NCBI GenBank assembly: GCA_030829955.1
Contig: JAURNY010000018.1
Coordinates: 94,377-158,376 of the forward strand
DNA from: Gammaproteobacteria bacterium
GTDB taxonomy: Bacteria > Pseudomonadota > Gammaproteobacteria > Eutrophobiales > Eutrophobiaceae
Length of the DNA: 64,000 nucleotides
Direction of reading: 5' to 3'
In this document: positions 1 through 64,000 of the stretch, one piece after another
Layout: each line of letters begins with the position of its first letter
Position numbering within the stretch: position 1 is the first letter of the stretch
Program-made: the position numbers and the translations under genes
Notes under the pieces: generated by a model
Database searches by the model: none
What the model saw: the letters and a program-made list of their open reading frames with translations, nothing else
Told to the model about the DNA's origin: nothing

Positions 1-963
1 AAATGCTTCGTTAGCTTCGATCAAATCAAGATCATCTACTCCCCAGCCAGCTTTTTCCAGGCAGAGTTTAGATGCAGGGATAGGACCGGTACCCATGATC
101 GCTGGGTCAACGCCAGCAATAGAGTACGCCTTAATTGTGGCAAGTGGCTCAAGGCCGAGTTCTTTGGCTTTTGATTCTGACATGACCAATACTGCTGCTG
201 CACCATCATTTAATCCTGATGCATTTGCTGCCGTTACAGTACCTTCTTTATCAAAGGCAGGACGCAATTTGCTTATACCTTCAGCCGTTACACCTGCTTT
301 AGGAAATTCATCTTTATCAAATACGATTGGATCACCTTTACGTTGAGGAATTTCAACAGGCACAATCTCATCTACAAATTTACCGGCATTAATGGCGGCT
401 TCAGCTTTGTTTTGTGAACCAGCTGCAAATTCGTCCTGTTCTTCACGGGTAATGCCATATTTTTTAGCAATATTTTCTGCAGTGGTACCCATGTGATAGT
501 TATTAAATGCATCCCAAAGACCATCAACGATCATGGTGTCCTGCATTTTCCAGTCACCCATTTTTGCGCCGTTTCTTGAATTTGGCAGGATGTGAGGCGA
601 CATGCTCATATTTTCTTGGCCACCTGCGACTACTATTTCAGCGTCACCGGCTCTAATAGCCTGTGCTGCCAGATGAACTGTTTTTAGACCACTGCCACAG
701 ACTTTATTGATAGTTAGACATGGAACACTATGCGGTAAACCTGCTTCGATTGCTGATTGTCGAGCAGGATTTTGACCAGAACCCGCGGTTAACACCTGGC
801 CAAAAATGACTTCGCTTACTAGTTCGGGTTTGACATTAGCTCGTTCCAATACTGCAGCAATAACTTTCGCACCTAATACGTGTGCCGGAATGCTGGATAG
901 TGAGCCACCAAAATTACCAACGGCGGTGCGAGCGGCCGAAACGATGACGACGTTATCTGCCAT
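1..963 (-). CDS. acetyl-CoA acetyltransferase (thiolase), partial; C-terminus lies beyond the window start
   Basis: The reverse complement of 961-963 is ATG and the translation begins [21 protein letters not shown], a classic thiolase N-terminus with the active-site Cys region following. The minus-strand frame stays open to position 1. It is absent from the ORF track because it is truncated. Confidence 0.8.
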
Positions 964-1121
964 ATTATTCTCCTAAAATATGATTGTTTAACGTGAATTA
1001 AGGTACGACAAAAAGAGATATACTCTGCTTGTTGCAATGCAACATAATCATTCAGTCTAACAAAGTTAGTTCAGAAGTCCAAATTTCTTATTATTAGCCT
1101 AATGATCTGCGAATAATGCAG

Positions 1122-2021
1122 TTATGTCCACTTATTCCAATATGCATCAGGTTGGTATAAACCGTAGATAAAATCGATGAAGGTTTTTACCTTGGCTGAG
1201 AGATAGCGACGATGATGGTAAATTGCAAATATAGGAAGACTTGAGGGTTCATATTCTTCCAGCAATGCGCATAAGCGTCCTGATTGAATATCCAATCCAA
1301 CCATGTAGGTTGGCAACTGTGTAATGCCACAACCCTGGATGGCAGCAATTCGTAATGCATCGCCATCATTGCACTGTATATCACCACTGATTTTGATGCG
1401 TTGCTTGTTTGCAAACTCCCAGTCCAGTTGTGTATTTCGTGGTGAATAGATCATGCAATTATGTTGATAAAGACTTTCTGGTGTTTCAGGTATGCCATGT
1501 TCTTCAAGATATTGAGGTGATGCACAAACAACTCGCCTTGCAGATGCTACTTTTCTGGCAATAAATATTGAGTCATCCAATTCGCCTACCGAAAATGCAA
1601 TATCAATTTCCTCTTCGACTATATCGGGAAAACGATTAGATAATTCGAGAACGGCCTCGACCTCAGGGTAGGTTTTTAAATATGTAGATAATGCACGTGA
1701 TAAATGAAATGCACCAAATGAAGGTGGAGCCATTATTTTGATCTTACCACTAGGATTTGAATCCATTTGTTTAATAGAGTTTTCAGCAGCCTCGATTTCC
1801 GAGAGGATAGCGTAAGCCTTTTCATAATATGCAAGGCCAACTTCTGTAAGGTTGAGTTTGCGAGTTGTGCGATTGAGTAAGCGAACGCCTAATTCGCCTT
1901 CAAGATACTGGACATATTTGGATGCCATGGCCTTGGAGATATTTAATTTTTTTGCGGCAGCAGAAAAACTGGCATTTTTGGCGACAGTGGCGAATACCCG
2001 CATGCTCATCACTTTATCCAT
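1122..2021 (-). CDS. LysR-family transcriptional regulator
   Basis: 299 aa. N-terminal HTH (MRVFATVAKNASFSAAAKKLNISKAMASKYVQYLEGELGVRLLNRTTRKLNLTEVG) followed by a LysR substrate-binding domain. Confidence 0.85.
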   Translation of the reverse strand: MDKVMSMRVFATVAKNASFSAAAKKLNISKAMASKYVQYLEGELGVRLLNRTTRKLNLTEVGLAYYEKAYAILSEIEAAENSIKQMDSNPSGKIKIMAPPSFGAFHLSRALSTYLKTYPEVEAVLELSNRFPDIVEEEIDIAFSVGELDDSIFIARKVASARRVVCASPQYLEEHGIPETPESLYQHNCMIYSPRNTQLDWEFANKQRIKISGDIQCNDGDALRIAAIQGCGITQLPTYMVGLDIQSGRLCALLEEYEPSSLPIFAIYHHRRYLSAKVKTFIDFIYGLYQPDAYWNKWT

Positions 2022-2213
2022 ACAATAATTGTTTCCAGTTTAGAAAAAATATTTCAATAAAAACGCTATTGTAAACTATATATTGAGCAATTACCTTAAT
2101 TGAGAATTTTAAAAAGAGTTTTCATTAGCAGGATGCAAATAACAGTTAACAGTGTCGATACTCCTCTTGTTAGAAACACTGAATCCTACTAAAACATATG
2201 GACGTGTTGTTTT

Positions 2214-3650
<1,437 letters not shown>

Positions 3651-3658
3651 TTAAATAA

Positions 3659-4969
3659 TTATAGTTTTAGTAATAAACGTGCAGGATCTTCCAGCAACTG
3701 TTTGATCGAAACAAGAAACTGTACAGCATCTTTACCATCAATAATTCGATGATCATAAGACAATGCGATATACATCATTGGACGAATCACCACATCACCA
3801 TTCTCAGCAACAGGTCGTTCCTGAATTGAGTGCATACCCAAAATAGCACTTTGTGGTGGATTAATGATTGGTGTGGACAGTAAAGAACCGAAAACCCCAC
3901 CATTAGTAATTGTGAATGTGCCGCCTGTTAAATCCTCAAGTGATAATTTTCCGCCTCTGGCTTTCTCGCCATAATTTCTGATTTGATTTTCTATATCAGC
4001 TAATGACATGGAATCGACATCGCGCAAAATGGGAACGACCAGTCCTCGTGGTGAACTGACTGCAATACCAATATCAAAGTAACCATGATAAACAATATTA
4101 TCGCCATCGATAGATGAATTAATGATTGGAAATTTCTTTAGTGATTCCACTGCCGCATGAGTAAAGAATGACATAAAGCCAAGTTTCACGCCGTGTGTCT
4201 TTTCAAAATCATTTTTATATTTGGCACGAATATCCATTACCGGTTTTAAGTTAACTTCATTAAACGTGGTTAATAATGCATTTTCATGTTGTGCGTTTAA
4301 CAAGCGCTCTGCGGCACGCTTGCGTAAGCGAGTCATGGGAACAACTTCTCTTGGTCTGTCACTGGTATCCGTCAGCATAGGAATAGGTGCGGGTGTTTCT
4401 GCCTGAGGTTTCGCTTCTACAGTTTGCGGTGCAGCGATTTTTTCCGGTGTGGGAATAGGCACCGTTTCTTTTGCCGGCGCGCTAGCGGAAGCTTCTGTTA
4501 TAGGGATATTACCCAAATGCTTTAGCACATCTTCCTTGGTGATACGATCATTGTTATGTTTGATGTCTTTAGCTGTTAGATTATTTTCTTCAATTAGATT
4601 TCTCACAGCAGGACTAAGTTTTGGTAAATCATCCTGTTTATTTTTGCCCATATCCATTTCGGGTAAACTTTGTTGCTCAGGTTTTTTAGATTGTTCAGTT
4701 GTAGCCGGTCTTGCCGAAGCTCCGGCTTCAGTATCAATTTTGGCAATGACTTCATCGCTTAATACGGTTTCACCATCTGATTTCAATATTTCTGCTATCA
4801 CACCATCATTTAGTGCAGAGACTTCAAGTGTTACTTTATCGGTTTCAATATCGATCAGGTTGTCGCCGCGTTTAACCTTATCACCGACTTTTTTTTGCCA
4901 GGATAATAATGTCGCTTCTGCAACAGATTCAGCGAGTACGGGAACTTTGACATCTATTAACACGGGCAT
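3659..4969 (-). CDS. sucB: dihydrolipoamide succinyltransferase (E2 of 2-oxoglutarate dehydrogenase)
   Basis: 436 aa. N-terminal lipoyl domain ([10 protein letters not shown]), an Ala/Pro-rich linker and a C-terminal catalytic domain ending in DHRIIDG. Confidence 0.92.
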
Positions 4970-4975
4970 CTCCTA

Positions 4976-7828
4976 TTATCTGTTATATACCGAATTAGCT
5001 TGTTTATGAGAAGTGACTTCCAATTTATCAATTTGCAATGCATCAGACACTAGTTGTTTTTGCTGTTCATTATGCAAAGGCATCAAACCGGTAGCAGGGG
5101 AGGCTGAATAAAATCGACCTACATAGCCAAAGGTATGATGCTCTTTTAAACAGCCAATCATGGTACTGCGTGACTGCATGTAATACCAACTGCCTTGATT
5201 CTTCGGCTCTTCCTGAACCCAAACCACTTGTTCCAGGTTTGGATAAGATTCAATAATTTCTTTTACATGTTCACGTGGAAATGGATAAAGCTGCTCAATT
5301 CGAATAATACCAATATTCGTAATACCACTTTCGCGACGTTGTTCCAGTAAGTCATAATAAACCTTGCCGCTACAAATGAGTAATCTTGTGATTTCGTCCT
5401 TGTTTAAATCATCAATCTCATCAATCACAGTGTGAAAATGCCCATTAATCAGATCATTAACCGGAGACGATGACTGCTTTCTACGCAACAAACTTTTTGG
5501 GCTCATGACAATAAGTGGTTTTCGATAAGGACGAAGTTGTTGTCTTCTCAATAAATGAAACATTTGTGCCGGCGTGCTTGGATAACAAACTTGCATATTT
5601 TGTTCCGCACATAATTGTAGATAACGTTCCAGACGGGCAGAAGAATGCTCCGGACCTTGTCCATCATAACTATGTGGAAGAAAAACTGTTAAGCCACATA
5701 GTCGACCCCATTTTGCTTCGCATGAACTAATAAATTGATCAAATACCACCTGGGCACCATTGGCGAAATCACCAAATTGTGCTTCCCATATAACCAGTGC
5801 ATTAGGTTCTGCTGAACTATAGCCATATTCAAATGCTAGTACTGCTTCTTCTGATAAGGTTGAGTTAATAACCAGGAAGGTTGGTTGCTCAGGATTAATA
5901 TGTTGTAGTGGCAAATAAGTGCGACCATCTTCCATATTGTGAATTACAGCATGACGATGAAAGAAAGTGCCTCGACCACTATCTTGTCCAGAAATACGAA
6001 TTGGATAACCTTCATTAAGCAAAGAAGCATAAGCCATATTTTCTGCATAGCCCCAATCTATAAGCATTTCACCATTACCCATCATGCGTCGCGATTCCAT
6101 GATCTTTGTAACCGCAGGATGTAATTTGAAATCATCAGGTAATGTTGTAATCGCTGCGGTGAGTTTTTTTACGCTGTCCGCGCTAATCGTTGTTGTATAT
6201 GCATCGTCCCAATTTGTCTCTTTAAAACGGGAATAATCGATCATAAATTTAGGATTAGGGTTATCAGCAAATGTACCGGCAACTCCGCGATTACTTTCTA
6301 ATGAGTCTATATATTCTGTGGCAATGACATCAGCTTCTTCTTGACTAATGATACCTTCATCTATGAGTCTGTCTGTGTGTAATTTTCTAACACCAGGGTG
6401 TTTACGCACATGCTGATACATGATCGGTTGTGTTGCCATAGGTTCATCAGCTTCACTATGTCCATGTTTGCGATAGCAGATCATGTCAATTACCACATCT
6501 TTGTTAAATTCCATTCGATATTCGAGCGCTATTTTACTGACTAATACGACGGCTTCCGGATCGTCACCATTCACATGAAAAATTGGTGCCTGCACCATCT
6601 TTGCGACATCGGTACAATACAGAGAAGAACGGGAATCCAGCGGATCACTTGTGGTAAAACCAATCTGGTTATTTACAATAATATGAACAGTGCCGCCCGT
6701 AGAATAACCGCGTGTTTGCGATAGGTTAAATGTTTCCATTATGACACCTTGTCCTGCAAACGCTGCATCACCATGTATTAATATTGGTAACACTTGATTT
6801 CGTTCCAGATCATTTCGTCTTTCTTGTCTGGCGCGAACAGAACCTTCGATTACCGGGTCGATAATCTCAAGGTGCGATGGGTTGTAGCCAAGTGCTAAAT
6901 GTACAGTTCCACCAGGCGTCGTAATATCAGATGAATACCCCATATGATATTTAACATCACCCGAACCTTTAAGCGTTTCTAAAATCTTGCCTTCAAATTC
7001 GTCAAATAATTCACTCGGTTGTTTGCCAATGGCATTTACTAATACATTCAGTCGACCACGATGCGCCATGCCCATTACAATTTCCTTAATACCGATACAG
7101 CCGCTTGATTGAATTATTTCATCCAGTGCAGGAATTAAAGACTCACCACCTTCCAGTGAAAAACGTTTCTGCCCAACGTATTTTTTATGCAGATATTCTT
7201 CCAGTGCATTTGCGTCAATGACACGATCAAGCACACGAATACGTTTTTCCTTGTCGAAATTTGGTGTCGAGAGACATTCTTCGAGACGCTTTTGAATCCA
7301 GCGTTTTTGTTCGGTTTCATTGATGTGCATATATTCCGCACCGATAGAACCGCAGTATGTCTTTTTAATAATATGAACAATCTCTCTCAAGGTGATTTGA
7401 TCTGGCGCAAACAAAGAACCTGTGTTGAATGTTTTATCCATATCCTCTTCAGTCAAGCCATGGAACGCAGGCTCCAGTTCCTGAATAGCTGGGCGCTGAT
7501 ATTGACCCAATGGATCAAGATTGGCTTGCCTGTGACCATTAAAACGATGAGCATTTATCAATTGTAAAACGGCAGTTTGTTTCTGATGCGCCATCGCTTC
7601 TGCAGCAGGTGTAGAGCTGGAAGTATGACCATAACGTCTGGAAATATTTTTATAGGCTTGCTGAATAGGTGTGTGCGCAATATCTGAAGCGCCACCATCC
7701 TGTATGGAATCGAAATAGGCATGCCAGGCCGGATCGATGGAATCTGGCTTATTTAGATAAGATTCATATAGATCCTCAACATAAGCGGCATTGCCACTGT
7801 ATAAATAGGAATCAATTACTTCTTTCAT
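4976..7828 (-). CDS. sucA: 2-oxoglutarate dehydrogenase E1 component
   Basis: 950 aa, the typical SucA length, TPP-dependent dehydrogenase E1. Directly upstream of sucB on the same strand. Confidence 0.92.
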   Translation of the reverse strand: MKEVIDSYLYSGNAAYVEDLYESYLNKPDSIDPAWHAYFDSIQDGGASDIAHTPIQQAYKNISRRYGHTSSSTPAAEAMAHQKQTAVLQLINAHRFNGHRQANLDPLGQYQRPAIQELEPAFHGLTEEDMDKTFNTGSLFAPDQITLREIVHIIKKTYCGSIGAEYMHINETEQKRWIQKRLEECLSTPNFDKEKRIRVLDRVIDANALEEYLHKKYVGQKRFSLEGGESLIPALDEIIQSSGCIGIKEIVMGMAHRGRLNVLVNAIGKQPSELFDEFEGKILETLKGSGDVKYHMGYSSDITTPGGTVHLALGYNPSHLEIIDPVIEGSVRARQERRNDLERNQVLPILIHGDAAFAGQGVIMETFNLSQTRGYSTGGTVHIIVNNQIGFTTSDPLDSRSSLYCTDVAKMVQAPIFHVNGDDPEAVVLVSKIALEYRMEFNKDVVIDMICYRKHGHSEADEPMATQPIMYQHVRKHPGVRKLHTDRLIDEGIISQEEADVIATEYIDSLESNRGVAGTFADNPNPKFMIDYSRFKETNWDDAYTTTISADSVKKLTAAITTLPDDFKLHPAVTKIMESRRMMGNGEMLIDWGYAENMAYASLLNEGYPIRISGQDSGRGTFFHRHAVIHNMEDGRTYLPLQHINPEQPTFLVINSTLSEEAVLAFEYGYSSAEPNALVIWEAQFGDFANGAQVVFDQFISSCEAKWGRLCGLTVFLPHSYDGQGPEHSSARLERYLQLCAEQNMQVCYPSTPAQMFHLLRRQQLRPYRKPLIVMSPKSLLRRKQSSSPVNDLINGHFHTVIDEIDDLNKDEITRLLICSGKVYYDLLEQRRESGITNIGIIRIEQLYPFPREHVKEIIESYPNLEQVVWVQEEPKNQGSWYYMQSRSTMIGCLKEHHTFGYVGRFYSASPATGLMPLHNEQQKQLVSDALQIDKLEVTSHKQANSVYNR

Positions 7829-8124
7829 ATGTCATCCTTACAGGGAAGTCTTTTAGTCAACAGCTAAAAAATTCATCAAAAAGCTAAAAACTTTTATTTA
7901 CCTTATTGTTTAAATGTATGAATTAATATATCAAGTATAACTATAAGATTTTCTATCGTTATTTCCTACCTGAAATTCCTAGTTTTTGTTCAGAAAAATT
8001 AATTTTATGCATAAATTAGTCCTATTTTCATTCCTGCTCTTGCTGCACTGCCACTTCGAGCTGTATGCTAGTCGACCTTTTTAAAGTTATAACTATAAAT
8101 TTGTATTTTTTAGGGAGAAGTTCC

Positions 8125-9417
8125 ATGGCTGATACGGTAACTATTACCGATAATCGTTCGGGAAAAGAAGTTGAGTGTCCAATCATGACAGGCGTGTATG
8201 GCGCCCCTGTTATCGATACTAAAGCACTATACAAAGAACTTGGGATGTTTACATTTGACCCAGGTTTTGTCACCACTGCATCTTGTAAAAGTGCTATAAC
8301 CTATCTGGATGGTGAAAAAGGCATTTTATTGCATCGTGGTTACCCAATCGACCAACTTGCACAAAATAGCTCATATCTTGAAGTTTGTTATTTACTTTTA
8401 TATGGTGAGTTACCTAATCAAACTCAATTTGATGAGTTTCGCGCCAATCTTAATAAACGCAATATGGTGCATGAGCATCTCGAACGTTTTTACAATGGTT
8501 ATTTATATGATGCACATCCAATGTCTATGCTGATTGGCGTTACTGGTGCGTTGTCGTCTTATTATCATGAAGCAATGGATATTAACGATCCTGTGGATCG
8601 CGAGCTGACCGCTATTCGTGTAATTGCAAAAATGCCTATTTTAGCAGCGCATTGTTATAAACATTCTGTTGGTCATCCTTTTGTTTATTCACGTGACGAT
8701 CTGGGCTATGTCGAAAACTTTTTAAATATGATGTTTTCTGTACCTATGCGCGAATATGAGCCAAATCCGATTGCTGTTAAGGCATTAAATCTGATGTTAA
8801 TTTTGCATGCGGATCATGAACAAAATGCTTCAACCTCGACTGTGCGTCTTGCCGGTAGTGCAGAAGCCAATCCGTTTGCCTGCATTGCTGCTGGTATTGT
8901 GACTTTGTGGGGACGAGCGCATGGCGGAGCAAATGAAGCAGTACTGAACATGCTGGCTGAAATTGAAGATGTTAAGAATATTCCTAAGTTTATTGATAAG
9001 GCTAAAGACAAAGATGATCCTTTCCGTTTAATGGGTTTTGGTCATCGTGTTTATAAAAACTATGATCCTCGTGCGACGATCATTCGTCAGGTTTGTCATG
9101 ACTTGCTGAAAGAAGTTGATACCGTTGATCAACCATTGCTGGATATAGCAATGCGTCTGGAAGAAATTGCATTAAAAGATGAATATTTCATTGAAAGAAA
9201 ACTGTATCCAAATGTGGATTTCTATTCTGGTATTATTCTTAAGGCACTTGGTATTCCTACTTCAATGTACACAGTAATGTTTGCTTTAGCGCGTTCAGCA
9301 GGCTGGATTGCTCAATGGCTGGAAATGATGGATGACCCTTATTTCAAGATTGGTCGTCCTCGACAGCTTTATGTTGGTCACGAAACACGTGACTATGTGC
9401 CAATAGATAAACGCTAG
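8125..9417 (+). CDS. gltA: citrate synthase
   Basis: The track ORF begins at 8065, but the likely true start is the ATG at 8125 ([17 protein letters not shown]) preceded by the RBS agggagaag. Conserved type II citrate synthase motifs ([18 protein letters not shown]). Confidence 0.92.
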
Positions 9418-9460
9418 TCTTCAATTAAAAAATTAACAAACATATTATTAAGGAGTCAGT

Positions 9461-10441
9461 TTGATGAAAACTCCCGTTAGAGTCGCGGTGACTGGTGCTG
9501 CCGGTCAGATAGGATATTCATTATTATTCCGTATTGCTTCTGGCCAAATGTTAGGTGCAGATCAACCAGTTATATTGCAATTACTTGAAGTCGCGCCAGC
9601 AATGCGCGCGCTGGAAGGTGTGGTCATGGAAATTGATGACTGTGCTTTTCCTCTTGTTGAAGGTTTTGTTCTGGCAGATGATGCTAATGTTGCATTTAAA
9701 GATGTCGATTATGCATTGTTAGTAGGTGCCAGACCTCGTGGTCCTGGTATGGAACGTAGCGATTTGCTTGAAGCGAATGGTGGTATCTTTAAGGTGCAAG
9801 GTAATGCACTTAATGATAATGCCTCGAGAGATGTGAAAGTGTTGGTAGTCGGTAATCCTGCTAATACCAATGCGCATACAGCAATGTTGAGTGCGCCTGA
9901 TTTAAATCCAAGAAACTTTACTGCAATGACACGTCTTGATCATAATCGTGCATTAGCGCAGTTAGCTGCAAAAACTAATAATAAGGTTGATGATATTTCA
10001 CAGATGACAATTTGGGGTAATCATTCGACAACACAATTTCCTGATATTAGCCAGACTAGAGTTGCAGATAAATCAGCTAAAGATATGGTTGATTTTGATT
10101 GGTACAAGGATGAATACATTCCTCGTGTTGCAAAACGTGGTGCTGAAATCATTGATGCTCGTGGTGCATCCAGTGCAGCATCTGCGGCTGCAGGTGCTAT
10201 CGATCATATGCGTGATTGGGCATTAGGAAGCAGAGAAGGTGATTGGGTAAGCATGGCAGTACCTAGTGATGGTAGTTACGGAATACCTGAAGGTTTAATG
10301 TTTTCTTTCCCATGTACTTGCAAAGATGGTGACTACAGCATTGTTCAGGGACTGGAAATAGATGAGTTTGGTCAAAAGATGTTAGACATAACTCAAAAAG
10401 AACTTGAAGAAGAAAGAGATGCTGTTGCTAAAATCTTATAA
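9461..10441 (+). CDS. mdh: malate dehydrogenase (NAD-dependent, LDH-like family)
   Basis: 326 aa. N-terminal Rossmann motif [21 protein letters not shown], typical of long-type MDH. RBS aaggag at about 9449. Confidence 0.9.
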
Positions 10442-10462
10442 TCGGTTTTTGTAATTCAATAT

Positions 10463-10497
10463 AAATAAGGCCGCAATCGCGGCCTTATTTATTAGCG
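10463..10497. terminator. bidirectional rho-independent terminator shared by mdh (+) and the HAD hydrolase gene (-)
   Basis: Perfect 12-bp palindrome aaataaggccgc-aatc-gcggccttattt (10463-10490) flanked by A/T runs. Both convergent genes end immediately beside it. Confidence 0.75.
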
Positions 10498-11145
10498 TAA
10501 TGAAATAACCTGCCAATTCTCCTGATTAGCTTTTTCTTTTAGTTTTTCATCCGGATCTACGGCAATGGGATGGTCAACTTTTTTTAATAGCGGAATGTCA
10601 TTATGTGAGTCACTATAAAACCAGGTTTCTTCTGGCTGTTTGCCATGTTGTGCCAGCCAATGTTTATAACGAGTAACTTTACCTTCTGCAAATGAAGGTG
10701 TGCCAGAGACTTCACCGGTAAATTCACCATCAATCTTTTCCGGTTCACAAGCAATTAGTTCATCAATACCAAAAATTGTAGCAATAGGTTCGGTTAGGAA
10801 TCGATTTGTTGCAGTAATAATTAATAATTCATGACCTTGTTGCCGATGTTTATCAACCTCTTTTAATGCTTTATCCAGTATCAACGGTTTAATTTTTTTT
10901 GTCATATAATCTTCACGCCAGGAAAGTAATGTCTGGTAATCGTTATCAGCAAGAGGTTTTAGCTGAAAACGCAGAAAGGCATAGATATCAAGTTGACCAT
11001 CCATATAATCCTGATAAAACTGATCATGACCTGTTCTATATAGTTCAGAATCAACTTGTTTTATCTCAATCAGATAGTCACCCCATAAACAATCACTGTC
11101 ACCGGCAATCAGCGTGTTATCAAGATCAAAAATAGCGAGTTTCAT
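10492..11145 (-). CDS. HAD-superfamily hydrolase (subfamily IB, phosphoserine phosphatase-like)
   Basis: 217 aa. HAD motif I at the N-terminus (MKLAIFDLDNTLIAGDSD), with later motifs LLIITATN and YSDSHNDIPLL. Confidence 0.8.
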   Translation of the reverse strand: MKLAIFDLDNTLIAGDSDCLWGDYLIEIKQVDSELYRTGHDQFYQDYMDGQLDIYAFLRFQLKPLADNDYQTLLSWREDYMTKKIKPLILDKALKEVDKHRQQGHELLIITATNRFLTEPIATIFGIDELIACEPEKIDGEFTGEVSGTPSFAEGKVTRYKHWLAQHGKQPEETWFYSDSHNDIPLLKKVDHPIAVDPDEKLKEKANQENWQVISLR

Positions 11146-11271
11146 AATTTACAACGTTATTAATAATATAAGGGCGATAGTCTAGGGGCTTTATTTTTGA
11201 TAGCAAGCTGGATTGCAGATTGATACTGATTGTAAGAGAATTAGGCTAATTTGAAGTAAAAGGTAAATAAC

Positions 11272-11772
11272 GTGATTGATTCCGAAGGCTTCCGAGCGAA
11301 TGTTGGCATAATTCTCTCAAATAAAGAGGGTAGAGTGTTTTGGGCCAAACGTTTGGGTATGGATGCCTGGCAATTTCCTCAAGGTGGTATAAAGAAGAAT
11401 GAAACGCCTGAAGAAGCGATGTATCGTGAATTGGAGGAGGAGATAGGTTTATTGCCTAATGACGTTGAAATCATTAGTGCCACTGATGAATGGCTACGCT
11501 ATTGGTTACCGAAACGTTTTATTCGTCACAATGCCTATCCGCTTTGTGTTGGACAGAAACAAATCTGGTTTTTACTAAAGCTGGTTTCCGATGAAAGCAA
11601 GGTGAATTTGGAAAGTGCCGGACAACCAGAGTTTGATTTATGGAAATGGGTCGATTTCTGGTATCCAGTTAACGAAGTAGTCTCATTTAAGCGAAATGTT
11701 TATGAACAGGCATTAAATCAACTAGCCCCGTTTATACTTCCAGAGGGTAAACTTAAACGCACAATGTTTTAA
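11272..11772 (+). CDS. rppH: RNA pyrophosphohydrolase (Nudix)
   Basis: 166 aa with a GTG start. Nudix box [23 protein letters not shown], and overall similarity to RppH/NudH. Confidence 0.88.
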
Positions 11773-11774
11773 TT

Positions 11775-12140
11775 TTATCTTGGCATAGCCATAAAACGCA
11801 TAATATTTCTCAAAATACGATTTGCATTGCGGTTGCTGATACCACTTACATAATAACTACCAAATTCTGGCGGATAACCCCAACTGACAATTAAATTATG
11901 CAATTCTTCAAGTACCAAGACACAATGTTTCATAGCATGATCTGCGACGACGCGTGCATCAGCCTGTTGTTGAATTTGTTCAAGTGAATATTCTGTCATA
12001 CATTCTTCATGTTTGACGCCATATACACGTGCTTGAGCATACTCTTCGGTGGTCATATTGTCCGGGTCTTTATAATCTCCAGCCAAAACAGGACTGATGA
12101 TAAAAGTGAAAAGCAAAATAAGGCTGGCTGGTTTAATCAT
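11775..12140 (-). CDS. hypothetical secreted protein
   Basis: 121 aa. N-terminal signal peptide (MIKPASLILLFTFIISPVLAG). No recognisable domain. Confidence 0.5.
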   Translation of the reverse strand: MIKPASLILLFTFIISPVLAGDYKDPDNMTTEEYAQARVYGVKHEECMTEYSLEQIQQQADARVVADHAMKHCVLVLEELHNLIVSWGYPPEFGSYYVSGISNRNANRILRNIMRFMAMPR

Positions 12141-12187
12141 AATATTGCTGTCTCAATATAAAGGTTTCAATTTAGAGTAACTTTATC

Positions 12188-13327
12188 ATGAAAGTTTCCG
12201 ATTTTCTTAATGCTGATTTAAGCACGCCTTGTTATGTTTATGATCAGGCAATAATATTGGATGTGCTCGATAAGATTAATGCGCTAACAAGTAGGGTAGA
12301 TATTAAAACACTTTATTCTATCAAGGCTGCCAATAACATTCGTTTACTTGAATTTATTCGACCATATGTTAGCGGTTTTTCATGTAGTTCATTGTATGAA
12401 TTAATGTTAGCGGATGAAATCCTTGAACAGGGACAATCCAGACATTTGACTACGCCGATTTATAAGGACTATGAATGGCAAACTATTCAAACACTGGCTA
12501 ATTACGTCAGTATAAATTCTATTTCTCAATGGCAGCGTTTTAGTAAAAATAATTTGATTAGTGCCGGTTTAAGAATTAATCCAGAGCAGTCTTTTGCCAG
12601 AGACATTCGTTATGATCCATGCCGTGTTGATTCCAAATTAGGTGTCAATAGAAATCAGCTAGTTCAGGCATTCAACGATTCAATGGTATCTGTCGATAAA
12701 ATTGAAGGCATCCATTTGCATAATAATTGTGAATCAACGGATTTTGGACAGTTACAGCAGTCAGTAAATATTGTACTAACTATTCTTGATGAGTTTTCTA
12801 TAAAGCCACGATGGTTAAATCTGGGAGGCGGTTATTTATTTCACAATAGTAACTGTGATGAATTAATAACTATTGTGAATGAAATTCGTACCAGATTTGA
12901 TGTTGATATCTTTATTGAACCTGGCAAGGCGATTGTCGGACATGCCGGATATATTGTTTCCCGAGTGGTTGATATTATAAACGGTGAAAATAAAAAAATA
13001 GCCATACTTGATACGACGATTAATCATTTGCCTGAAGTATTTGAATATCAATATCGTCCTAACATTTTAAATTCGCAAAATGACAATGGTCATGAATATC
13101 GTTTGGCAGGTTGTAGTTGTTTGAGTGGTGATTTATTTGGTGATTATTACTTTGCAGAGCCATTAAACAGGGGTGATGTTGTCGTCTTTAATTCAGTCGG
13201 CGCGTATATGCAGGTGAAGGCAAACTGGTTCAATGGAATTAATATGCCAGCAACATATTTGACAGATGAAAACAAACATTTTGAGTTAATCATGCAGTAT
13301 GATTATGCTGATTTCAGAAAACGCTAA
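12188..13327 (+). CDS. nspC: carboxynorspermidine/carboxyspermidine decarboxylase (PLP-dependent, fold III)
   Basis: 379 aa. Alanine-racemase-fold decarboxylase layout, K in YSIKAAN, GGGY motif and the C-terminal CANSDC-type region. Confidence 0.7.
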   Translation: MKVSDFLNADLSTPCYVYDQAIILDVLDKINALTSRVDIKTLYSIKAANNIRLLEFIRPYVSGFSCSSLYELMLADEILEQGQSRHLTTPIYKDYEWQTIQTLANYVSINSISQWQRFSKNNLISAGLRINPEQSFARDIRYDPCRVDSKLGVNRNQLVQAFNDSMVSVDKIEGIHLHNNCESTDFGQLQQSVNIVLTILDEFSIKPRWLNLGGGYLFHNSNCDELITIVNEIRTRFDVDIFIEPGKAIVGHAGYIVSRVVDIINGENKKIAILDTTINHLPEVFEYQYRPNILNSQNDNGHEYRLAGCSCLSGDLFGDYYFAEPLNRGDVVVFNSVGAYMQVKANWFNGINMPATYLTDENKHFELIMQYDYADFRKR

Positions 13328-13382
13328 ATTTACAGTTTTATTTCACAGTGAAATAGTCAAGCTATGACAGGAAGATTAAAGA

Positions 13383-13928
13383 ATGCTTACTGAAGTCAGA
13401 GTAATTTATCTGGCTTTCCTGAAGATATGCTTGTTTAAGATTAAGCCGCAGGATATTCCAGTATCATCAAGTCTGTTGGCAATGACTATTGTTACCTATG
13501 CCATTGTGACCATGTTTTTACTTCTTGTGAGGGAAACAGTTGCCCAGGCGATTATGATGACCTTGCTTGAGGTCTCGATATTATTTGGTTTTATTTATAT
13601 CTTATTGCGACTAGTTAAAAAGCCGGAGCGAAGTTTGCAAACCTTATCAGCTTTATATGGTACCGGCACAATTCTCAGTCTTATTGTCTTGCCGTTATAT
13701 TTTATTATTAGCATGTATGATCAACAGCCTGTAAATCCGAATGTTATATTTTCTTTACTACAGTTTCTTTTGATCAGTTTAACCATATGGAATATCACCG
13801 TGATGTCCTACATCATGCGGCATTCATTTGAAGCAGGCGTATTTACCAGTGTGATGCTGGCGATTAGTTACATGTGTATTGTATTAAGTATGTCAGCATT
13901 TCTTTTTACGACAGAAGGCGTCAGTTAA
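13383..13928 (+). CDS. hypothetical polytopic inner-membrane protein
   Basis: 181 aa with 4-5 predicted hydrophobic helices. Its stop overlaps the mpl start codon (TAATG). Confidence 0.55.
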   Translation: MLTEVRVIYLAFLKICLFKIKPQDIPVSSSLLAMTIVTYAIVTMFLLLVRETVAQAIMMTLLEVSILFGFIYILLRLVKKPERSLQTLSALYGTGTILSLIVLPLYFIISMYDQQPVNPNVIFSLLQFLLISLTIWNITVMSYIMRHSFEAGVFTSVMLAISYMCIVLSMSAFLFTTEGVS

Positions 13929-15286
13929 TGCATATTCATATTCTGGGAATTTGCGGTACATTCATGGGCGGTATCGCGCAAATTGCAAAAAGTCTCGGTC
14001 ACAGGGTCACAGGGTCAGATCAAAATGTCTATCCTCCTATGAGCGATCAGTTACAGGGAATGGGGATCGAGTTGCAGGAAGGTTATCTGGCAGAACATCT
14101 TTTACCAGCTCCCGATATTGTGATTATCGGTAATACGATTTCCAGAGGGAATGCCGCACTTGAATATGTGTTGGAAAATCGCTTGCCATATTATTCCGGC
14201 CCGGAGTGGTTATATCGCGAAGTATTAATTAATAAACATGTTCTGGCAGTTTCTGGCACTCATGGTAAAACCACTACCACGACTATTTTGACCTGGATAT
14301 TGGAATATGCGGGCAAGCAGCCCGGATTTTTGATTGGTGGTGTAGCCGAAAACTTCGGTCTGACAGCGCGAATAACCGATAGTGATTATTTTGTTATCGA
14401 GGCAGATGAATACGATACGGCGTTCTCTGATAAGCGATCAAAATTTGTTCATTATCATCCAAAAACCCTGATCATGAATAATCTTGAGTTCGATCATGCT
14501 GATATCTTTCATGATATTGACGCTATCAAGCGACAATTTCATCATTTAGTCAAAATCATGCCCGCATCTGCGCAGATCATTTATCCAGCATTTGATAAGG
14601 AAATATGTTCGGTATTAGATATGGGCTATTGGTCTGAAACCGTCAGTTTTGGTGATGAGAACGCTGATTGGCATCTGTTACAAACCGCAGAAGATTTCAC
14701 AGAATTCAATATAGAAACAAAAGATGGAAAGCGGGCTACAGTCGACTGGTCGCTCTTGGGTAAACATAATGCTAACAATGCGCTGGCGGCAATTATGGCG
14801 GCTCACTATATTGGCATTGATGTCGACACTTCAATAGAGGCATTAAAGTTATTCAAGTCGGTTAAGCGCCGTCTGGAATGTATCTATCGATCTGAAGCAG
14901 TCACGTTATACGATGATTTTGCACATCACCCAACAGCGATAGAAACTACATTGCAGGCACTTCGTTCTCATGTTGGTGAGAAAAGAATAATAGCCATTAT
15001 GGAACCACGTTCAAATACGATGAAGATGGGGATTCATAAAGATACTCTGGCTAATTCCCTGAAGATTGCAGATGTAGTAATTGTATTTCAATCCGATGCT
15101 GTAAAGTGGGACATGCGCCAGCATATGGATGAACTCGGTGATAAATGTCAGGTCTTTACTGATATAGACGAGATAGTGTCAACGGTAAAATCACTGCATC
15201 AACATGGTGATCATATTGTTTTGATGAGTAATGGTGGTTTTGGTGGTATTCACAAAAAGTTAATCGAATTATTTAGTCATGAATGA
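13928..15286 (+). CDS. mpl: UDP-N-acetylmuramate:L-alanyl-gamma-D-glutamyl-meso-DAP ligase (murein peptide ligase)
   Basis: The track ORF starts with GTG at 13874, but the conserved Mpl N-terminus MHIHILGICGTFMGGIAQIA begins at the ATG at 13928. Mur ligase P-loop GTHGKTTTT. Confidence 0.88.
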   Translation: MHIHILGICGTFMGGIAQIAKSLGHRVTGSDQNVYPPMSDQLQGMGIELQEGYLAEHLLPAPDIVIIGNTISRGNAALEYVLENRLPYYSGPEWLYREVLINKHVLAVSGTHGKTTTTTILTWILEYAGKQPGFLIGGVAENFGLTARITDSDYFVIEADEYDTAFSDKRSKFVHYHPKTLIMNNLEFDHADIFHDIDAIKRQFHHLVKIMPASAQIIYPAFDKEICSVLDMGYWSETVSFGDENADWHLLQTAEDFTEFNIETKDGKRATVDWSLLGKHNANNALAAIMAAHYIGIDVDTSIEALKLFKSVKRRLECIYRSEAVTLYDDFAHHPTAIETTLQALRSHVGEKRIIAIMEPRSNTMKMGIHKDTLANSLKIADVVIVFQSDAVKWDMRQHMDELGDKCQVFTDIDEIVSTVKSLHQHGDHIVLMSNGGFGGIHKKLIELFSHE

Positions 15287-15872
15287 AATCGCAATCTTTC
15301 CATTAAATGTTGTTGTATTTCCGGAAGGGGAATTACCGTTGCGACTATTTGAGCCGCGTTATCTGGATATGGTTAAACGTTGTATGCGTAAGGATATTGG
15401 ATTTGGTATATGTTTAATCAGTAAAGGAAACGAAGCGGGTGTGCCTGCTGAGATAAATCTATTTGGTACCTATGTTCGAATTATTGATTGGGAACAATTA
15501 CCGGGTGGATTGCTAGGTATTACCGTTAAAGGTGAAAAACGCTTTCGTATAGAATCAAGCTGGCTACAGGATGATAATTTAAGAATAGCGGATATAACTT
15601 ATCTTGACGAAGATGATGATATTATTCCGGAAAACTATCAGGGATTTTCTGAACTACTAAAACAAATCGCCGAACGCTATGAACTTGAGATTGCTGATGA
15701 AGAAGAGCGTTTTGAAAAAGCAACCTGGGTGAGCGAGAGACTGGCAGAAATATTACCTTTTGAACTTTCTATGAAACAAACATTGCTGGAAATGGATAAA
15801 CCATTACAGCGTTTCGATTTAATGCAGGCTTTACTGGAAAAGGTAGAAGCAGGAGAGTTTAATCAGATTTGA
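15279..15872 (+). CDS. LON N-terminal (substrate-binding) domain protein
   Basis: 197 aa. Begins IAIFPLNVVVFPEGELPLRLFEPRYLDMV, typical of the stand-alone Lon N-domain family. Overlaps the mpl stop by 8 nt. Confidence 0.75.
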   Translation: MNEIAIFPLNVVVFPEGELPLRLFEPRYLDMVKRCMRKDIGFGICLISKGNEAGVPAEINLFGTYVRIIDWEQLPGGLLGITVKGEKRFRIESSWLQDDNLRIADITYLDEDDDIIPENYQGFSELLKQIAERYELEIADEEERFEKATWVSERLAEILPFELSMKQTLLEMDKPLQRFDLMQALLEKVEAGEFNQI

Positions 15873-16748
15873 TTAAGCAATAAATGTTGCTGAATCCGGT
15901 TCATCAATAATAGGGTTAGTTAACTTACCGATTTTCTCAATTTCTATGGTCACAGTATCACCGACATGCATGTAACCACTCGGTTTCATCTTTACGCCGA
16001 CACCACTACTGGTCCCCGTTGCAATTATATCTCCCGGTTCTAGTGTTATGACCTGAGATAAATAATGCACAAGAAAATAACAATCATAGATAAGATGTTT
16101 AGTATTTGAGTCCTGACGTTTGTCATTATTAACCCAGGTTTTAATATCCAGTTTATGTGGATCGCCAATCTCATCACGGGTAACTATCCAGGGACCAATC
16201 GGACCATGTGTGTCGAATGATTTTCCAAGCGTCCAGGTATGTGAGCGCATTTGCCAGTCACGTACGCTAACATCATTCACAATCGTATAACCGGCAATAA
16301 CTTCTTTTGCCTGTTCTAAAGTAACATTACGGCAACGTTTACCAATAACCAAACCAAGTTCACCTTCATAGTCGAGTTTTTCTGAAACCTTTGGCAAATG
16401 AATGGGTGCTCCAGTGCCAATGACACAACTATTTTGCTTATTAAAAAAGGTTGGATATTCAGGTTTATCCAATCCGGTTTCGGCAATGTGATCTGCGTAG
16501 TTTAGCGTGACACCGAATAACTTATCTGGCTTGAGAATAGGAGAGAGAATTTCAATATCATCAATATTGATACGGTCTGCATCATCATTAAGTATTTCCT
16601 GCATAGACTGAATAGCAGTAGCACCATCGGATAAAAACTGTTGCATACCTTTATCGTGATGATATGCCTCTGGGGCAGGACAGATACCCTGTGCATCTAA
16701 AACACCAACTTGAATACTGTCTTGATAACGATATGTGAGTAGTTTCAT
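15873..16748 (-). CDS. fumarylacetoacetate hydrolase (FAH) family protein
   Basis: 291 aa. FAH-fold motifs (DYEGELGLVIGK, VNDVSVRDWQ). Confidence 0.85.
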   Translation of the reverse strand: MKLLTYRYQDSIQVGVLDAQGICPAPEAYHHDKGMQQFLSDGATAIQSMQEILNDDADRINIDDIEILSPILKPDKLFGVTLNYADHIAETGLDKPEYPTFFNKQNSCVIGTGAPIHLPKVSEKLDYEGELGLVIGKRCRNVTLEQAKEVIAGYTIVNDVSVRDWQMRSHTWTLGKSFDTHGPIGPWIVTRDEIGDPHKLDIKTWVNNDKRQDSNTKHLIYDCYFLVHYLSQVITLEPGDIIATGTSSGVGVKMKPSGYMHVGDTVTIEIEKIGKLTNPIIDEPDSATFIA

Positions 16749-16766
16749 GATGAGAATCAGTTATTT

Positions 16767-17108
16767 TTAACCAATTATATCAATTGCCGCTTTAATAAAA
16801 AATCGTTCATGAGCAATGCTTTTGTGAATTAACCAATTTCTCTCTAATAGAAATTCTTTAAGTTTATTTTGAAAAGACTCAGGGCATGAATCATCTTTTT
16901 CGACTATGTTGACAGCTCTGCCTCGAGTATAAGAACGATACTTTTCTAAAAGTAGAACAGCCTTTACCTTTAACTTTGCTTTTTTTAATACAATAGAATG
17001 ACTGAGAGCATTTTCTACGTATTGAATAGCGCATACAGACTCGCCAACTAAGAAATATAGGTTTAGCTCTTGTTGTGAAGCTGTTTTAAATCTGGATTTC
17101 TTGTCCAC
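16767..17108 (-). CDS. hypothetical protein
   Basis: 113 aa, no recognisable domain. Likely co-transcribed with the FAH gene (19-nt gap). Confidence 0.4.
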   Translation of the reverse strand: MDKKSRFKTASQQELNLYFLVGESVCAIQYVENALSHSIVLKKAKLKVKAVLLLEKYRSYTRGRAVNIVEKDDSCPESFQNKLKEFLLERNWLIHKSIAHERFFIKAAIDIIG

Positions 17109-17285
17109 TTTGAATCCTTACAAAATATTTTCCATGTTCTACAATTAATTGTTTGCAAATGCTAACTTGTCAGTTGTCTTATGTTTACTTAGGGCTGTCA
17201 GTTTTATTATAAGGTAATATATGGTTTATTTAATTTTTGGCTTATTTTATTATCTAATTTGTTGAAATAATTAATAATAAGTCAG

Positions 17286-17936
17286 TTGAACAAAGAAAAA
17301 CGCTCGCTTATATTTTCTAAATTATGGGAACAGAATCCTAATCCCACTACTGAGCTCGTCTACAATTCGCCATTTGAATTATTAATTTCGGTGATCCTTT
17401 CTGCACAGGCGACCGATGTTAGTGTAAACAAGGCAACGAAACCATTATTTAAGTTTGCCAACACACCTGAAGCGATTCATGCGCTTGGGCTAACTAAGTT
17501 GAAACACTACATTAAAACCATTGGCCTTTATAATAATAAGGCGAAGAATATTATCGAGACCTGTAAAGCACTTATAGATGAGCATGATAGTGAGGTGCCA
17601 CAGGATAGAGAGGCATTAGAGAAACTTCCCGGGGTGGGAAGAAAAACGGCGAATGTGATATTAAATACGGCGTTTGGTGAACCTACTATCGCAGTGGATA
17701 CACATATCTTCAGGGTGTCGAATCGTACTGGAATTGCGCCAGGCAAAAATGTGCTGGATGTTGAAAAGAAGTTATTAAAACTTGTTCCGGATGAATTTAA
17801 AAAAGATGCGCACCATTGGCTGATTTTGCATGGACGCTATACTTGTATCGCTAGAACCCCGCGTTGTGCTAGTTGTGTTATCTTTGATGAATGTGAATGG
17901 CGACCCAGATTTAAACAGGCAGAGAAAGACAATTAA
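17286..17936 (+). CDS. nth: endonuclease III (DNA glycosylase/AP lyase)
   Basis: 216 aa with a TTG start. HhH-GPD motif (LPGVGRKTANVILN) and a C-terminal 4Fe-4S cysteine cluster (C-x6-C-x2-C-x5-C). Confidence 0.9.
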   Translation: MNKEKRSLIFSKLWEQNPNPTTELVYNSPFELLISVILSAQATDVSVNKATKPLFKFANTPEAIHALGLTKLKHYIKTIGLYNNKAKNIIETCKALIDEHDSEVPQDREALEKLPGVGRKTANVILNTAFGEPTIAVDTHIFRVSNRTGIAPGKNVLDVEKKLLKLVPDEFKKDAHHWLILHGRYTCIARTPRCASCVIFDECEWRPRFKQAEKDN

Positions 17937-17941
17937 GCATT

Positions 17942-18373
17942 ATGTTATTTAATAATCGAGATGAAACCCGCAAGGTCTTTTTTTCTGTATGGCAGAAAGT
18001 GCAGGTTGGGAAACAGCTTGAACCAATGGAGTCGATTATTGCCGATGTTATTAATCTGCACCCCGAGTATCAGAAAGTATTGGAAGACGAGGAAGAGGGT
18101 GTATTATCTGAATTCAAACAAGAGCAGGGGATGACCAACCCTTTCCTTCATATGGGATTGCATATTGCATTGCGTGAACAATTGGCAATGAATAAGCCCG
18201 ACGGGATAAAACAAATATATGAGCAACTTAGCAGACAATACCCGGATATTCATCAGCTTGAGCACAGTATGATTGATTGTCTGGCAGAAGCATTGTGGTT
18301 GGCGCAACTAAACAATACATTGCCAGATGAAAAACAATATCTCGACAAACTAAAACGATTACTAAACACATGA
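17942..18373 (+). CDS. DUF1841-family protein
   Basis: 143 aa. Recognisable DUF1841 pattern (FFSVWQK...LHPEY...NPFLHMGLHIALREQL...MIDCLAEALWLAQ). 4-nt overlap (ATGA) with the downstream phosphatase gene. Confidence 0.7.
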   Translation: MLFNNRDETRKVFFSVWQKVQVGKQLEPMESIIADVINLHPEYQKVLEDEEEGVLSEFKQEQGMTNPFLHMGLHIALREQLAMNKPDGIKQIYEQLSRQYPDIHQLEHSMIDCLAEALWLAQLNNTLPDEKQYLDKLKRLLNT

Positions 18374-19644
18374 GCCGCAATGTCTATGATTTGTTAACCT
18401 CGAAAAAGGGGCACTCTCTTGAAGAACAGCTCGCTTTACTTGCAGACATCTCACAAAGTTTTTCCAGTTCATTATATATAGAAGATACATTTCAAACTGC
18501 GATTATGCGTTTTATGGAATATATGGACGCGGAAGCAGCTTCTATTTTTTTATTACAAGGAAATAATAAAGAACTTGTGTGTATGGATTGTGCCGGTCCT
18601 TTTGATATAACCGGTTTAACGTTTGCAGCCAATCAAGGTATTGTTGGTAAAACGATTCAAACTCTTAGTTGCCAGTTAATTAGTGATGTTTCGAAAAACC
18701 CGGATTTTTCTAAAACCATTGATATTGGCACTGGTTTTCAGACCCGTTCAATATTATGTGTGCCCTTAATCGTCAATGAACAGTGTATTGGTGCGCTTGA
18801 GTTATTGAATAAAAAGAATGGCAAATTATTCGATGAAGATGATCGTCATCTATCTGTCGCACTGGCATCAGCAGCGGCGCTGGCGATTAATAACTCGAAA
18901 ATGGCAGAAGCATTACTTGAGCAGGAACGAATGCAAAAGGAACTGGAACTTGCCAGAGATATTCAGCTGGATTTATTGCCGGAAATGGATAGTGATTTTC
19001 CTATAAATAGTATCAATGTGCCTGCATATGAAGTGTCAGGTGATTTTTATGATTTCTTTAAACTTGATGATGGTCTGATCTATTTTAATCTCGCCGATGT
19101 GTCAGGTAAGGGAATGAATGCGGCTTTATTGATGGCACGTGCAAGCAGTTTATTACATCATCTGGCAAAATGTATTGATGATCCTGGCGAACTTTTAGCG
19201 CGAGTAAACGATGAATTATGTGAAACCATTTCGCATGGTATGTTTATTACGATTGTTTCCGGCTTCATTGATACAGAAACCTGCATTATCAAATTTGCCA
19301 ATGCCGGTCATCAACCACCACTATTTCATCATGCATCTGGTGATTTTGAAGAGATTCAAGCAGAAGCACCTCCCCTTGGAATATTACCCGGTGCAGAGTT
19401 TCCGGTAACGGAAATCAAATTGAATGATGGTTGTATTTATTTATTTACTGATGGCGTAACAGAAAGCATGGATGAGTCCCATCATGCATTGAATGTCGAT
19501 GGTTTAATTAATTTGATTGAGAACAACAGTAAGAAAGTCGCCTCTAAACGACTTGAAGATATTGTTGCCAGTATTCGTGATTTGGAGTTAAAACAGCGCG
19601 ATGATATCACCATGATGGTGATTGAATGTTGCAAGCATAAATAA
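18370..19644 (+). CDS. GAF-domain PP2C/SpoIIE-family serine phosphatase (RsbU/BtrU-like)
   Basis: 424 aa. N-terminal GAF domain and C-terminal PPM phosphatase (DVSGKGMNAALLMA...FTDGVTE...DDITMMVIE). Confidence 0.85.
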   Translation: MSRNVYDLLTSKKGHSLEEQLALLADISQSFSSSLYIEDTFQTAIMRFMEYMDAEAASIFLLQGNNKELVCMDCAGPFDITGLTFAANQGIVGKTIQTLSCQLISDVSKNPDFSKTIDIGTGFQTRSILCVPLIVNEQCIGALELLNKKNGKLFDEDDRHLSVALASAAALAINNSKMAEALLEQERMQKELELARDIQLDLLPEMDSDFPINSINVPAYEVSGDFYDFFKLDDGLIYFNLADVSGKGMNAALLMARASSLLHHLAKCIDDPGELLARVNDELCETISHGMFITIVSGFIDTETCIIKFANAGHQPPLFHHASGDFEEIQAEAPPLGILPGAEFPVTEIKLNDGCIYLFTDGVTESMDESHHALNVDGLINLIENNSKKVASKRLEDIVASIRDLELKQRDDITMMVIECCKHK

Positions 19645-20054
19645 TGGAAACCTTGTTTGAAATTCGTTTTCCGGCTTGTCCTGACAGATTGTGCATGATC
19701 CGTTCAATGGTCAGAAATACTGCGCGAGTTTGTGGCTGTAGTTCAGATCTGGCAGAACATTTAGTTATCGCTGTAAACGAGGCATGCATGAATGTGATTC
19801 AACATGCCTATCAGGGAGATGAACAGGGTGAAATCATTTTAAAAATGCTAAATAATGAAGGCAGCTTATATTTTAAACTATATGATTATGCGAACCCGGT
19901 TAATCTTGAAGATATAAAGTCTAGAGATTTGAATGATTTGAGGCCAGGGGGATTAGGTATAAATTTTATTAATGACATTATGGATGAATGTCATCGGGGA
20001 CATTTGGATGAGGGTAAAGGAAATTACCTCGAGATGATTAAAAAAATAACATAG
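19644..20054 (+). CDS. anti-sigma regulatory factor, HATPase_c serine kinase (RsbW/BtrW-like)
   Basis: 136 aa. GHKL N-box (AVNEACMNVIQHAY) and G-box (GGLGINFI). Start overlaps the phosphatase stop (TAATG). Confidence 0.85.
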   Translation: METLFEIRFPACPDRLCMIRSMVRNTARVCGCSSDLAEHLVIAVNEACMNVIQHAYQGDEQGEIILKMLNNEGSLYFKLYDYANPVNLEDIKSRDLNDLRPGGLGINFINDIMDECHRGHLDEGKGNYLEMIKKIT

Positions 20055-20069
20055 ATAAATAGGGTTCCC

Positions 20070-20420
20070 ATGGATATTAATATCACAAAATATGATGATT
20101 TTTCTGTTGTTGAATTAGTAGGTGATGTGGATCTTTCTTGTTCTCCCGACGCACGTACGCAAATTCTGAAAGTGTTAAATAATGAGACTGATTTAGCCGT
20201 AAATCTCGAAAAAGTGACTTATATTGATAGTTCAGGTATTGCCAGTCTGGTAGAAGGCTATCAAATAGCCAAAAAGAAACAATTGAGCTTTGCTCTGGTG
20301 TCAGCAAGTCCGGCAGTAATGAGTGTCCTAACATTGGCAAGACTAGATATGGTGTTTCCAATGTTTGCCAATCTCGAAGAATACAAAGCTAATCAAAGTG
20401 CATTAAAAAACCGGCGTTAG
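20070..20420 (+). CDS. STAS-domain anti-sigma-factor antagonist (RsbV/BtrV-like)
   Basis: 116 aa. STAS fold with the phosphorylatable serine in YIDSSGIASL. Confidence 0.88.
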   Translation: MDINITKYDDFSVVELVGDVDLSCSPDARTQILKVLNNETDLAVNLEKVTYIDSSGIASLVEGYQIAKKKQLSFALVSASPAVMSVLTLARLDMVFPMFANLEEYKANQSALKNRR

Positions 20421-20679
20421 TCGTTTTTTTATAAAAATTGCTCAGAATTAGTTAGCAGATGAAAACCCCATTTTAATGCCTGCTAATACAATCAAATCAC
20501 TATCTTTTAATTGATAAGCTTTGCCACCAATCGCTTCACCATTAACCTAAGGATGACGTTTGCCATCGCTAATTCCTATCCCCATTTAATAAAGCGCAAA
20601 CGCCGGTATTATTGAATGTAGGCAATTGTTTATATTTCTTGAGAAATTTAAGGAAGTTCTGATTACCTTAAGAGGTAGA

Positions 20680-21003
20680 TTATCTTTCAAGATAGTCAAT
20701 TTTGCCGGTTTTGTCTTTCCAGTCATCTGCGTTATCCAGAGGACTTTTCATTTCATTAATAACAGGCCATTCTTGGGAGAGTTCTGCATTGAGCTCAATA
20801 AATTCCCGCTGATTTTCTGGTACATCTTCATCAGACATGATGGCTTCTACCGGGCATTCAGGTTCGCAAAGTGTGCAGTCGATACATTCATCAGGGTCAA
20901 TCACCAACATATTGGGACCTTCATGAAAACAGTCTACCGGACAGACTTCTACACAATCAGTATATTTACACTTTATACAACTTTCTGTAACGACAAATGG
21001 CAT
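20680..21003 (-). CDS. fdxA: 7Fe ferredoxin ([3Fe-4S][4Fe-4S], FdxA type)
   Basis: 107 aa. [18 protein letters not shown] and [12 protein letters not shown] cysteine clusters. Confidence 0.9.
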
Positions 21004-21077
21004 CGAATTTACCTATATTTATTTCTTAATTTATTGAAAGTGCGCATCATACTAGTTCCTGCTGCAGCACAAAAGCC

Positions 21078-21998
21078 TTAATTATCGTTACGCAGCAGTT
21101 CGGAGATTTCATCTGCCAGCGCAGTGCCTTTACTGAATTCGGCGATAGAGATTTGTTGTTGATGCAAGGCATTCATAAGCTGTATCTGTATTGTGTTGGC
21201 ATCACTATCCTTACAAAAGATTTGGATTTTCCTAGAGTCTTTGATGTCCACTTCAATTCGCTCTATGTTATTAATTTGCTTAAATATATCATTGATATTA
21301 GAGGGGGCATTCTGCTCAAGAAAGATACGGAAACACTGGCTTACACGCTTTAATTCTCCAACCGAGGTCGTTTTAACAAGTTTTCCCCGATTTAGCACAA
21401 CGATCTGTTGGCATATTCCCTCGATTTCTCCCAGATTATGTGAACTGATCATTAGACGATGATCAGCTGCAAGTTGTTTTAATAGCAGGTGTATATCATT
21501 AACGGCAACGGGGTCCAGACCCGAGGTTGGTTCGTCCAACATGATTAATTCGGGTTTGCCGATTAATGCCTGCGCCAACATGACTTTTTTTCGTTGACCA
21601 AAACTTAACGTTTCGGGGTATTGTATAGCCAGTGGCATGATATTGATCAGTGACAACACACGCTCGGTTTCGGTTCTTGCGGAAGCACGTGAAAAACCCT
21701 GCAGGCGCGCGAAATGACATAGTTGATGAAAAACGCTGATACTTCTGAACATGTTGATATCTTGGGGCAGGATGCTGATTCTGCCTTTCAAATTCTCACT
21801 ATGCGCAGATTTACCAAATATTTTGATATCACCTTTAGTTGGCCGTGTAAATCCGCACAACAGTGCAAATAAGGTTGATTTCCCGGCACCATTCGCACCG
21901 ACCAGACCAGTCGGTTCATTACCTATTAGTTCAAGATCTAATTCATCCAGCGCTTTAAGGCTGCCGTAGTGTTTTGATAATGAGTGGCAGGTAATCAT
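21078..21998 (-). CDS. ABC transporter ATP-binding protein with a ~80-aa C-terminal extension
   Basis: 306 aa. Walker A GANGAGKST, signature LSFGQRKKV, Walker B LIMLDEPTSGLD. Confidence 0.88.
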   Translation of the reverse strand: MITCHSLSKHYGSLKALDELDLELIGNEPTGLVGANGAGKSTLFALLCGFTRPTKGDIKIFGKSAHSENLKGRISILPQDINMFRSISVFHQLCHFARLQGFSRASARTETERVLSLINIMPLAIQYPETLSFGQRKKVMLAQALIGKPELIMLDEPTSGLDPVAVNDIHLLLKQLAADHRLMISSHNLGEIEGICQQIVVLNRGKLVKTTSVGELKRVSQCFRIFLEQNAPSNINDIFKQINNIERIEVDIKDSRKIQIFCKDSDANTIQIQLMNALHQQQISIAEFSKGTALADEISELLRNDN

Positions 21999-22003
21999 GG
22001 CTA

Positions 22004-22813
22004 TTAAATATCCTGTCTCTCAAAACACCAACAGGTCAAGGCAGCATAAAATAGACTGTATGCACAGGATAAGCCGATGGTAATAAAAAAATTGCTTATC
22101 GTTAAATCAAAAATAAAAGGACGAGTACCACTAGGTAATATATAGACAATAAAATTATAATCTTTATAAAAGCCCAAGATAAAAAAAACCAGAATGGTAT
22201 AGATTGTCATTGATAAAAACAGGTTTCCTATTGCAGAGCGAGTGATAATGGATATTAAGCCGACATAGGTAATGAAAGGCAATGAATATATCGTCAATAT
22301 AATACTTATCTGCAAGGCATAACTCATGATGATATCAATATCATTGTCATCATTTATCATCGCAACGATAGCTGCACAAAATGTCGTTAATATTAAACAG
22401 AGACTAACCACTATAAATGCGGATAGTATTCTTGATAGATAAATTTCCTTACGTGTAGAACGCATTGATAAAAATCGAAATGTGCCAGTTGCAAAATTCG
22501 ATGAAAAAGGATTATTAGCAACAAACATGACAAACATCGGCATAATGACAACTGAGACGATTAAATAAAATGATAATACTGCGGATCGTTCAGCGATTAA
22601 TGAAATCGCCAGTTCCTGATTACCGAGTAGCCAACTTGTTGCCGCTAAACCGCCAACACCTTTTATCCAATTCACTGATTCCTCGCTAATATTATAAAAG
22701 ATAAGAAACCAGAAAAGAAAATAGGGGATAATAAATATTGCACTGCGCATACTACTCAGAGAGTGATAAAGATCAAAAAAGACCAGTTCTTTTAAACGGT
22801 AAATATTTAACAC
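22004..22813 (-). CDS. ABC-2-type transporter permease
   Basis: 269 aa with 6 predicted TM helices. 8 nt downstream of the ATPase gene. Confidence 0.7.
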   Translation of the reverse strand: MLNIYRLKELVFFDLYHSLSSMRSAIFIIPYFLFWFLIFYNISEESVNWIKGVGGLAATSWLLGNQELAISLIAERSAVLSFYLIVSVVIMPMFVMFVANNPFSSNFATGTFRFLSMRSTRKEIYLSRILSAFIVVSLCLILTTFCAAIVAMINDDNDIDIIMSYALQISIILTIYSLPFITYVGLISIITRSAIGNLFLSMTIYTILVFFILGFYKDYNFIVYILPSGTRPFIFDLTISNFFITIGLSCAYSLFYAALTCWCFERQDI

Positions 22814-22821
22814 AAGCTTAT

Positions 22822-25380
22822 TTATTCGGTTTCTTTGGCTAGCGCTTTTAATTCATATAGCAGTTCTAATGCCTGTTTAGGTGTCATATTATCCGGATTG
22901 ATTTGCTTGAGCTTATCCTTAACTTCATCATGTTGAAACAAATCGACTTGTTTCGTATTTTCCTTAACGTCATGGGGCAGGCACTCCATTTCGATTAATC
23001 GTTGTTTGGCTTGTTGTATGACTTTATTTGGTACACCGGCTAACGCTGCAACATGCAAACCATAGCTTTGATTAGCTGGGCCGGGGCTGACACTATGTAA
23101 AAAGACAACCTCTTCACCATGTTGTCGTGCTTCCATATGTACATTGCCAACTTCAACATACTGTTCAGGTAAAGCTGTCATTTCAAAATAATGTGTAGCA
23201 AATAAGCAATAGGCATGAATAGATTCAACTAAATATTGTGCTGTTGCCCATGCCAGAGAAAGTCCATCATAGGTACTGGTGCCACGACCTATCTCATCCA
23301 TTAACACCAAACTATATTCAGTTGCATTGTTGAGAATGGTTGCTGTCTCAGTCATTTCTACCATGAAGGTTGACCGACCACTTGCCAGGTCATCTGCAGC
23401 CCCTATGCGGGTGAATATACGATCAATCACTCCAAGCCTTGCCGAAGTCGCTGGAACATAACAACCAATGTGCGCCATTATTACTATTAATGCAGTTTGT
23501 CGCATGTAGGTTGATTTTCCGCCCATATTCGGACCAGTAATAATGAGCATTTGTTCTTTAGGCGTTAGCAACACATCGTTATGTACAAACGAATTCGTTT
23601 GTATTTGTTCAACGACTGGATGACGACCAGCCTGAATATCAATTATTTTTTCATTGCAGAGGTCAGGTTTATTGTATTGATAGGTTTCTGCAATTTCGGC
23701 GAAGCATAAATAGATATCTAGTTCGGCAAGGGTTTTAGCATTTATTTGTAATTCAGTTAAATAGGTCGCTATATTATTTAATAATTCTGTGTAAAGTGCT
23801 TTTTCTTTCGCGAGAGCTTTTTCGCGCGCACTTAAAACATCATTTTCAAACGCCTTTAACTCAGGAATAATAAACCGCTCAGTTGCTTTCAGAGTTTGAC
23901 GACGCATGTAATCATTCGGTACTTGATTTGAATAAATGCGGCTTATTTCTATGTAATATCCATGAATACGATTGTAGCCAAGTTTTAAGCCGGCGATTCC
24001 TGTTCGTTGCTGTTCACGCGCTTCAAGCTCTTGTAAAAATTGATCAGCATTTTTATCGAGTTTTCTGAGTTTATCCAAATCTTTATCATAGCTATTCGCA
24101 ATCACCCCGCCATCTCTAATGGTCACTGGCGGTTCATCGCATATGGCGCTTTTTAATTGTTGTAGAAGATCGGGCAGTAAATTTAACTGTGAATGTAACT
24201 TCTTTAGTCGGGGACTATCATGTCCAGACAATCTATTTTTTATTGCTGGAAGTTCATCCAGACTATTGCGTAGTTGAATCAGGTCTCTTGGTCTGGCGGA
24301 CCGTAATATCACACGTGTAAGGATTCGATCGATATCACAGATTCGACGCATATCTTCATGAAAATCCCGATGTGAAAAGTTATTTAGTAAATGTGCAACG
24401 GCATCATAACGAAGATTTAACTCTGTATGATTTCTGATGGGTTTTGCGAGCCAGCGTTGTAACAAACGACTGCCCATAACAGTCGATGTATTGTCAATGA
24501 CATTTAATAATGAATGTGAAGCACCTTTCATCAGACATTGTTCGAGTTCCAAATTAAGTCTGGTTGCAGCATCCAGCTTAATATAATCCTTATCATTGAT
24601 AACTAATGGCGTTTGTAAATGAGGCAATATGATTTTTTGAGTTTCATGCAGATAATGTAATAGTCCACCAAATGCATTAATTGCCAGATTAAGTTCCTGA
24701 CAATCAAAACCATCAAGATTATTAACCTTGTATTGTTGTTTAATCATGCGAGCAGCTGATTCAGAACCAAATTGAATATCTGGTCGCTTTGTAATACAAA
24801 AACGCTTTAACTTTTCACGATCTAATTCAGTAGTGTCTGTAATTAGTATTTCAGCCGGTTGTTGCTCAGCAATGATATCGTCGAGTTTACCGGCAGTGTC
24901 GAGTTCCATTAATTCAATTCGACCTGTACTTACTTCTACACTGGCTATACCAACCTGTTGTTCTGATAGATATATTGAAAGCAATACATTACGTTGTTTT
25001 TCTTCTAGCAGAGCATCATCGGTTAATGTTCCTGGAGTCAGGATGCGAACAATTTTTCGTTCTACCGGACCTTTACATAGGGCGGGGTTTCCAATCTGTT
25101 CGCATATAGCGACAGACTCACCTAGTTTAATGAGCCTTGTAAGATAATTTTCTGCCGCATGAAAGGGTACACCGGCCATGGGGATAGCTTCCCCCGCTGA
25201 TTTACCACGTTTGGTCAGAGTAATGTCGAGAAGTCGCGCGGCTTTCTTAGCATCTTCATAGAATAATTCATAGAAATCACCCATGCGAAAAAACAGTAAC
25301 ATATCGGGGTACTCGGCTTTAAAGCCAAGATACTGTTGCATCACAGGTGTATGAGTGGGCTGCTGGGTTGTGGCAGTCAT
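22822..25380 (-). CDS. mutS: DNA mismatch repair protein MutS
   Basis: 852 aa. Mismatch-binding N-terminus (GDFYELF) and Walker [10 protein letters not shown]. Confidence 0.95.
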
Positions 25381-25419
25381 GTAGTTATTTTAAAGAAACT
25401 AACCAAACTTGGCTATCTG

Positions 25420-26340
25420 TCATGAGCATGTATCAGTGATTTCACATTGATAAGCAGTTGATTGCATACGCATTATGCTTTGTGAATAAAGCACTATGCT
25501 GAAGCGTCCATTATCTGTAGGATCGGAAATACAGCTTTGGGCGAATGTGCCGGCAGCAGGCGGTCCAAAGAAACCTTCAGGGGTGTTGTCTGTATCCGGC
25601 CAATAATGTCCATAATCAATTTCTGATTGTGGTGCTGAACCCTTGCCATAGCGCTGCCAAGCCCAAATCATACGATTCACAAAAGGAACAATTAACTGAA
25701 AACAATAACCAACATGGACTTTTAACAAATTTGCATCTTGTATGGTCTGTGCACTTGCACCAACCAGATTGGAATCACGGTACATTAAATTATCATTCGG
25801 AATGCCTAATACCGCTCCACGTTCATCATCATCAATCATGACACCATAATCACTGAATGAATCTGCATTGGGATTAACGACAGTGATATTGACATAACCA
25901 TCATCAATTTGCTGCTGCACGATTTGACGGGCACAAAGCACGTCATCAGACTCAAACGTATTGATATTTTTATCGAGTACCCCGCGTGTATTGGTATCAA
26001 CAATTTGTGTCGCACCGACTCGTGCTTGTCTGCCAGCATCTGTATTTAGGAATGTACTGGAGCAGTCTCCTGAATTATCCATATTAAGATAACTACTGGT
26101 ATAAAGTGGTGACATATTACTGGCAAACGCGAGCTGCATATTGGATAAACTGGCATGACTGATGCTACCGGCACGAACAGTTTGGAAGGTTGCATAATTG
26201 AGCGTGACTTTGGCCTGATATATCAGGGCAAACTGTAATATACCCATTACCAGCATGAGCATAACAGGAAACACTATCAGGAACTCCACCATAGCTTGTC
26301 CATGTTGTGAATTTATATAGTGTCTATAGATAATCATCAT
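25420..26340 (-). CDS. TadE/TadF-like pseudopilin (Tad pilus minor component)
   Basis: 306 aa. N-terminal TadE-like segment QHGQAMVEFLIVFPVMLMLVMGILQFAL (G/xxxxEF pseudopilin motif plus a hydrophobic helix). Confidence 0.7.
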   Translation of the reverse strand: MMIIYRHYINSQHGQAMVEFLIVFPVMLMLVMGILQFALIYQAKVTLNYATFQTVRAGSISHASLSNMQLAFASNMSPLYTSSYLNMDNSGDCSSTFLNTDAGRQARVGATQIVDTNTRGVLDKNINTFESDDVLCARQIVQQQIDDGYVNITVVNPNADSFSDYGVMIDDDERGAVLGIPNDNLMYRDSNLVGASAQTIQDANLLKVHVGYCFQLIVPFVNRMIWAWQRYGKGSAPQSEIDYGHYWPDTDNTPEGFFGPPAAGTFAQSCISDPTDNGRFSIVLYSQSIMRMQSTAYQCEITDTCS

Positions 26341-26351
26341 GCTGCAGCTGA

Positions 26352-26825
26352 TTATTTTTCCTGAATAATCTTTTTGATTTCTTCCAGCATATCGTAAGCC
26401 TTACCATATAGAGGATCTTGTTTATCAGCATAGACTAACATTTCACTTAAACTAAATGCTGTTTGTTTTAATTGTACGACACTCAGGTTATACCAGGCTT
26501 TTGAGTGTTTAGGATCACGAATGACCGCTTCTCGATAAAGATTCATGGAGGCATAAGGTCTTTCTGTTCTGACATAGATATTAGCCATACGAAACCAGTA
26601 CTCAGCTTCCTGTGGTAATTCTTTTATCAGAATTTCGTAATATTTCTCACCATTCTGCAGGTCATCATTTTCATATGCCTGATTCGCTTTTCGTTTAATT
26701 TCCTGCAAATCAACTTGTGGCTCTGCCTCTACTTCAGTTTTATTCTGTAATGTATTACATCCACCTAGTAACAAGGCGATAGTTATTAACAGAATAGGTT
26801 TAACAAAGAGCGTTAGATAATTCAT
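26352..26825 (-). CDS. tadD: TPR-repeat lipoprotein, TadD-like
   Basis: 157 aa. Lipoprotein signal (LLLGGC lipobox) and TPR repeats, positioned after tadC. Confidence 0.6.
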   Translation of the reverse strand: MNYLTLFVKPILLITIALLLGGCNTLQNKTEVEAEPQVDLQEIKRKANQAYENDDLQNGEKYYEILIKELPQEAEYWFRMANIYVRTERPYASMNLYREAVIRDPKHSKAWYNLSVVQLKQTAFSLSEMLVYADKQDPLYGKAYDMLEEIKKIIQEK

Positions 26826-27172
26826 ATGTCCTTCCAGATAAGACGTTGTCCAATTTCTAAATTCAAGGTTTGCAATTTATTCGCATTGAGTTCAATTACT
26901 CCCTGTGCTGAATGGCAGATGGAAAAGCAGCATGGTCTTAACGTCTTTACCATTTTTACAATACGACATTCCTTATCCACATAGATTAAATCAATGCTGT
27001 AACGCATACCCAATGTATGCACAGATGAGCATGGCGTAATATATAAAGCTTCATTTGCCTGTAATTTTTTTCTAAGCAATAAACCGCAGAGTCGTTCAAG
27101 AAAGTGCGTTGTTTTTTTTACATCGGGTAAAACACATTGCTCAGGTTCAATCATTAACCTGCCATGCTTCAT
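26822..27172 (-). CDS. DUF192 (COG1430)-like protein
   Basis: 116 aa. Size and pattern consistent with DUF192. Translationally coupled to tadC upstream and tadD downstream (4-nt overlaps). Confidence 0.5.
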   Translation of the reverse strand: MKHGRLMIEPEQCVLPDVKKTTHFLERLCGLLLRKKLQANEALYITPCSSVHTLGMRYSIDLIYVDKECRIVKMVKTLRPCCFSICHSAQGVIELNANKLQTLNLEIGQRLIWKDI

Positions 27173-28050
27173 AACATGCCTTCAGACATGAATTTCATCA
27201 CGATGGGGAATCCTAATACGATAAACGTTACCGGGAAGATAAACATGATCAATGGTCCGACCAGTTTGATCGGTGCTTCCATAGCCAGTTTTTCAGCGCG
27301 TTGAAAACGCTCGTTTCTGCGCTGGTCTGATTGTACACGTAATACAGTTGCCAGTGACGCACCCATCTTTTCAGCCTGAATAATCGAACTCACAAACCCA
27401 GTAATTTCCTGAATATTTAGTCGCTCCGACATACGTCTCAGTGCATCAGCTCTTGAAAGGCCTGCACGTAGATCACGTAATACAATAGAGAACTCATTAC
27501 GTAGTGGTCCAGGAGGTGCTTTTTCCATTGCCTGTCCTAGTGCGCCTTGTAAATTTAAACCTGCTTCTACACACATCGTGATGAAATCCAGATAAACAGG
27601 CAATGTTCGTATTACTGCATTATCTCGTTTTTTTCGTGTGTCATTTAACCAGATGTTAGGAAATAAAAAGCCCAACACAGGCATAATCACAAACCAGACA
27701 GGTTGAAATTTATGCAGCATAATCATCATTAACAATGCGATGATTGGTGCAATGATTGCTGAAATAATTCTTAGCGCGATGAACTGTTCTGCATTTAATA
27801 AGTAACTAACACCAGAGTGGGTGATTTTCTTTTCAGTGCGTTCTAGAATTTCATAAGGAAAAAATACGACAAAGAAATTGGCAATGATTTGAATAAACGG
27901 CCAGATTATTTTTAATTTCCACGATAGAGGATCCATATAAGTACGATCTTCTTTATCGATCATTGAATAAACTGTACCGATTAAATATACGATCAGAAGG
28001 CCAGTTAGAAAATAACTTATGAGAGAGCCGTTGTAATATATAAAATCCAT
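27169..28050 (-). CDS. tadC: Tad pilus inner-membrane platform protein TadC (T2SS F family)
   Basis: 293 aa. T2SSF domain, second of the TadB/TadC pair. Confidence 0.85.
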   Translation of the reverse strand: MDFIYYNGSLISYFLTGLLIVYLIGTVYSMIDKEDRTYMDPLSWKLKIIWPFIQIIANFFVVFFPYEILERTEKKITHSGVSYLLNAEQFIALRIISAIIAPIIALLMMIMLHKFQPVWFVIMPVLGFLFPNIWLNDTRKKRDNAVIRTLPVYLDFITMCVEAGLNLQGALGQAMEKAPPGPLRNEFSIVLRDLRAGLSRADALRRMSERLNIQEITGFVSSIIQAEKMGASLATVLRVQSDQRRNERFQRAEKLAMEAPIKLVGPLIMFIFPVTFIVLGFPIVMKFMSEGML

Positions 28051-28061
28051 TACATTAGTCT

Positions 28062-28943
28062 CTAAACATCAATGCTTGTGATCTTACTAATCATGAAATA
28101 GCCCATAGCTTCCATCACAATAATAATTGTTAATACTACCCAGCCTATTGTCGTCGTCCAGAGTTTACTCATAGCTTCTGGCTCCATGAAATTCAGTAAA
28201 ACGCCAAGCAGTATAGGTAAGCCTGTCATCACAATGCCCTGTAGCTTTCCCTGCGCAGTTAAACTTTCAATCTTGCCTTCCATCATGGCTTTACGGCGAA
28301 GTGTTTCGCCTAGCGTTTCCATGGTTTCAGCAAGATTACCGCCAACTTCGCGGTTGATTAGCAGAGCGGTTACCAACATACCAAAGTCAGCTATTGGAAT
28401 TCGTTCTTCCATCTTCTTTATAGAGACTTCAAACTCCACGCCTAGACGTTGTTCTTTAAGAAACAGTTCAAATTCCTGTGATAGGGGGGCAGGTTGTTCC
28501 TTGACTAAACTTTCCAATGCAATATTCAAACTGGCGCCGGCACGCATCGCACCGGAAATCATTGCCAAACCATCAGGCATTTGTGCTTCGAAACGTTTCA
28601 AACGCTGTTTGCGCATTTGTTTATAAATAGCAGTTGGGAAAAATAAAATGAGTCCAAGCATGGCAACTGTGGCTGCCGTATCGCGCGTAACGACAAAGGT
28701 CAAGACTGGTAAAACAATAATGGCGATGATATTCATAGTAAAGAGCTGATTTGGATCAACTGTCATGAACATATCTGAGGCATTCGCTGTCGCTGTTGAG
28801 GTGAATGTTTGCTTATAATTATCAGCAAACTCCTGTACCTTTTTGCCAAGTGCAAACCAGATGATCGCAACTGCCAAAAACACAGCTGCTAACGATAAAT
28901 AATAAGTAACGTTTGCAGAAAGAGAAAGGAAGAAGTCCATCAT
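28062..28943 (-). CDS. tadB: Tad pilus inner-membrane platform protein TadB (T2SS F family)
   Basis: 293 aa. T2SSF domain, immediately downstream of the ATPase gene. Confidence 0.85.
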   Translation of the reverse strand: MMDFFLSLSANVTYYLSLAAVFLAVAIIWFALGKKVQEFADNYKQTFTSTATANASDMFMTVDPNQLFTMNIIAIIVLPVLTFVVTRDTAATVAMLGLILFFPTAIYKQMRKQRLKRFEAQMPDGLAMISGAMRAGASLNIALESLVKEQPAPLSQEFELFLKEQRLGVEFEVSIKKMEERIPIADFGMLVTALLINREVGGNLAETMETLGETLRRKAMMEGKIESLTAQGKLQGIVMTGLPILLGVLLNFMEPEAMSKLWTTTIGWVVLTIIIVMEAMGYFMISKITSIDV

Positions 28944-28948
28944 AATAA

Positions 28949-30643
28949 TTAAGAGAAGATAGACATATCCACTGGTAAACCTCGTTGACGCATCTCTTCA
29001 TAAAAATGAGGAATTGCACCGGTTGCTTCAAAACGACCCTTTACTTTACCGTTTTCATCAAAGCCTTCCTGTTGATAACGGAAGATATCCTGCATGGAGA
29101 CAATTCCCGATTCTACACCGGTAATTTCGGTAATGTTTATGACGCGTCTAGAACCATCTGAAAAACGGGTTTGTTGGACAACAATATGAATTGCAGAGGC
29201 GACCATTTCACGAATAGCAGAGACAGGTAAATCCATGCCAGACATCATTACCATGACTTCGATACGTGCAATCAAATCACGCGGTGTATTAGCATGCGCA
29301 GTTGTTAATGATCCATCATGACCCGTATTCATCGCCTGTAACATGTCCAGTGTTTCACCACCACGACACTCACCAACTACAATTCGGTCAGGACGCATAC
29401 GTAAACAGTTTTTTACCAAATCACGAATTGGAATAGCACCTTTACCTTCAAGGTTTGGAGGTCGTGATTCAAGACTAACAAGGTGTGGTTGTGCGAGTTT
29501 TAGTTCAGCCGCGTCTTCTACAGTAACGATACGTTCTGATGGAGGAATAAAGTTTGATAACACATTAAGTAATGTTGTTTTACCGCTACCGGTACCACCT
29601 GAAATAATAATATTCATATGGTTATTTACTGCAGTTTCCAGAAACTTAACCATGTTTTGATTTATGGCGCCAAAGTTAACCAGATCCTGTGCGACTAGTT
29701 TTTGCTTAGCAAATTTACGAATAGTTAAACAAGGACCACGTAATGCAAGCGGAGGAATAATAGCATTTACACGCGAACCATCTTTTAAACGCGCATCAAC
29801 CATAGGAGAACTTTCATCAATACGACGGCCTAGTGGTGAGACAATACGTTCTATAGCCGTCATTACCGCATCGTCACTTGAAAAGGTAATTCCTGATAAA
29901 CTTAATTTACCTGACTGTTCGACGTAAATTTCATCAAACTTGTTGACCATGATTTCAGTTACTGACTCATCTGCTAATAACTCTTCTAACGGACCGAGAC
30001 CTACGGCTTCGTTCAATACTTCTGCTGCCAGTTTTACTTTATCAACATCATTAGGCAATTTAGAACCCATCTCTTCGATGATTTCTTTAATCATGCCCTG
30101 GACATGTTTACGTAATTTTTCTTCATCCATGCTACCTATATCAGTGCGACGAAGATCCATCGCGGCTAATAGTTCATCATGTACACGATTACGCCATTTG
30201 AATTTTTCATTATGTTGAAGATTGATTAACGTTTTGCTGACTTCTTCTGATTCATCTAGTGCCTGATGATGTTGAATGCCGATGACCGTACGCATACCAT
30301 CAAATAAACTATCATCTTCTTCATCAATTTCATCCATATCGTTCGTTGCAGAACTCATGCCTGCCTTAATATAATATCCGGCGATAATGATTTCATCAGA
30401 AGATCGAATAGGACCGTGATGGTCGACATCAACACCATTGACCTCAATACGTTTCTGTCCGGTTTTATCTTCAATAAACAAACCTTCTGAAGTTCGATGT
30501 ATCTCTGCATGATGGGGTGCGACTTTCCAACCGCGTAACTGAATAAAGTTATCACGCGCCTTACCGATAGTGCACTCACTTACCGGACAATGAAAATTCT
30601 GTATTCTTTCGCCTTTACTATTATTTACGATGACATCAAACAT
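28949..30643 (-). CDS. tadA: CpaF/TadA secretion ATPase with an N-terminal FHA domain
   Basis: 564 aa. Residues 1 to ~100 show an FHA pattern (TIGKARDNFIQL...HAEIHRTSEGLFIEDK...NGVDV). The remainder is a T2SS-E/CpaF ATPase (Walker A GGTGSGKTT, Asp box, Walker B, His box). Confidence 0.88.
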   Translation of the reverse strand: MFDVIVNNSKGERIQNFHCPVSECTIGKARDNFIQLRGWKVAPHHAEIHRTSEGLFIEDKTGQKRIEVNGVDVDHHGPIRSSDEIIIAGYYIKAGMSSATNDMDEIDEEDDSLFDGMRTVIGIQHHQALDESEEVSKTLINLQHNEKFKWRNRVHDELLAAMDLRRTDIGSMDEEKLRKHVQGMIKEIIEEMGSKLPNDVDKVKLAAEVLNEAVGLGPLEELLADESVTEIMVNKFDEIYVEQSGKLSLSGITFSSDDAVMTAIERIVSPLGRRIDESSPMVDARLKDGSRVNAIIPPLALRGPCLTIRKFAKQKLVAQDLVNFGAINQNMVKFLETAVNNHMNIIISGGTGSGKTTLLNVLSNFIPPSERIVTVEDAAELKLAQPHLVSLESRPPNLEGKGAIPIRDLVKNCLRMRPDRIVVGECRGGETLDMLQAMNTGHDGSLTTAHANTPRDLIARIEVMVMMSGMDLPVSAIREMVASAIHIVVQQTRFSDGSRRVINITEITGVESGIVSMQDIFRYQQEGFDENGKVKGRFEATGAIPHFYEEMRQRGLPVDMSIFS

Positions 30644-30661
30644 AATTAAACCTGAATAAAA

Positions 30662-32161
30662 TTAATAAACGATATCGATATTATCTCTATCAATAGCCTC
30701 TATAGTTGCGCGTATGCCTTCCTCAGCATATTCAACCATGTCACGATTATGTTGAGATTGACCGTCGATAATTTCTGGCGTGACAAAGATAACCAGTTCC
30801 GTTTTATCATTAAGAAATGATTCAGAACGAAATAGGCGACCCAGAATTGGAATATCTTTCAAAAACTTGATGCCATTAATGGTTTCTGAGGCTTGTTGGT
30901 CAATAAGCCCAGACATCACTAGTGTTTCACCTGATTTCAAGATCACATCTGCTTCTGTGCGCCTAGTTAATAAACCGGGGATGTTATTAATCGCAACACT
31001 AAAATCCAGAGAGCTAATTTCGGTGGTGACATTGGCTCTGACATTATTATTACGATCAATTTCTGGCGTTACACTTAACTGAATACCATATTCCTTAAAT
31101 TCAACTGTCGTACCATTAATGGTAGAAATCTCAATTGGAAATTCACCACCAGCTAGAAATGTTGCTTCACCACCGCTACGGGCAGTTAAACGTGGTTCGG
31201 CCAGAATCACTGCATCGCCGGAACTTACCGCAAAATTAATTCGGGAAACAATTTCTGCCGCTATACCAAAGTAACCTAATGGACTACTGGCATTGTCCGC
31301 AGCACTTAAATTACCGGTAAAACTAGGTAAACCATTATCATCAGTAACTGTTGTTCCGCGAAACGTACTATTATTTACAGCATCAAAAGCAAAGGCAGCA
31401 GTAGGGCCAGAAACCGATGTATTCCAGTTAATGCCGAGGCTGTCAGTGAAAGATTTGCTGAATTCAGTAATCTTGGTGTTCATTAACACCATTTTGTTAT
31501 CCGGCATGTTCATATCGAGACTAGCACGTTGAGTTAAATCCATCAGTTCGCTGAATTTAGCCTGAACAGTTTCAATAGCAGTTGCATAACCATTATCAAC
31601 AGTACCACTCAAGACAATATTTTCACCGACAATTCGTACTTCAAGTCCTTCCAGTTCAGATAACAGATCTTCAATTTCGAGTTTTTTTCTAACCAAATCA
31701 TTAACAGCAAAATTAATATTATTAAGAATCTCCGGATAAGCTTCTATCAGCATCGCAATTTGAGCTTCATTGCCATAACCAACCTGTCCATTAAGGATAA
31801 TACGCTCACCAACAATATCTACATGTAAACCTGGTATATGAGCCAGAAGTTTCTCAATTTCATTTTTTCGTTGATTAATATTGTTTGAAGTATTTGCTAC
31901 ATGCACCATGTAATCTTTTTCAGTGCCATTACTAAACCAGACATGAACATTGGTAGAGCCCTCTTCTTCGGCAATTAGGATTAACTGACCGCTATTTAGT
32001 AGAGAATTACTTAACACCGAGGGACTGCCGACTGCAATACGTTCAATATTGCCAAGCTTTAATATTTTGATCTCACCAATATACATATCAAAGCGTTCAG
32101 CAGCATTTACCATTGCTGTGAGCATAAGCATGCTTAGGATTAATATTATTTTTTTCATCAT
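30662..32161 (-). CDS. rcpA: Tad secretin RcpA/CpaC
   Basis: 499 aa. Signal peptide, two N-terminal secretin-N/BON-like repeats and a C-terminal secretin domain (GIKFLKDIPILGRLF). Confidence 0.88.
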   Translation of the reverse strand: MMKKIILILSMLMLTAMVNAAERFDMYIGEIKILKLGNIERIAVGSPSVLSNSLLNSGQLILIAEEEGSTNVHVWFSNGTEKDYMVHVANTSNNINQRKNEIEKLLAHIPGLHVDIVGERIILNGQVGYGNEAQIAMLIEAYPEILNNINFAVNDLVRKKLEIEDLLSELEGLEVRIVGENIVLSGTVDNGYATAIETVQAKFSELMDLTQRASLDMNMPDNKMVLMNTKITEFSKSFTDSLGINWNTSVSGPTAAFAFDAVNNSTFRGTTVTDDNGLPSFTGNLSAADNASSPLGYFGIAAEIVSRINFAVSSGDAVILAEPRLTARSGGEATFLAGGEFPIEISTINGTTVEFKEYGIQLSVTPEIDRNNNVRANVTTEISSLDFSVAINNIPGLLTRRTEADVILKSGETLVMSGLIDQQASETINGIKFLKDIPILGRLFRSESFLNDKTELVIFVTPEIIDGQSQHNRDMVEYAEEGIRATIEAIDRDNIDIVY

Positions 32162-32205
32162 ATCTCTCTTCCTAACTCCTTATTCTTTACGCTTCATGAC
32201 TCAAT

Positions 32206-32460
32206 TTATTTAGTACGTTTCGGAAACACAGTAATCTGTTTTGCAACACCATTTTCTGATTGTCCACCAACAATCATTTTTATAGGTTTCCCCTGCAAAG
32301 CAAAATTATCTATATAATTTATTTCTTGAGTTGTATGTTTATTGAATTCAACTATCGGACTATCTTTCGACGTTGTTACAATCTCATTAAATTCCGAATC
32401 ATTCGCTTGCAATGAGCTGAATAAAAATAAACAAGCTGTGCCAGCGAACACTTTAAGCAT
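32206..32460 (-). CDS. small secreted protein paralogous to the C-terminal module of the upstream CpaB-like protein
   Basis: 84 aa with a signal peptide. Its C-terminus KMIVGGQSENGVAKQITVFPKRTK parallels the C-terminus of the 704-aa protein (ELIIGGSSEDGVAKSQKVALPVETK), with visible DNA-level similarity. Start abuts the upstream stop. Confidence 0.55.
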   Translation of the reverse strand: MLKVFAGTACLFLFSSLQANDSEFNEIVTTSKDSPIVEFNKHTTQEINYIDNFALQGKPIKMIVGGQSENGVAKQITVFPKRTK

Positions 32461-41052: not shown

Positions 41053-42702
41053 ATGAAAAAATATATGGATTTAAGTCAGAAAAACGTTCTTAATTTACTG
41101 CGCGAACTGAGTGAAATCGGAATAGCGCTGTCATCTGAGCAGAAACATGAAGAATTGCTTGAACTTATCCTTATTAAAGCGATGGAAATCACCAATGCTG
41201 ATGGTGGTACGCTTTACTCTAAAACCGAAGATCAAAAGTTAAAATTTGAAATTGTTCATAATCGATCCTTAGGTATTCATAAAGGTGGCACCAGTAATGA
41301 AACCATTACATTTTATCCTATTGCACTTTACAACGAATCAGGCGAAGCAAACATACATATGGTTGCTGCGTGGGCAGCTATCAGTGGTGACATAATTAAT
41401 ATCGAAGATGCGTATGCATCCGACAAGTATGATTTTTCCGGTACGCAAAAATTTGATGAAAAAACCGGCTATTACTCGAAGTCATTCTTGACTGTGCCAA
41501 TGCGGAATCATGAAAACGAAATTATTGGCGTATTGCAACTTATAAATGCAAAAGATAAAGCTAGTAATGAAGTCATACCTTTTGATGCGCTTGATCAACA
41601 GCTGGTGGAATCTCTTTCCTCACAAGCTGCAGTTGCAATTACTAATAAAATATTGATAGAGGGTCAAAAGAAACTATTTGATTCTTTTATTCAATTAATT
41701 GCTGACGCGATTGATGAAAAATCGCCTTATACCGCAGGTCATTGTCGTCGTGTACCAGTGTTGACCAATATGTTAGCCGATGCAGTAAACAATATTAATA
41801 TCGGTCCGTTAAAAGACTTTTCCATGACAACTGATGAAAAATATGAACTGGAAGTAGCCGCCTGGTTACATGATTGCGGCAAGATTACAACGCCGGAATA
41901 TGTTGTTGATAAAAGCACTAAATTGGAAACCATATATGACCGTGTGTATGAAGTTGATAAACGTATCGAGATATTAAGACGCGATGCGATTATTAATTAT
42001 CTCAAGGCGCGTGTTCTAGAATTAAATCCTGATAATGACATTGATATGTTATTGAAAGAGAGTAATGAATTACAGCAACAATTGACTGATATTGAACAAG
42101 CCCGTGAATATATACATCTTTACAATATAGGTGGTGAATCACTAAAAGATGATGACATCAATCGTATTTCAGCGATAGCAGAAATTGAATGGATAGACGC
42201 AGAAGGTAATATTAATAAATTGCTTGATTCAGAAGAAAAGGAAAATCTGGAAATAGGTCGTGGCACATTAACTTTAAGAGAACGTGAAATTATTAATAAT
42301 CATGTTTCTGTTACGATTAAAATGCTTGAGTCATTACCTTATCCCAAACATTTAAAACGTGTGCCGGAATATGCCGGGGGGCATCATGAAAAGATCGACG
42401 GTACAGGTTATCCGAATAAATTAACGGGCAAGGAAATGTCATTACAGGCAAGAATGTTGGCAATCGCTGATGTATTCGAAGCATTAACGGCAAGTGATCG
42501 GCCTTATAAAAAAGCGATGCCATTATCTCAATCGTTAAAAATTTTGGGTCAAATGAAATTGAATAAACATATTGATGCCGATTTATTTGATATCTTTATG
42601 AATGAAAAAATCTATCTCAGTTACGCAAAAGATTATCTCAATGAAAGTCAGATCGACGATATCAGGCATGAAGAAATACCTGGTTATCAAACTTTATCCT
42701 AA
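41053..42702 (+). CDS. GAF-domain HD-GYP phosphodiesterase (putative c-di-GMP phosphodiesterase)
   Basis: 549 aa. N-terminal GAF, then an HD domain (LHDCGK) with the HD-GYP signature HHEKIDGTGYP. Confidence 0.85.
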   Translation: MKKYMDLSQKNVLNLLRELSEIGIALSSEQKHEELLELILIKAMEITNADGGTLYSKTEDQKLKFEIVHNRSLGIHKGGTSNETITFYPIALYNESGEANIHMVAAWAAISGDIINIEDAYASDKYDFSGTQKFDEKTGYYSKSFLTVPMRNHENEIIGVLQLINAKDKASNEVIPFDALDQQLVESLSSQAAVAITNKILIEGQKKLFDSFIQLIADAIDEKSPYTAGHCRRVPVLTNMLADAVNNINIGPLKDFSMTTDEKYELEVAAWLHDCGKITTPEYVVDKSTKLETIYDRVYEVDKRIEILRRDAIINYLKARVLELNPDNDIDMLLKESNELQQQLTDIEQAREYIHLYNIGGESLKDDDINRISAIAEIEWIDAEGNINKLLDSEEKENLEIGRGTLTLREREIINNHVSVTIKMLESLPYPKHLKRVPEYAGGHHEKIDGTGYPNKLTGKEMSLQARMLAIADVFEALTASDRPYKKAMPLSQSLKILGQMKLNKHIDADLFDIFMNEKIYLSYAKDYLNESQIDDIRHEEIPGYQTLS

Positions 42703-42711
42703 TAGCTACTA

Positions 42712-43590
42712 ATGAAGACTGACAGTTTACGCGAGCTGATTGAATCGACAGCGCAGCAGTTTCAGCAGGCAGAACTCTATTATGGTCATGGCACTGAAGA
42801 TGCGGCAGCAGATGCCTATTATCTGGTGATGTGTAAATTGGGTTTGGATTTCGATTGTGATGAGTCTGAATTGGAAAAACCGGTTTCGCAACAAAATGTC
42901 GATAAAATAAATGAATTAATTCATATGAGAATTCATAAACGAATACCTGTGGCCTATCTCGTTAAACAAGCATGGTTTGCTGGTTTGGAATTTTATGTTG
43001 ATGAACGTGTGCTTATTCCTCGATCACCAATCGCTGAGTTAATATATGAACAGTTCAAACCCTGGGTAAATTTAGAACAGGTTAGACACATACTGGATAT
43101 TGGAACAGGTAGCGCGTGTATAGCGATTGCCTGTGCTTATGTATTTCCTGAAGTGAAAGTACATGCCGTAGATATAGATCAGGATGCTCTTGATGTCGCT
43201 AGAAAAAATATTGATTTACATGAACTGAATGACCGAGTGACATTATTTAAAACAGACTTGTTTAATGAACTACCTAGACAACAATACGATATCATTATTA
43301 GCAACCCACCTTATGTAAGTAATGATGAAATGCAGACTTTGCCTGATGAATATCGTCATGAACCTAAACACGCGTTGGAAGCTAAGGATGATGGTTTGGC
43401 ATTAGTGAATCGAATCCTAAAACAGGCGGGGGATTATCTCACTGATAATGGCATTCTGATTGTGGAAGTAGGGAATAGTATGCAGATATTAATTGATAAG
43501 TATCCGGATATACCGTTTCACTGGTTTGAATTTGAATATGGTGGCGATGGTGTGTTTTTATTAACAAAACTACAACTAAATAGGATTTAA
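42712..43590 (+). CDS. prmB: 50S ribosomal protein L3 glutamine N5-methyltransferase
   Basis: 292 aa. NPPY motif (ISNPPYV), SAM-binding DIGTGSACIAIA and PrmB-specific N-terminal domain (YYGHGTEDA...YVDERVLIPRSPI). Confidence 0.85.
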   Translation: MKTDSLRELIESTAQQFQQAELYYGHGTEDAAADAYYLVMCKLGLDFDCDESELEKPVSQQNVDKINELIHMRIHKRIPVAYLVKQAWFAGLEFYVDERVLIPRSPIAELIYEQFKPWVNLEQVRHILDIGTGSACIAIACAYVFPEVKVHAVDIDQDALDVARKNIDLHELNDRVTLFKTDLFNELPRQQYDIIISNPPYVSNDEMQTLPDEYRHEPKHALEAKDDGLALVNRILKQAGDYLTDNGILIVEVGNSMQILIDKYPDIPFHWFEFEYGGDGVFLLTKLQLNRI

Positions 43591-43888
43591 TTTATCTACA
43601 TAAACGTAAATATCGGATTGTTGATATGCTTGATAGAAATTACATATCAACAACCCGATGTGGATATAATTAGTATATGCGAAGTTGCATGTCGATATTC
43701 AAATGATTAGGAACGTCGAGACAGGGTGTATGCAGAGATGATATTAGTAATATAGCTATCATTGATCAAAACAAATTGGCAAAATTTGGAGAATTTGTCG
43801 ATTAATGAAACGAAAGTAACTGTAGATACCGAATTTATAGTTATAGTTAGTTTTAATAGCAGATAACTAACATAGTTGAGGCAGAGTA

Positions 43889-44731
43889 ATGAAGACTTTA
43901 ATTAACACTAAAAACATGATTTTTATAGTTTTTTTAGCCATAACAGGTGTTGTTTTCGCTGGAGTTGCCCCAGAAGATTTTCGAGAAAAAAAATCTGACG
44001 AAGCTTGGGAAAAGAATTTGCGTAAGCAAAATTTTCAGGACAGGAAAATTATTATAGGTGTTGAGCAGAATATACTTGAAGTTAAAGCACCTTACACCGC
44101 AGAAGATGCGACAGTCGTTCCCGTATCTATACACACTAAAATTGATCAAACCCCGGAACGCTATATCAAGAAAATGCACATTTTTGTGGATAAAAATCCT
44201 TTGCCATTAGTAGGTGTTTTTGAATTCACGCCAGATAGCGGTAAAGCAGATCTCGCCATGCGAATTCGTGTCGATACGTTTAGTTATGTACGTGCCGTAG
44301 CGGAACTGAATACAGGTGAATTGTACATGGCGAAAAACTTTGTAAGGGCAAAAGGCGCTTGCTCCGCACCGCCACCAGCCAGTATGGAAGATTCAAAGAA
44401 ACTGCTGGGTAAAATGAAAATGAAGATGTTAGGGAATCTCAAGTATGGTGAACCTAATTTAATGCAAGTTAAAGTGCGTCATCCAAACATTACGGGTATG
44501 GCGCCATTAAAGATTGGTTCACATGTTATTCCCCCCGCATTTTATATGGATACTTTTGAAGTTACATATAATGATAAGCCGATTGTTAAAGCATTATTAA
44601 CGTTTTCTATCAGTATGGACCCGGCATTGCGTTTTTTCTTTGTGCCTAGAAAAGAAGGTGTTATGACAGTGAAAGGTACAGATACCAAAAAGAATGTCTT
44701 TAGTTCAACCTATGAAGTCAAAACCACATAA
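43889..44731 (+). CDS. fused SoxY-SoxZ-like sulfur carrier protein
   Basis: 280 aa with a signal peptide. N-terminal SoxY-like region with the Cys in a GACSAPPP linker, and a C-terminal SoxZ-like Ig fold (VKVRHPNITGM...PAFYMDTFEVTYNDKPIVKA). Confidence 0.6.
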   Translation: MKTLINTKNMIFIVFLAITGVVFAGVAPEDFREKKSDEAWEKNLRKQNFQDRKIIIGVEQNILEVKAPYTAEDATVVPVSIHTKIDQTPERYIKKMHIFVDKNPLPLVGVFEFTPDSGKADLAMRIRVDTFSYVRAVAELNTGELYMAKNFVRAKGACSAPPPASMEDSKKLLGKMKMKMLGNLKYGEPNLMQVKVRHPNITGMAPLKIGSHVIPPAFYMDTFEVTYNDKPIVKALLTFSISMDPALRFFFVPRKEGVMTVKGTDTKKNVFSSTYEVKTT

Positions 44732-45091
44732 GTGATAAGTTTCAGTATGTTTTGGAAATAATTATTAAAGGGGCAATATCATCCTGTTAATATTGATGAA
44801 CTTGAAGTCTGGGCTCAGGAAACCGAACCACAAGTGGAAAAAGGTATTCGTTCAGTTGAAGGCAAATGGAGGGTTATACTGGCCTCATATGAAAACTAGC
44901 AGATCGTATTTCAACAGCAAAATCAAATATTACAAGTAGGTATGGCGATTGATATTGATCAGGAATATATTAATTAACAAGCTTGGTTTAGATTAGTGAT
45001 AGTAAGTTACAGAGCAGATGCAAGTTTATTTTAGATGAAATGAAATCTACTTATGGTTTTTGCCAGCCCGCGCATAAGTAAGCGATAATAT

Positions 45092-46441
45092 ATGACTGAT
45101 ACGAAACATAATAAAGAATTTGAATATGTGGCAGGTAATGGCTTATTAGATAGACGTTTGTTTTTAAAGCGCGGCATTCAGTTTGGAACTATTACTGCGC
45201 TTGCTTCAACCGTCACTCAACTATTACAAGCAGAAACTGAAACAGCATTTAATTCGGCACGTCCTCCCTGGATGACTCAACCCGGAAAACCATTTTCTTT
45301 GTACGGTAAACCATCCGAATTCGAGGATGATGTAGTCCGGTTCCCAACGCAAAATGAATCAGTTCTTGGCAATGGAGTTTCGTGGTCGCCACTTCATTTA
45401 ATGGAAGGCACGATTACACCAAACGGTTTACATTTCGAAAGACATCATAATGGCATACCGCAAATTGATCCTGCCAAACATAAATTATTAATTCATGGCA
45501 TGGTAAAGCAGGATCTTTTTTTCAGAATGGAAGATTTATACCGTTACCCCATGCAATCAAAGATTTGTTTTATCGAATGTGGCGGTAATAGTAATGCGGG
45601 TTGGAATAGTTCACCCTCGCGTAGTGAAGCAGGTTATTTTAATGGCATGGCATCAAATAGTGAATGGACAGGTGTGCCGTTAAAGGTGTTACTTGCAGAA
45701 GCGGGTTTGAAATCTTCTGCAAAATGGTTGATTGCCGAGGGTGCTGATGCCTTTAATATGCAGATGTCGATTCCAATTGAGAAAGCTATGGATGATGCAT
45801 TCCTTGCCATCTATCAAAACGGTGAAAAGATTCGTCCCGAGCAAGGTTATCCATTGCGTTTAATTGTTCCCGGTTGGGAAGGCGTATTAAATGTTAAATG
45901 GTTACGACGTTTGATGATTACTGATCGGCCTGTGATGGCAAGAAATGAAACATCGCGTTATACCGAATTACAACCCGATGGTAAGGCAAGACAATTTACA
46001 TTTTTTATTGAAGCTAAATCATTAATTACATCACCATCTGCCAATATGTTACTTAAACAACCGGGTCTTTATCAGATTACGGGTTTGGCATGGTCGGGTC
46101 GCGGCAAGATTAAAAAAGTCGATATCTCTGCTGATGATGGCAAAACCTGGGCAGAAGCAGAGTTACAACAACCCGTATTGGATCGTGCCTTCACCCGTTT
46201 TCGTTTGCCCTGGCAATGGAATGGTAAAAAGACAGTGATTAAGAGTCGTGCAATGGATGAAACAGGATATGTACAACCAGAACGAACCGAACTTATTAAA
46301 AAACGCGGTAAACATGGTTTTTATCATTACAATGCCATTACGAATTGGCAAATAGATGAAGATGGCTATGTTTCTCATGTCTATGATAAAAATGAAAATC
46401 AAACACTCTCTGACAATAGTATTGATAGCAGTTGGGATTAA
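45092..46441 (+). CDS. soxC: molybdopterin sulfite/sulfane dehydrogenase catalytic subunit (SoxC/SorA family), Tat-exported
   Basis: 449 aa. Twin-arginine signal (LDRRLFLKRG), sulfite-oxidase Moco domain and C-terminal dimerisation domain. Confidence 0.8.
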   Translation: MTDTKHNKEFEYVAGNGLLDRRLFLKRGIQFGTITALASTVTQLLQAETETAFNSARPPWMTQPGKPFSLYGKPSEFEDDVVRFPTQNESVLGNGVSWSPLHLMEGTITPNGLHFERHHNGIPQIDPAKHKLLIHGMVKQDLFFRMEDLYRYPMQSKICFIECGGNSNAGWNSSPSRSEAGYFNGMASNSEWTGVPLKVLLAEAGLKSSAKWLIAEGADAFNMQMSIPIEKAMDDAFLAIYQNGEKIRPEQGYPLRLIVPGWEGVLNVKWLRRLMITDRPVMARNETSRYTELQPDGKARQFTFFIEAKSLITSPSANMLLKQPGLYQITGLAWSGRGKIKKVDISADDGKTWAEAELQQPVLDRAFTRFRLPWQWNGKKTVIKSRAMDETGYVQPERTELIKKRGKHGFYHYNAITNWQIDEDGYVSHVYDKNENQTLSDNSIDSSWD

Positions 46442-46937
46442 TCTTGTCTTTGCAGAAACAATGCAAGGTCCAGGCTTAGGACATGCTGCGACTATTGACG
46501 AAGTCGCAAAATGGAATATCAGTGTTTTTCCTGATGGTGAAGGCTTACCAGAAGGAAGGGGCTCAGTTAGCGAAGGTGAGGTGGTTTACAATACACAATG
46601 TGTGGGGTGTCATGCTCAAGGTGGTATAGGTTCTGCAGTAGGTGATCAACTTGCTGGCGCACAAATGGAATTAACTAGTGATTATCCTGAAAAAACTATT
46701 GGCAAATATTGGCCTTATGCAACAACTGTGTTTGATGTTATTCGTCGATCTATGCCGATGACGACTCCCGGATCATTAACTGATAACGACGCGTATGCTG
46801 TGACGGCTTATCTTTTGTATTTGAATAATTTGATTGATGTGAATGCGGTGATAGATAAGTCATCCTTACCAAAGGTTAAGATGCCGAATGAAGATGGGTT
46901 TGTGAAAGTTTATGAAGTGAAGGAGACGAATAAATAG
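46392..46937 (+). CDS. mono-heme c-type cytochrome (SorB / short SoxD-like partner subunit)
   Basis: The track ORF starts at 46356 with a Met cluster. Proposed start is the internal ATG at 46392 (MKIKHSLTIVLIAVGINLVFA signal peptide). Single CVGCH heme motif. Overlaps the soxC 3' end. Confidence 0.65.
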   Translation: MKIKHSLTIVLIAVGINLVFAETMQGPGLGHAATIDEVAKWNISVFPDGEGLPEGRGSVSEGEVVYNTQCVGCHAQGGIGSAVGDQLAGAQMELTSDYPEKTIGKYWPYATTVFDVIRRSMPMTTPGSLTDNDAYAVTAYLLYLNNLIDVNAVIDKSSLPKVKMPNEDGFVKVYEVKETNK

Positions 46938-46980
46938 TTATTTTTCCCGGCATCTTATTTTGTATAGATAATCAAAAATA

Positions 46981-48072
46981 TTATTTACTCAATATCGATT
47001 TTAATGTGTCTATAAAACGTTTGACATCATCAGCAGTCATTTCGCCCATGCATGATATCCGGAACATGGCTTTAGCAAAGGCGCCTTGTCCTGCATAGAT
47101 AATAAAACCCGCTTCTTTCAGTTTGTCATGCAAGTTGTCATAACTAACATTTTCAGGCAAATGAAAGGCATTTAATACACATGATGATTCTTCTAACTCC
47201 ATATAAGGTTTAATTCCATTTTCAATTAAACCCTTTCTTACTTGATTCATACGTTGCCAATACAATTTATGCCTTGCTTGCCAACCGCCATTTTCGCTTA
47301 ATTCATCCAGTGCTTCAGCAAGAGCATAGAAGGTTTGTATCGATTGGGTAAATGGTGTGCCATTGGCATCCTGATTTTTTAAATAGGTCACTAAATCAAG
47401 ATAAAGTGTTCTGGCTGGTGTTGCAGACATTTGACTAATTCCTTCACGATTACCAATAACAAATGATGTGCCTGGCACGCCATGTAAACATTTGTTCGCC
47501 GTTGCTGCACAGGCTGCAAGGTTCCATTCATGAAACTTTATTTCTTCCGCACCAAAGCTACTCACAGCATCCAGTAAAATAGTGGCATTGCTATTATATT
47601 GTTTGCATAGCCTGGCAACAGCATCAATATCATTTAAGCGGCCACTTGTAGTTTCATGATGAACGATAGCGATGTGTGAAAACGCTTTTTCATAATTGAG
47701 TTCACCCTCGATAAGTTTTAGATCGAGAGACTGACCCCATTCATGATGAACAATTTTGTGATTGATACCATGTATTTTGGCAATTTTAGTAAGACGTTCA
47801 CCGTAAACCCCGTTTTCGATGATTAAAACCTTGCCATGTGCTGGCACAAAACTCGTCATCATCGCTTCCATAGCTGATGTGCCAGAGCCGGTAAATAGAA
47901 TACTTGCCCAATCTTTATTATCTAATTTATATACATCAAGTAAATCAGTGCGTATCTTGCTTTGTAATTCAATAAACTCCTGTTCACGATGACAAAGGTC
48001 GGGTTTTAACAATGCCTGCCGTACTCGTTCACTCAATACAACAGGACCGGGATTCATTAATATTTTTTTCAT
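46981..48072 (-). CDS. phnW: 2-aminoethylphosphonate:pyruvate aminotransferase
   Basis: 363 aa. Class V aminotransferase. Position downstream of ppd and ppm matches the canonical AEP biosynthetic operon. Confidence 0.8.
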   Translation of the reverse strand: MKKILMNPGPVVLSERVRQALLKPDLCHREQEFIELQSKIRTDLLDVYKLDNKDWASILFTGSGTSAMEAMMTSFVPAHGKVLIIENGVYGERLTKIAKIHGINHKIVHHEWGQSLDLKLIEGELNYEKAFSHIAIVHHETTSGRLNDIDAVARLCKQYNSNATILLDAVSSFGAEEIKFHEWNLAACAATANKCLHGVPGTSFVIGNREGISQMSATPARTLYLDLVTYLKNQDANGTPFTQSIQTFYALAEALDELSENGGWQARHKLYWQRMNQVRKGLIENGIKPYMELEESSCVLNAFHLPENVSYDNLHDKLKEAGFIIYAGQGAFAKAMFRISCMGEMTADDVKRFIDTLKSILSK

Positions 48073-49226
48073 TAGAACTTACTCCCTATCTGATGCATAG
48101 CACGTTGCAAAACTTCAACAGGTAGCACATCTGGTCGCGGCAAATCATCTATTGTACCCGCTTTGATCTTGATATGTCCGAAAGCAGGGCCTTCATTATT
48201 GGTTGAGGCAAATAGTTCATCAATGATTGATAATTGGTTACCTGAAAGACTAAGACCATAACCACTGGCTTCAGCAACTTTAGCAAAATCAATATTAGCC
48301 GCAACCGTTGCTTGTGCTCCGGTTGAGTCATGTACTTCATTATCCAGCAGGATATGAATCAAATTATTACCGGCATAACTACCAAGTGTTGCGAAGTTAC
48401 CCATACGCATTAAACCTGCACCATCACCATCTATGATGACCACTTTCAAATTAGGTCTTGCCAGCGCGACACCTAAACCAAGTGAAGAAGCGCAACCCAT
48501 TGAACCGACCATATAAATATGATTGTGTCGATCATCAATCGCATAAAGTTCTCGGCCAGTAAATCCAGTCGTAGCAATAACTAATGAATTGTTAATCGGA
48601 GTATGTTCAATGATCTTTTTTAAAACCGTATTTCGATCAGCAAGATCAATTTGTTCATCGAAAGAATACCGAAGTTCTTTTTTGCGATTGCGAATATCAG
48701 TAACCGGATTCTTTTTTAATATATTTTTTTTAACTGTACCTTTTTCCATAATAAAGGCATAAGGGCGTTGTTCTTTTTCCATATGGTCCATCGCACGTTT
48801 CAGCGCTGGTTGAATATCTTTCGCATCTTTGGGAAATATTTCCCATGGCACATGCATGAGATCAAATAATTTTTCTGTAATTTGACCCATCAGTTCATGT
48901 TGTGGTTCATCCTTTAAACCGAGTTGGCCTCGATGTGTAGTAATAATTAAAAAAGGAATTCGAAAGACATAGGATAATGATGTAATTGGACTAACTGCAT
49001 TCCCTAAACCGGAGTTTTGCATCATCACGATTGAACGCTGACCACCAATCGCAGCGCCTGCTGCAGTTGCTAATGCATCACCTTCGTTAGTAGATGAAAC
49101 ATATTCGAGAGAATCGTCATTAATGACGTAGTTTATAAAAGGTGTCAGGAAAGAGCAGGGGACGCCTGTATAACGTGTAAAACCCAGCTCGCGAGCAGCT
49201 TCGACAAATTCTTCAGCTTCGATCAT
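48072..49226 (-). CDS. ppd: phosphonopyruvate decarboxylase (TPP-dependent)
   Basis: 384 aa. TPP-binding motif [10 protein letters not shown]...NN...[10 protein letters not shown]. 1-nt and 4-nt overlaps with neighbouring genes. Confidence 0.85.
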
Positions 49227-50839
49227 GCTGTAAAATCACCTGCGCGATTAATATCATCCAGCGAATTAACATCCAGCCAATGTCCATCAATATAATGCAC
49301 ATTAATCGGTTTACCTTTTTCAATCAGATGATTGAGTAAATCAGGAATAGTGAGTTGATTAAAGTCATCGCGTTTGCGTAATTCCTTTAATGCTTTTGTA
49401 ATCCATTTTTTACCTTGTTTGCGAATACGCAGCATACCTATCCAGTAACCGGATGGTTTATTTCTGTCTGATTGGCGTGCTAGTTTTTTCAATAACACAT
49501 CCTGCATAAAGGGGTTTCGATCATCCTTCTTGCTACAAAAAGCAAGGTCAGGTGAACCGGAAAGATTAGGATTATCCAGTGCTGAATCGACAACTACTAC
49601 TATTTCCCCTGAGCTTTCGAGTAAATCACGCATAATATAACCACGGAATAACAGGTCGCCATAGAAAACCAGCATGTCATCACTAAAGTCTTTTTCTGCA
49701 CACGCGAATGATGTTAATTCATCAGAATTTTTAAATTGTTTATTAATGCGTTTATTAATGCCGGGAATATTGATTGCATTAGCTTTATAACCTGCAATAA
49801 CAGTCGTGTTATTAATACCCAGTTTTTTAAGTTCATCAATAGAACGGCGAAGTAATGTTTTTCCGCCAATATTAATCATTGTCTTGGGTTTATCCTCGGT
49901 CAGTTCATATAGTTCACTGCCACGACTCGCCGCAAGAACAATCGCATTAATATTTGACTGCTGACTTAGATATCGATCCTGTGCTTGTTTTAATTCATCT
50001 GCACCCTGTAATTCAAAGATATGATTAACTGTTGCAATTTGATCTTCCACATCCACTAATGATTCAAACTCAAAGATTTGGTTGCTAATTTTTTCCATCG
50101 CTGTAATTGATGCGCGAATCATATGATTTGCCCAGATCACCAGATTAATACCTGCTTCACGAAAGACATCGGTTGGGGTGCTGTAGTATTTGGTTGGTAC
50201 AATAACTAATGGACATCGCCCTGCCCATTCTTTTGCAAAGGCAAGCACTTCATCAGGGCGTGATAATTTACTATGAATTAAAATGCCATTAGCACCTGCT
50301 TTTCTATAAGCTTCCGCACGTTTTAATGCTTCATCCATTCCCCAGCCAGCAATCAGGGCTTCTACACGTGCAACAATACAAAAGTCATCATCACGCTGAC
50401 TATCTTTACCGGCTTTGATTTTGCCACAAAATTCATCAATATTTGCCAATGGTTGTTTCTCGCCATCGATAAAACTATTGGTTTTGGGAAATTGTTTATC
50501 TTCAATACAAACACCGGCGATATCACGTTGTTCAAGCTTCATTACCAGTCGTCGCATATTATTAAAGTTGCCATAACCGGTATCACCATCCAGCAATATC
50601 GGAATATTGGTGACATCCGACATAAACTCAAGCATGTCGACAACCTGTGTCCAACTGGCTTCATTACTATCACGCACACCAAATTGTGCCGACATGGATA
50701 AACCACTTCCCCAAACGCCTTTGAAACCGGCATTTTCAACAATACGTGCCGACATTCCGTTGTGTGCTTCCATAATGAATTCGAGCTTATTTGACTCGAG
50801 TAAATTACGCAGTTGTTTGGTTTTTTTTGTTTTAGCCAT
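49223..50839 (-). CDS. phosphoenolpyruvate phosphomutase fused to a C-terminal nucleotidyltransferase (PntC-like phosphonate cytidylyltransferase)
   Basis: 538 aa. Residues 1 to ~290 are Ppm/isocitrate-lyase superfamily ([11 protein letters not shown]...). Residues ~300-538 are a nucleotidyltransferase fold ([14 protein letters not shown]...GGKTLL). Confidence 0.8.
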
Positions 50840-50850
50840 TTAATTCGTTT

Positions 50851-51582
50851 TTATATGTTAGGTAATATTTCATTTTGGGCCCGTGTAATATCTTCCGGAA
50901 AATCTATTTCAATCCATGCCAGACTAGTGATGTCTTCAACTGAAAATTTTTCCGGTGCTTCTAGCAAGCAATCACGTATTGCTTCTTCATAAGGTATTGA
51001 TGAGTCATCTAGTTTTAAATAATCATCAATTTTATCAATCATCATTTGTGCGATATCGCGATTGAATTTGAAAAAACCCACTGATTCACCTTGAGTCTCA
51101 AATTTTAATGATGCATCAACTTTCTTTCTAAATTCATTGATATGACCGTTACTATCAATACAAACTTTCACCGGTTCATCACCAGGAATAAAATCTTTAT
51201 CAATTAATAAACAATTTTCATGAGTTGATTTTATCAGGCGTTTAAGAATGTCAGGGTGATAAAGTACATCGGCATCCATTAGTATCATGTTCTCATCCCT
51301 GACCATGATGTCTTTGGCATAGGCTAGACTAATCAAGCTGCCTTCCTGAAATCTCGGATTAAGAATGAAGTGTAAATTATTCTCTGTTTGTAAATGTGAC
51401 TGAATTACTTCGGCCTGATAACCGACGACTATAGTGATATCTTGAATGCCATTTTGCTTTAATAGTTTTATATGACGTTGCATCAGACTGATAGCGCCAA
51501 ACTCCATCAGTGATTTGGGCTTATTGTCTGCGGAAGAACCAAGTCGATTTCCCATACCCGCTGCCAGTATGATTGCCTGCAT
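50851..51582 (-). CDS. LicC-like sugar-phosphate/phospho-base nucleotidyltransferase (second, stand-alone)
   Basis: 243 aa. N-terminal MQAIILAAGMGNRLG (NTP-transferase G-loop). First gene of the AEP operon. Confidence 0.75.
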   Translation of the reverse strand: MQAIILAAGMGNRLGSSADNKPKSLMEFGAISLMQRHIKLLKQNGIQDITIVVGYQAEVIQSHLQTENNLHFILNPRFQEGSLISLAYAKDIMVRDENMILMDADVLYHPDILKRLIKSTHENCLLIDKDFIPGDEPVKVCIDSNGHINEFRKKVDASLKFETQGESVGFFKFNRDIAQMMIDKIDDYLKLDDSSIPYEEAIRDCLLEAPEKFSVEDITSLAWIEIDFPEDITRAQNEILPNI

Positions 51583-51803
51583 GGTTTTATATTAACCTCT
51601 TTGATTATTCGGGTCAGGAATGATCTAAATGACCATTGCTGACCCGTCGAAAAACAGTGATGAGAAATCAATCTCAATAATTAGCCAATATTGTGTTTTA
51701 ATTATCGTTTATAAACAATGAAAATATCAGACATTTTTTCTTTACGAAAACTATGGTTAATCGCTTATCTAAAACGACTGCAATGTATGCTTCCAGTCAA
51801 TAA

Positions 51804-53378
51804 TCAGAGATTTTTTTGTTTATAAAGATTGATTAAAGCCCTTGTTGAGGAATCGATATTTTCAGCAACTTCGTCTTTTGTCAGCATATTTGCATACACG
51901 GTTTTTGCCAGTTTCTTTCCTAGTTCTACACTCCATTGATCAAATGAATTAATATCCCAGATAACGCCTTGAACAAAGGTTCGGTGTTCAAATATTGCGA
52001 GTAACATACCTAAGGTTTTTGCATTTAGGGATTTATAAAGCAAGGTATTGCTTGGTTTATTTCCGGGAAAAAATTTTTGTGGGCTATGACTTTGTTCACC
52101 TTTCATCAGTGCCTGACTTTGTGCAAAACAATTTGCTAACATTAATGTATGATGTTCCTTGTTACCCTGTTTGACCAATGGCGCCAGAAAATCTACCGGA
52201 ATAAGTTTGCTGCCTTGATGCAATAACTGGAAATAGGCATGTTGTGCATTTGTACCAGTAGAACCCCAAAAAACAGGCGTTGTTTCATAATCAACCAATT
52301 TATCGTCCAGATTGGTAGATTTTCCATTACTTTCCATCAATAATTGAGATAAATATTCCGGCAATAATCGTAATGATTCATCATAGGGCACGAAGACATG
52401 TGAATCTGCATCAAGAAAGTTGTTATACCAGACATCCAGCAGCCCCATAATAAGCGGAATGTTTTTTTCAGGTTTGGCTTTTTTGAAATGTTCGTCTACC
52501 AGATTTGCACCATCGAGTAATTGCCTGAAATTATCAAAACCGAGTGCTAATGCGATGGGCAAACCAGTGGCAGACCATAAGGAAAAGCGTCCACCTACCC
52601 AGTCCCAGATTGAAAAAATATTATCGGGGTTTATACCAAAATTAACAGCAGCTTCGATATTGGAACTAATGGCAACAAAGTGTTTATTTATTGCAGTACA
52701 GCCTTTATCCAGCATCCATTTCCGTAAGGAGTTCGCATTGGTTAATGTCTCCAGTGTTGAAAATGATTTGGAAGAGATAATAAATAAGCTGGTTTCCGGT
52801 TCGATCTTGCTAATTAGTTCTTCTATTGGCTGATAATCAAGGTTTGAAATAAAATATGATTTTGTATTTTCTTTCCGAAAGGGAGTAAGTGCGTCAACAA
52901 CCAGTTTAGGCCCAAGTCCGGCGCCGCCAATTCCAATATTAATAAAGGTATCGATGGGCTTGCCCGTCCAGCCAGTATATTCTTTTTGATGTATGCGACT
53001 GGTAAATTGTTCTATTTTGTCGAGTTGCTCATATATAAATGGAACAATATTTTCACCATCAACATTGATGACGGAGTCTTTACCTGCGCGCAGCGCTGTG
53101 TGTAATACAGCCCGATTCTCGGAAATGTTGATTTTTTCACCACTAAACATAGCTTGTATTCTGGATTGGATATCAGACGCATTTGCCAGTTGTATTAAAA
53201 ATTGCAATGTATCTTTCGTGATCAGGTTTTTTGAATAGTCAAAATAGAGTTCATCGAGCGCGATACTGAATGCGGTGGCTCTATTTGGATCATGTTGAAA
53301 CAAATCGCGCATATGGATTGAACGCATCGAGTTGGAGTGATCTTGCAAGCTTGTCCAGATTGTTTTTTTGTCAGGCAT
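51804..53378 (-). CDS. pgi: glucose-6-phosphate isomerase
   Basis: 524 aa. PGI family signatures (GGRFSLWSATG, SNGKS). Confidence 0.92.
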   Translation of the reverse strand: MPDKKTIWTSLQDHSNSMRSIHMRDLFQHDPNRATAFSIALDELYFDYSKNLITKDTLQFLIQLANASDIQSRIQAMFSGEKINISENRAVLHTALRAGKDSVINVDGENIVPFIYEQLDKIEQFTSRIHQKEYTGWTGKPIDTFINIGIGGAGLGPKLVVDALTPFRKENTKSYFISNLDYQPIEELISKIEPETSLFIISSKSFSTLETLTNANSLRKWMLDKGCTAINKHFVAISSNIEAAVNFGINPDNIFSIWDWVGGRFSLWSATGLPIALALGFDNFRQLLDGANLVDEHFKKAKPEKNIPLIMGLLDVWYNNFLDADSHVFVPYDESLRLLPEYLSQLLMESNGKSTNLDDKLVDYETTPVFWGSTGTNAQHAYFQLLHQGSKLIPVDFLAPLVKQGNKEHHTLMLANCFAQSQALMKGEQSHSPQKFFPGNKPSNTLLYKSLNAKTLGMLLAIFEHRTFVQGVIWDINSFDQWSVELGKKLAKTVYANMLTKDEVAENIDSSTRALINLYKQKNL

Positions 53379-53462
53379 ATTACAAATATCTAGCTAATAA
53401 GTTGCTCAATAATAATCTTTAATACTTCGATAATTGATATTGTTTTACTGAGTTTAACACAA

Positions 53463-53493
53463 TAAAAAAGCAGCCAGCAGGCTGCTTTTAAGA
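53463..53493 (-). terminator. rho-independent terminator after the CBS-domain gene
   Basis: aaaaaag-CAGCCAGCAGGCTGC-ttttaag. GC stem of about 7 bp with loop agc, followed on the minus strand by a T-run. Confidence 0.7.
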
Positions 53494-53511
53494 TATAAAA
53501 ATAGTAAACAC

Positions 53512-53949
53512 TCAGGCCGTATCAGTAATATAATGTTCCAATTGCTCAATAATAAACTCTTTTTCATTAATAATATTCTTTAATACATCCATAATTGATA
53601 TTACGGTAACAGGTTTATCGCCATCTAATACTGGTAAATGTCGAATATGATTGTCAGACATAATAATCATACATTCCTCTATTGTTTGACAAAGAGATAC
53701 CGTTTTGACTTCTGTTGTCATAATGTCCATAACAGGAGTGTCCGATGAATGTTTGTTATTAATCACCACTTTTCTGGTGTAATCACGCTCTGATAAGATA
53801 CCGACTAATTTCCCATGTTCCAGAACAGCTAGAGCACCAACTTTTCTATCGGACATTACTTTAATTGCGTCTATGACCAGCGTGTCGGGGGTGACAGCAA
53901 TAATTTCTCTATGTCTGGTATTTAATAATTGTTTTACGGTTGTAATCAT
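53512..53949 (-). CDS. CBS-domain pair protein
   Basis: 145 aa. Two CBS motifs. Confidence 0.8.
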   Translation of the reverse strand: MITTVKQLLNTRHREIIAVTPDTLVIDAIKVMSDRKVGALAVLEHGKLVGILSERDYTRKVVINNKHSSDTPVMDIMTTEVKTVSLCQTIEECMIIMSDNHIRHLPVLDGDKPVTVISIMDVLKNIINEKEFIIEQLEHYITDTA

Positions 53950-54241
53950 TGTTATTGATCCTCTTCAATATCGGTCAGAATCCAGCTGATACAGCTATAA
54001 GTATAGTTTCATTCAGTTGATGATCAATAGTAGGATTTATAAATGTTAATTGTTGATAGTTTGCTATCAAAATTCACAAAGATAATTTTACTATTTGCGA
54101 CTCTGTCGATAGGTTTAACGATTTATACCTTGCTGTCGTTGCAATAGGCATTTTCTGAACCTCACTATGACATTAGTGTGAGAAATGAGGCTTTGTTGAA
54201 TTGATGAAATAACAAAAAGTAGTGTAAGCAATTGATTTAAT

Positions 54242-54317
54242 TGGTGCCCTGAGCAGGAATCGAACCTGCGACCTATCGCTTAGGAGGCGATTGCTCTATC
54301 CACTGAGCTACCAGGGC
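54242..54317 (-). tRNA. tRNA-Arg (anticodon CCU)
   Basis: The reverse complement folds as a 76-nt cloverleaf: GCCCTGG acceptor, D-arm TAGCTCAGTGGATAGAGCA, anticodon loop CTCCTAA, T-arm GCAGGTTCGATTCCTGC, 3' CCA encoded. Confidence 0.85.
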
Positions 54318-54397
54318 ATAATTTTTTAGTTTATCTGATAAAATAGCTTACTAAAAAATAATATCCTGTATTTAAACATTAATTAGAAAAATACTAT

Positions 54398-55846
54398 ATG
54401 TTGCTTAGCCCTATAATCCTTGCTGGTGGCGTTGGAACACGTCTTTGGCCACTTTCACGGGAACACTATCCAAAACAATTCATAAATCTGATTAATGAAA
54501 AATCCATGTTGCAAAACACTTTAAACCGTTTGCGAGGACTGGAGAATTCTATCGAGGTATCGTCGCCACTGATTGTTTGTAATGAAGTGCACCGTTTTCT
54601 GGTTGCAGATCAATGCGAAGAAATCCAACAATCTTTGGACTCAATCATTCTTGAAAGTGTTGGCCGTAATACAGCGCCGGCGTTAACTATTGCTGCGTTA
54701 AAACTCACTCAGGCACATGATGATGTAATGATGTTGATGATGCCGGCAGATCATGTCATTAAAAATATTGCCATATTTCAGCAAGCTATTTTAGTTGCCA
54801 GCAACTATGTAGAAAAAGATTATTTATTTACCTTTGGTATTTCACCTGATTATCCAGATACAGGTTACGGTTATATTCATTTTGACAAGGAAAAAGACAA
54901 AATTAATGATTTAACTGTTAATGCGGTTCTTGGTTTTAAAGAGAAACCTAATAAAGAAACGGCAAAGCAATATATCATTGCCGGTGATTATTTATGGAAT
55001 AGCGGTATCTTTATGATGAAAGCCTCTGTCTGGTTAAAAAAAATGGAACAATATAATCAGGATATAGTTACATCCTGTCGCGAAGCTATAAATAAAGGAG
55101 CAGTAGATAGTCAGTTTTTACGTCTTGATGCCAAAGCATTTGCAGATTGTCGAAGTGAATCCATTGATATTGGTGTCATGGAAAAATTACTGGCTGATTA
55201 CTCAGAACAAGTACTAACTATTCCTATCGACATGGGGTGGTCTGATATGGGTGCCTGGTCTTCGATATGGCAGCATGGTGAGAAAGATGCTAATAATAAC
55301 TGTGTGGATGAATATGCCTTGGCGATTGATACGAATAATAGTTTGATTAGATCTGACGGCAGGCTATTAGCTGTAATTGGTTGTGATGATCTAGTTATTG
55401 TCGATACCGCTGATGTCACACTGGTGGTAGATAAAAATAAAACTCAGGATGTTAAAAAGGCTGTAGAACAATTAAAAGCAAATAATCGTAGCGAATTCCT
55501 GGAGCATGTTGTTGTACATCGTCCTTGGGGAACATATCAATCAGTCGAACAAGGCGATAATTTTCAGGTTAAAAAAATTGTAGTCAAGCCAGGCAAAAAA
55601 CTTTCATTGCAAATGCATCATAAGCGCGCTGAACATTGGGTTGTTGTTAAAGGAATTGCAACAGTGACTCGTGATGATGATGTATTTGAATTAAAGGAAA
55701 ATGAATCAACCTTTATCCCACTAGGAGCAAAGCATCGTCTGGAAAATGCAACTTCTGAACCATTGGAGATAATCGAGGTTCAGTCCGGCAGTTATCTTGG
55801 TGAGGATGATATTGTTAGATTTGATGATGACTTCGGACGAAGTTAA
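54398..55846 (+). CDS. manC: bifunctional mannose-1-phosphate guanylyltransferase / mannose-6-phosphate isomerase
   Basis: 482 aa. N-terminal NTP-transferase (ILAGGVGTRLWPLS) and C-terminal cupin PMI domain (HHKRAEHWVVVKG). Confidence 0.88.
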   Translation: MLLSPIILAGGVGTRLWPLSREHYPKQFINLINEKSMLQNTLNRLRGLENSIEVSSPLIVCNEVHRFLVADQCEEIQQSLDSIILESVGRNTAPALTIAALKLTQAHDDVMMLMMPADHVIKNIAIFQQAILVASNYVEKDYLFTFGISPDYPDTGYGYIHFDKEKDKINDLTVNAVLGFKEKPNKETAKQYIIAGDYLWNSGIFMMKASVWLKKMEQYNQDIVTSCREAINKGAVDSQFLRLDAKAFADCRSESIDIGVMEKLLADYSEQVLTIPIDMGWSDMGAWSSIWQHGEKDANNNCVDEYALAIDTNNSLIRSDGRLLAVIGCDDLVIVDTADVTLVVDKNKTQDVKKAVEQLKANNRSEFLEHVVVHRPWGTYQSVEQGDNFQVKKIVVKPGKKLSLQMHHKRAEHWVVVKGIATVTRDDDVFELKENESTFIPLGAKHRLENATSEPLEIIEVQSGSYLGEDDIVRFDDDFGRS

Positions 55847-55860
55847 CCCTCTACAAAAAT

Positions 55861-56541
55861 ATGATTTCTATTGTTATTCCTGTATTAAATGAAGCAAAGG
55901 AAATCGAAACGCGATTAAAATCGTTTCAAAAGTTAAGACAAAACGGAAATGAAATAATTCTTGTTGATGGTGGAAGCTTAGATGATACTTTTCATTTAGC
56001 ACAAGTCTATGTAGATAAATCTCTGATAAGTAGTAAGGGTAGAGCCAGACAAATGAATGCCGGTGCTAGAGTTGCCGCTGGTGATTATTTATTATTTTTA
56101 CACCTTGATTCTCATCTTTCGACACAAGCATTGATTGATATAGCAGAGATAAACAGTCTATCTATCTGGGGTTTCTTCAGGATTAAATTAAGTGGTGAAG
56201 ATAAAGTGTTTCGCTTGATTGAAAGAATGATGAGTCTTCGTTCAAAATTTACATCTATTGCTACCGGTGATCAGGGACTATTTATCAGTAAGCAATTATT
56301 TGATGAAATTAATGGCTATCCAGATATTGAACTGATGGAAGATATTGCAATATGCAACATCTTGCGCAAGAAAAAAAAGCCGGTCATGTTAACTAATATA
56401 ATTACAACATCTTCTCGTCGATGGGAAAAACGGGGTGTGATTAAAACAATATTATTTATGTGGTGGTTACGCTTGCTTTATTTTGCAGGTGTGTCAGCAG
56501 ACTATCTTAATAAGTATTACTATCCTGAAGATAATGGATGA
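55861..56541 (+). CDS. family-2 glycosyltransferase (TIGR04283-like)
   Basis: 226 aa. GT2 N-terminus ISIVIPVLNE with a DGGS motif. Confidence 0.75.
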   Translation: MISIVIPVLNEAKEIETRLKSFQKLRQNGNEIILVDGGSLDDTFHLAQVYVDKSLISSKGRARQMNAGARVAAGDYLLFLHLDSHLSTQALIDIAEINSLSIWGFFRIKLSGEDKVFRLIERMMSLRSKFTSIATGDQGLFISKQLFDEINGYPDIELMEDIAICNILRKKKKPVMLTNIITTSSRRWEKRGVIKTILFMWWLRLLYFAGVSADYLNKYYYPEDNG

Positions 56542-57148
56542 TCTGTTAATCATCTTTAGTAAGTCTCCTGAAGCAGGCAAGGTGAAGACAAGACTCATGC
56601 CGTCGTATGGAAGAAGTTATAGTGCGACAATTCATCGCCGTTTGTTATGGCGAACATTGTCTGTTGCCAGACAATCGGACTTTTCTAATATAGAGTTGTG
56701 GGTTGGCGGTGATAGTAAACATCCGGAACTAGTAAGGATTTCTAAAGCATTTAATATGGATATTAATTATCAGCGAGGAAAAGATCTAGGCGAACGCATG
56801 TTTTATACAATCTCTCAATCACAGAAGCATTATAAGAATATAGTCTTAATAGGAACGGACTGTGCTGATTTGCAAGTAAAAGACTTAAATCTGGCTTTAC
56901 AGAAATTAACAAACAAGGTTGATGTTGTAATTGGACCTTCTAATGATGGTGGTTACTATCTGATTGGTATGAATTCAACATATCAGAAATTATTTGATGA
57001 TATTAACTGGGGAAGTGATGAGGTTTTGCAGCAAACTAGGCGAAATATTGAAAAATTAAAATTAAATTTATCAGAATTAAACCAGAGAAATGATGTTGAT
57101 GAAGAGCATGAAGTGGAAACGTATGTATTAAATTCTGATACTTATTAG
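56537..57148 (+). CDS. DUF2064 (TIGR04282-like) glycosyltransferase-associated protein
   Basis: The track ORF starts at 56483, but the likely start is the ATG at 56537 (MDDLLIIFSKSPEAGKVKTRL), overlapping the GT2 stop (ATGGATGA). DUF2064 pattern. Confidence 0.65.
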   Translation, partial: DDLLIIFSKSPEAGKVKTRLMPSYGRSYSATIHRRLLWRTLSVARQSDFSNIELWVGGDSKHPELVRISKAFNMDINYQRGKDLGERMFYTISQSQKHYKNIVLIGTDCADLQVKDLNLALQKLTNKVDVVIGPSNDGGYYLIGMNSTYQKLFDDINWGSDEVLQQTRRNIEKLKLNLSELNQRNDVDEEHEVETYVLNSDTY

Positions 57149-57403
57149 GCTGTGCGTTCAGTATTACTTATGAAGGCAAACGAAGCGCTAATCTGATGCG
57201 AACCATGTTCTTTAAATTTATTGACATGCAAAATCAGTAATGCACCTTTAATCCTTAGTTGTTCTTATGCCTCAATTAGGCATACAGGCATCATATCGTC
57301 CTGTAGATAGATTCATTACTATCACTATGCAGCAGGTTTAGTATACGAGTATTGAATTATTGTTTTACTTTGATTTAGATTAATATATATATTATTTGAA
57401 CAC

Positions 57404-57494
57404 GGAGAGGTGTCCGAGTGGTTGAAGGAGCACGCCTGGAAAGTGTGTATACGGTTAACCCGTATCGAGGGTTCGAATCCCTCTCTCTCCGCCA
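57404..57494 (+). tRNA. tRNA-Ser (anticodon GGA)
   Basis: 91-nt class II tRNA: GGAGAGG acceptor, GTCCGAGTGGTTGAAGGAG D-arm, anticodon loop CTGGAAA, long variable arm, T-arm GGGTTCGAATCCC, CCA encoded. Confidence 0.85.
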
Positions 57495-57583
57495 AATATT
57501 AATATTAATAATTGATAATAATATTTACCTGCCACATAAAACGGAACCATTTAGATGCTGAAAAAAAAGTTAGTGCAGGTGGT

Positions 57584-58570
57584 TTATTGATAATCGTGTT
57601 CTTTAAACCAGTTGATTGCATCAATTAATCCTTTAGTTCCGGCTCTAGGATTATATCCCAGTATTGTTTTTGCTTTTTCACTTGTGAAATACATTTTTTT
57701 CTTCGCCATCAACACACTATCTACAGTTATGCGGGTTGACTTGCCGGTGATAGCGGCTATGCGCTCCATGCACCATGCGATTGGAATAATGAGATTATGA
57801 GGAAGTTGTATGCTAGGTGGATCAATATCTTCATGCAGACATATAAATTCCAGAATTGATGCTAATGTCATATTATCTCCTCCCAATATATAACGCTCAC
57901 CAATTTCACCTTTTTCCATTGCCAGTAAATGGCCTTCGGCAACATCATCTACGTGAACAATATTTAATCCGGTATCAACATAGGCAGGCATACGATGTTG
58001 AATAGTATCAAGCACAATCAAACCCGTTGGTGTCGGTTTAATATCGCCGGGTCCAACAGGTGTTGAAGGGTTTACAATCGTAATGGGCGCGGATTCTTTT
58101 TTTATTATTTCCTTTACTGATTCTTCTGCCAGATATTTTGAACGTTTATAATGCCCCTGCATATCGTCAAGCGTTGAAGGAGTAGTTTCATCAGCAGGTG
58201 TACCATCATCGTGCACCCCTAATACTGCCACACTACTGGTGTATACGATCTTGCTAATGGACTGTTCCAGCGCAGCCATCATTAATGCTTTGGTGCCATC
58301 AACATTTGTTTTATACATATTTTTTGGATCAGGGATCCAGAGCCGATAATCAGCAGCAATATGAAATAGATGATCACATCCTTTAACAGCTCGTTTCAAA
58401 GAAGGCTGGTCAAGTAAATCAGCTTCGATTACTTCCGTGTTAAGGTTGGAAAAGTTACGTTTATCTGACCCTTTGCGAACCATGGCACGAACTTCATAGC
58501 CCTTATTGAGCAATAATTTCAATACAGCAGAGCCAATAAAGCCATTTGCACCTGTGATTAATATTTTCAT
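57584..58570 (-). CDS. hpnA: NAD-dependent epimerase/dehydratase (hopanoid-associated sugar epimerase HpnA-like)
   Basis: 328 aa. Rossmann motif ILITGANGFIGS and a YxxxK catalytic motif. Adjacent to hpnN in the shc operon. The symbol is assigned from context. Confidence 0.65.
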   Translation of the reverse strand: MKILITGANGFIGSAVLKLLLNKGYEVRAMVRKGSDKRNFSNLNTEVIEADLLDQPSLKRAVKGCDHLFHIAADYRLWIPDPKNMYKTNVDGTKALMMAALEQSISKIVYTSSVAVLGVHDDGTPADETTPSTLDDMQGHYKRSKYLAEESVKEIIKKESAPITIVNPSTPVGPGDIKPTPTGLIVLDTIQHRMPAYVDTGLNIVHVDDVAEGHLLAMEKGEIGERYILGGDNMTLASILEFICLHEDIDPPSIQLPHNLIIPIAWCMERIAAITGKSTRITVDSVLMAKKKMYFTSEKAKTILGYNPRAGTKGLIDAINWFKEHDYQ

Positions 58571-58571
58571 A

Positions 58572-61157
58572 TTAATGTTGCTGTCTTTCTTCCAGCCAGA
58601 TTAGAAAAGAGGGTAATACGATAACTGTTGCGAACATCATACATAACAAACCAATAGTCAGCATAATCCCCATGCTTGCTGTGCCAGCATGCTTTGAAAA
58701 GGCAAGGCTGCCGATACTGAAAATGGTGGTAAATGAACTGACCAATACGCCCCTGAATGCACTGGTTAAAAATAGATTTTTATCGTTTGCTTGATCTTCA
58801 CGAAAACGATTTACGATATGAATACCACTATCTACACCAATGCCAAGTAATAATGGTAATCCAATAATGTTAGCAAAATTTATGGGTTGATTAATCAACG
58901 CCATAGATGCCATAGAAAATAAGCTTCCAGTAAATAATGTGCCAAGGATTAATACGACATCAACTTTAGATTTAATAAGTATTAATAAAATTATTGTGAT
59001 GGCAATTAGTGCATAAAGTATTGCAGACTGGAATGACTTAATAACGGCAGCCCCAGCTTCAACATTGACAACAGGGGGGCCAATGATGGCATCGTCATGC
59101 TTTTGTAGTTCTCTAACAAACTCAATCATGGCATCATGATCATTGAGGTCTTTTTCCGGATATATTTCGAGTTTATAAAAACCTTTTTTATACCATCTGG
59201 CCTTGATTTCATCAGGCACATCAGATAATTCAACATTGGTAGCGGCAAGACCTGTTTCCAATAAATTGATGCTGTCAACAAAGTAATATAGTAAACGTTT
59301 TTCAATATCAATTAATTCTATCGGGTGATTAACCAAATATTCTAATTTTTTTTGTAAGTCAATTATTTGATCATTTTTCATCTCCAAAGGATACTGCTTC
59401 AACATGGATAATAAATTGTTAGTAATTTTTAAACGTTCATCATTTTTTATTGCCACACTTGATTGTGTCGGTAAAAGTGGACCCATCAAAATATTTAGAT
59501 CATCGACTATGAATAATTTCCCTTCTTGATTTTTGGGTACCAGATCATTTAGCCAGACAACATTGTTTACAATATCTATTGCTTCAAATTGTGATTTGGC
59601 GAGTTCAGCTCTAGCTTTATCTTTTTCCAATGTAACTACAAACCATGGAGAGGTTTCCTTATCTTTTAATAAATCCTGAAAGGTTTTAACTGATTCATTG
59701 TTCTGGTCTTGAAGATTAAGTGTGTTGCTATCAAATCGTAAATGATTGAGCGAAAAGCTTGCGACAATGATTAATATAGCCGTAATTACCAATATGGATT
59801 TATAGTTTTTATAAGGTAATTCACTTAAATAAAGTTTAATCTTCTCTGATGATGTACTTTTATCGGTTGCATCAGTTTTTTTCTCAAAACTTAGCAAGGC
59901 CGGTAGTAAGGTGAACGTATAAAATAAACTGACGAGCATGCCACAACCTGCTATCCAGCCAAGTTCCGCAACCCCTTGATAATCGGTAGGCATAAATGAA
60001 TAAAAGCCAATAGAAGTAGTTAATGCACATAAAAACAAGGTTCTGAAAATATTAATTGCGGCAAATCTTAATGCACTTTGTGTATTAAGATTATCTTTCT
60101 GAACCTCTCTAAAACGTAGGCATAAATGAATAGCAAAGTCGATTCCCAAACCAATATATAAAACTGCAAAGGCGACTGAAATAAGATTTAATACGCCGAC
60201 TGTGAACGCAGCCAAAGCAGTGGTGGCGATAAGACCTAGAATCAAAGTGATAATAGAGGAGAAAAATAACCATAATGAACGAAGTCCAATAATCAGCATG
60301 ATTGCCACCAAAATAATCGATGCGAGGATGGCAATAACATTTGCTTCGGCAACACTCTTTAATTCTTCATAAGCCAGAGCGGCGTTGCCACTTAGGCGAA
60401 TAGATGTTTTTCCTCCATCTTCCAGCCCAAGCCTATTAACTGTGTCATTGATATATCGAATAGCTATTTCGCCAGGCAGTAATTCATCCGGGTCTTTCAG
60501 TATTTTTGTAATAATAAATTCACGATAAACAGATTTATTTTTTGTGTCAGCTTGTAATAATGTTTGCCAGGAAAGACGATGCTCTTTTTCTTTGAGTGTT
60601 TTATTAAGTTCTGATAGGAGAATTGATAAATCAATTTCTTCACCATCTGCTTTTGCCACGAACACCTGCTCAAGCATATTAAAAAAACCACGGAGTGATT
60701 GATCAGATAATAAAGTACCTATAAATGGTTGTATTTTGGTAAGACGATTGGATAAATCATATAACTCATCTTCAGTCATAAAGAGAAATGCTGTTTCACG
60801 AAAAAAGGAAATCGCAGAAGGGAAATATATATCTTCGATCAAATAAGGTGACGCTTTCAAAGATGTATAAAGTTTCGTTGCATCCTCACGCGCCCTGTCA
60901 GGGGTGTCTGCCTCAATTACGATCAGAACATTATCAAGCGTTTCAGTAAATATATCCTCATACTTAATATCAAGCTGTCGCCATTTTAGATCTCTAGACA
61001 ACATATCTCTAGTGTCAGTGGTCATGCCAAGATGATTGACGATTAACCAGAGCGATAAGAGAGTAATTAAAGCAATTAAAACAAATACACCAAAACGAAA
61101 GCGCTGAATTATGGTGATCCAGCGTTCGATAAGATGGCTTATGCGATTATTATTCAT
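58572..61157 (-). CDS. hpnN: RND/MMPL-family hopanoid transporter HpnN-like
   Basis: 861 aa. Two sets of 6 TM helices, each preceded by a large periplasmic loop (RND/SSD architecture). Located in the shc operon. Confidence 0.75.
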   Translation of the reverse strand: MNNNRISHLIERWITIIQRFRFGVFVLIALITLLSLWLIVNHLGMTTDTRDMLSRDLKWRQLDIKYEDIFTETLDNVLIVIEADTPDRAREDATKLYTSLKASPYLIEDIYFPSAISFFRETAFLFMTEDELYDLSNRLTKIQPFIGTLLSDQSLRGFFNMLEQVFVAKADGEEIDLSILLSELNKTLKEKEHRLSWQTLLQADTKNKSVYREFIITKILKDPDELLPGEIAIRYINDTVNRLGLEDGGKTSIRLSGNAALAYEELKSVAEANVIAILASIILVAIMLIIGLRSLWLFFSSIITLILGLIATTALAAFTVGVLNLISVAFAVLYIGLGIDFAIHLCLRFREVQKDNLNTQSALRFAAINIFRTLFLCALTTSIGFYSFMPTDYQGVAELGWIAGCGMLVSLFYTFTLLPALLSFEKKTDATDKSTSSEKIKLYLSELPYKNYKSILVITAILIIVASFSLNHLRFDSNTLNLQDQNNESVKTFQDLLKDKETSPWFVVTLEKDKARAELAKSQFEAIDIVNNVVWLNDLVPKNQEGKLFIVDDLNILMGPLLPTQSSVAIKNDERLKITNNLLSMLKQYPLEMKNDQIIDLQKKLEYLVNHPIELIDIEKRLLYYFVDSINLLETGLAATNVELSDVPDEIKARWYKKGFYKLEIYPEKDLNDHDAMIEFVRELQKHDDAIIGPPVVNVEAGAAVIKSFQSAILYALIAITIILLILIKSKVDVVLILGTLFTGSLFSMASMALINQPINFANIIGLPLLLGIGVDSGIHIVNRFREDQANDKNLFLTSAFRGVLVSSFTTIFSIGSLAFSKHAGTASMGIMLTIGLLCMMFATVIVLPSFLIWLEERQQH

Positions 61158-61181
61158 TTATAAATGAATATGTCGATAAAA

Positions 61182-61928
61182 TTAAACGCGAAAGACGTAT
61201 TCTTTATCAGTCAGACGTTCGATATCCGGAGGATAGCTTAATCTTTTGTCATCATAATATTTACGACGTTTGTCACCTTCAGCAGCAGCATTATATGTCA
61301 CGTATAAAACACGTCGTTTATCGTTGGTTAGATTTGGCCCAGAGCGATGAGGCACAAATGAATCAAAGAAAACAGCATCGCCTGGTTGAGTTGGAATAGA
61401 TTCATAATCAAGTGAATTTTCTTCCAGTGGCTTCCATTTTTCTCCGATCAATCCTCTATCGTGGTATCCGCCTGCCATTTCAAGACAGCCGTTTTCGATA
61501 GTGGAGGCATCTATACTTATCAGAGCGGTGATATGTAATTTGCCATATTTATCCCAGCCAGCCTGAACATCCTGATGAGCTTTAAAACCATCTCCGCCCG
61601 GCATTTTGAAGTTGATTTTGTCTTTAAATAATACAGAGTCATCATGAAATAATTGAGATGTGATCTGTTGAATTTCACTTTTGGTAAATAACTCACTAAA
61701 GCCTGCATGATAAGGTTCAATGTCTTCCATACGGGAGAGGATGCGTCGATTATTGTCGAGTCTACTCTGTTCAAAATACATCATGTATTTTCCGGGGACT
61801 TCCGGATAGTTTGTTACTTCATCTGTCCATGCAGTAATTTTTTTCATGGTTTCTGCGCCATAAAGTCCGCGGATAACCAGATAGCCGGATGATTTAAATT
61901 GTTCAATCTGTTCGTTACTTAATTCCAT
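61182..61928 (-). CDS. phytanoyl-CoA dioxygenase (PhyH)-family Fe(II)/2-oxoglutarate oxygenase
   Basis: 248 aa. PhyH-like fold with an HxD...H facial triad (HQDVQ ... PHRSGPN). Confidence 0.7.
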   Translation of the reverse strand: MELSNEQIEQFKSSGYLVIRGLYGAETMKKITAWTDEVTNYPEVPGKYMMYFEQSRLDNNRRILSRMEDIEPYHAGFSELFTKSEIQQITSQLFHDDSVLFKDKINFKMPGGDGFKAHQDVQAGWDKYGKLHITALISIDASTIENGCLEMAGGYHDRGLIGEKWKPLEENSLDYESIPTQPGDAVFFDSFVPHRSGPNLTNDKRRVLYVTYNAAAEGDKRRKYYDDKRLSYPPDIERLTDKEYVFRV

Positions 61929-61951
61929 ATTTGTATATTTATAAAGATTAA

Positions 61952-62674
61952 CTAAGGTTGCATATTATAGAGAAAATGCCTGTCTTTTAAATCGGGCGCA
62001 ATAAGTTTCATAGTGTTTATCGCTTTTTTAAAAGCCCGTGCCAATATTAATAATGATGGAATCTGTGCTGGATTAAATATACAGGATAATACAAAACTTA
62101 TTGGCTTGGGCTTACCAAGATGATCAGTATGTTTGATGACAGCTGCAGGTATTGCCGCTATTGCTTCATCACATATGGTTCTGATTGCGATAAAATCCAG
62201 TTCCATCTCCTTTGCAAGTCCTGCAATAGCAGCACTTTCCATATCAACAGCATCGGCACCAGATTGTTGATGCAGTTTTACTTTGTCTCTTGGTGATGAA
62301 CAAATAATTTCATCAGAATAGATTGAGCTGCTAACAATACGATAACTATCTGAACTTAAATGTATTAAACATTGTTCTTGCCAATGGGCACTACATGGGT
62401 ACTCATTATCATTAGAAATAATTTTATCTGCGATAATAATATCACCTGAATGTAATCCTTCATTTAATCCGCCTGCTACTCCCCAGCTAACTAGCGCTTC
62501 GGCCCCTTGCTTGATTAATAACGCAGCGGCATGTAACGCACGATCATGACCGATGCCACTTAGGCATAACAACATATTATCGTTAAGAGAACAGGGCGTA
62601 TTTAGTGTTAACGAATGGGGTACAAGACATGCCGCTTCATCCGGCAAGGCTGCGATGATGCCTATCTTTTTCAA
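61952..62674 (-). CDS. hpnG: hopanoid-associated phosphorylase HpnG (PNP/UDP nucleosidase family)
   Basis: PNP_UDP_1 fold (IGIIAALPDEAA...SWGVAGGL...DMESAAIA). The track ORF reaches 62788, but that overlaps the shc 3' end by 118 nt. A TTG at 62674-62672 overlaps the shc stop (TTGA) and is the more likely coupled start, though uncertain. Confidence 0.65.
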   Translation of the reverse strand: MKKIGIIAALPDEAACLVPHSLTLNTPCSLNDNMLLCLSGIGHDRALHAAALLIKQGAEALVSWGVAGGLNEGLHSGDIIIADKIISNDNEYPCSAHWQEQCLIHLSSDSYRIVSSSIYSDEIICSSPRDKVKLHQQSGADAVDMESAAIAGLAKEMELDFIAIRTICDEAIAAIPAAVIKHTDHLGKPKPISFVLSCIFNPAQIPSLLILARAFKKAINTMKLIAPDLKDRHFLYNMQP

Positions 62675-64000
62675 GATGCTACTTGAGTTAGATTGCGGTA
62701 TCGAGCTAATGCCCAAAGCGGAAAATATTTGGTGTAACCGTGATATTTTAGATAGAACACACGTGGAAAGCCTGGGGCAGTATACCACTCATCATGCCAT
62801 TGACCATCAGCGCCCTGATTATTAATCAAATGTTGTATACCGCGTTTAACGGTTTCAGTATTGGCTTCACCAACAGCCAGTAATGCTAACAAGGCCCAGG
62901 CTGTCTGAAATGCTGTGCTGGGAAATGGCCGTTTGTGTCTTGGTGGATAATAACTCTCATTGCTTTCACCCCAACCACCATCTTCGTTTTGCATATCTTG
63001 TAAATAGGTAACCGCATTACAAATGTATTCCTGCCGTGGGTCTTCTTCTGCAATTTCTAATGCAGTTAATACTGACCAGGTACCATAAATATAGTTAGTG
63101 CCCCATCGACCAAACCAAGAACCATCTATTTCCTGTTCAGTTTTTAAATATTGAATAGCATCCTGAATATTTTTTGCATATTTATCTTTATCAGCGAGTG
63201 TCATTAACGCAATCGAGCGACCTGTGACATCTGCTGTTGGTGGGTCGAGTAATGCACCATGATCGGCAAATGGAATTGAATTTAGATAATATTGGGTATT
63301 ATTCACTTCAAATGAGCCAAAACCACCACCTTTTGATTGCATACCCGCGACCCATTTAGCCGCACGTTGAATAGGTTCTGCATATTTATCCTTACAAGAG
63401 CGATGCATTGCCCACGCGACCATTGATGTGTCATCTAAATCAGGATAATAATAATTACTATATTGAAACGCCCAGCCTCCGCCTTCAAGTTTAGGGCGAG
63501 GAATACGCCAATCTCCAGGTTCATCTTTCAATTGACGTTCTTTCAACCAGTCCAATGCATTTTCAATTTCCTGACTGCAATTTTTATCGGTTTCAATCAA
63601 TGCCTGACTGGCAAGACAAGTATCCCAAACGGGTGAGACACAAGGTTGACAATACATACTGCCATCCATGCGTTTAACTAATAAGTTATCTATGGCTTTT
63701 CTAGCTTTAACAACATGCGGATGATCTTTCGGATAACCAAGTACAATTAATGATTCATAAACATTAACCATCGCCGGAAATATACCCCCTATACCATGTT
63801 CTTCATTCATTCTTTCAATAAACCAACGTTTACAACGACGAATGGAATAGCAACGCACGAAACGCGGGACTAATTTCTCAACAACACGACCAATATGATC
63901 CAGAACCAGAAAGTAGCGACCCAGCATGGTTTTGATCTTGAAATAATTTTGTTCGCTTTCAGGTGGTACTACAAAGAGTTCGCGAATATCAATACCACGT
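62671..64000 (-). CDS. shc: squalene-hopene cyclase, partial; N-terminus lies beyond the window end
   Basis: QW motifs and a terpene-cyclase C-terminal domain (GGWGESNESY..., DGSWFGRWG). The minus-strand frame stays open upstream of the 63927 Met to position 64000. Confidence 0.9.
   Translation of the reverse strand, partial: RGIDIRELFVVPPESEQNYFKIKTMLGRYFLVLDHIGRVVEKLVPRFVRCYSIRRCKRWFIERMNEEHGIGGIFPAMVNVYESLIVLGYPKDHPHVVKARKAIDNLLVKRMDGSMYCQPCVSPVWDTCLASQALIETDKNCSQEIENALDWLKERQLKDEPGDWRIPRPKLEGGGWAFQYSNYYYPDLDDTSMVAWAMHRSCKDKYAEPIQRAAKWVAGMQSKGGGFGSFEVNNTQYYLNSIPFADHGALLDPPTADVTGRSIALMTLADKDKYAKNIQDAIQYLKTEQEIDGSWFGRWGTNYIYGTWSVLTALEIAEEDPRQEYICNAVTYLQDMQNEDGGWGESNESYYPPRHKRPFPSTAFQTAWALLALLAVGEANTETVKRGIQHLINNQGADGQWHDEWYTAPGFPRVFYLKYHGYTKYFPLWALARYRNLTQVAS

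Follow-up and report, generated by a model that had tools for sequence, protein, structure and literature searches.

A three-gene partner-switching module, encoding a GAF-PP2C phosphatase, an RsbW-type serine kinase and a single-domain STAS protein, persists in the window (the whole 64-kb stretch of gammaproteobacterial DNA analysed here) at a locus that is a stripped, eroded copy of an arrangement seen in related proteobacteria, with the lipid transporter and the cyclase of that arrangement gone. The switch itself is intact and, judged by its divergence from related sequences, under strong purifying selection. We see an even chance that it is a cyclic-nucleotide-controlled phospho-STAS switch that ancestrally gated an MCE lipid transporter and that has another partner in this genome.

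Five head-to-tail genes occupy positions 17286-20420, and the ORF list and the sequence agree on all five open reading frames (Table 1). Read from the sequence, the junctions consist of a 5-nt spacer between nth and the DUF1841 gene, an ATGA overlap between the DUF1841 stop and the phosphatase start, a TAATG overlap between the phosphatase and kinase genes, and a 15-nt spacer between the kinase and STAS genes. The original prediction of a tightly coupled three-protein module in the order phosphatase-kinase-antagonist is borne out by these junctions, by the coordinates and by the Pfam and TIGR00377 matches; each of the domains it named (GAF, SpoIIE/PP2C, HATPase_c and STAS) was matched, including the GAF input domain on the phosphatase. 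The five genes may be co-transcribed. The AT-rich region 5' of nth is the sole non-coding gap of more than 15 nt ahead of the string and is likely the promoter region, a placement that we infer; a scan with promoter consensus sequences returned matches no more numerous than in shuffled sequence. Likewise, the hairpin that overlaps the STAS stop (-8.5 kcal/mol, z = -0.46) is indistinguishable from shuffled sequence.

Table 1. Features of the switch locus (positions of the window)
Feature	Coordinates	Strand	Evidence
nth	17286-17936	+	TTG start; HhH-GPD 3.9e-25; TIGR01083 284 bits
DUF1841 gene	17942-18373	+	PF08897, 2.1e-50
GAF + SpoIIE/PP2C serine phosphatase gene	18370-19644	+	Pfam: GAF 4.8e-13, SpoIIE 3.5e-42
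HATPase_c_2 RsbW/SpoIIAB-type serine kinase gene	19644-20054	+	Pfam 4.5e-25; 136 aa
Single-domain STAS gene	20070-20420	+	Pfam 4.8e-17; TIGR00377
fdxA	20680-21003	convergent to STAS gene	NF045490, 1.6e-50
FHA-gene pseudogene stub	20451-20567	-	tblastn to L001 FHA
AT-rich intergenic region, 5' of nth	17109-17285		read from sequence
Weak A-tract/hairpin/U-tract overlapping STAS stop, possible terminator	20404-20431	+	

In the phosphatase, the GAF domain spans approximately residues 37-175 and the PP2C domain approximately residues 234-419. The PP2C motifs EVSGDFYD, DVSGKG, TDGVTE and DDIT, with their metal-binding Asp residues, are kept in 81 sequences, and fold comparison places this domain nearest to P. 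aeruginosa RssB and SiaA. By sequence, the GAF domain is nearest to cNMP-binding GAF domains (PDE2A GAF-B, 9e-20; also PDE5/10 and CyaB2), and its top fold match is cAMP-bound Leptospira Lcd1 (TM 0.81). Alignment shows S58, T121-G-F-x-T-R-S, E144 and NK..F..D to be conserved, the first three of which we take to be the PDE2A ligand contacts, placed via the alignment. N147, K148, F154 and D158 of an NKFDE-type motif are present in the window protein, which, unlike known cNMP-binding GAF domains, ends the motif with Arg in place of Glu. The GAF domain is probably a cyclic-nucleotide sensor, for cAMP or cGMP.

The nearest solved relative of the kinase is RsbW (6m36_A, 1.1e-11). Its N-box NEACMNVIQHAY and G2 box PGGLG are conserved and both align to RsbW; the G1 box keeps its Asp but reads D-x-A-x-P where RsbW has D-x-G, and this Ala/Pro in place of Gly counts against the explanation that we favor. 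NCBIfam scores fall below the cutoffs (63 vs 145 for RsbW, 34 vs 135 for SpoIIAB). The STAS protein exceeds the cutoff of the anti-sigma-factor antagonist model TIGR00377 (67 bits, cutoff 53.45) and carries the phosphorylation motif D53-S54-S55-G56 (Ser54 codon at 20229-20231); the DSSG motif is invariant in 78 homologues, as in antagonists with a phosphorylatable serine. Among solved proteins, the anti-sigma antagonists TM1442, SpoIIAA and RsbV come nearest to it. No MlaB chain in the PDB matched it even at E ≤ 10, and it scores below both the mlaB family model NF033618 (21.6 bits, cutoff 90) and the NCBIfam SpoIIAA equivalog cutoff.

In its parts, the module resembles the Bacillus RsbU-RsbW-RsbV and SpoIIE-SpoIIAB-SpoIIAA switches (PP2C phosphatase, GHKL serine kinase, and STAS protein with a DS(S/T)G phosphoserine motif). 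Unlike them, it has the order phosphatase-kinase-STAS, comes without a sigma factor in its operon or elsewhere among the window's scanned ORFs, misses the RsbW, SpoIIAB and SpoIIAA equivalog cutoffs, has a GAF domain rather than the RsbU N-domain as input and, in relatives, belongs to an operon that runs on into a lipid transporter. Other proteobacterial PP2C/kinase/STAS-like switches with non-sigma outputs include Pseudomonas HsbR-HsbA, RssB-RssC and SiaABCD, which use receiver or HAMP inputs and target RpoS, FlgM or diguanylate cyclases; the cNMP-type GAF input and, in relatives, the transporter neighborhood set the present switch apart. In 15 relatives, the PP2C and kinase are fused into one protein, a form that resembles HsbR.

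At least 567 stretches from species-representative genomes of proteobacteria contain a confirmed match to the phosphatase, and gene order was compared across a sample of 80 related loci, of which 76 could be assessed for the transporter and 64 for the cyclase. The STAS gene is followed on the same strand by MlaE-MlaF-MlaD-lipoprotein genes at 57 of the 76 loci, which span gamma- and betaproteobacteria and include cultured Azonexus hydrophilus. The gap from STAS to MlaE has a median of -11 nt, with -8 nt recurring in many loci. These transporter clusters contain no second STAS gene, and their MlaE proteins carry no fused STAS domain. One of them (L003) encodes an MlaE of 280 aa, an ABC ATPase of 265 aa, an MlaD of 336 aa and an ABC_trans_aux lipoprotein of 198 aa with a borderline match (25.8 bits, cutoff 26); another (L053) is alike, except that its lipoprotein has no Pfam match. 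A CHASE2 class III adenylate/guanylate cyclase gene lies downstream on the same strand at 23 of the 64 loci, directly after STAS in 6 that lack the transporter and behind the transporter in another 17, and is missing from 41, including all betaproteobacterial ones and the window, where the switch is nonetheless kept. An FHA/PP2C/CHASE2-Ser/Thr-kinase gene cluster also occurs near the switch in relatives. The original prediction had left the kinase output open; the transporter operon that abuts the STAS gene in most of the assessed relatives points to a candidate output there. A search of the accessible literature found no description of an association between such a switch and a transporter.

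No MlaE, MlaD or cyclase gene is present in the 64-kb window. The 259 bp that separate STAS from fdxA contain a pseudogene fragment, which corresponds to the 3'-terminal 38-39 codons of a gene for an FHA-domain protein, has an in-frame stop inside, and is 84% identical to residues 201-238 of the FHA protein of L001 (tblastn, E 4e-17); intact FHA-series genes are present in L001 and L009, two transporter-less relatives. The stub is the scar of a recent deletion that took the 5' part of the FHA gene, a PP2C gene next to it and neighboring signaling genes before fdxA. A convergent fdxA does follow the module, as the original prediction had it; this juxtaposition reflects the deletion, and the stub had been overlooked. 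In a neighbor-joining tree, every deep clade includes transporter-positive loci, and the transporter was lost several times separately. Among the best 120 homologues of the switch-linked MlaE, none came from the complete L009 chromosome.

All three switch genes have dN/dS values of 0.05-0.11 in transporter-less pairs, a range taken from other transporter-less clades than that of the window, and the same values in transporter-positive pairs. For the switch in the window, non-synonymous divergence from L001 and L009 is far below the saturated synonymous divergence. Proteins identical to the switch proteins recur on 18-24 public contigs, and one close public assembly has PP2C and STAS split into fragments. 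Strong purifying selection on the switch means that a partner must be encoded elsewhere in the genome. Because the switch is equally constrained after transporter loss, the transporter is not its sole partner, or perhaps not a partner.

E. coli MlaB is the STAS subunit of MlaF in the MlaFEDB phospholipid transporter, with a Ser/Thr at the SpoIIAA-equivalent position in the MlaF interface; the phosphomimetic T52E weakens MlaF binding, and phosphoregulation of MlaB was posed as an open question with the MlaFB structure (PMC7367683). Like MlaB, the single-domain STAS protein of the relatives shares an operon with MlaE/MlaF/MlaD-type genes, although it is encoded before MlaE, whereas MlaB lies at the operon end. 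Unlike the switch STAS, E. coli MlaB is not known to have a kinase or a phosphatase; unlike MlaB, the STAS gene in the window stands without MlaE or MlaD genes. In the chimeric Mla-Pqi system MpcEFDA of Brucella abortus, a STAS domain is fused to the N-terminus of MpcE (PMC12436622), and the relatives have the same order of MlaE-type permease, MlaF-type ATPase, MlaD (304-336 aa) and PqiC/ABC_trans_aux-type lipoprotein, so that their STAS gene, right before MlaE, is colinear with the Brucella fusion. Unlike in MpcEFDA, the switch STAS is separate, has a phosphorylatable Ser and comes with its own kinase and phosphatase, and the transporter cluster is absent from the window.

It is synteny that suggests a link between switch and transporter. 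In the explanation that we favor, the RsbW-type kinase would phosphorylate the STAS protein at Ser54, the GAF-PP2C phosphatase would strip off the phosphate, and cAMP or cGMP, acting via the GAF domain, would set phosphatase activity. The switch would head, as its regulatory part, an operon conserved in proteobacteria that in most relatives continues with an MlaE-MlaF-MlaD-PqiC-like MCE transporter and often a CHASE2 cyclase. In those relatives, unphosphorylated STAS would most likely serve the MlaF/MlaE ATPase-permease as an accessory subunit of MlaB type and be released by phosphorylation, such that an envelope signal, relayed by the cyclase through cNMP to the phosphatase, could gate lipid transport. 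In the window, the transporter, the cyclase and the FHA/PP2C/Ser-Thr-kinase cluster would have gone, the last of these losses leaving the stub, and the switch would remain alone behind nth-DUF1841, acting on a partner encoded elsewhere. More tentatively, at somewhat under an even chance, we propose that the STAS protein is a phosphorylation-controlled MlaB-type subunit through which a dedicated kinase and a cNMP-sensing phosphatase gate an MCE/Mla transporter. Counting against transporter gating, the STAS protein is by sequence SpoIIAA/RsbV-like and not MlaB-like, and the alignments do not reach the C-terminal extension of MlaF that clasps MlaB in E. coli.

The on/off control of Mla/MCE lipid transporters is a gap that the association of the switch with MlaE addresses. 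A phosphorylatable STAS before MlaE, together with a kinase, a phosphatase with a cNMP-type GAF domain and often a CHASE2 cyclase, makes up a concrete, testable circuit in cultured organisms, e.g. Azonexus hydrophilus. If the proposal is true, no earlier natural system would have been shown to control an MCE/Mla-type lipid transporter by post-translational gating, and the finding would answer the question of MlaB phosphoregulation, and the transporter-less version in the window would imply a second cellular target of the switch.

The module could instead be a classical anti-sigma switch, in which a sigma factor from another locus is sequestered by the kinase and freed by unphosphorylated STAS, and the transporter genes of relatives are merely co-transcribed or members of the regulon. 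The kinase and STAS proteins are indeed nearest to RsbW/RsbV and SpoIIAB/SpoIIAA, and purifying selection without the transporter is what a housekeeping target present in every genome would produce. Still, as the original prediction had said, no sigma factor is nearby, with fdxA convergent downstream of 20420: a Pfam scan of the window's main non-overlapping ORFs of 110 aa or more, outside 56483-57148, 61952-62788, 62671-63927 and ORFs that overlap larger ones, turned up no sigma-factor domain, and no sigma factor was identified among the recurrent neighbor families of the 80 loci, of which only labelled families were Pfam-assigned. The RsbW and SpoIIAB scores lie far under their cutoffs, and an anti-sigma role leaves unexplained the tight STAS-MlaE junction, kept across two proteobacterial classes, so that we regard this alternative as unlikely, though worth keeping in view. 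A second-messenger feedback loop, with STAS or the kinase binding and regulating the CHASE2 cyclase as HsbA-HsbD and SiaC-SiaD do with diguanylate cyclases and with the GAF domain closing the loop, would fit the cyclase positions in relatives, the cNMP-binding type of the GAF domain and the resemblance of the PP2C to SiaA. The switch is kept, however, at all the loci without a cyclase, and a cyclase beside a GAF protein is more simply an input than an output; we consider this loop improbable.

The original prediction had likened the gene order to that of Bordetella btrUWV and named FHA-CpaF among targets to look for. That the switch controls a secretion or pilus machine in the manner of BtrU/BtrW/BtrV, here perhaps the Tad pilus with its FHA-CpaF ATPase 8 kb away, seems to us very unlikely. 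The Bordetella module is likewise proteobacterial, with a non-sigma output and the order btrU-btrW-btrV, and a Tad cluster with FHA-CpaF does lie at 25420-38601 of the window, but the analogy is drawn from gene order. BtrUWV reportedly belongs to the bsc locus for type III secretion, whereas the window holds no type III secretion genes, and no secretion, pilus or type III secretion family is among the recurrent neighbors in the 80 related loci. Between the switch and the Tad cluster lie fdxA, an ABC transporter and mutS. FHA domains bind phosphothreonine, while the STAS site is a serine, making FHA-CpaF an unlikely reader of the switch, and the FHA/PP2C/CHASE2-Ser/Thr-kinase cluster of relatives would be a more natural partner for FHA proteins. 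We give equally little credence to a functionless relic heading for decay after transporter loss. The neighborhood is eroded, with transporter, cyclase, FHA cluster and rnf genes gone, and the split PP2C and STAS fragments in one close assembly point the same way; against this stand three intact ORFs with their catalytic motifs, the low non-synonymous divergence from L001 and L009, the dN/dS values within other transporter-less clades, and the recurrence of identical proteins on public contigs.

The lesson specific to the window is more modest than the circuit proposed for relatives, and concerns an eroded copy of the locus and the origin of its DNA-repair gene. The nth product scores above the endonuclease III cutoff of TIGR01083 (211.7 bits), and its translation contains a C-x6-C-x2-C-x5-C 4Fe-4S motif, which together place it with endonuclease III, an enzyme marked by an HhH-GPD fold, a catalytic Lys/Asp and a 4Fe-4S Cys cluster; the DUF1841 protein is all-helical with invariant His/Glu/Cys residues. 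In the rsx/rnfABCDGE-nth operon of E. coli and other gammaproteobacteria, nth is distal, with DUF1841 next in many gammaproteobacteria, and there are rnfABCDGE-nth-DUF1841 operons that end with DUF1841, no switch following. The nth(-DUF1841)-switch order is kept across a large gammaproteobacterial clade, and nth lies upstream of the switch in gammaproteobacterial relatives. Unlike the rnf-nth operon, the window has no rnf genes upstream of nth. The nth-DUF1841 pair is the leftover tail of this common operon, and the coupling to DNA repair, which had been called unusual, is therefore inherited synteny. One Rnf-Nqr-type gene is retained upstream of nth in some relatives.

The phosphatase, kinase and STAS genes of the window belong to a conserved proteobacterial switch family, apparently undescribed, that usually shares its operon with an Mpc/Mla-like MCE lipid transporter and a CHASE2 cyclase. 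A pattern scan with one genome for each GTDB species gave at least 567 confirmed matching stretches, and 80 loci were fetched and their synteny mapped by tblastn and blastp. The hosts of these loci are uncultured gammaproteobacteria together with betaproteobacteria of the genera Azonexus, Dechloromonas and Propionivibrio. In the window, the five open reading frames from nth to the STAS gene lie where the original prediction placed them, with domains recovered by Pfam and NCBIfam searches (Pfam E-values 4.8e-17 to 2.1e-50). The nth product begins MNKEKR, which we take to agree with the canonical E. coli Nth start. The tight coupling that had been described is seen at the junctions, which from nth to STAS are a 5-nt spacer, an ATGA overlap, a TAATG overlap and a 15-nt spacer. 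Promoter and terminator consensus scans over 16700-21100 gave matches no more numerous than in shuffled sequence, and the hairpin overlapping the STAS stop was also uninformative (z = -0.46 against shuffled sequence), so the case for co-transcription is one of spacing and conserved order.

Features of the window and of two related loci (positions in the window unless a locus is named)
Feature	Position	Strand	Remarks
113-aa ORF	16767-17108	-	no Pfam match; between FAH-family hydrolase and nth
nth	17286-17936	+	TTG start; above NCBIfam TIGR01083 cutoff
DUF1841	17942-18373	+	Pfam
GAF-SpoIIE/PP2C	18370-19644	+	Pfam
HATPase_c_2 kinase	19644-20054	+	Pfam
STAS	20070-20420	+	Pfam; above NCBIfam anti-sigma-antagonist superfamily cutoff
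FHA pseudogene stub	20451-20567	-	38-39 codons of 3' end; 84% identity to L001; in-frame stop
fdxA	20680-21003	convergent to switch	
CHASE2 cyclase	L004 8269-10521; L010 8113-10359	same as switch	directly after switch or transporter

The window switch is a genuine, intact partner-switching module. Its STAS protein carries the SpoIIAA/RsbV phosphoserine motif (D53-S54-S55-G56), invariant in 78 homologues, and its kinase can be aligned with RsbW of B. subtilis (6m36_A, 1.1e-11), with an N-box reading NEACMNVIQHAY, a G2 box reading PGGLG and a G1 box that keeps its Asp and reads D-x-A-x-P, a family-wide feature. None of the window proteins reaches the NCBIfam equivalog cutoffs of RsbW, SpoIIAB or SpoIIAA. 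The PP2C motifs EVSGDFYD, DVSGKG, TDGVTE and DDIT are kept in 81 sequences with identity down to 45%, and in the AF2 model of the phosphatase (pLDDT 84) the PP2C half is nearest to P. aeruginosa RssB, SiaA and Rv1364c. Pairing of phosphatase and kinase is supported by their fusion in a single ORF in 15 loci, namely L033 (5974-7671; 565 aa with GAF, SpoIIE and HATPase_c_2 by Pfam) and 14 others, e.g. L036, L050, L051 and L056. Identical switch proteins are present on 18-24 public contigs. One NCBI assembly of a near-identical strain (303,476-nt contig) has the PP2C split into pieces of 176 and 245 aa, and only a 71-aa piece of the STAS, reflecting either frameshifts or assembly errors.

The GAF domain is nearest by sequence to cyclic-nucleotide-binding domains, namely PDE2A GAF-B (9e-20), PDE5, PDE10 and CyaB2, and its top GAF match by fold is cAMP-bound Lcd1 (TM 0.81). 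Alignment to PDE2A GAF-B keeps Ser58, the TGFxTRS stretch, Glu144 and the N-K...F...D motif (NKFDE with a terminal Arg in the window), positions that are retained throughout the family and that we take to be cGMP contacts in PDE2A. A separate line of evidence is a CHASE2 class III adenylate/guanylate cyclase (~750 aa) that comes next on the same strand in 23 of the 64 loci assessable for it, lying after the lipoprotein gene of the transporter in L014, L015, L020, L039-L049 and others. Because of this resemblance and this linkage, a cyclic nucleotide is the best-supported prediction for the input to the phosphatase. The module as a whole probably works as a phospho-STAS switch whose GAF input is of the cNMP type.

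Genes for MlaE, MlaF, MlaD and a lipoprotein follow the STAS gene on the same strand in 57 of the 76 loci that could be assessed, with identities assigned by Pfam on L003 and on the cultured Azonexus hydrophilus (L053). The linked ABC ATPase is MlaF-type (best solved relatives the MlaF proteins of A. baumannii, P. aeruginosa and E. coli), the MlaD/MCE protein is long (304-336 aa), and the fourth gene encodes an ABC_trans_aux (PqiC-type) lipoprotein, with a borderline match in L003 and none in L053. The STAS and MlaE genes overlap at a median gap of -11 nt (many loci share a gap of -8 nt), and the later median gaps are +2.5 (MlaE to MlaF), +10 (MlaF to MlaD) and -4 nt (MlaD to lipoprotein). No STAS domain fused to MlaE and no other STAS gene in the cluster was found in the relatives studied. 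Brucella MpcEFDA, a chimeric Mla-Pqi system, has its four genes in this order too; there MpcE carries a STAS domain as an N-terminal fusion (PMC12436622), and the free STAS gene of the relatives occupies exactly the position of that domain. In E. coli, MlaF function requires the STAS protein MlaB, whose phosphomimetic T52E variant binds MlaF more weakly; phosphoregulation of MlaB was left open by those authors (PMC7367683). A sequence search of the window STAS against solved MlaB chains gave no match. Within a literature search that covered few subscription journals, no report was found linking an RsbW-type kinase or PP2C phosphatase with MlaB/MCE, nor one on partner switching with GAF-PP2C-cAMP, or on DUF1841, that describes the switch system.

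It is about as likely as not, or a little less, that the STAS protein gates the transporter in the relatives. What speaks most strongly against a purely MlaB-like role is seen at loci without the transporter genes, whose STAS and kinase consensus sequences do not differ from those of transporter-positive loci. For pairs inside transporter-less clades, dN/dS lies at 0.056-0.061 (PP2C), 0.046-0.064 (kinase) and 0.089-0.114 (STAS), similar to pairs that have the transporter. When the window is compared with L001 or L009, synonymous sites have reached saturation whereas pN is 0.12-0.26. Under such purifying constraint the switch is no relic, nor can the transporter be its sole partner; the constraint also keeps alive the rival reading, in which the switch really acts on a sigma factor. 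We consider that reading unlikely. As originally predicted, no sigma-factor gene accompanies the switch and a convergent fdxA lies beyond STAS; sigma-factor domains number zero among the scanned window ORFs of at least 110 aa.

The window locus is a stripped copy of the family arrangement. In a neighbour-joining tree of the phosphatase, transporter-positive loci occur in every deep clade, and the 19 transporter-less loci and the window form several separate groups, all within a single gammaproteobacterial subclade; the window groups with L001 and L009 (a complete chromosome, OZ271833.1), both transporter-less. After STAS, transporter-less relatives carry the CHASE2 cyclase or a convergent set of FHA, PP2C Ser/Thr phosphatase and CHASE2-Hanks kinase genes, the latter followed by DUF4124, HDOD and fdxA. 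Neither arrangement is present in the window, where the FHA stub is what a deletion left behind; the L009 layout puts the lost stretch at ~3.4 kb. No MlaE, MlaD or cyclase is encoded within the 64 kb, and tblastn with the L003 transporter proteins matched only an unrelated ABC ATPase (21078-21998, 27% identity). No protein of the L009 chromosome or the window contig is among the best 120 matches to the linked MlaE, all at 67% identity or above, which hints that the transporter was truly lost and not relocated.

Upstream of the switch, 48 loci have nth and 42 have DUF1841 (median gaps +48 nt from nth to DUF1841 and -7.5 nt from DUF1841 to PP2C); betaproteobacterial and some gammaproteobacterial loci are without both. 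In other gammaproteobacteria (L081-L084) rnfABCDGE-nth-DUF1841, the known rsx/rnf-nth arrangement plus one gene, ends at DUF1841 with no switch behind it. The coupling of DNA repair to signalling, thought unusual in the original prediction, is instead conserved synteny of two abutting operons, since in this clade the switch operon abuts the rnf-nth-DUF1841 tail; read-through transcription from nth-DUF1841 into the switch is plausible. A single Rnf-Nqr-type gene persists ahead of nth in some relatives (e.g. L003-L013, 180 aa, + strand); the window has none, and the 113-aa ORF occupies that slot on the opposite strand. The DUF1841 model is all-helical and confident (pLDDT 90), and no solved fold relative of it was found. 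Its nine invariant residues (H40, E42, H70, H74, E79, H104, E107, H108 and C113) hint at a putative metal site.

Elsewhere in the window, a Tad/Flp pilus cluster (25420-38601, - strand) includes TadE-like, TPR, DUF192, two TadB/C-type T2SSF, secretin and Tad/TadG-like genes, a 704-aa RcpC/CpaB with DUF3659-type repeats, and a CpaF ATPase (28949-30643) with an N-terminal FHA domain and no nearby Ser/Thr kinase in the window. FHA domains are phosphothreonine-specific; for this reason, and in view of no conserved linkage, the FHA-CpaF proposed as switch target was rejected. A second GAF signalling protein, with an HD_5 (HD-GYP-like phosphohydrolase) domain, adjoins htpG (41053-42702, + strand). 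The stretches 43889-46937 and 48072-50839 encode a fused SoxY-SoxZ, a molybdopterin oxidoreductase with cytochrome c and a PEP mutase / phosphonopyruvate decarboxylase-like pair; the Sox, molybdopterin and PEP mutase genes, together with 39% GC, suggest a marine, sulfur-oxidising gammaproteobacterial host capable of phosphonate biosynthesis.

Follow-up and report, generated by a model that had tools for sequence, protein, structure and literature searches.

The FHA-CpaF gene and its pilus operon

The window, as the whole 64-kb stretch of DNA analysed is called here, contained a contiguous Tad-type pilus operon of about 13 genes on the minus strand, in the order Flp, TadG-like, three unknowns, CpaB, small unknown, secretin, FHA-CpaF, TadB, TadC, DUF192, TPR and TadE. 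The TadE-family gene was the final gene of the operon and was followed by mutS. The features were as follows.

38675..38911, minus strand: Flp-type pilin candidate with a GQGMTEY processing motif (weak Flp_Fap match, E 2.8e-4, below cut-off)
36751..38601, minus strand: TadG-like protein (Pfam Tad PF13400, 36.7 bits; in 14/20 FHA-CpaF loci)
35696..36754, minus strand: 352-aa protein whose N-terminus, GQSMTEF, resembles that of pseudopilins (in 13/20 FHA-CpaF loci)
34977..35696, minus strand: 239-aa protein with a signal-peptide-like N-terminus (no family match in Pfam or NCBIfam)
34599..34964, minus strand: 121-aa protein, pseudopilin-like (GQGMVEF) by its sequence
32461..34575, minus strand: CpaB/RcpC homologue (TIGR03177 pilus_cpaB, 128 bits; RcpC and DUF3659 repeats)
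32206..32460, minus strand: 84-aa secreted protein (related contigs have this gene call too)
30662..32161, minus strand: RcpA/CpaC secretin (Secretin PF00263, 141 bits, and T2SS-T3SS_pil_N)
28949..30643, minus strand: FHA-CpaF/TadA motor ATPase gene, 564 aa plus stop (ORF list; Pfam FHA and T2SSE)
30353..30643, minus strand: FHA beta-sandwich with a non-canonical pocket, residues 1-97 (Pfam, AF2, Foldseek)
30203..30352, minus strand: acidic, intrinsically disordered linker, residues 98-147
28952..30202, minus strand: CpaF core of three-helix bundle, N-terminal domain and ATPase domain, residues 148-564
28062..28943, minus strand: TadB-like platform protein (T2SSF PF00482)
27169..28050, minus strand: TadC-like platform protein (T2SSF PF00482)
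26822..27172, minus strand: DUF192 protein (PF02643, 55.5 bits; in 15/20 FHA-CpaF loci)
26352..26825, minus strand: small TPR protein in a TadD-like position (TPR matches; in 13/20 FHA-CpaF loci)
25420..26340, minus strand: TadE-family minor pilin, 306 aa (TadE PF07811, 46.8 bits; in 15/20 FHA-CpaF loci)

The motor gene was thus co-encoded with TadB, TadC, a CpaB/RcpC-secretin pair and Flp/TadE-type pilins, a context characteristic of CpaF/TadA. Homologues of the Flp-type pilin candidate were found in 16 of 20 FHA-CpaF loci, and searches of the 352-aa protein against Pfam and NCBIfam returned no match. The CpaB/RcpC homologue carried a C-terminal repeat extension of ~350 aa, in which the repeats were visible at the protein level only, with no tandem repeats in the DNA of this long gene. 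No peptidase A24 match, as would mark the prepilin peptidase TadV/CpaA, was obtained with Pfam among window ORFs of at least 110 aa throughout the 64 kb; this activity may come from a gene outside the locus or, in line with what has been reported for Bdellovibrio, from PilD.

The start codon of the FHA-CpaF gene was the earliest possible past an in-frame stop, the secretin gene ended 18 nt upstream, and the codons of residues 1-100 corresponded to 30344-30643 (ORF 28949-30643, minus strand). The complete CpaF ATPase proposed in the initial annotation was confirmed by a Pfam T2SSE match over residues 213-491 (E 1.9e-63) and by the alignment of residues 138-559 to the C. crescentus CpaF structures 9e24/8rkd (E 1e-124). 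CpaF 9e24 was the best PDB sequence match (420 bits, E 9e-125), followed by FlaI at 139 bits, and the core was nearer to CpaF than to PilB, GspE, VirB11 or FlaI, which assigned it to CpaF/TadA. The top NCBIfam match was the TadA-family TIGR03819, at 335.6 bits under its cut-off of 373. The Walker A motif GGTGSGKT occupied residues 349-356 (nt 29576-29599), and the columns G349-K355 were invariant in an alignment of 82 CpaFs.

Between the FHA domain and this core, model confidence was low (pLDDT <50 over residues 98-140 in an AF2 model of residues 1-140), and the linker was unalignable among FHA-CpaF representatives. Its motif 'MKTVIG' was kept within the close family only and was absent across the wider FHA-CpaFs; the idea that the linker contains a short conserved motif or a phospho-acceptor was therefore dropped. 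The ORF is a class III CpaF, composed of an FHA beta-sandwich, a disordered acidic linker and a complete hexameric CpaF core. This architecture is known from earlier publications, under the names class III CpaF and KilF. Class III proteins were defined as FHA-IDR-3HB-NTD-CAD, for example Achromobacter xylosoxidans E3HIW0 (Nat Commun 2025, PMC12019362), and the window ATPase had the identical domain order of FHA, disordered linker and CpaF core. The class described there is mostly betaproteobacterial, whereas the window gene came from a marine gammaproteobacterium and its pocket was degenerate. In its description of this class, that study treated the FHA domain as phosphothreonine-binding and left TadZ/CpaE unmentioned (PMC12019362). 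The strict exclusion between FHA-CpaF and TadZ and the worn phosphate pocket, described below, are the points that go beyond published work.

Fold and binding pocket of the FHA domain

The presence of an FHA domain at the CpaF N-terminus, as initially annotated, was upheld by profile and structure alike. Pfam matched FHA (PF00498) to residues 24-87 with E 1.5e-7 and 32.2 bits, above the gathering cut-off of 20.7. Residues 1-97 were modelled as all-beta, with block-mean pLDDT of 80-91 over residues 1-90 (AF2, residues 1-140), and when this model was compared with the PDB by Foldseek, the best 50 matches listed were all FHA domains. These included Ki67 2aff (E 1.3e-6, TM 0.80) as well as FhaA, GarA/OdhI, EmbR and KIF13B, with TM up to 0.81; a weak Pfam match to Yop-YscD_cpl and a structural match to 4d9v were also obtained. 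The all-beta model and the Foldseek matches therefore excluded the three-helix CpaF N-domain that had been named as the reading that would overturn the annotation. The FHA plus T2SSE architecture was present in 120/120 homologue clusters listed (76-100% identity), which excludes an error of assembly as the source of the fusion.

FHA domains are phosphothreonine-specific, and in those studied a Ser-to-Ala change at the SxxH position abolishes phosphopeptide binding. The pocket of the window protein comprised G27-K28, A42-P-H-H45, the loop D59-KTGQKR and N69-G70. The structural FHA residues G27, H45 and N69-G70 were all kept, G27 being invariant and H45 present in 56/57 FHA-CpaF representatives. 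The phosphothreonine contacts, however, were replaced: the arginine by K28, the serine by A42, and the loop GSxNGT by KTGQKR, leaving the domain without an S/T-x-N loop. The FHA signature reported in the initial annotation consequently stood only in part, with N-G intact, G-K where G-R is normal, and no S-x-x-H anywhere in residues 1-100, the canonical position reading A42-P-H-H45. Among the clusters of close relatives listed, K28 was found in 120/120 and A42 in 117/120, Arg30 was invariant and near the pocket, and T61 was nearly invariant. These replacements left the annotated phosphothreonine binding unsupported, and the degenerate pocket warns against annotating such motors as controlled by phosphorylation. 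From their positions in the sequence, Lys28, Arg30 and Thr61 could form a remaining phosphate site.

The window gene fell within a proteobacterial branch with 89% bootstrap support (NJ), which also held the betaproteobacterial loci L012, L013, L023, L063 and L079 and had the common motif 'GW[RK][VI][AG]xxHA'. The pocket serine was Ala or Gly in 13/14 sequences of this branch, and the pocket was most degenerate in its gammaproteobacterial members, with K28, A42 and the loop lost. Despite the replaced phosphate contacts, the FHA domain of the branch was under strong purifying selection; the conserved loops of the domain read 'IGKARDNFIQLRGW'. All FHA-CpaFs formed one clade in a first NJ tree, at a bootstrap of only 6-8%; therefore, a single origin is not claimed, and only the proteobacterial branch is regarded as supported.

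FHA folds of this kind have precedents. The FHA domains of KIF13B and afadin, among the closest PDB sequence matches, likewise read x-P-x-H. The N-terminal FHA domains of EssC in T7SSb lack phosphothreonine-binding residues (PMC4925161), and EssC and the cytoplasmic FHA of YscD/EscD in T3SS resemble the window protein as secretion-machine FHA folds without such residues. EssC is an FtsK-like ATPase and YscD/EscD is no ATPase, however, and homology to the window protein is limited to the FHA fold.

TadZ and kinases around FHA-CpaF genes

The absence of TadZ in the initial annotation held true throughout the 64-kb window. Pfam gave no match to a ParA/MinD-like TadZ/CpaE among all ORFs of at least 110 aa, a TadZ profile search found nothing among ORFs of at least 50 aa, and the window FHA-CpaF itself had no CbiA/AAA_31 match, showing that it is not a TadZA fusion. 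The window operon thereby lacked the TadZ/CpaE gene by which a canonical Tad/Cpa locus is recognized; in a Burkholderia control locus, TadZ was found directly upstream of CpaF.

To place this absence in context, 160 diverse CpaF loci from genomes and metagenomes were surveyed over ~10 kb on either side of each CpaF, the sample being non-random and drawn from the matches listed. The closest relative among the matches listed in the collection scans had 61% identity, and close relatives were taken from a protein search and contig look-ups. TadZ was found in 0/33 assessable FHA-CpaF loci and, separate or fused, in 98/107 of the sampled loci lacking FHA (Fisher p 3.5e-24, a value uncorrected for phylogeny and inflated by shared ancestry), in agreement with the annotated coincidence of FHA fusion and TadZ loss. 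The genome sample gave 0/18 with TadZ among FHA-containing loci, compared with 43 separate, 1 frameshift-split and 12 fused among 62 loci lacking FHA; the metagenome replicate gave 0/15, compared with 35 separate and 7 fused among 45. The fused cases amounted to 12 + 7 = 19 N-terminal TadZ-CpaF fusions, none of which had an FHA domain. Pfam agreed with our custom calls (FHA in 18/82 CpaFs, CbiA in 12/82 CpaFs, AAA_31 in 43/44 TadZ ORFs). In one Planctomycetota locus, TadZ lay 9.4 kb from CpaF, which illustrates that a TadZ or kinase gene may also be located outside the stretches covered. Weak 'TadZ-like' matches in three FHA-containing loci (L007, L008 and L026) were rejected as response regulators, because the matches were confined to the profile's receiver-like N-domain. 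The FHA/TadZ pattern may reflect one to about five independent events.

Ser/Thr kinases and FHA partners, for which the annotation had proposed a search near the locus, were likewise not encountered: neither a Hanks kinase (Pfam scan and Hanks-motif regex) nor a second FHA ORF was present in the 64-kb window. In a set of 39 FHA-CpaF loci, kinase motifs or additional FHA ORFs occurred at 9/13 loci with canonical pockets versus 3/26 with non-canonical pockets (p 5e-4).

A GAF-SpoIIE/RsbW/STAS module was indeed located at 18.4-20.4 kb, where it had been put forward as a candidate phospho-source. Partner-switching modules usually phosphorylate the serine of a STAS protein, and their kinases target their own STAS partner. 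A signal from this GAF-SpoIIE phosphatase, RsbW-like kinase and STAS protein to the FHA domain is very improbable. The three genes do occur in the window, and the closest contigs also have them in the vicinity of the operon; however, the module is encoded on the strand opposite to the operon and is set apart from it by several genes, mutS and one for an ABC ATPase among them, no homologues were found in any of the 19 other FHA-CpaF loci checked or in the relative L086, and the FHA pocket is degenerate. The module was rejected as the source of a phospho-signal, and its conserved association with FHA-CpaF is effectively refuted.

Probable role of the FHA domain in a TadZ-less motor

Considered together, the exclusion of TadZ, the replaced pocket and the scarcity of kinases at non-canonical loci make it most likely that the FHA domain serves for docking, independently of phosphorylation, in the place of TadZ. 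The six FHA domains of each hexamer would act as flexible docking modules that work irrespective of phosphorylation, bringing the motor to the inner-membrane platform or to some positional cue, or keeping it there, and would thereby do the adaptor or positioning job that TadZ performs in canonical Tad systems. Ancestrally, the FHA domain would have read phosphothreonine under neighbouring Ser/Thr kinases, a state that the Kil-like loci found in Myxococcota and their relatives would retain, and the proteobacterial branch would have lost its dependence on kinase and phosphothreonine. Taken as a whole, a class III motor in which phospho-independent FHA docking took over TadZ positioning is the explanation we lean towards, as somewhat more likely than not. 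The functional replacement of TadZ suggested in the initial annotation thus gained the co-occurrence of FHA with TadZ loss, and the replacement itself is a reasonable guess, because TadZ is itself N-terminally fused in other lineages. In Bdellovibrio bacteriovorus TadZA, the N-terminally fused TadZ mediates polar recruitment (bioRxiv 10.64898/2026.07.08.737194). As in the window, an adaptor domain is held on a flexible linker at the motor N-terminus and a separate TadZ gene is absent; the fused domain is a ParA/MinD-like TadZ part in TadZA and an FHA domain in the window.

A further comparison is offered by the Kil system of Myxococcus xanthus. KilF is the single hexameric ATPase of a Tad-like machine and has an N-terminal FHA domain, and the machine, like the window operon, lacks a second TadZ-type ATPase (eLife 2021, PMC8460266). 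TadZ positions TadA in other species, and Kil assembles at contact sites; the spatial determinants of Kil have explicitly been described as unknown. Kil loci encode several more FHA proteins, and the Kil-like loci L015, L017, L026 and L029 had further FHA ORFs, kinases and canonical pockets. The window, in contrast, had a single FHA domain, no kinase and one contiguous operon, and it differed further in that TadG was kept and the TadD position was taken by a TPR protein.

The FHA domain could instead still read phosphothreonine: a Hanks-type kinase elsewhere in the genome would phosphorylate the linker or one of the Tad components and so switch on motor recruitment or activity, in the manner of Fha1/PpkA in T6SS or of the mechanism proposed for Kil. 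The canonical fold with a Pfam match above threshold, the kept G27, H45 and N69-G70, the basic K28 and R30 near the pocket and the nearly invariant T61 are in its favour, as are the Kil-like relatives, in which canonical pockets occur with kinases and PP2C-like genes close by. The T6SS protein Fha1/TagH is a likeness in that FHA couples envelope-machine assembly to a cue; it is phosphothreonine-dependent, however, with the kinase-phosphatase pair PpkA/PppA in its cluster, and the window has neither. We regard continued phosphothreonine reading as unlikely, given the substitution of the pocket serine by the very residue that abolishes binding elsewhere, in nearly all listed close relatives and, as Ala or Gly, in the branch, together with the lost S/T-x-N loop, the lack of a kinase in 64 kb and the rarity of kinase motifs or extra FHA genes at non-canonical loci. 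Somewhat less probable still is an intramolecular regulator, unrelated to localisation or TadZ, in which the FHA domain would dock on the ATPase core or acidic linker and gate ATP turnover or an extension/retraction switch. Its tethering by a flexible, strongly acidic linker with 'MKTVIG' conserved in the close family would suit such docking, and the part of PMC12019362 dealing with Caulobacter CpaF indicates that truncation of the disordered region alters both extension and retraction. The linker and its motif were not conserved across the wider FHA-CpaFs, however, and the complete mutual exclusion with TadZ would be left unexplained. It may also be that TadZ is absent without any replacement by FHA, the system simply needing no positioning.

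Homologues of the 239-aa protein were found in 7/20 FHA-containing loci and 0/62 lacking FHA. The either/or distribution of TadZ and N-terminal FHA provides a concrete candidate adaptor for TadZ-less Tad pili. A broader scheme of three mutually exclusive Tad motor couplings (separate TadZ, fused TadZ and fused FHA), in which the proteobacterial FHA changed from a kinase-controlled phosphothreonine reader into a constitutive, phospho-independent and full substitute for TadZ, is offered tentatively, as a possibility we regard with some doubt. Under this scheme, these operons would represent a distinct and widespread TadZ-less Tad subtype with accessory genes of its own, such as that of the 239-aa protein. 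The combination of FHA-CpaF, no TadZ, DUF192 and the 239-aa protein could mark a Tad subtype, and system-detection models that count TadZ as Tad-specific may score it as incomplete.

The TadZ-less version of the operon was seen in close relatives, where it had two different chromosomal settings, and also on the Moraxella bovis plasmid NZ_CP087831; in the relative L086, it sits between ligA and a GGDEF gene. Among PLSDB plasmids, one FHA-CpaF, that of Moraxella bovis, aligned across the FHA region, and one FHA-less Burkholderia protein served as control. An RHS toxin gene adjoins the homologous Moraxella plasmid operon and is the sole hint of contact-dependent prey killing.

Architecture of the FHA-CpaF protein and its operon

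In the initial annotation the secretion ATPase was a CpaF protein with an FHA domain at its N-terminus, and profile and structure comparisons upheld that assignment.

28949-30643, (-) strand: FHA-CpaF gene, 564 codons, the feature under study being codons 1-100

Pfam assigned residues 24-87 to FHA (32.2 bits against a cut-off of 20.7; E 1.5e-7) and residues 213-491 to the T2SSE secretion-ATPase domain (E 1.9e-63), and Caulobacter CpaF cryo-EM structures matched residues 138-559 (E 1e-124), far above FlaI or VirB11. An AlphaFold2 model of residues 1-140, with 25 family sequences as input, predicted an all-beta domain at residues 1-97 (block-mean pLDDT 80-91 for residues 1-90) and disorder at residues 98-140. 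The best 50 Foldseek PDB matches listed were all FHA domains (Ki67, FhaA, GarA/OdhI, EmbR, KIF13B), a T3SS YscD-like domain also being among them. A helical N-domain in place of FHA was ruled out by the all-beta model and the FHA-only matches; the fusion was therefore real, and the FHA-CpaF architecture near certain. As identical architecture occurred in all 120 homologue clusters listed (76-100% identity), the fusion was no assembly accident.

A 2025 structural study described three CpaF orthologue classes, of which class III, mostly betaproteobacterial, has an extra N-terminal FHA joined to a disordered region (PMC12019362). KilF, the single ATPase of the Myxococcus Kil system, also carries an N-terminal FHA fusion (PMC8460266). 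The window gene is a new instance of this described architecture, which is common: when the protein's 150 best representatives at 50% identity were searched with an iterated profile, 56-57 had FHA.

The window comes from an uncultured marine gammaproteobacterium. The gene belonged to a 13-gene minus-strand operon (25420-38911) between htpG and mutS. The operon started with a Flp-like pilin, a TadG-like protein, unknowns of 352, 239 and 121 aa (two of the three with a pseudopilin-type N-terminus) and CpaB/RcpC with a long repeat tail, and continued with an 84-aa unknown, the secretin, FHA-CpaF, TadB, TadC, DUF192, a small TPR protein and a TadE-family protein.

32461-34575, (-) strand: CpaB/RcpC homologue, 704 aa
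34977-35696, (-) strand: 239-aa protein, signal-peptide-like N-terminus, no family assignment

In the CpaB/RcpC homologue, a normal CpaB part (residues 12-325) preceded a stretch of some 350 aa made up of degenerate repeats, AAGLTVNENGQIVDKDGKVV, with DUF3659 in five stretches by Pfam; no repeats were detectable at the DNA level. The long form recurred in two relatives (708 aa in locus L086, 980 aa in locus L087). Homologues of the 239-aa protein, possibly a subtype-specific component, occurred in 7 of 20 FHA-CpaF loci versus 0 of 62 FHA-less loci, among the loci listed. Matching TadZ-less operons were found in L087, in the same chromosomal context as in the window, in L086, in a different context with ligA on one side and a GGDEF gene on the other, and on a Moraxella bovis plasmid.

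Every window ORF of at least 110 aa was scanned with Pfam, and all of at least 50 aa were searched with a profile of TadZ and for the Hanks-kinase motif. Neither approach found TadZ/CpaE in the 64-kb window, in agreement with the initial annotation; the search it had proposed for Ser/Thr kinases or FHA partners near the locus gave none, as neither Pfam nor the Hanks motif detected a kinase, and no second FHA protein was present in the 64 kb. No kinase travels with the window operon. A prepilin peptidase (TadV/CpaA) was absent from the operon and the rest of the window, and processing motifs of the G/xxxxE[YF] type occurred in four or five of the operon's products; a gene elsewhere must supply the peptidase.

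Mutual exclusion of FHA and TadZ

Species-representative genomes were scanned with an FHA-CpaF alignment, yielding at least 80 diverse CpaF loci, each of which was classed by its matches to local FHA, CpaF-core and TadZ profiles; TadZ and kinase calls refer to up to 10 kb either side of each CpaF. Among the genome loci listed, a ParA-like TadZ domain occurred in none of the 18 FHA-CpaF loci. Three weak TadZ matches in such loci were rejected, as only the receiver-like part of the profile had matched. Of the 62 FHA-less loci listed, 43 encoded TadZ as a gene of its own, which with few exceptions lay immediately upstream in the same orientation; one carried a TadZ gene split by a frameshift, and in 12 a ParA-like TadZ domain was fused to the CpaF N-terminus. 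The other six, all Planctomycetota, were without TadZ, and in a related locus it lay 9.4 kb distant. Pfam agreed with these calls (FHA in 18/82 and CbiA in 12/82 CpaFs; AAA_31 in 43/44 TadZ ORFs). A metagenome-contig replicate gave TadZ in 0/15 FHA-CpaF loci listed, and 35 separate, 7 fused and 3 absent among FHA-less loci listed. The coincidence of FHA fusion and TadZ absence, proposed from the window alone, thus held in the pooled loci listed (TadZ in 0/33 FHA-CpaF versus 98/107 FHA-less loci; Fisher p 3.5e-24, ignoring shared ancestry).

In neighbor-joining trees built from the ATPase core, one branch (89% bootstrap) united the window protein with the other proteobacterial FHA-CpaFs, 14 in all. 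Because support for joint monophyly of all FHA-CpaFs was low (6-8% bootstrap), the pattern rests on one to about five independent events. The window protein is a CpaF motor of class III, encoded in a Tad operon that lacks TadZ, and FHA and TadZ were mutually exclusive, an exclusion reported nowhere in the literature as far as we found. The connection of the FHA fusion to TadZ is circumstantially strong.

TadZ has been described as positioning TadA or the entire machine in Aggregatibacter and Caulobacter, and in a Bdellovibrio TadZ-CpaF fusion it is the TadZ part with the linker that brings the motor to RomR, the polar hub (bioRxiv 10.64898/2026.07.08.737194). The Kil machine lacks TadZ and is assembled at sites of contact. 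The TadZ-CpaF fusions (genome loci L014, L016, L019, L020, L022, L027, L034, L036, L041, L057, L071 and L084, and seven metagenome loci among those listed) contained the ParA-like domain without the receiver-like domain. Beyond Bdellovibrio, they occurred in MAGs labelled Oligoflexia, Omnitrophota, Elusimicrobiales, WOR-3 and Eremiobacterota.

The FHA pocket and the role of the domain

Canonical FHA domains grip phosphate with the GR arginine, the SxxH serine and a loop of the form S/T-x-N, and these contact residues were visible in the alignment of Rv1747. The S-x-x-H motif attributed to residues 1-100 of the window protein was absent; the aligned pocket read G27-K28, A42-P-H-H45 and DKTGQKR where the canonical sequence is DLGSTNGT. 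K28 was present in 120/120 and A42 in 117/120 close relatives listed, in which the loops around the replaced residues, IGKARDNFIQLRGW and RTSEGLFIEDKT, were nearly invariant. Such fixed replacements within conserved loops are evidence of a function kept on the usual ligand face, but with different chemistry. The pocket Ser was replaced by Ala or Gly in 13/14 sequences of the proteobacterial branch, usually preceded by a branch-specific Trp; judged by alignment, the pocket is shown to be degenerate in this branch. The x-P-x-H variant was common to KIF13B and afadin FHA domains, among the nearest PDB sequence matches. The secretion ATPase EssC likewise has N-terminal FHA domains without phosphothreonine residues (PMC4925161).

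Kil-like loci (Myxococcota, Lentisphaerota and relatives) retained GR...SRxH...SxNGT and also encoded additional FHA proteins, along with Hanks-kinase motifs and PP2C-like genes. Among the 39 FHA-CpaF loci listed and compared, a kinase motif or extra FHA ORF accompanied 9/13 canonical versus 3/26 non-canonical pockets (p 5e-4). The kinase-controlled state of Kil-like systems was probably ancestral. In the window protein's branch, six linker-tethered FHA domains per hexamer would serve as phospho-independent docking modules, bringing the motor to the TadB/TadC platform or a positional cue, or holding it there, a job that in other lineages TadZ does, as a protein of its own or as a fusion in that same position. 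Taken as a whole, from class III motor, TadZ-less operon, exclusion and degenerate pocket to phospho-independent docking and ancestral kinase control, this account is modestly probable. That FHA substitutes for TadZ is a more tentative proposal.

The initial suggestion of a coupling to Ser/Thr phosphorylation is weak, given the replaced pocket residues and the kinase-free window. A domain still dependent on phosphorylation by a distant kinase would match the Kil-like loci in principle; with the pocket altered as it is, we consider this rather unlikely. A purely intramolecular, regulatory role appears more doubtful still beside the exclusion of TadZ. The partner-switching module, named initially as a candidate signal source, does exist beyond mutS.

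18370-20420, strand opposite the operon: GAF-SpoIIE phosphatase, RsbW-like kinase and STAS protein

The module was missing from every other FHA-CpaF locus examined, and from a close relative with the operon elsewhere in the chromosome. No evidence supports its functional link to FHA, which is highly improbable. Phospho-independent docking remains our preferred reading.

Neighbouring genes and related loci

41053-42702, (+) strand: GAF and HD-GYP-type (HD_5) protein, just downstream of htpG, adjoining the pilus operon
43889-46937, (+) strand: SoxYZ fusion, molybdopterin oxidoreductase (sulfite-oxidase-like) and cytochrome c gene
46981-51582, (-) strand: phosphonate-type cluster of PEP mutase-nucleotidyltransferase fusion, TPP-dependent decarboxylase-like protein, aminotransferase and further nucleotidyltransferase
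54398-56541: mannose-1-phosphate guanylyltransferase and glycosyltransferase genes, near the phosphonate-type cluster
61952-63927, (-) strand, window end: squalene-hopene cyclase, PNP_UDP_1 phosphorylase-superfamily protein and MMPL transporter (hopanoid-type genes)

HD-GYP domains are often c-di-GMP phosphodiesterases, which HD_5 alone does not establish; the window pilus may be under c-di-GMP control. In L086, the GGDEF protein flanked the operon in place of the HD_5 protein. The phosphonate-type cluster and nearby glycan genes suggest a phosphonate-decorated surface glycan.

On the 130-kb Moraxella bovis plasmid (NZ_CP087831; L004), the TadZ-less FHA-CpaF operon (4417-14861) lay directly between genes for DUF2235 (1-4038) and a 1516-aa RHS repeat-associated core-domain protein (14880-19430). 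DUF2235 is a lipase-like family met among T6SS effectors, and this gene order calls to mind the part that the Kil system plays in killing. The genome match listed that was closest to the window protein (61% identity) was L006, a 5.5-kb contig (CAZAUR010000059.1) from a MAG with the label Spirochaetaceae; the other close relatives were all Gammaproteobacteria, and the label may reflect a binning error or transfer.

Follow-up and report, generated by a model that had tools for sequence, protein, structure and literature searches.

[quoted passage not shown] Caulobacter uses one more component, CpaI. In the models, CpaB binds the pil_N sandwich of CpaI by its last two strands, and CpaI in turn binds the N-domain of CpaC in the same way by its own last strands, an arrangement for which the authors explicitly draw the donor-strand analogy (PMC13170226, PMC12637624). 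These 2025-2026 structures indicate that the two halves of the Tad machine join via short C-terminal beta-hairpins placed in pil_N sandwiches (RcpC-RcpA; CpaB-CpaI-CpaC).

The stretch of DNA analysed here (64,000 nucleotides, referred to as the window) carries a Tad/Flp pilus operon at 25420-38911 (-) with mutS and htpG as its neighbours on either side. No GC anomaly is found in the Tad locus. The first gene encodes the Flp pilin (38675-38911, -). It is followed by genes for a TadG-like protein (36751-38601, -), two pseudopilin-like proteins (352 and 121 aa), a 239-aa exported protein, and a CpaB/RcpC homologue. Then come the small ORF studied here and the secretin gene, and 3' of the latter are genes encoding FHA-TadA, TadB, TadC, a DUF192 protein, a TPR lipoprotein (26352-26825, -, apart from the small ORF), and a TadE-like protein. 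In the TadA ATPase (28949-30643, -) the FHA domain is located at the N-terminus. The operon has neither TadZ/CpaE nor a prepilin peptidase gene. The 239-aa exported protein (34977-35696, -) has no Pfam/NCBIfam match and is present in every related operon. An inverted repeat with a 13-bp stem (38632-38663) separates the flp pilin gene from the tadG-like gene; it resembles an attenuator or terminator, which would fix how much pilin is made relative to the machinery. Rfam models match the window at two tRNA genes only (54245-54317, -, and 57404-57491, +).

The CpaB/RcpC homologue (704 aa; 32461-34575, -) matches TIGR03177 (E = 2.7e-37), PF16976 (E = 1.6e-21), and DUF3659 repeats, and in a Foldseek search its N-terminal domains match P. 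aeruginosa RcpC (9gzr) with E = 1e-10. Its AlphaFold2 model, based on a 30-sequence alignment (mean pLDDT 74.5), consists of a transmembrane (TM) helix, SAF and RcpC domains, a repeat region, and a terminal strand pair, with a long helix at aa 11-43. About eight diverged 40-aa repeats lie between the RcpC domain and the hairpin (aa ~320-650; 32600-33620, -). They match DUF3659 with E = 2.5e-28 and are modelled with pLDDT about 80; in P. aeruginosa RcpC just a short linker takes their place. No DNA-level tandem repeats are found in cpaB, and the lengths of CpaB homologues (577-840 aa) suggest that the repeats vary in copy number. The terminal hairpin (aa 672-694, EYELIIGGSSEDGVAKSQKVALP; 32494-32562, -) is formed by strands 672-677 and 687-692 with a GGSSEDG turn between them. 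Model confidence is lower here, in keeping with an element that depends on a partner. The corresponding motif, (Y/I)(D/E)LIIGG-S-DGVAK----(L/V)P, is C-terminal in more than 100 homologues, and G678, G679, and G684 are invariant. In PDB sequence searches with CpaB, the family profile, and the hairpin profile, RcpC (9gzr) is reached via the N-terminal domains only (E = 0.0013). As the hairpin profile misses P. aeruginosa RcpC, equivalence of the two hairpins rests on their position, the predicted structure, and the assignment of CpaB to its family. On these grounds, the module that CpaB shares with the small ORF is supported as the CpaB/RcpC C-terminal beta-hairpin, whose published equivalent docks on the secretin N-domain or on CpaI.

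The small ORF (84 aa; 32206-32460, -, stop codon included) begins with an ATG placed immediately after the TAA of the cpaB gene (TAAATG; 32458-32463, -). No notable promoter-like or terminator-like site is found at this junction. As the preliminary description had claimed, the last ~25 aa of the small ORF parallel the C-terminus of CpaB. BLASTP aligns aa 61-84 with CpaB aa 674-698 (13/25 identical, 17/25 positive; E = 7e-5 in a single comparison), and the DNA similarity that had also been noted extends over a 42-column local alignment spanning the motif. The Smith-Waterman score (62) exceeds that of 2000 shuffles of the small ORF (31.5 +/- 5.1) by about six standard deviations. It is attained by one of these shuffles and by none of 500 shuffles of CpaB. 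Searched against all six reading frames of the 64-kb window, a profile made from small-ORF tails of other loci has just two matches: the small ORF itself (E = 3e-15) and, with E = 1.7e-7, the CpaB C-terminus. In turn, the CpaB-tail profile matches the small-ORF tail with E = 4e-6, and both reciprocal matches are unique in the window. The shuffle test and the reciprocal profiles therefore make the similarity correct and not a low-complexity artefact, which was what the proposed pairwise alignment had been meant to decide. At the sequence level, the tail of the small ORF is shown to be a paralogue of the CpaB C-terminal hairpin, and with the identity of that hairpin the earlier reading of the ORF as a stand-alone copy of the terminal docking module of CpaB holds.

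The small ORF is a genuine gene of the Tad operon. Gene calls on 26 contigs include the identical protein. While a word-indexed single-sequence search returns only the protein itself, an exhaustive phmmer search finds three true relatives with identical layout. The same search also matches PAS-repeat proteins (P0128, P0129, P0131, P0132, P0134, and P0136; small-ORF aa 18-70) with E-values down to 1e-24. These matches are an artefact, since 3-8 weak stretches per protein, 8-19 bits each, are summed, and with the family profile their E-values exceed 1e6. Neither the small ORF nor three of its orthologues match any Pfam or NCBIfam model at E <= 0.01. A profile search of the protein database collects 38 such proteins of 75-136 aa including the one in the window, all unnamed or hypothetical and without a Pfam domain. 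When related loci are gathered by a scan with the CpaB profile (80 loci, one genome per species), an orthologue is found between cpaB and the secretin gene in 44 of them. In these 44 loci, GC content ranges from 40 to 67%, cpaB and the secretin gene are separated by ~290-620 nt (in L050 the ORF overlaps the cpaB end), and each locus has exactly two matches to the hairpin profile. In the other complete loci the gap is mostly <200 nt with no small ORF, and at most one copy of the hairpin is detectable. The start codons of the orthologues lie at -31 to +33 nt relative to the cpaB stop codon, ATGA or TAATG overlaps being common. Within the small protein, pairwise dN/dS is 0.015-0.43 for the hairpin (about 0.1) and 0.25-0.68 outside it. 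All 80 loci have the 13 other operon genes in unchanged order; the small ORF is the only variable gene, and none of the others co-varies with its presence. A Moraxella bovis plasmid has the same operon type and 13-gene order, but its CpaB is short and the small ORF is absent.

One allele is truncated. The locus L086 (GCA_038142745.1, JAYQKP010000002.1) is 99.8% identical to window positions 29000-35700 but contains four indels in homopolymers over 6.2 kb; these split tadA and the gene for the 239-aa protein and cut the small ORF to 59 aa. These indels are probably long-read assembly errors. As tadA is broken as well, the 59-aa allele was rejected as a sign of dispensability.

Members of the family share one layout: a signal peptide, a disordered variable linker, and a hairpin motif at the extreme C-terminus. 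An N-terminal hydrophobic segment with a small-x-small site is found in 77 of 81 distinct members. In the window protein, the N-terminus is short and signal-peptide-like with an LQA/ND site, and a Sec signal peptide is predicted at aa 1-19 (MLKVFAGTACLFLFSSLQA; 32404-32460, -) with cleavage before ND. Only 3/81 members have a lipobox-like motif, and the window protein has no canonical lipobox. The small protein is probably exported by the Sec pathway to the periplasm with cleavage of its signal peptide. Between the signal peptide and the hairpin there are only about 40 variable residues. The first part of this region is a strand-turn-strand-like motif (aa 23-41, EFNEIVTTSKDSPIVEFNK / EIVTTSKDSPIVEFN; 32338-32394, -). 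A profile search finds it in 10 of the 81 members (the window protein and its nine closest relatives), and AlphaFold2 predicts no structure for it. Other subclades carry different N-terminal motifs, e.g., AAGQVTEAHAGTRKGTVYEATP. The possibility that the small protein is bivalent by means of this second hairpin-like motif was rejected on account of its presence in those 10 members only. The linker that follows (aa 42-59; 32284-32337, -) is conserved across the family in neither length nor sequence, is rich in A/G/S/T/P/E/D, and is modelled with pLDDT about 55 and no secondary structure.

The C-terminal hairpin motif (aa 60-80, IKMIVGGQSENGVAKQITVFP; 32221-32283, -; hairpin peptide IKMIVGGQSENGVAKQITVFPKRTK) is the sole universally conserved element of the small protein. 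In the orthologues it reads (I/V)(K/E)(M/L)I(V/I/T)GG-S-DG(V/A)A(K/R)---LP(V/I)-(D/E) at the extreme C-terminus. Among 42 orthologues, the residues at positions I63, G65, G66, G71, and A73 are invariant or nearly so. The AlphaFold2 model of the small protein (pLDDT about 56) has no secondary structure and leaves the hairpin unresolved, so that a hairpin fold is predicted from its likeness to the tail of CpaB. Of what the preliminary description had expected beyond the tail similarity, the signal peptide is borne out by the family, and so is conservation of the motif and the ORF in other Tad loci. Structure prediction of the two C-termini agrees with expectation in part: CpaB has its two-strand hairpin, and the small protein's own model has none.

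How did a gene for a hairpin arise? Even when the hairpin is left out of the comparison, the longer orthologues (138-195 aa; L046, L049, L050, and L071) retain matches to the 40-aa repeats of the CpaB encoded in the same locus (E = 1e-5 to 1e-7), implying that the family descends from a duplication of the cpaB 3' end, repeats and hairpin together, and gained a signal peptide. In the small protein of the window, similarity to the CpaB repeats is gone. A partial duplication covering the cpaB 3' end is thus indicated as the source of the small gene. Its origin is single: in a neighbour-joining tree of the CpaB N-terminal region, every locus bearing the gene falls in one clade. Nested in this clade are a locus where the small gene is deleted and 74 nt are left (L053) and another where the GG core has decayed to KM (L030). 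The gene is therefore not indispensable. Divergence of the CpaB hairpin from an ancestral form preserved in the small protein was also considered but is not supported, as the two score alike against 27 outgroup CpaB hairpins (44.5 vs 44.4, p = 0.66).

The structures known from P. aeruginosa and Caulobacter suggest where such a hairpin may act. [quoted passage not shown] By analogy, this pil_N domain is the putative acceptor. Translation of the small ORF is probably coupled to that of cpaB, and the product would be a Sec-exported, largely disordered periplasmic mini-protein with a CpaB-like C-terminal hairpin. Docking of the hairpin would most likely occur on the secretin encoded downstream, by augmentation of a beta-sheet in its pil_N beta-sandwich, an acceptor of the same kind as the CpaB hairpin uses. 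The small protein could then serve as a monovalent cap or filler at secretin N-domains without contact to the CpaB ring. Such vacant N-domains might be those awaiting the inner-membrane complex, or those in surplus from a symmetry mismatch like the 12:13/14 in P. aeruginosa. The cap or filler role is favoured because there is one binding motif and no ring-forming domain, and because the gene is co-expressed with cpaB. As a whole, the account in which the gene arose by duplication of cpaB and its product is exported and docks on the secretin in this role is judged probable by a little. The secretin N-domain is highly conserved in loci with and without the small ORF, and no insertion or motif in it distinguishes the two kinds of loci. 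Since these N-domains are alike, nothing marks an extra acceptor site.

The same binding site may also be given the opposite functional sign, with the small protein as a negative regulator. The hairpin mimic would compete with CpaB hairpins for the secretin N-domain, and the secretin and the inner-membrane complex would stay uncoupled until the multivalent CpaB ring displaces the mimic, as in donor-strand exchange. A protein with the CpaB hairpin motif that is monovalent and has no ring-forming domain is suited to such a checkpoint, and published models have the contact between hairpin and N-domain license pilus extension (PMC12307814). The tolerated loss in L053 and decay in L030 likewise fit a modulator over a core part. 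However, the gene is encoded within a structural operon and is probably co-translated with cpaB, which implies fixed stoichiometry and not regulated expression; in addition, inhibition and capping are indistinguishable by computation. A checkpoint of this sort is considered unlikely. A version in which the small protein is a decoy hairpin is given similarly little credence: it would cap the sheet edges of the N-domains and be displaced by the CpaB ring except at the one or two mismatch subunits. If this were true, the small protein would provide both an assembly checkpoint and an answer to the symmetry mismatch by donor-strand complementation and exchange, a type of part for which no description was found in the type IV filament literature.

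Alternatively, the partner may be CpaB itself. In this case the hairpin would pair with the CpaB hairpin or repeats in a mixed sheet and modulate or extend the periplasmic conduit. The observation of interest here is that turn residues change in parallel in the two hairpins. Turn-residue identity is 0.51 within the same locus and 0.40 across GC-matched loci, a difference reached by none of 5000 permutations, although this statistic ignores phylogeny. For example, the turn residues (four positions; small ORF/CpaB) are EGG/EGG in L011, GKDG/GKDG in L037, xEG/xEG in L045, and xAG/xAG in L059. Rare substitutions in the GG-xxxx-G turn are seen in both hairpins of the same genome in L011, L013, L014, L037, L045, and L059. 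Gene conversion was rejected as the cause. The fractions of identical codons are 0.48 and 0.43, and the conserved Ser is encoded by TCN in one gene and AGY in the other; with codons that differ in this way, the parallel changes do not come from recent gene conversion. They point to co-evolution of both hairpins under a shared constraint, and mutual contact of the hairpins would explain them equally well. The adjacency and coupling of the two genes and the CpaB-type repeats retained in some orthologues are also in line with CpaB as the partner. On the other hand, no precedent for this was found in the Tad literature, where hairpins donate to pil_N sandwiches, and outgroup CpaBs have the same repeats and hairpin without any small ORF. 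Pairing with CpaB is regarded as quite unlikely.

The strand-turn-strand-like motif at aa 23-41 of the window protein raises the thought of a minimal CpaI-like adaptor, binding the secretin by its C-terminal hairpin and the CpaB hairpin by its N-terminal strand motif. CpaI of Caulobacter is also small and exported, with its last two strands modelled on the secretin. However, the small protein has no pil_N domain, the N-terminal motif is confined to 10/81 members in a pre-hairpin region that is otherwise variable and of low complexity, and CpaB retains its own hairpin while related systems function without the small gene. An adaptor of this kind is highly improbable. Least credible is a non-functional relic of the duplication or a chance ORF: the ORF is short, has no known domain and a low-confidence model, and was lost or decayed in two lineages, but it is kept in 44 loci over a wide GC range with signal peptide and hairpin intact, its hairpin is under strong purifying selection, its inheritance is monophyletic, and its sole truncated allele is probably an assembly artefact.

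The small gene is a conserved, uncharacterised accessory of one gammaproteobacterial Tad clade, and no description of a hairpin-only Tad protein was found in literature searches. Reduced to a hairpin and a flexible tail that is putatively exported, its product represents the docking module as dissected by nature. It may serve as a minimal ligand with which the model of hairpin and N-domain can be addressed by binding, competition, and structure, and it is relevant to how a 12-fold ring meets a 13- or 14-fold secretin. It also illustrates that partial gene duplication can yield new accessory parts for envelope machines. The gene is confined to uncultivated Gammaproteobacteria, which limits immediate experiments; heterologous expression of the components is possible.

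Among known Tad components, RcpB is also a small accessory protein on the outer-membrane side. In Aggregatibacter the operon order is rcpC-rcpA-rcpB, so that rcpB comes after the secretin gene. The small ORF had been said to sit where rcpB would normally be. This is not the case: loci without it run cpaB straight into the secretin gene, and in the window the ORF sits between these two genes while the secretin gene is followed by that of the FHA-TadA ATPase. RcpB is a predicted outer-membrane protein and is set apart from the small ORF by gene position. A pilotin of the TadD type was likewise rejected, as the small protein has no canonical lipobox and no TPR match and a separate TPR lipoprotein is encoded in the operon.

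CpaI is closer in outline. It is a small Tad component that is exported by Sec and has its gene in the pilus locus, and its last two strands are modelled as donors to the secretin sandwich. The sequence of the small protein has a predicted signal peptide and a terminal hairpin motif, for which contact with the secretin would be putative. CpaI has a pil_N sandwich that takes the CpaB hairpin, and the small protein has none (no PF13629 match and a model without a fold), for which reason it is not a CpaI. CpaI is reported mainly in Alphaproteobacteria, and the small protein derives from cpaB and not from a secretin N-domain. Outside the Tad systems, a short beta element completes or extends a foreign sandwich in donor-strand complementation and exchange of the chaperone-usher pathway and in the docking of GspC-HR or PilP on secretin N0, by which envelope machines are linked. 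These are unrelated protein families, and the likeness is an analogy of mechanism.

The closest counterpart is RcpC. At the sequence level, no likeness between the small-protein hairpin and that of P. aeruginosa RcpC could be demonstrated. Of the features that define RcpC/CpaB, the C-terminal hairpin is present by paralogy. The small protein is not a member of that family, since the SAF and RcpC domains and the TM anchor are absent, and it also lacks the oligomerising linker. In their place it has a putative cleavable signal peptide, and it would be monovalent. What remains is a motif that would act like the donor end of RcpC or CpaI; it is the paralogue of the hairpin in the adjacent RcpC homologue, CpaB, and likely completes a sheet of the secretin N-domain in the same manner.

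Follow-up and report, generated by a model that had tools for sequence, protein, structure and literature searches.

A fused SoxY-SoxZ-like carrier gene next to soxC and soxD in a marine gammaproteobacterium: a possible sulfane-sulfur dehydrogenase module outside a full Sox system

In an uncultured marine gammaproteobacterium, a gene for a fused SoxY-SoxZ-like carrier is followed by soxC and soxD, all on the plus strand (Table 1), and the neighbours of this module in the window, i.e., the whole 64-kb stretch of DNA that was analysed, are housekeeping genes. We consider it possible, at a probability of roughly 45%, that these three genes encode a periplasmic module in which sulfane sulfur is oxidized by a dehydrogenase that depends on the carrier and operates apart from a complete Sox system. 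The analysis covered the window and up to 10 kb of flanking sequence in its relatives. An earlier sequence-only reading of this DNA had described three open reading frames (43889-44731, 45092-46441 and, as the longest frame of the cytochrome, 46356-46937), all of which were found at these positions.

Table 1. Positions of the features of the carrier-soxCD locus within the 64-kb window
Feature	Positions	Strand	Basis
Fused SoxY-SoxZ-like periplasmic carrier, 280 aa	43889..44731	+	Pfam, TIGR04557, PDB, AF2
Carrier arm RAKGACSAPPP, residues 153-163	44345..44377	+	Alignments, end of Pfam match, AF2
Non-coding spacer between carrier gene and soxC, 360 nt	44732..45091	.	
SoxC-type molybdopterin subunit, 449 aa	45092..46441	+	TIGR04555, PDB 2xts_A
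SoxD-type mono-haem cytochrome c	46383..46937 (longest ORF from 46356, 193 aa)	+	PDB 2xts_B
Dual-coding overlap, soxC 3' end and soxD 5' end	46392..46441	+	Conserved in related loci

The carrier is composed of a Sec-type signal peptide (residues 1-24), a conserved N-terminal helix (residues 31-49), a SoxY-like domain (approximately residues 63-155) and a SoxZ-like domain (approximately residues 177-277). Its earlier designation as a SoxY-SoxZ fusion is supported by the Pfam profiles of SoxY (residues 50-158, E=1.9e-31) and SoxZ (residues 185-274, E=1.6e-16) and by matches to the PDB structures of SoxY (4uwq_B) and SoxZ (1v8h_A), but it does not extend to the true forms of these proteins: the scores fall below the cut-offs of the models for true SoxY (TIGR04488, 75 vs 125) and true SoxZ (TIGR04490, 38.1 vs 76), while that of NCBIfam TIGR04557 is passed with 219.9 bits (cut-off 140), residues 40-271 covering profile positions 1-225 of 226. 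By these scores, the carrier belongs to TIGR04557, the family associated with PQQ dehydrogenases, and is not a fusion of true SoxY and SoxZ. It shares with this family the fusion architecture and an arm, G(G/A)CSAP, with a single cysteine. Close homologues (60-83% identity) adjoin genes for an XoxF-type PQQ dehydrogenase, a MoxJ-like protein and formate dehydrogenase, whereas the carrier gene in the window is located upstream of soxCD. A search of IMG/VR returned no viral copies of this carrier clade.

The cysteine-containing motif expected of a carrier is present; Cys158 (codon 44360-44362) is the only cysteine of the protein and is invariant across 18 aligned homologues. The Pfam SoxY match stops exactly at this residue, and Paracoccus (P.) pantotrophus SoxY, which aligns weakly with the carrier, does so up to the same position. 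A G[GAS]C motif, mostly GGCSAP, is found in 113 of the 116 full-length representatives of the family at 50% identity. In the AF2 model (pLDDT 79.7; Foldseek matches to the SoxY chains of 4uwq and 2oxg), Cys158 resides in a lower-confidence loop that connects the last SoxY strand (residues 145-155) to a helix (residues 166-173). The carrier has neither a C-terminal GGCGG arm nor a separate SoxZ; its cysteine lies within the chain (GACSAPPP), with a linker and then the SoxZ domain after it.

SoxC harbors the Pfam domains Oxidored_molyb and Mo-co_dimer, reaches 592.3 bits on TIGR04555 (cut-off 420) and carries a Tat twin-arginine motif, DRRLFLKR (residues 20-27, 45149-45172). The putative Mo ligand, Cys163 in ECGGN (45575-45589), is aligned with ECAAN of 2xts_A, to which residues 58-430 match at E=2.7e-108, compared to 1.4e-27 for SorA (2blf). 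A SorAB-type or SorT-type enzyme was ruled out on the basis of the curated cut-offs of the SorA (NF052245, 146.9 vs 600) and SorT (NF052247, 142.7 vs 570) models. Thus, of the former label “SoxC/SorA-type”, the SoxC part and the Tat export are retained, but not the SorA part. SorAB and SorT/SorU also combine a Mo subunit of the sulfite-oxidase family with a small mono-haem cytochrome c, but the E-values place the enzyme in the window about 80 orders of magnitude nearer to SoxC, and its cytochrome is SoxD-like.

This cytochrome, encoded directly downstream of soxC, has a signal peptide that ends at ..NLVFA/ET as well as the motifs CVGCH (46599-46613) and RSMP (46746-46757), and its residues 40-183 align with residues 4-147 of 2xts_B, i.e., the N-terminal haem domain of Paracoccus SoxD (E=2.1e-33). 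It contains two cysteines, so neither a CMXXC motif nor a second haem site is found, and with one CxxCH in 193 aa it is not a di-haem SoxD as in Paracoccus. On this alignment, the protein is a genuine homologue of SoxD rather than some generic cytochrome. The sequence-only reading had correctly noted a small mono-haem protein and set it against the larger, di-haem SoxD; the difference is not an anomaly, as the protein aligns with the N-terminal domain of SoxD and as a short SoxD that lacks CMXXC is the published hallmark of paralogous, out-of-cluster SoxCD (PMC13500833). This hallmark and the seclusion of soxCD from soxABXYZ are both observed within the 64 kb, although the paralogous class is defined only for genomes with a complete sox cluster (PMC13500833) and the comparison made here extends over these 64 kb alone. 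A neighbouring fused carrier is not mentioned in that paper (PMC13500833).

The likeness to SoxCD of P. pantotrophus (PDB 2XTS) includes alignment of SoxC over its whole mature length, retention of the E-C-x-x-N cysteine and the Tat signal, the N-terminal haem domain of SoxD with CxxCH and RSMP, and the gene order soxC to soxD. In contrast to the P. pantotrophus system, soxCD in the window is not embedded in soxXYZAB, SoxD consists of a single haem domain, SoxC has an extra tail, the coding sequence of which overlaps soxD, and the cysteine of the neighbouring carrier is internal instead of C-terminal.

The overlap between soxC and soxD is genuine and comprises at least 50 nt: it measures 86 nt if soxD begins at the first ATG, 59 nt if it begins at ATG 46383 and 50 nt if it begins at ATG 46392, in agreement with the range of about 50-86 nt noted previously. 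The latter two are the likely soxD starts, and gene callers placed the start at the equivalent of 46383 on metagenome contigs of the same species (L001-L006). The concern that the region 46350-46450 contains a frameshift or a wrong start was dispelled upon re-inspection. In 16 related loci a minimal overlap of 47-56 nt is conserved together with both reading frames, i.e., the SoxC tail (...SIDS(G/S)WD*), a clade-specific extension of 19 residues, and the core of the SoxD signal peptide. At more distant loci the overlap is 44-50 nt (L088, L089), 17 nt (L090-L092) or absent (L093). Exactly the same full-length proteins are found on more than 20 independent metagenome contigs (JGI and ENA samples), and both align end to end with chains A and B of 2xts in an unbroken frame. 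It is therefore hardly conceivable that soxC and the cytochrome gene are an artefact of assembly or annotation, i.e., one frameshifted gene or a decaying pseudogene cluster, as the length of the overlap might suggest. These genes are fragmented in another assembly of the same species (GCA_038142745.1, L087), but that assembly also splits housekeeping genes such as htpG, which indicates sequencing errors.

In the canonical Sox system, sulfur is loaded by SoxAX and sulfate is released by SoxB. The sequence-only reading had found no soxA, soxX or soxB in the window, which was borne out by scans of open reading frames (those of at least 150 aa were searched directly, the remaining ones via precomputed Pfam calls) and of haem motifs. 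Because the SoxD haem site is the only CxxCH in open frames of at least 60 aa on both strands of the 64 kb, the c-type cytochromes SoxA and SoxX are not encoded there. The metallophosphoesterase/5'-nucleotidase architecture of SoxB is absent from the frames of at least 150 aa, and SoxB-like, metallo-beta-lactamase, rhodanese and thioredoxin-like proteins were not found in the window; nor were genes for a SoxH-like hydrolase, a redoxin or a PQQ dehydrogenase, and tblastn with the PQQ dehydrogenase of locus L017 and its neighbours as queries gave no match. Compared to the canonical Sox thiosulfate system, the window thus lacks SoxXA, SoxB and true SoxY and SoxZ.

The spacer between the carrier gene and soxC contains no open reading frame longer than 48 aa, no Rfam match and, on the plus strand, no terminator-like site, and promoter-like sites are not more common in it than in shuffled sequences; a regulatory RNA or a small gene was ruled out on the basis of these scans. 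Its sequence is identical (100%) in five of six contigs of the same species and 99.7% identical in the other one, yields no DNA match in other loci, and corresponds to spacers of 50-550 nt in relatives. A weak resemblance of the spacer to an ArsR-like protein, at a score of 44 that 5 of 300 shuffles also attained, was found post hoc.

Of 80 genome loci, about 20 have a carrier gene directly upstream of soxC and soxD. Three of these loci do not belong to the clade of the window: L066, L083 in a betaproteobacterial MAG, and L067 in Methylohalomonas lacus, where soxCD follows the carrier gene at a distance of about 2 kb and in the opposite orientation. With this recurrence, the initial suggestion of a SoxC-type dehydrogenase that works with a fused carrier and apart from a complete Sox cluster is the best available reading. 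At all six of the more distant syntenic loci examined, soxCD occupies the space between prmB and aroC by itself, and no carrier gene adjoins it. A PQQ-dependent dehydrogenase neighbourhood is present at 31 related loci; in one type of context (B) the carrier gene is accompanied by genes for a PQQ dehydrogenase, a MoxJ-like binding protein, a cupredoxin and formate dehydrogenase, in another (C) by those for a SoxH-like zinc hydrolase and formate dehydrogenase. Because the family is usually found at xoxF/fdh loci and soxCD stands alone at the six distant loci, the carrier gene beside soxCD is taken to be a derived insertion, and prmB-soxCD-aroC to be the older, stand-alone unit. On this view, the carrier gene is a copy of that beside the XoxF-type PQQ dehydrogenase and was inserted upstream of soxC in the clade of the window.

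A carrier subfamily specific to soxCD was ruled out, as copies from the soxCD and xoxF contexts intermingle in the carrier tree. The arm is identical in both contexts, and two carrier copies in one MAG (L010, L013) are 89% identical. The closed chromosome OZ271833.1 harbors soxCD without an adjacent carrier gene (L088) and a carrier gene about 370 kb away at an xoxF locus (L043), whereas on another closed chromosome, OZ253477.1, the carrier gene adjoins soxCD. Genes flanking the module in sister loci encode an ArsR/SmtB regulator with a conserved cysteine and a secreted CxxC redoxin, which recall the ArsR-type SoxR and the thioredoxins SoxS/SoxW of canonical sox clusters; the redoxin is also found beside stand-alone soxCD in L089 and L092.

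From the observed protein identities, architecture, export signals, single cysteine and recurring adjacency, we infer a substrate, a chemistry and a partnership between the carrier and SoxCD. Cys158, on the flexible GACSAPPP loop of the carrier, would bind sulfane sulfur in the form of a persulfide, the Mo center of SoxC would oxidize this persulfide to cysteine-S-sulfonate, and the haem of SoxD would hand the electrons on to c-type cytochromes of the periplasm and to a terminal oxidase. The window encodes neither the loading nor the release enzyme; both steps must be performed by other proteins or by chemistry.

This sulfane reading is favored by the strong homology, specific to SoxCD (2xts_A/B compared to SorA), which acts on SoxY-bound sulfur, by the retention of one cysteine at the end of the SoxY profile on a loop past the last SoxY strand, and by the adjacency that reaches beyond the clade of the window. 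The regulator and redoxin genes of the sister loci, and OZ271833.1 with its soxCD and distant carrier gene, are also counted in its favor. Against it stand the six distant soxCD loci, from which it follows that the enzyme can do without a carrier gene in its neighbourhood, and 64 kb without a loading or releasing enzyme. In addition, the substrate of canonical SoxCD is a free C-terminal GGCGG arm, whereas the carrier cysteine is tethered on both sides, and its reach to the Mo site of SoxC is purely putative. An out-of-cluster SoxCD of Hyphomicrobium (H.) denitrificans is reported to lack the canonical activities (as cited in PMC13500833), and those who described the SoxYZ-S4 clade argued for a role in carbon, not sulfur, metabolism (PMC11237559); both count against the sulfane reading.

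A different, somewhat unlikely explanation is that SoxCD is a dehydrogenase of free sulfite, or of another small sulfur oxyanion, which detoxifies or harvests sulfite without using the carrier; the latter would serve a PQQ dehydrogenase and the adjacency would be an accidental insertion. Such a role fits the NCBI name of TIGR04555 members (“sulfite dehydrogenase”), the six loci with soxCD alone, the usual location of the carrier family at xoxF/fdh loci and the 360 nt that part the two genes in the window. However, the enzyme is far nearer to SoxC than to SorA or SorT, failing both models, and the adjacency arose or persisted across several divergent lineages. Furthermore, SoxCD alone reportedly oxidizes free sulfite inefficiently in Paracoccus, and H. 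denitrificans, in which paralogous SoxCD was counted in a study of Sox evolution (PMC13500833), has been described as lacking efficient sulfite-oxidizing enzymes.

The carrier may instead serve mainly in periplasmic C1/alcohol oxidation together with XoxF-type PQQ dehydrogenases and SoxH-like hydrolases, the task of SoxCD being maintenance, i.e., clearing sulfane sulfur that blocks the thiol by converting it to a hydrolysable S-sulfonate. The intermingling carriers with their identical arm, the two similar copies in one MAG, the gene content of contexts B and C and the inhibition of methanol degradation by thiosulfate in H. denitrificans (as cited in PMC11237559) would be in line with this proposal, which is wholly inferential and is weakened by the absence of PQQ dehydrogenase and SoxH-like genes from the window; we regard it as rather unlikely. 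It is improbable, although conceivable, that the fused carrier is a general periplasmic thiol carrier common to two oxidoreductases, holding a C1 adduct at xoxF/fdh loci and sulfane sulfur at soxCD loci. At the former, formaldehyde would be bound to the carrier cysteine as a thiohemiacetal and oxidized to a thioester by the PQQ dehydrogenase, and a SoxH-like zinc hydrolase would then free formate for use by the neighbouring formate dehydrogenase; at the latter, the same cysteine would hold sulfane sulfur to be oxidized by SoxCD. If true, this would constitute a periplasmic, protein-based counterpart of glutathione-dependent formaldehyde and persulfide oxidation, and would link methylotrophy with the oxidation of sulfur in marine bacteria.

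For Methylophaga, soxCD on its own and fused soxYZ genes in the absence of soxAB had already been noted: its genomes carry soxCD, soxH, soxY/Z and soxYZ fusions and lack soxA, soxB and soxX (PMC6548844). The window shares with these marine gammaproteobacteria an incomplete Sox set, namely soxCD plus a fused carrier and no soxAB; what is added here is the side-by-side pairing of the carrier and soxCD, as adjacency of the fusion and soxCD was not reported for Methylophaga (locus tags 742/744 vs 1373/1377) and no function was assigned (PMC6548844). Methylotrophs, pseudomonads and animal symbionts have fused SoxYZ-like carriers in their clusters for PQQ- and lanthanide-dependent alcohol dehydrogenases, and out-of-cluster SoxCD is found in many marine heterotrophs. 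Both are widespread and routinely annotated as sulfur-oxidation genes, with functions that are putative, and matches to soxC, soxD, soxY or soxZ in metagenomes should not be scored as evidence of thiosulfate oxidation. In the clade of the window, the same type of carrier has been copied beside SoxCD and retained, which hints that a carrier so far linked with methanol dehydrogenases handles sulfur. The carrier and SoxCD form a directly testable protein pair, and their pairing is the first concrete genomic hint found of the cargo of the carrier cysteine and of the target of stand-alone SoxCD.

Three adjacent forward-strand genes encode a fused SoxY-SoxZ-like carrier, a SoxC and a short SoxD (see table). 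In the carrier, Pfam identifies a SoxY domain (residues 50-158, E=1.9e-31) and a SoxZ domain (residues 185-274, E=1.6e-16), and both are also matched by solved structures (SoxY, 4uwq_B, E=7.5e-7; SoxZ, 1v8h_A, E=3e-4), which bears out the SoxY-SoxZ fusion proposed in the sequence-only reading. The scores against the NCBIfam models for the true proteins are below cut-off (TIGR04488 for SoxY, 75 vs 125; TIGR04490 for SoxZ, 38 vs 76); judged by sequence, the protein is neither a true SoxY nor a true SoxZ. It does pass TIGR04557 (219.9 bits, cut-off 140), a family of carriers associated with PQQ dehydrogenases. An AlphaFold2 model, calculated from an 18-sequence alignment (mean pLDDT 79.7, pTM 0.78), predicts a beta-sandwich (residues 63-155), a lower-confidence loop (156-165), a short helix (166-173) and then a second beta domain; its best non-antibody fold matches are the SoxY chains of 4uwq and 2oxg.

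A cysteine-containing carrier motif, the presence of which had been left to be checked, is found: the sole cysteine, Cys158, lies within RAKGACSAPPP and is invariant among carrier homologues. Because the Pfam SoxY match stops at Cys158 and a weak alignment of P. pantotrophus SoxY (2ox5_Y) reaches up to the same residue, Cys158 is plausibly the counterpart of the canonical carrier cysteine. The family is broad: a search of 1.84 billion representatives clustered at 50% identity gives 99 with E<=1e-30 and 494 with E<=1e-10. Among the 116 full-length representatives in the top 150, 113 carry G[GAS]C at the equivalent position, mostly as GGCSAP. The annotation of this family is also carried by the Pseudomonas ped-cluster gene PP_2677 (PMC12997753).

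The second gene product passes the SoxC model TIGR04555 (592 bits, cut-off 420) and fails those for SorA and SorT, i.e., of the earlier label "SoxC/SorA-type" only the first half stands. Paracoccus SoxC (2xts_A) aligns at residues 58-430 with E=2.7e-108, compared to 1.4e-27 for SorA, and the cysteine of the E-C-x-x-N motif is kept. The third protein had been described as a small mono-heme cytochrome, canonical SoxD being a larger di-heme protein. The single heme is upheld, and the protein is a SoxD homologue all the same: the N-terminal heme domain of SoxD (2xts_B) matches at E=2.1e-33, including the RSMP segment, and this alignment, together with one CVGCH and two cysteines in all, identifies the protein, at the sequence level, as a genuine but short SoxD. 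Short SoxDs without CMXXC are typical of SoxCD copies found outside sox clusters (PMC13500833, a study of Sox evolution), and the window's SoxD fits this description.

The SoxD heme site is the sole CxxCH in any open frame of at least 60 aa in the whole 64-kb window, which excludes SoxA and SoxX there. Domain scans of the larger ORFs, combined with precomputed Pfam calls for neighbors, revealed no SoxB, metallo-beta-lactamase-fold SoxH, rhodanese, thioredoxin-like protein or PQQ dehydrogenase within the window, in agreement with the earlier statement that it holds no soxA, soxX or soxB. The remaining scanned genes have housekeeping and envelope functions only (sucA-sucB-lpd, citrate synthase, malate dehydrogenase, mutS, htpG, a GAF/HD-domain protein, prmB, pgi, manC, a Tad pilus cluster, and phosphonate biosynthesis and hopanoid genes). 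The phosphonate cluster, directly downstream of soxD, probably yields a phosphonate-decorated surface glycan or lipid.

Features of the window and of comparison loci (L numbers) in other genomes or contigs
Locus	Feature	Position	Strand	Remarks
Window	Tad/Flp-type pilus cluster (large)	25420-38601	-	TadE-like protein, TPR protein, FHA-domain secretion ATPase, secretin, RcpC, Tad-domain protein
Window	Carrier	43889-44731	+	280 aa; Sec-type signal peptide, then two domains
Window	Cys158 codon	44360-44362		
Window	ArsR-like stretch	44762-44866		
Window	SoxC	45092-46441	+	449 aa; twin-arginine motif DRRLFLKR; TIGR04555
Window	SoxD	46356-46937	+	Plausible starts ATG 46383 or 46392
Window	soxC/soxD shared segment	46392-46441		Final 16-17 soxC codons are soxD signal-peptide codons in the other frame
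Window	2-aminoethylphosphonate-type cluster	46981-51582	-	Class-V aminotransferase, phosphonopyruvate decarboxylase, PEP mutase-nucleotidyltransferase domain fusion, second nucleotidyltransferase
Window	Hopanoid-type cluster	57584-63927	-	Squalene-hopene cyclase (62671-63927), MMPL transporter (58572-61157), PNP_UDP_1 phosphorylase-family protein, PhyH-family dioxygenase, NAD-dependent epimerase
L010	Carrier, context A	9959-10843		
L013	Carrier, context B	997-1842		
L014	~190-aa secreted protein	8967-9533	-	
L014	ArsR/SmtB regulator	9624-9986	+	~120 aa
L014	Redoxin	13007-13522	-	
L021	Insertion between carrier gene and soxC	10926-19320		~9 kb; beta-helix/NosD-like protein (812 aa), TPR-sulfotransferase (609 aa)
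L022	Carrier	9704-10816		Longest ORF 370 aa through N-terminal extension
L089	Redoxin	5384-5923		
L092	Redoxin	6853-7395		

The soxC and soxD genes overlap by 59 nt or 50 nt, depending on which of the two soxD start codons is used. A frameshift or start-site error, as suspected in the sequence-only reading, is ruled out: over 20 independent contigs from JGI and ENA carry identical proteins with the same neighbors, each of the two proteins can be aligned with its 2xts chain in a single frame, and a minimal overlap of 47-56 nt is kept in 16 related loci. In these 16 loci two frames of one DNA are conserved, encoding the SoxC tail (...SIDS(G/S)WD*) and the core of the SoxD signal peptide (...LIA(A/V)GIN...), and the unusual conservation of the latter suggests that the SoxC tail is under selection. 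In more distant relatives the overlap is 44-50 nt (L088, L089), 17 nt (L090-L092) or absent (L093). In a public MAG of the same species (L087; GCA_038142745.1, JAYQKP010000002.1) fragmentation affects htpG, the GAF/HD gene, soxC, soxD and others, which fits indel errors of that assembly; its soxC would be wrongly scored as a pseudogene.

A survey of one genome per GTDB species yielded 80 loci that encode a carrier relative, and clustering of their neighbors defined three contexts. Context A (~20 loci, including the window) has the order htpG, GAF/HD gene, prmB, carrier, soxC, soxD. In context B (31 loci) the carrier gene is divergent from a methanol/ethanol-family PQQ dehydrogenase gene and accompanied by genes for a cupredoxin, a MoxJ-like binding protein and an NAD-type formate dehydrogenase. 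Context C (17 loci, Methylococcales) comprises formate dehydrogenase, LysR, a SoxH-like "quinoprotein relay system zinc metallohydrolase 2" and then the carrier. The latter two contexts correspond to the SoxYZ-S4 and S2 fusions of the literature, for which a role in carbon and not sulfur metabolism has been argued (PMC11237559). Carriers of contexts A and B intermingle in a neighbor-joining tree and share the same arm sequence around the cysteine. One MAG (JBDNFW01) holds a copy of each (L010 and L013), which are sisters in the tree. Their identity is 89% at the protein and 87% at the DNA level, and the similarity does not extend past the gene ends; this pair indicates a recent duplication or gene conversion. 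The intermingling and this near-identity argue that the soxCD-side carrier is, by sequence, the same kind of protein as that beside XoxF-type dehydrogenases.

The pairing with soxCD extends beyond the window's clade, to L066 (carrier 52% identical to that of the window), a betaproteobacterial MAG (L083; 43%, GGCSAP arm) and Methylohalomonas lacus (L067), but in the last soxCD lies ~2 kb downstream on the opposite strand. In L021 a large insertion separates the carrier gene from soxC, and in L022 the carrier gene follows htpG and the GAF/HD gene, with no soxCD within 10 kb downstream. In the reverse direction, six more distant SoxC homologues (65-81% identity) on long contigs were inspected. 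All six soxCD loci are syntenic, following prmB (in L092 the GAF/HD gene) and preceding aroC or phosphonate genes, and none adjoins a carrier gene; on one closed chromosome soxCD (L088) and a context-B carrier (L043) lie ~370 kb apart. Stand-alone soxCD is thus the general and probably the ancestral arrangement, and in the window's clade a carrier gene has been inserted ahead of soxC.

The simplest interpretation is that SoxCD retains its known activity at this locus and oxidizes sulfane sulfur on the carrier cysteine. The fused carrier would be the substrate protein of SoxCD in the window's clade, and partners not encoded nearby would load the sulfur and release the sulfate. Several observations weigh against this proposal: Cys158 belongs to an internal loop and not to a free C-terminal arm, soxCD mostly does not adjoin a carrier gene, and an out-of-cluster SoxCD of H. 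denitrificans is reportedly without canonical activity (PMC13500833). The main rival, a free sulfite dehydrogenase with the carrier as an unrelated neighbor, is disfavored because the affinity of the enzyme is clearly to SoxC, not SorA. A third reading is that SoxCD is a repair enzyme for a carrier that mainly serves a PQQ dehydrogenase.

Canonical sox clusters are accompanied by the ArsR-type regulator SoxR and periplasmic thioredoxins (SoxS, SoxW). An ArsR/SmtB-family regulator is encoded directly upstream of the carrier gene in six sister loci (L012, L014-L016, L018, L019), with conserved cysteines in ..AEC-LKAIAHPTRL.. and ..DVMEC.. (NF033788, 77.7 bits; BigR model, 40 vs cut-off 155). It could be a sulfane-sulfur sensor, the published role of SoxR and sHdrR. 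A secreted CxxC redoxin (signal peptide, AhpC/TSA-Redoxin, ResA/TlpA-like; WSPTCSAC in cluster-26 members) is encoded beside soxD in sister context-A loci. It recurs near soxCD in L010, L011, L014-L016, L018, L019, L026 and L066, and also near stand-alone soxCD in L089 and L092. Neither gene is present in the 64-kb window. The 360-nt spacer between its carrier gene and soxC contains a stretch with weak in-frame likeness to the HTH region of the sister-locus regulator (local score 44, equalled or exceeded by 5 of 300 shuffles, post hoc), which may be a gene remnant or chance. A conserved secreted ~190-aa protein (RPFDCMQKPK.M.CHLPYPY; no Pfam or NCBIfam match), absent from the window, is encoded in L011, L012, L014-L016, L018, L019 and L021, with prmB on one side and the regulator or carrier gene on the other; in L088 a 193-aa gene without a Pfam match lies at the equivalent position.

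Out-of-cluster SoxCD and fused carriers are each already known. Methylophaga genomes contain soxCD, soxH, soxY/Z and two soxYZ fusions without soxA, soxB or soxX (PMC6548844), and similar incomplete Sox sets occur in the isolates of PMC13098332. We found no published description of the conserved physical pairing of a fused carrier gene with soxCD, of the near-identity of carrier copies at soxCD and xoxF loci, or of the dual-coding soxC/soxD overlap. The main value of these observations is that they suggest a substrate, in a form that can be tested, for two families that are widespread but functionally uncharacterized.

Follow-up and report, generated by a model that had tools for sequence, protein, structure and literature searches.

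The PntC cytidylyltransferases, which activate 2-aminoethylphosphonate (AEP), were defined in clusters from oral anaerobes, and all three clusters in Fig. 3c of Rice et al. (2019) pair a non-fused nucleotidyltransferase with one that is fused to the PEP mutase (Ppm). The characterised PntCs in these clusters are the genes that are not fused to Ppm, and in Tde-PntC the alanine mutants of R15, K25 and K153 have less than 10% of their activity left. The preference of Ari-PntC for AEP over phosphocholine amounts to orders of magnitude. Of all Ppm enzymes, 33% carry a fused PF12804 domain (Rice et al. 2019), and at least 8000 homologues were retrieved in the present search, so that the original prediction, in which such a fusion was considered known but uncommon, is right as to the first and not as to the second. 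The same pair has been described in Burkholderiales_CDP-OH clusters and in Nostoc. Phosphonoglycans, such as PS B of Bacteroides fragilis, are a known fate of AEP; according to the literature, carriers of this type of cluster have yet to yield an isolated lipid that bears a phosphonate.

The AEP operon and its conservation

Four co-directional open reading frames are located at positions 46981–51582 on the minus strand of the 64,000-nt stretch of DNA analysed here (the window). The first encodes a 243-aa nucleotidyltransferase, NT243 (50851–51582; PF12804/PF00483), with an AAGAGG Shine-Dalgarno sequence ahead of its ATG, and is followed after an 11-nt gap by the gene for a 538-aa fusion of Ppm to a second nucleotidyltransferase (49223–50839). 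The fusion gene overlaps by 4 nt (ATGA) the gene for a 384-aa TPP-dependent phosphonopyruvate decarboxylase, Ppd/AepY (48072–49226; TPP_enzyme_N and TPP_enzyme_C; TIGR03297 at 432.5 bits with a cut-off of 312.5), which in turn overlaps by 1 nt (TAATG) the gene for a 363-aa AEP aminotransferase (AEPT) of the AEPT/AepZ/PhnW family (46981–48072; Aminotran_5; PhnW-AepZ transaminase TIGR03301 at 388.7 bits with a cut-off of 360.8). The predicted overlaps of 1–4 nt are thus present at two of the three junctions, the NT243/fusion junction being the exception.

The Ppm domain spans residues 1 to about 285 of the fusion (49985–50839, minus strand), with the PEP_mutase match at residues 10–255, and reaches 401 bits with TIGR02320 (cut-off 319.55). 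Its ten-residue Ppm motif is present at residues 113–122 (window positions 50474–50503), the RDSNE, LLDxDTG, ARVEA and HSK segments are kept, and the Mytilus edulis PEP mutase 1M1B is matched at E 9e-129 as opposed to about 1e-21 for methylisocitrate lyases, an identity that was therefore rejected for this half. It is predicted to be a genuine PEP mutase, forming the C–P bond by conversion of PEP to phosphonopyruvate. Ppm, Ppd and AEPT are all above curated equivalog cut-offs, and the locus is assigned as a biosynthetic AEP cluster; going by family assignment, Ppd would decarboxylate phosphonopyruvate to phosphonoacetaldehyde, drawing an unfavourable equilibrium forward, and AEPT would transaminate the product to AEP. 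The four-gene AEP operon of the original prediction is borne out by the open reading frames and their Pfam and TIGRFAM domains, as is its statement that none of the four genes encodes an acceptor transferase.

Among 80 related loci, taken from MAGs of Gammaproteobacteria and genomes of Nostocales, 77 have the order NT243, Ppm-nucleotidyltransferase, Ppd, AEPT, with NT243 upstream of ppm, a recurrence far from chance. In one case (P0070) a single 797-aa protein is a natural triple fusion of NT243, Ppm and the second nucleotidyltransferase. One locus (L004) has the fusion, Ppd and AEPT genes with no NT243 within 10 kb, and the fused domain may therefore suffice alone in some genomes.

Two nucleotidyltransferases

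Several features suggest that NT243, rather than the fused domain, is probably the PntC-type AEP cytidylyltransferase, which would convert AEP and CTP to CMP-AEP. First, its signature residues are intact (LAAGMGNRL at residues 6–14, PK at 22–23, and K153); R13, K23 and K153 are invariant among 36 homologues and align with R15, K25 and K153 of Tde-PntC. Second, its best sequence match in the PDB is Tde-PntC (6PD1), which is matched over its full length (E 6e-14, 56 bits), as compared with 47 bits for LicC over the N-terminal part only. Third, a fold search of the PDB with its AF2 model (pLDDT 93.6) returned PntC structures as the best seven matches (TMq 0.84–0.88, E about 1e-20), with the next at 3e-16 and LicC at 1e-15. 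The amine-contacting Glu104 of Tde-PntC is replaced by Asp in both NT243 and LicC, so the specificity residues do not discriminate between PntC and LicC. What had been called an additional nucleotidyltransferase resembles the cluster's usual activating enzyme.

The fused domain (residues about 291–538; 49223–49969, minus strand) is matched by PF12804 (E 4e-8), by TIGR03992 at residues 298–525 and by NTP_transf_3 from residue 299, which maps the domain boundary. As had been predicted, a nucleotidyltransferase fold, PntC/LicC-like, is indicated by its AF2 model (pLDDT 85 overall, just 59 in the signature loop), the best match of which is PntC 6PD2 (TMq 0.76–0.78), unseparated from LicC, IPCT and ST0452. 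The domain is 24% identical to NT243, and its signature loop, LAASRGSEL (residues 302–310; 49910–49936), has Glu in place of the consensus Arg. Its S-(R/K/Q)-G-x-x pattern is conserved across Ppm-fused homologues; S-R-G-x-x without the Arg is the signature of 18 of the 20 Ppm-fused cluster representatives, and GxGxR is kept by the largest group of stand-alone homologues (21 of 37). The equivalents of Arg15 and Lys153 of Tde-PntC are both absent, the Lys153 position is not conserved, and an invariant Tyr or Phe occupies the position of the amine-binding Glu104/Asp. The lysine of PK, the aspartate of (Y/F)GD and the C-terminal WxD motif are all kept and invariant; in domain numbering K35, D111, D134 and D239 are invariant and R22 near-invariant. 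Median identity across the 80 loci is higher for the fused domain (55%) than for NT243 (48%). Judged from this conservation it is a paralogue under purifying selection with a rewired PPi loop. The original prediction had taken it to be the PntC, a role that probably passes to NT243, which keeps all three of the R/K/K residues.

Most likely the fused domain still binds nucleotide, and it may activate a second substrate or regulate or couple Ppm. One form of this, which we regard as possible but unlikely, is that both nucleotidyltransferases are active and serve one lipid product, NT243 making CMP-AEP and the fused domain activating some other phosphorylated or phosphonylated compound, for instance 1-hydroxy-AEP or a hopanoid intermediate resembling a phospho-sugar, for one or more CDP-alcohol phosphatidyltransferases. 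The domain has sugar-1-phosphate-nucleotidyltransferase-like features (a YGD motif, and Tyr/Phe instead of an acidic amine-contacting residue), and the selection on its invariant residues, the two CDP-OH phosphatidyltransferase paralogues in several loci, the two oxygenase families that go with the module and the annotation of HpnG as a phosphorylase would all fit. However, no substrate for any Ppm-fused PF12804 domain is reported in the literature searched, which leaves the proposal purely inferential, the PPi-loop arginine is gone from a loop modelled at low confidence, and a CDP-OH phosphatidyltransferase is absent from the window.

It seems less probable still that the fused domain is non-catalytic, binding CTP or CMP-AEP in a regulatory or scaffolding role by which Ppm would be gated or intermediates channelled, NT243 then being the sole active activator. 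The loss of the GXG(T/S)R arginine, shared by almost every Ppm-fused homologue down to identities of about 30%, and the non-conserved Lys153 equivalent point this way, either mutation being enough to take Tde-PntC below 10% activity, as does the canonical nucleotidyltransferase that nearly always accompanies the fused domain. But the invariance of the PK, (Y/F)GD and WxD motifs argues otherwise, a conserved basic residue (R/K, sometimes Q) two positions before the lost arginine could compensate for it, and in L004 the fused domain is the only nucleotidyltransferase within 10 kb of ppm.

The proposal that assigns the PntC role to the fused domain and the activation of another head group, such as phosphocholine, to NT243 is very improbable: the source names of NT243 homologues ("phosphocholine cytidylyltransferase family" or "choline kinase"), the Asp shared with LicC, the L004 cluster without NT243 and the PntC fold match of the fused domain are in its favor, but NT243 is tied to ppm in nearly all loci, physically so in P0070, and resembles PntC more closely than LicC in both sequence and fold, whereas Arg15 and Lys153 have no counterparts in the fused domain and the active AEP enzymes of the PntC-defining clusters are not Ppm-fused. 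The window and the conserved neighbours contain neither lic genes (choline kinase, LicB, LicD) nor a choline transporter, and LicD is also absent from the approximately 8 kb past the window end. Nothing supports a phosphocholine branch, and a pair of nucleotidyltransferases, from which a second head group had been predicted, is the norm in this clade.

Hopanoid and lipid context

The AEP operon is located 6 kb from a group of minus-strand hopanoid genes encoding the epimerase/dehydratase-like HpnA (57584–58570; TIGR03466, 474.6 bits, cut-off 367.65), the RND transporter HpnN (58572–61157; TIGR03480, 823.9 bits, cut-off 751.85), a PhyH-family Fe(II)/2-oxoglutarate dioxygenase related to PhnY* (61182–61928; PF05721), an HpnG-like nucleosidase/phosphorylase (61952–62575; TIGR03468 at 167.7 bits, just under the 187.1 cut-off) and a squalene-hopene cyclase (SHC; SQHop_cyclase_N and SQHop_cyclase_C) that runs from 62671 past the window end at 64000 and is 648 aa in the full contig. 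The order in the full contig (L085) is SQS_PSY, SHC, PNP_UDP_1, PhyH, MMPL, Epimerase. The best NCBIfam match of the dioxygenase is the methylphosphonate hydroxylase NF052437 (E 2e-58), and as its 198 bits fall below the 500-bit equivalog cut-off the match holds at family level only. Homologues of the dioxygenase are immediately upstream of NT243 in two cyanobacterial loci (L068, L069), and in three others (L061, L066, L072) a HalD-like 2OG oxygenase occupies this slot; oxygenases of two distinct families accompany the module. The PhnY*-like enzyme, 10 kb away, is a probable hydroxylase of AEP or its conjugate in the same pathway, which would yield 1-hydroxy-AEP.

The order SHC, HpnG, PhnY*, HpnN, HpnA … NT243, Ppm-nucleotidyltransferase, Ppd, AEPT matches that of relatives, in four lineages of which the module lies inside hopanoid clusters beside CDP-alcohol phosphatidyltransferase and HpnL genes. 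HpnN, CDP-OH phosphatidyltransferase and HpnA genes adjoin NT243 upstream in six loci (L038, L054, L058, L062, L076, L083), and the first two do so in L079, which has no HpnA match; two phosphatidyltransferase paralogues are present in L038, L054, L058, L062 and L069. The fullest arrangement (L054, L083, L076) reads SHC, HpnG, PhnY*, HpnN, CDP-OH phosphatidyltransferase, HpnA, HpnL, a second CDP-OH phosphatidyltransferase, oxygenase, NT243, Ppm-nucleotidyltransferase, Ppd, AEPT, DXS, HpnH, HpnB, MlaC. Overall, 47 of 80 loci (37 of the 48 with adequate flanks) have hpn genes no more than 10 kb from the module, and the linkage is frequent but not universal. The window and the approximately 8 kb past its end contain no CDP-alcohol phosphatidyltransferase, LicD, HpnL or HpnH gene, and the closest relatives (L005–L017, L087) have no CDP-OH transferase within 10 kb.

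Between the module and the hpn genes are pgi, a CBS gene and, on the opposite strand, a block of manC (54398–55846; Pfam), GT2 (55861–56541; TIGR04283, 254 bits, cut-off 182) and DUF2064 (56534–57148; TIGR04282, 197 bits, cut-off 134), bracketed by tRNA-Arg(CCT) (54242–54317, minus) and tRNA-Ser(GGA) (57404–57494, plus). Both TIGR models are named "arsenosugar biosynthesis glycosyltransferase". These genes had been put forward, from a distance of about 3 kb, as candidates for the acceptor step; the position is confirmed (2.8 kb), and the role is weakly supported. That AEP goes to a glycan, the block building or decorating the acceptor sugar, has this proximity, the phosphonoglycan precedent and some recurrence within 10 kb of the module in its favor (GT2 and DUF2064 in L017, L035, L036, L040, L049, L052 and L084; manC in L030 only). 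It is nonetheless highly doubtful, as the pair is present in only 7 of 80 loci, always on the opposite strand with pgi between it and the module, which fits inherited synteny within one sub-lineage, while two tRNA genes bracket the block, no LicD-type or other phosphotransferase lies alongside it, and the window has no polysaccharide export or polymerase genes. Membership of the block in the AEP system is uncertain, and hopanoid and CDP-alcohol phosphatidyltransferase genes, linked far more consistently, provide the stronger context.

We therefore favor, as probable overall, a head-group module of a phosphonolipid-type cluster with NT243 as its PntC and a lipid destination. Sequence, fold and context together suggest that the activated phosphonate would be passed to a membrane-lipid alcohol, a step that in relatives could involve one or two CDP-alcohol phosphatidyltransferases and HpnL (LPG-synthase-TM); these genes are sited between hopanoid genes, and the acceptor may therefore be either diacylglycerol or, as is plausible, the side chain of a hopanoid. 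By analogy of gene neighbourhood the end product is likely a phosphonolipid and perhaps hopanoid-linked.

Comparison with described clusters

The NT243, Ppm-nucleotidyltransferase, Ppd, AEPT order is also present in Burkholderia cenocepacia and Mycetohabitans; B. cenocepacia has a seven-gene core, yet no match to an hpn query protein within 15 kb. In Roseomonas the module genes are clustered, but the nucleotidyltransferase gene points the other way and Ppd and AEPT are separated by HpnL. Carriers in culture include Chlorogloeopsis fritschii PCC 6912 and members of Nostoc, Mycetohabitans, Roseomonas and Nitrosococcus. This cluster type corresponds to "Group 1" of Yu et al. (2013) and "Burkholderiales_CDP-OH" of Li & Horsman (2022), and the operon described here belongs to this widespread and already catalogued phosphonolipid-type cluster, in which two nucleotidyltransferases are the rule.

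The AEP operon and the distribution of its module

Four co-directional ORFs of 243, 538, 384 and 363 aa form the 2-aminoethylphosphonate (AEP) operon at 46981–51582 (−), and both ORF calling and the Pfam and NCBIfam assignments establish that the predicted cluster is real. In order, they encode a stand-alone nucleotidyltransferase (NT243; 50851–51582, −), a PEP mutase with a C-terminal nucleotidyltransferase domain (Ppm-NT; 49223–50839, −), a phosphonopyruvate decarboxylase (Ppd) and an AEP transaminase (AEPT). The genes had been described as overlapping by 1–4 nt, and this is so at the fusion/ppd junction (ATGA, 4 nt) and the ppd/aept junction (TAATG, 1 nt), but NT243 and the fusion are separated by an 11-nt gap. 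NT243 is preceded by a good ribosome-binding site, AAGAGG. A promoter and terminator scan of 46.5–54.5 kb gave counts at or below the shuffled expectation, with one convincing hairpin located outside the operon, between a CBS gene and pgi, and an Rfam search of the whole window returned only two tRNAs, with neither a riboswitch nor a leader ahead of the first gene.

The family assignments of Ppm, Ppd and AEPT are supported by curated family membership. The N-terminal part of the fusion matches the PEP mutase model TIGR02320 at 401.1 bits (cut-off 319.55), ahead of the competing models Pphn_pyruv_hyd (251, below its cut-off of 374) and prpB (148), and residues 113–122 contain the EDKXXXXXNS motif that sets Ppm apart from its relatives in the isocitrate lyase superfamily (Rice et al. 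2019, PMC6697681). In a PDB search this half aligns end to end with the Mytilus edulis PEP mutase 1M1B (E 9e-129, as against ~1e-21 for methylisocitrate lyases), and the metal- and substrate-binding segments of the Mytilus enzyme are kept; it is thus a genuine PEP mutase and not a methylisocitrate lyase. The nucleotidyltransferase domain begins at residue 299 (Pfam and NCBIfam). Ppd matches TIGR03297 at 432.5 bits (cut-off 312.5) and has both TPP_enzyme_N and TPP_enzyme_C domains, and AEPT is of the biosynthetic type (TIGR03301, 388.7 bits versus 360.8), the catabolic-type models TIGR02326 and NF010006 falling below their cut-offs. AEP breakdown also employs transaminases, of the PhnW type; a catabolic role for the operon is rejected given the presence of Ppm and Ppd, TIGR03301 being the model above cut-off, and the lack of any PhnX, PhnA or C-P lyase near the operon. 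The predicted steps are that Ppm would convert PEP to phosphonopyruvate, Ppd would convert this to phosphonoacetaldehyde, and AEPT would convert the aldehyde to AEP.

This layout is a common one. The fusion had been called known but uncommon; it is known, but 33% of true Ppm enzymes carry a PF12804 domain and 59.5% are fusions of some kind (Rice et al. 2019, PMC6697681). At E ≤ 1e-20 the fusion has at least 8000 homologues, and the top 120 share 67–100% identity with it. Relatives were sought in one genome per GTDB species; 588 were confirmed, and tblastn on the best 80 of these showed 77 loci with NT243, Ppm-NT, Ppd and AEPT in that order, two of the other three being cut by a contig end. The carriers are uncultured Gammaproteobacteria bearing the labels Thiotrichaceae or Legionellales, many Nostocales (Nostoc, Chlorogloeopsis fritschii PCC 6912, Brasilonema and Tolypothrix) and a single MAG with the label Planctomycetota. 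Identical copies of the window's own proteins are found on ENA and JGI metagenome contigs. The same gene order, at 41–75% identity, is present in Burkholderia cenocepacia and Mycetohabitans rhizoxinica, and Roseomonas marmotae has the same genes, but with the nucleotidyltransferase gene inverted and HpnL located between Ppd and AEPT.

Several other gene sets share the window. A Sox set at 43889–46937 (+) converges on the AEP operon, the facing stop codons only 43 nt apart, and consists of a 280-aa ORF with SoxY and SoxZ domains followed by SoxC (TIGR04555, 592 bits) and an overlapping c-type cytochrome; SoxA, SoxX and SoxB are absent from the window. A Tad/Flp pilus cluster at 25420–38601 (−) encodes TadE/TadG-like proteins, two T2SSF proteins, a secretin, a T2SSE ATPase whose N-terminus carries an FHA domain, and an unusual RcpC-like protein of 704 aa with DUF3659 repeats and a flagellar-hook D1-like segment. 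A partner-switching module at 18370–20420 (+) contains a GAF-SpoIIE phosphatase, a HATPase_c_2 anti-sigma-type kinase and a STAS anti-anti-sigma protein.

Two nucleotidyltransferases with probably inverted roles

The original prediction took the Ppm-fused domain to be of the PntC (AEP cytidylyltransferase) type and NT243 to signal the activation of a second head group such as phosphocholine. The second head group is not supported, and the roles assigned to the two nucleotidyltransferases are probably inverted. NT243, a PF12804/PF00483 nucleotidyltransferase by Pfam and NCBIfam, is the closer of the two to PntC, and several lines of evidence identify it as the probable AEP cytidylyltransferase. 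First, its top PDB sequence match is Tde-PntC (6PD1) over the full length (E 6e-14), whereas the match to LicC is confined to the N-terminal 120 residues. Second, the top seven Foldseek PDB hits to its AlphaFold2 model (pLDDT 93.6) are all PntC chains of 6PD1 and 6PD2 (TMq 0.84–0.88, rmsd 2.1–2.3 Å, E ~1e-20), with the next family at 3e-16. Third, the PntC consensus is GXG(T/S)RX4-8PK, and the substitutions R15A, K25A and K153A each reduce Tde-PntC activity to less than 10% (Rice et al. 2019, PMC6697681); the NT243 signature G9-M-G-N-R13-X8-P22-K23 agrees with this apart from Asn for Thr/Ser, its K153 aligns with K153 of Tde-PntC (HMMER alignment to 6PD1), and R13, K23 and K153 are invariant in 36 homologues (alignment A2).

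NT243 thus resembles the characterised Tde-PntC and Ari-PntC (Rice et al. 2019, PDB 6PD1/6PD2) in its fold, in the GxGxR-X8-PK consensus and Lys153 equivalent, and in adjoining a ppm gene that carries a separate fused nucleotidyltransferase. It differs in being only 22–24% identical, in the consensus Asn, in having Asp at the amine-contacting position (Glu104 in Tde-PntC), and in being stand-alone rather than fused to AEPT. The clusters of A. rimae, O. uli and T. denticola likewise have a ppm-fused nucleotidyltransferase with another one or two genes away, and the enzymes characterised as PntC (Ari1348 and Tde1415) are those without the Ppm fusion (Rice et al. 2019, PMC6697681).

A phosphocholine branch is not supported as the role of NT243. 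The Asp at the Glu104 position is the residue found in LicC, which makes the preference for AEP or phosphocholine ambiguous from sequence alone, and NT243 homologues bear names such as "phosphocholine cytidylyltransferase family" and "choline kinase", which are family-level labels. However, licA (choline kinase), licB (transporter) and licD are all missing from the window ORFs of at least 100 aa scanned with Pfam and NCBIfam, as are any CDP-alcohol phosphatidyltransferase and sulfatase-type transferase (almost all such ORFs were scanned, three short ones inside the Tad pilus cluster lying outside the set), and no lic gene belongs to the 30 neighbour families that are best conserved across the 80 loci. 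Two relatives bear on the place of NT243 in the module: P0070, a 797-aa homologue at locus L091 (6819–9212), is a natural NT243-Ppm-NT triple fusion, with the rewired fused domain described below, in an otherwise typical locus continuing with Ppd, AEPT, DXS, HpnH, HpnB, MlaC and MlaA; and in another relative (L090, 10001–19700) an ECF-sigma/FecR/IS110 transposase/TonB-dependent receptor insert has replaced ppm, ppd and aept, with the NT243 homologue orphaned between pgi and dxs-hpnH. Together with the conservation of the module order, these arrangements indicate that NT243 is a constituent of the phosphonate module and was not added to it from some other pathway.

About a third of all PEP mutases carry such a fused domain, which is usually taken to be a PntC. 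That the C-terminal half of the fusion has a nucleotidyltransferase fold is borne out by its AlphaFold2 model (33 homologues, pLDDT 85), for which PntC 6PD2 is the top PDB fold match (TMq 0.76–0.78), with LicC, inositol-1-phosphate cytidylyltransferases and ST0452 close behind. Comparison with NT243 by a BLASTP pair and a joint MAFFT alignment gives 24% identity (a profile-profile comparison was discarded, P0070 being present in alignment A1). The PntC consensus is not found in the fused domain: its signature LAASRGSEL has S-R-G-S-E in place of G-x-G-(T/S)-R, with Glu at the consensus Arg, while the PK lysine is kept. The pattern in all of the 120 close homologues is S-(R/K/Q)-G-x-x, and nearly all of them lack the Arg (two have Gly-Arg-Leu, still with the S-R-G start); of 20 Ppm-fused cluster representatives, ranging down to about 30% identity, 18 also lack it; among 37 stand-alone homologues, GxGxR is kept in 21, their largest group. 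A Lys (LLKKL) is placed opposite Lys153 by pairwise alignment, at a position unconserved in alignment A1, and the AEP-amine-contact position is an invariant Tyr or Phe within a (Y/F)GD motif like that of GlmU and ST0452.

Notwithstanding these departures, the fused domain is under purifying selection. It keeps the PK lysine together with the GD aspartate and a C-terminal WxD motif, and over the 80 loci it has a median identity of 55%, compared with 48% for NT243 and 59% for AEPT. One locus (L004) has Ppm-NT, Ppd and AEPT with no NT243 within 10 kb, which shows that some genomes have the fused domain by itself, and it may therefore retain activity. We conclude that it is probably a functional yet rewired paralogue; NT243 would be the enzyme that converts AEP and CTP to CMP-AEP.

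Fom1 of the Streptomyces fosfomycin pathway also has a nucleotidyltransferase fused to Ppm, and its cytidylyltransferase acts on a downstream phosphonate intermediate and not on the Ppm product (Rice et al. 2019, PMC6697681). The Fom1 domain differs in being N-terminal and of a different fold family (PF01467), whereas that in the window is C-terminal and PF12804-like. No characterised Ppm-fused PF12804 domain was found in the open-access literature. The systematic loss from Ppm-fused domains of the PPi-loop arginine that PntC requires, despite purifying selection, merits specialist attention, and the biochemical role of the domain is an easily testable question.

Hopanoid genes around the module

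The AEP module is embedded in hopanoid clusters across Alpha-, Beta- and Gammaproteobacteria and Nostocales, with a CDP-alcohol phosphatidyltransferase and HpnL alongside. When every ORF lying up to 5 kb from the module was clustered across the 80 loci and scanned by family, the most recurrent neighbours were HpnH (37 loci), DXS (36), an HpnB-like GT2 (29), an MlaC/HpnM-like protein (21), HpnA (15), a HalD-like 2OG oxygenase (13) and an LPG-synthase-TM/HpnL protein (8), together with a CDP-alcohol phosphatidyltransferase in 13 loci (14 within 10 kb). At least one hpn gene is located within 10 kb in 47 of the 80 loci, and in 37 of the 48 with adequate flanks. The fullest arrangement (loci L054, L083 and L076) reads SHC (squalene-hopene cyclase), HpnG, PhnY*-like, HpnN, CDP-alcohol phosphatidyltransferase, HpnA, HpnL, a second CDP-alcohol phosphatidyltransferase, oxygenase, NT243, Ppm-NT, Ppd, AEPT, DXS, HpnH, HpnB and MlaC. 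In Mycetohabitans a seven-gene core is followed by dxs, an MMPL transporter, ispH and hpnH, and in R. marmotae the core lies between an MMPL transporter and ispH-hpnH-hpnG-shc-hpnEDC. No hpn query protein has a tblastn match within 15 kb of the B. cenocepacia core, so the hopanoid linkage is frequent and not universal.

The window has the same order as the fullest arrangement, without the transferase, HpnL and HalD-oxygenase genes. Its hpn genes are 6 kb upstream of the AEP operon on the same strand: HpnA (TIGR03466, 475 bits versus 368), HpnN (TIGR03480, 824 bits versus 752), an HpnG-like nucleosidase (just below the cut-off of the HpnG model) and a squalene-hopene cyclase with a clear domain match; squalene synthase follows on the parent contig, past the window end. 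Divergent to this synthase, which heads the hopanoid genes, is a PKS of at least 2226 aa (L085, the full-contig view of the locus, 1–5891, just past coordinate 64000) with KS-AT-ACP-KR-DH domains, accompanied by an NMO/FabD-type enoyl reductase; there is a resemblance to a PUFA synthase or a heterocyst-glycolipid synthase. Searches of the 64-kb window by tblastn with neighbour-family representatives found no HpnH, HpnB, DXS, HpnL (LPG-synthase-TM) or HalD-like oxygenase, nor any CDP-alcohol phosphatidyltransferase, which was also sought with a six-frame motif regex; neither the phosphatidyltransferase nor HpnL is present in the 8 kb past the window end.

A PhyH-family dioxygenase is encoded among the hpn genes, 10 kb from the AEP operon, and no oxygenase adjoins the operon. 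Its top NCBIfam match is the phosphonate hydroxylase PhnY* model NF052437 (198 bits, below cut-off), and a PDB sequence search returned generic PhyH-family hydroxylases only, so the PhnY* relationship is that indicated by this one model. In cyanobacteria, the slot directly upstream of NT243, between it and a CDP-alcohol phosphatidyltransferase, holds a PhnY*-like or a HalD-like oxygenase, which argues that the window's PhnY*-like gene is likely part of the phosphonate pathway. The two alternatives occupy the slot in different cyanobacteria, HalD-like PF23169 in L061, L066 and L072 and PhnY*-like PhyH in L068 and L069, and both Fe(II)/2OG oxygenase families are present in some gammaproteobacterial loci (L038 and L054).

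The window departs from its relatives between HpnA and NT243, where pgi, the CBS gene and a manC-GT2-DUF2064 block are inserted. The block had been placed about 3 kb from the operon, as candidate acceptor genes, and is indeed 2.8 kb away on the opposite strand. It is bracketed by tRNA-Arg(CCT) (54242–54317, −) and tRNA-Ser(GGA) (57404–57494, +) and breaks the otherwise conserved HpnA ... NT243 order, and may be a point of insertion or rearrangement; a mobile insertion was considered because of the bracketing tRNAs, but no integrase or repeats were found. The GT2 (TIGR04283) and DUF2064 (TIGR04282) genes at 55861–57148 (+) both pass the curated cut-offs of families named 'arsenosugar biosynthesis glycosyltransferase', with no radical-SAM ArsS-like partner in the window, and they occur near ppm modules in seven of the 80 loci (L017, L035, L036, L040, L049, L052 and L084), always on the opposite strand. 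DUF2064 has a CofC/MobA-like fold, and is a third nucleotidyltransferase-like protein near the AEP operon. In most gammaproteobacterial relatives (L005–L059) one or two genes for Ser/Thr kinases with a cNMP-binding domain flank pgi on the opposite strand, in the stretch from pgi to NT243; the window has lost both flanking kinase genes, leaving pgi and NT243 only 221 nt apart.

A pathway beyond CMP-AEP can be proposed on these grounds. The PhnY*-like dioxygenase may hydroxylate AEP or a conjugate of it. The phosphonyl head group would be moved to a lipid alcohol, with diacylglycerol or a hopanoid side chain as candidate acceptors, by an enzyme of the CDP-alcohol phosphatidyltransferase type whose gene would lie elsewhere in the genome, and the lipid would be exported or organised together with hopanoids. 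A more specific and rather unlikely reading is that the AEP module, the PhnY*-like oxygenase and the hpn genes constitute one system that places (hydroxy)aminoethylphosphonate on a C35 hopanoid, at its polyol or ribosyl side chain, the two nucleotidyltransferases activating the two partners that are joined by the CDP-alcohol phosphatidyltransferase(s) and HpnL of the relatives. If so, the product would belong to a lipid class that has never been described, the phosphonylated bacteriohopanepolyols, and the presence of the 'hopanoid-associated' HpnL in the core of the Group 1 phosphonate cluster would be explained. Should the acceptor be a hopanoid, a phosphorus-containing class would be added to the bacteriohopanepolyols used as biomarkers, and HpnL would gain a function. 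Several cultured carriers exist, so the acceptor question is directly testable. Both the multi-lineage embedding of the module in hopanoid clusters and the PPi-loop arginine loss are worth following up.

Relationship to known phosphonate clusters

The most abundant group of AEPT-containing clusters is Burkholderiales_CDP-OH, equivalent to the "Group 1" phosphonolipid cluster of Yu et al. 2013, and the product of the Burkholderia Group 1 cluster is uncharacterised (Li & Horsman 2022, PMC8942020). The window shares with this group a second PntC-like nucleotidyltransferase, the Ppm-PF12804 fusion, Ppd and AEPT in the same order; tblastn identities to B. cenocepacia are 41% for the nucleotidyltransferase, 75%/47% for the fusion, 55% for Ppd and 51% for AEPT, and those to Mycetohabitans are similar. 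Unlike the seven-gene core of Group 1, the window has no CDP-alcohol phosphatidyltransferase or LPG-synthase-TM/HpnL, and its candidate Fe(II)/2OG oxygenase is a PhnY*-like PhyH protein encoded 10 kb off, whereas the HalD-like 2OG oxygenase of Group 1 adjoins the core.

Links between such clusters and hopanoid or terpene genes have been drawn before. A paper on lichen Nostoc depicts the same cluster with hpnL included in it (PMC5987646), the adjacency of ppm and terpene genes in Nitrosococcus has been termed "phosphonate-terpene" (PMC7285500) and "possible phosphonoterpene" (GCF 731; PMC8942020), and Roseomonas has been credited with an "undiscovered terpene-phosphonate" (PMC8776678). In all three cases the terpene-phosphonate is only speculation. 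A recent hopanoid survey lists HpnL, as a protein of unknown function, among those enriched near shc, with phosphonates unmentioned, and we found no report in the open-access literature of an isolated phosphonate-hopanoid or of any Group 1 cluster product.

In the hopanoid-linked ppm clusters of Nitrosococcus, Roseomonas and Nostoc the AEP module adjoins shc, hpnH, hpnG, hpnN and isoprenoid genes, a likeness to the window; in the window, by contrast, the two gene sets are split by pgi, the CBS gene and the tRNA-bracketed manC block, and HpnH, HpnB and DXS are not near the module. One of the most abundant types of phosphonate cluster has, as its standard layout, a Ppm-nucleotidyltransferase fusion accompanied by another nucleotidyltransferase, and the AEP operon, ordinary in this interpretation, is an uncultured-gammaproteobacterial member of that known type.
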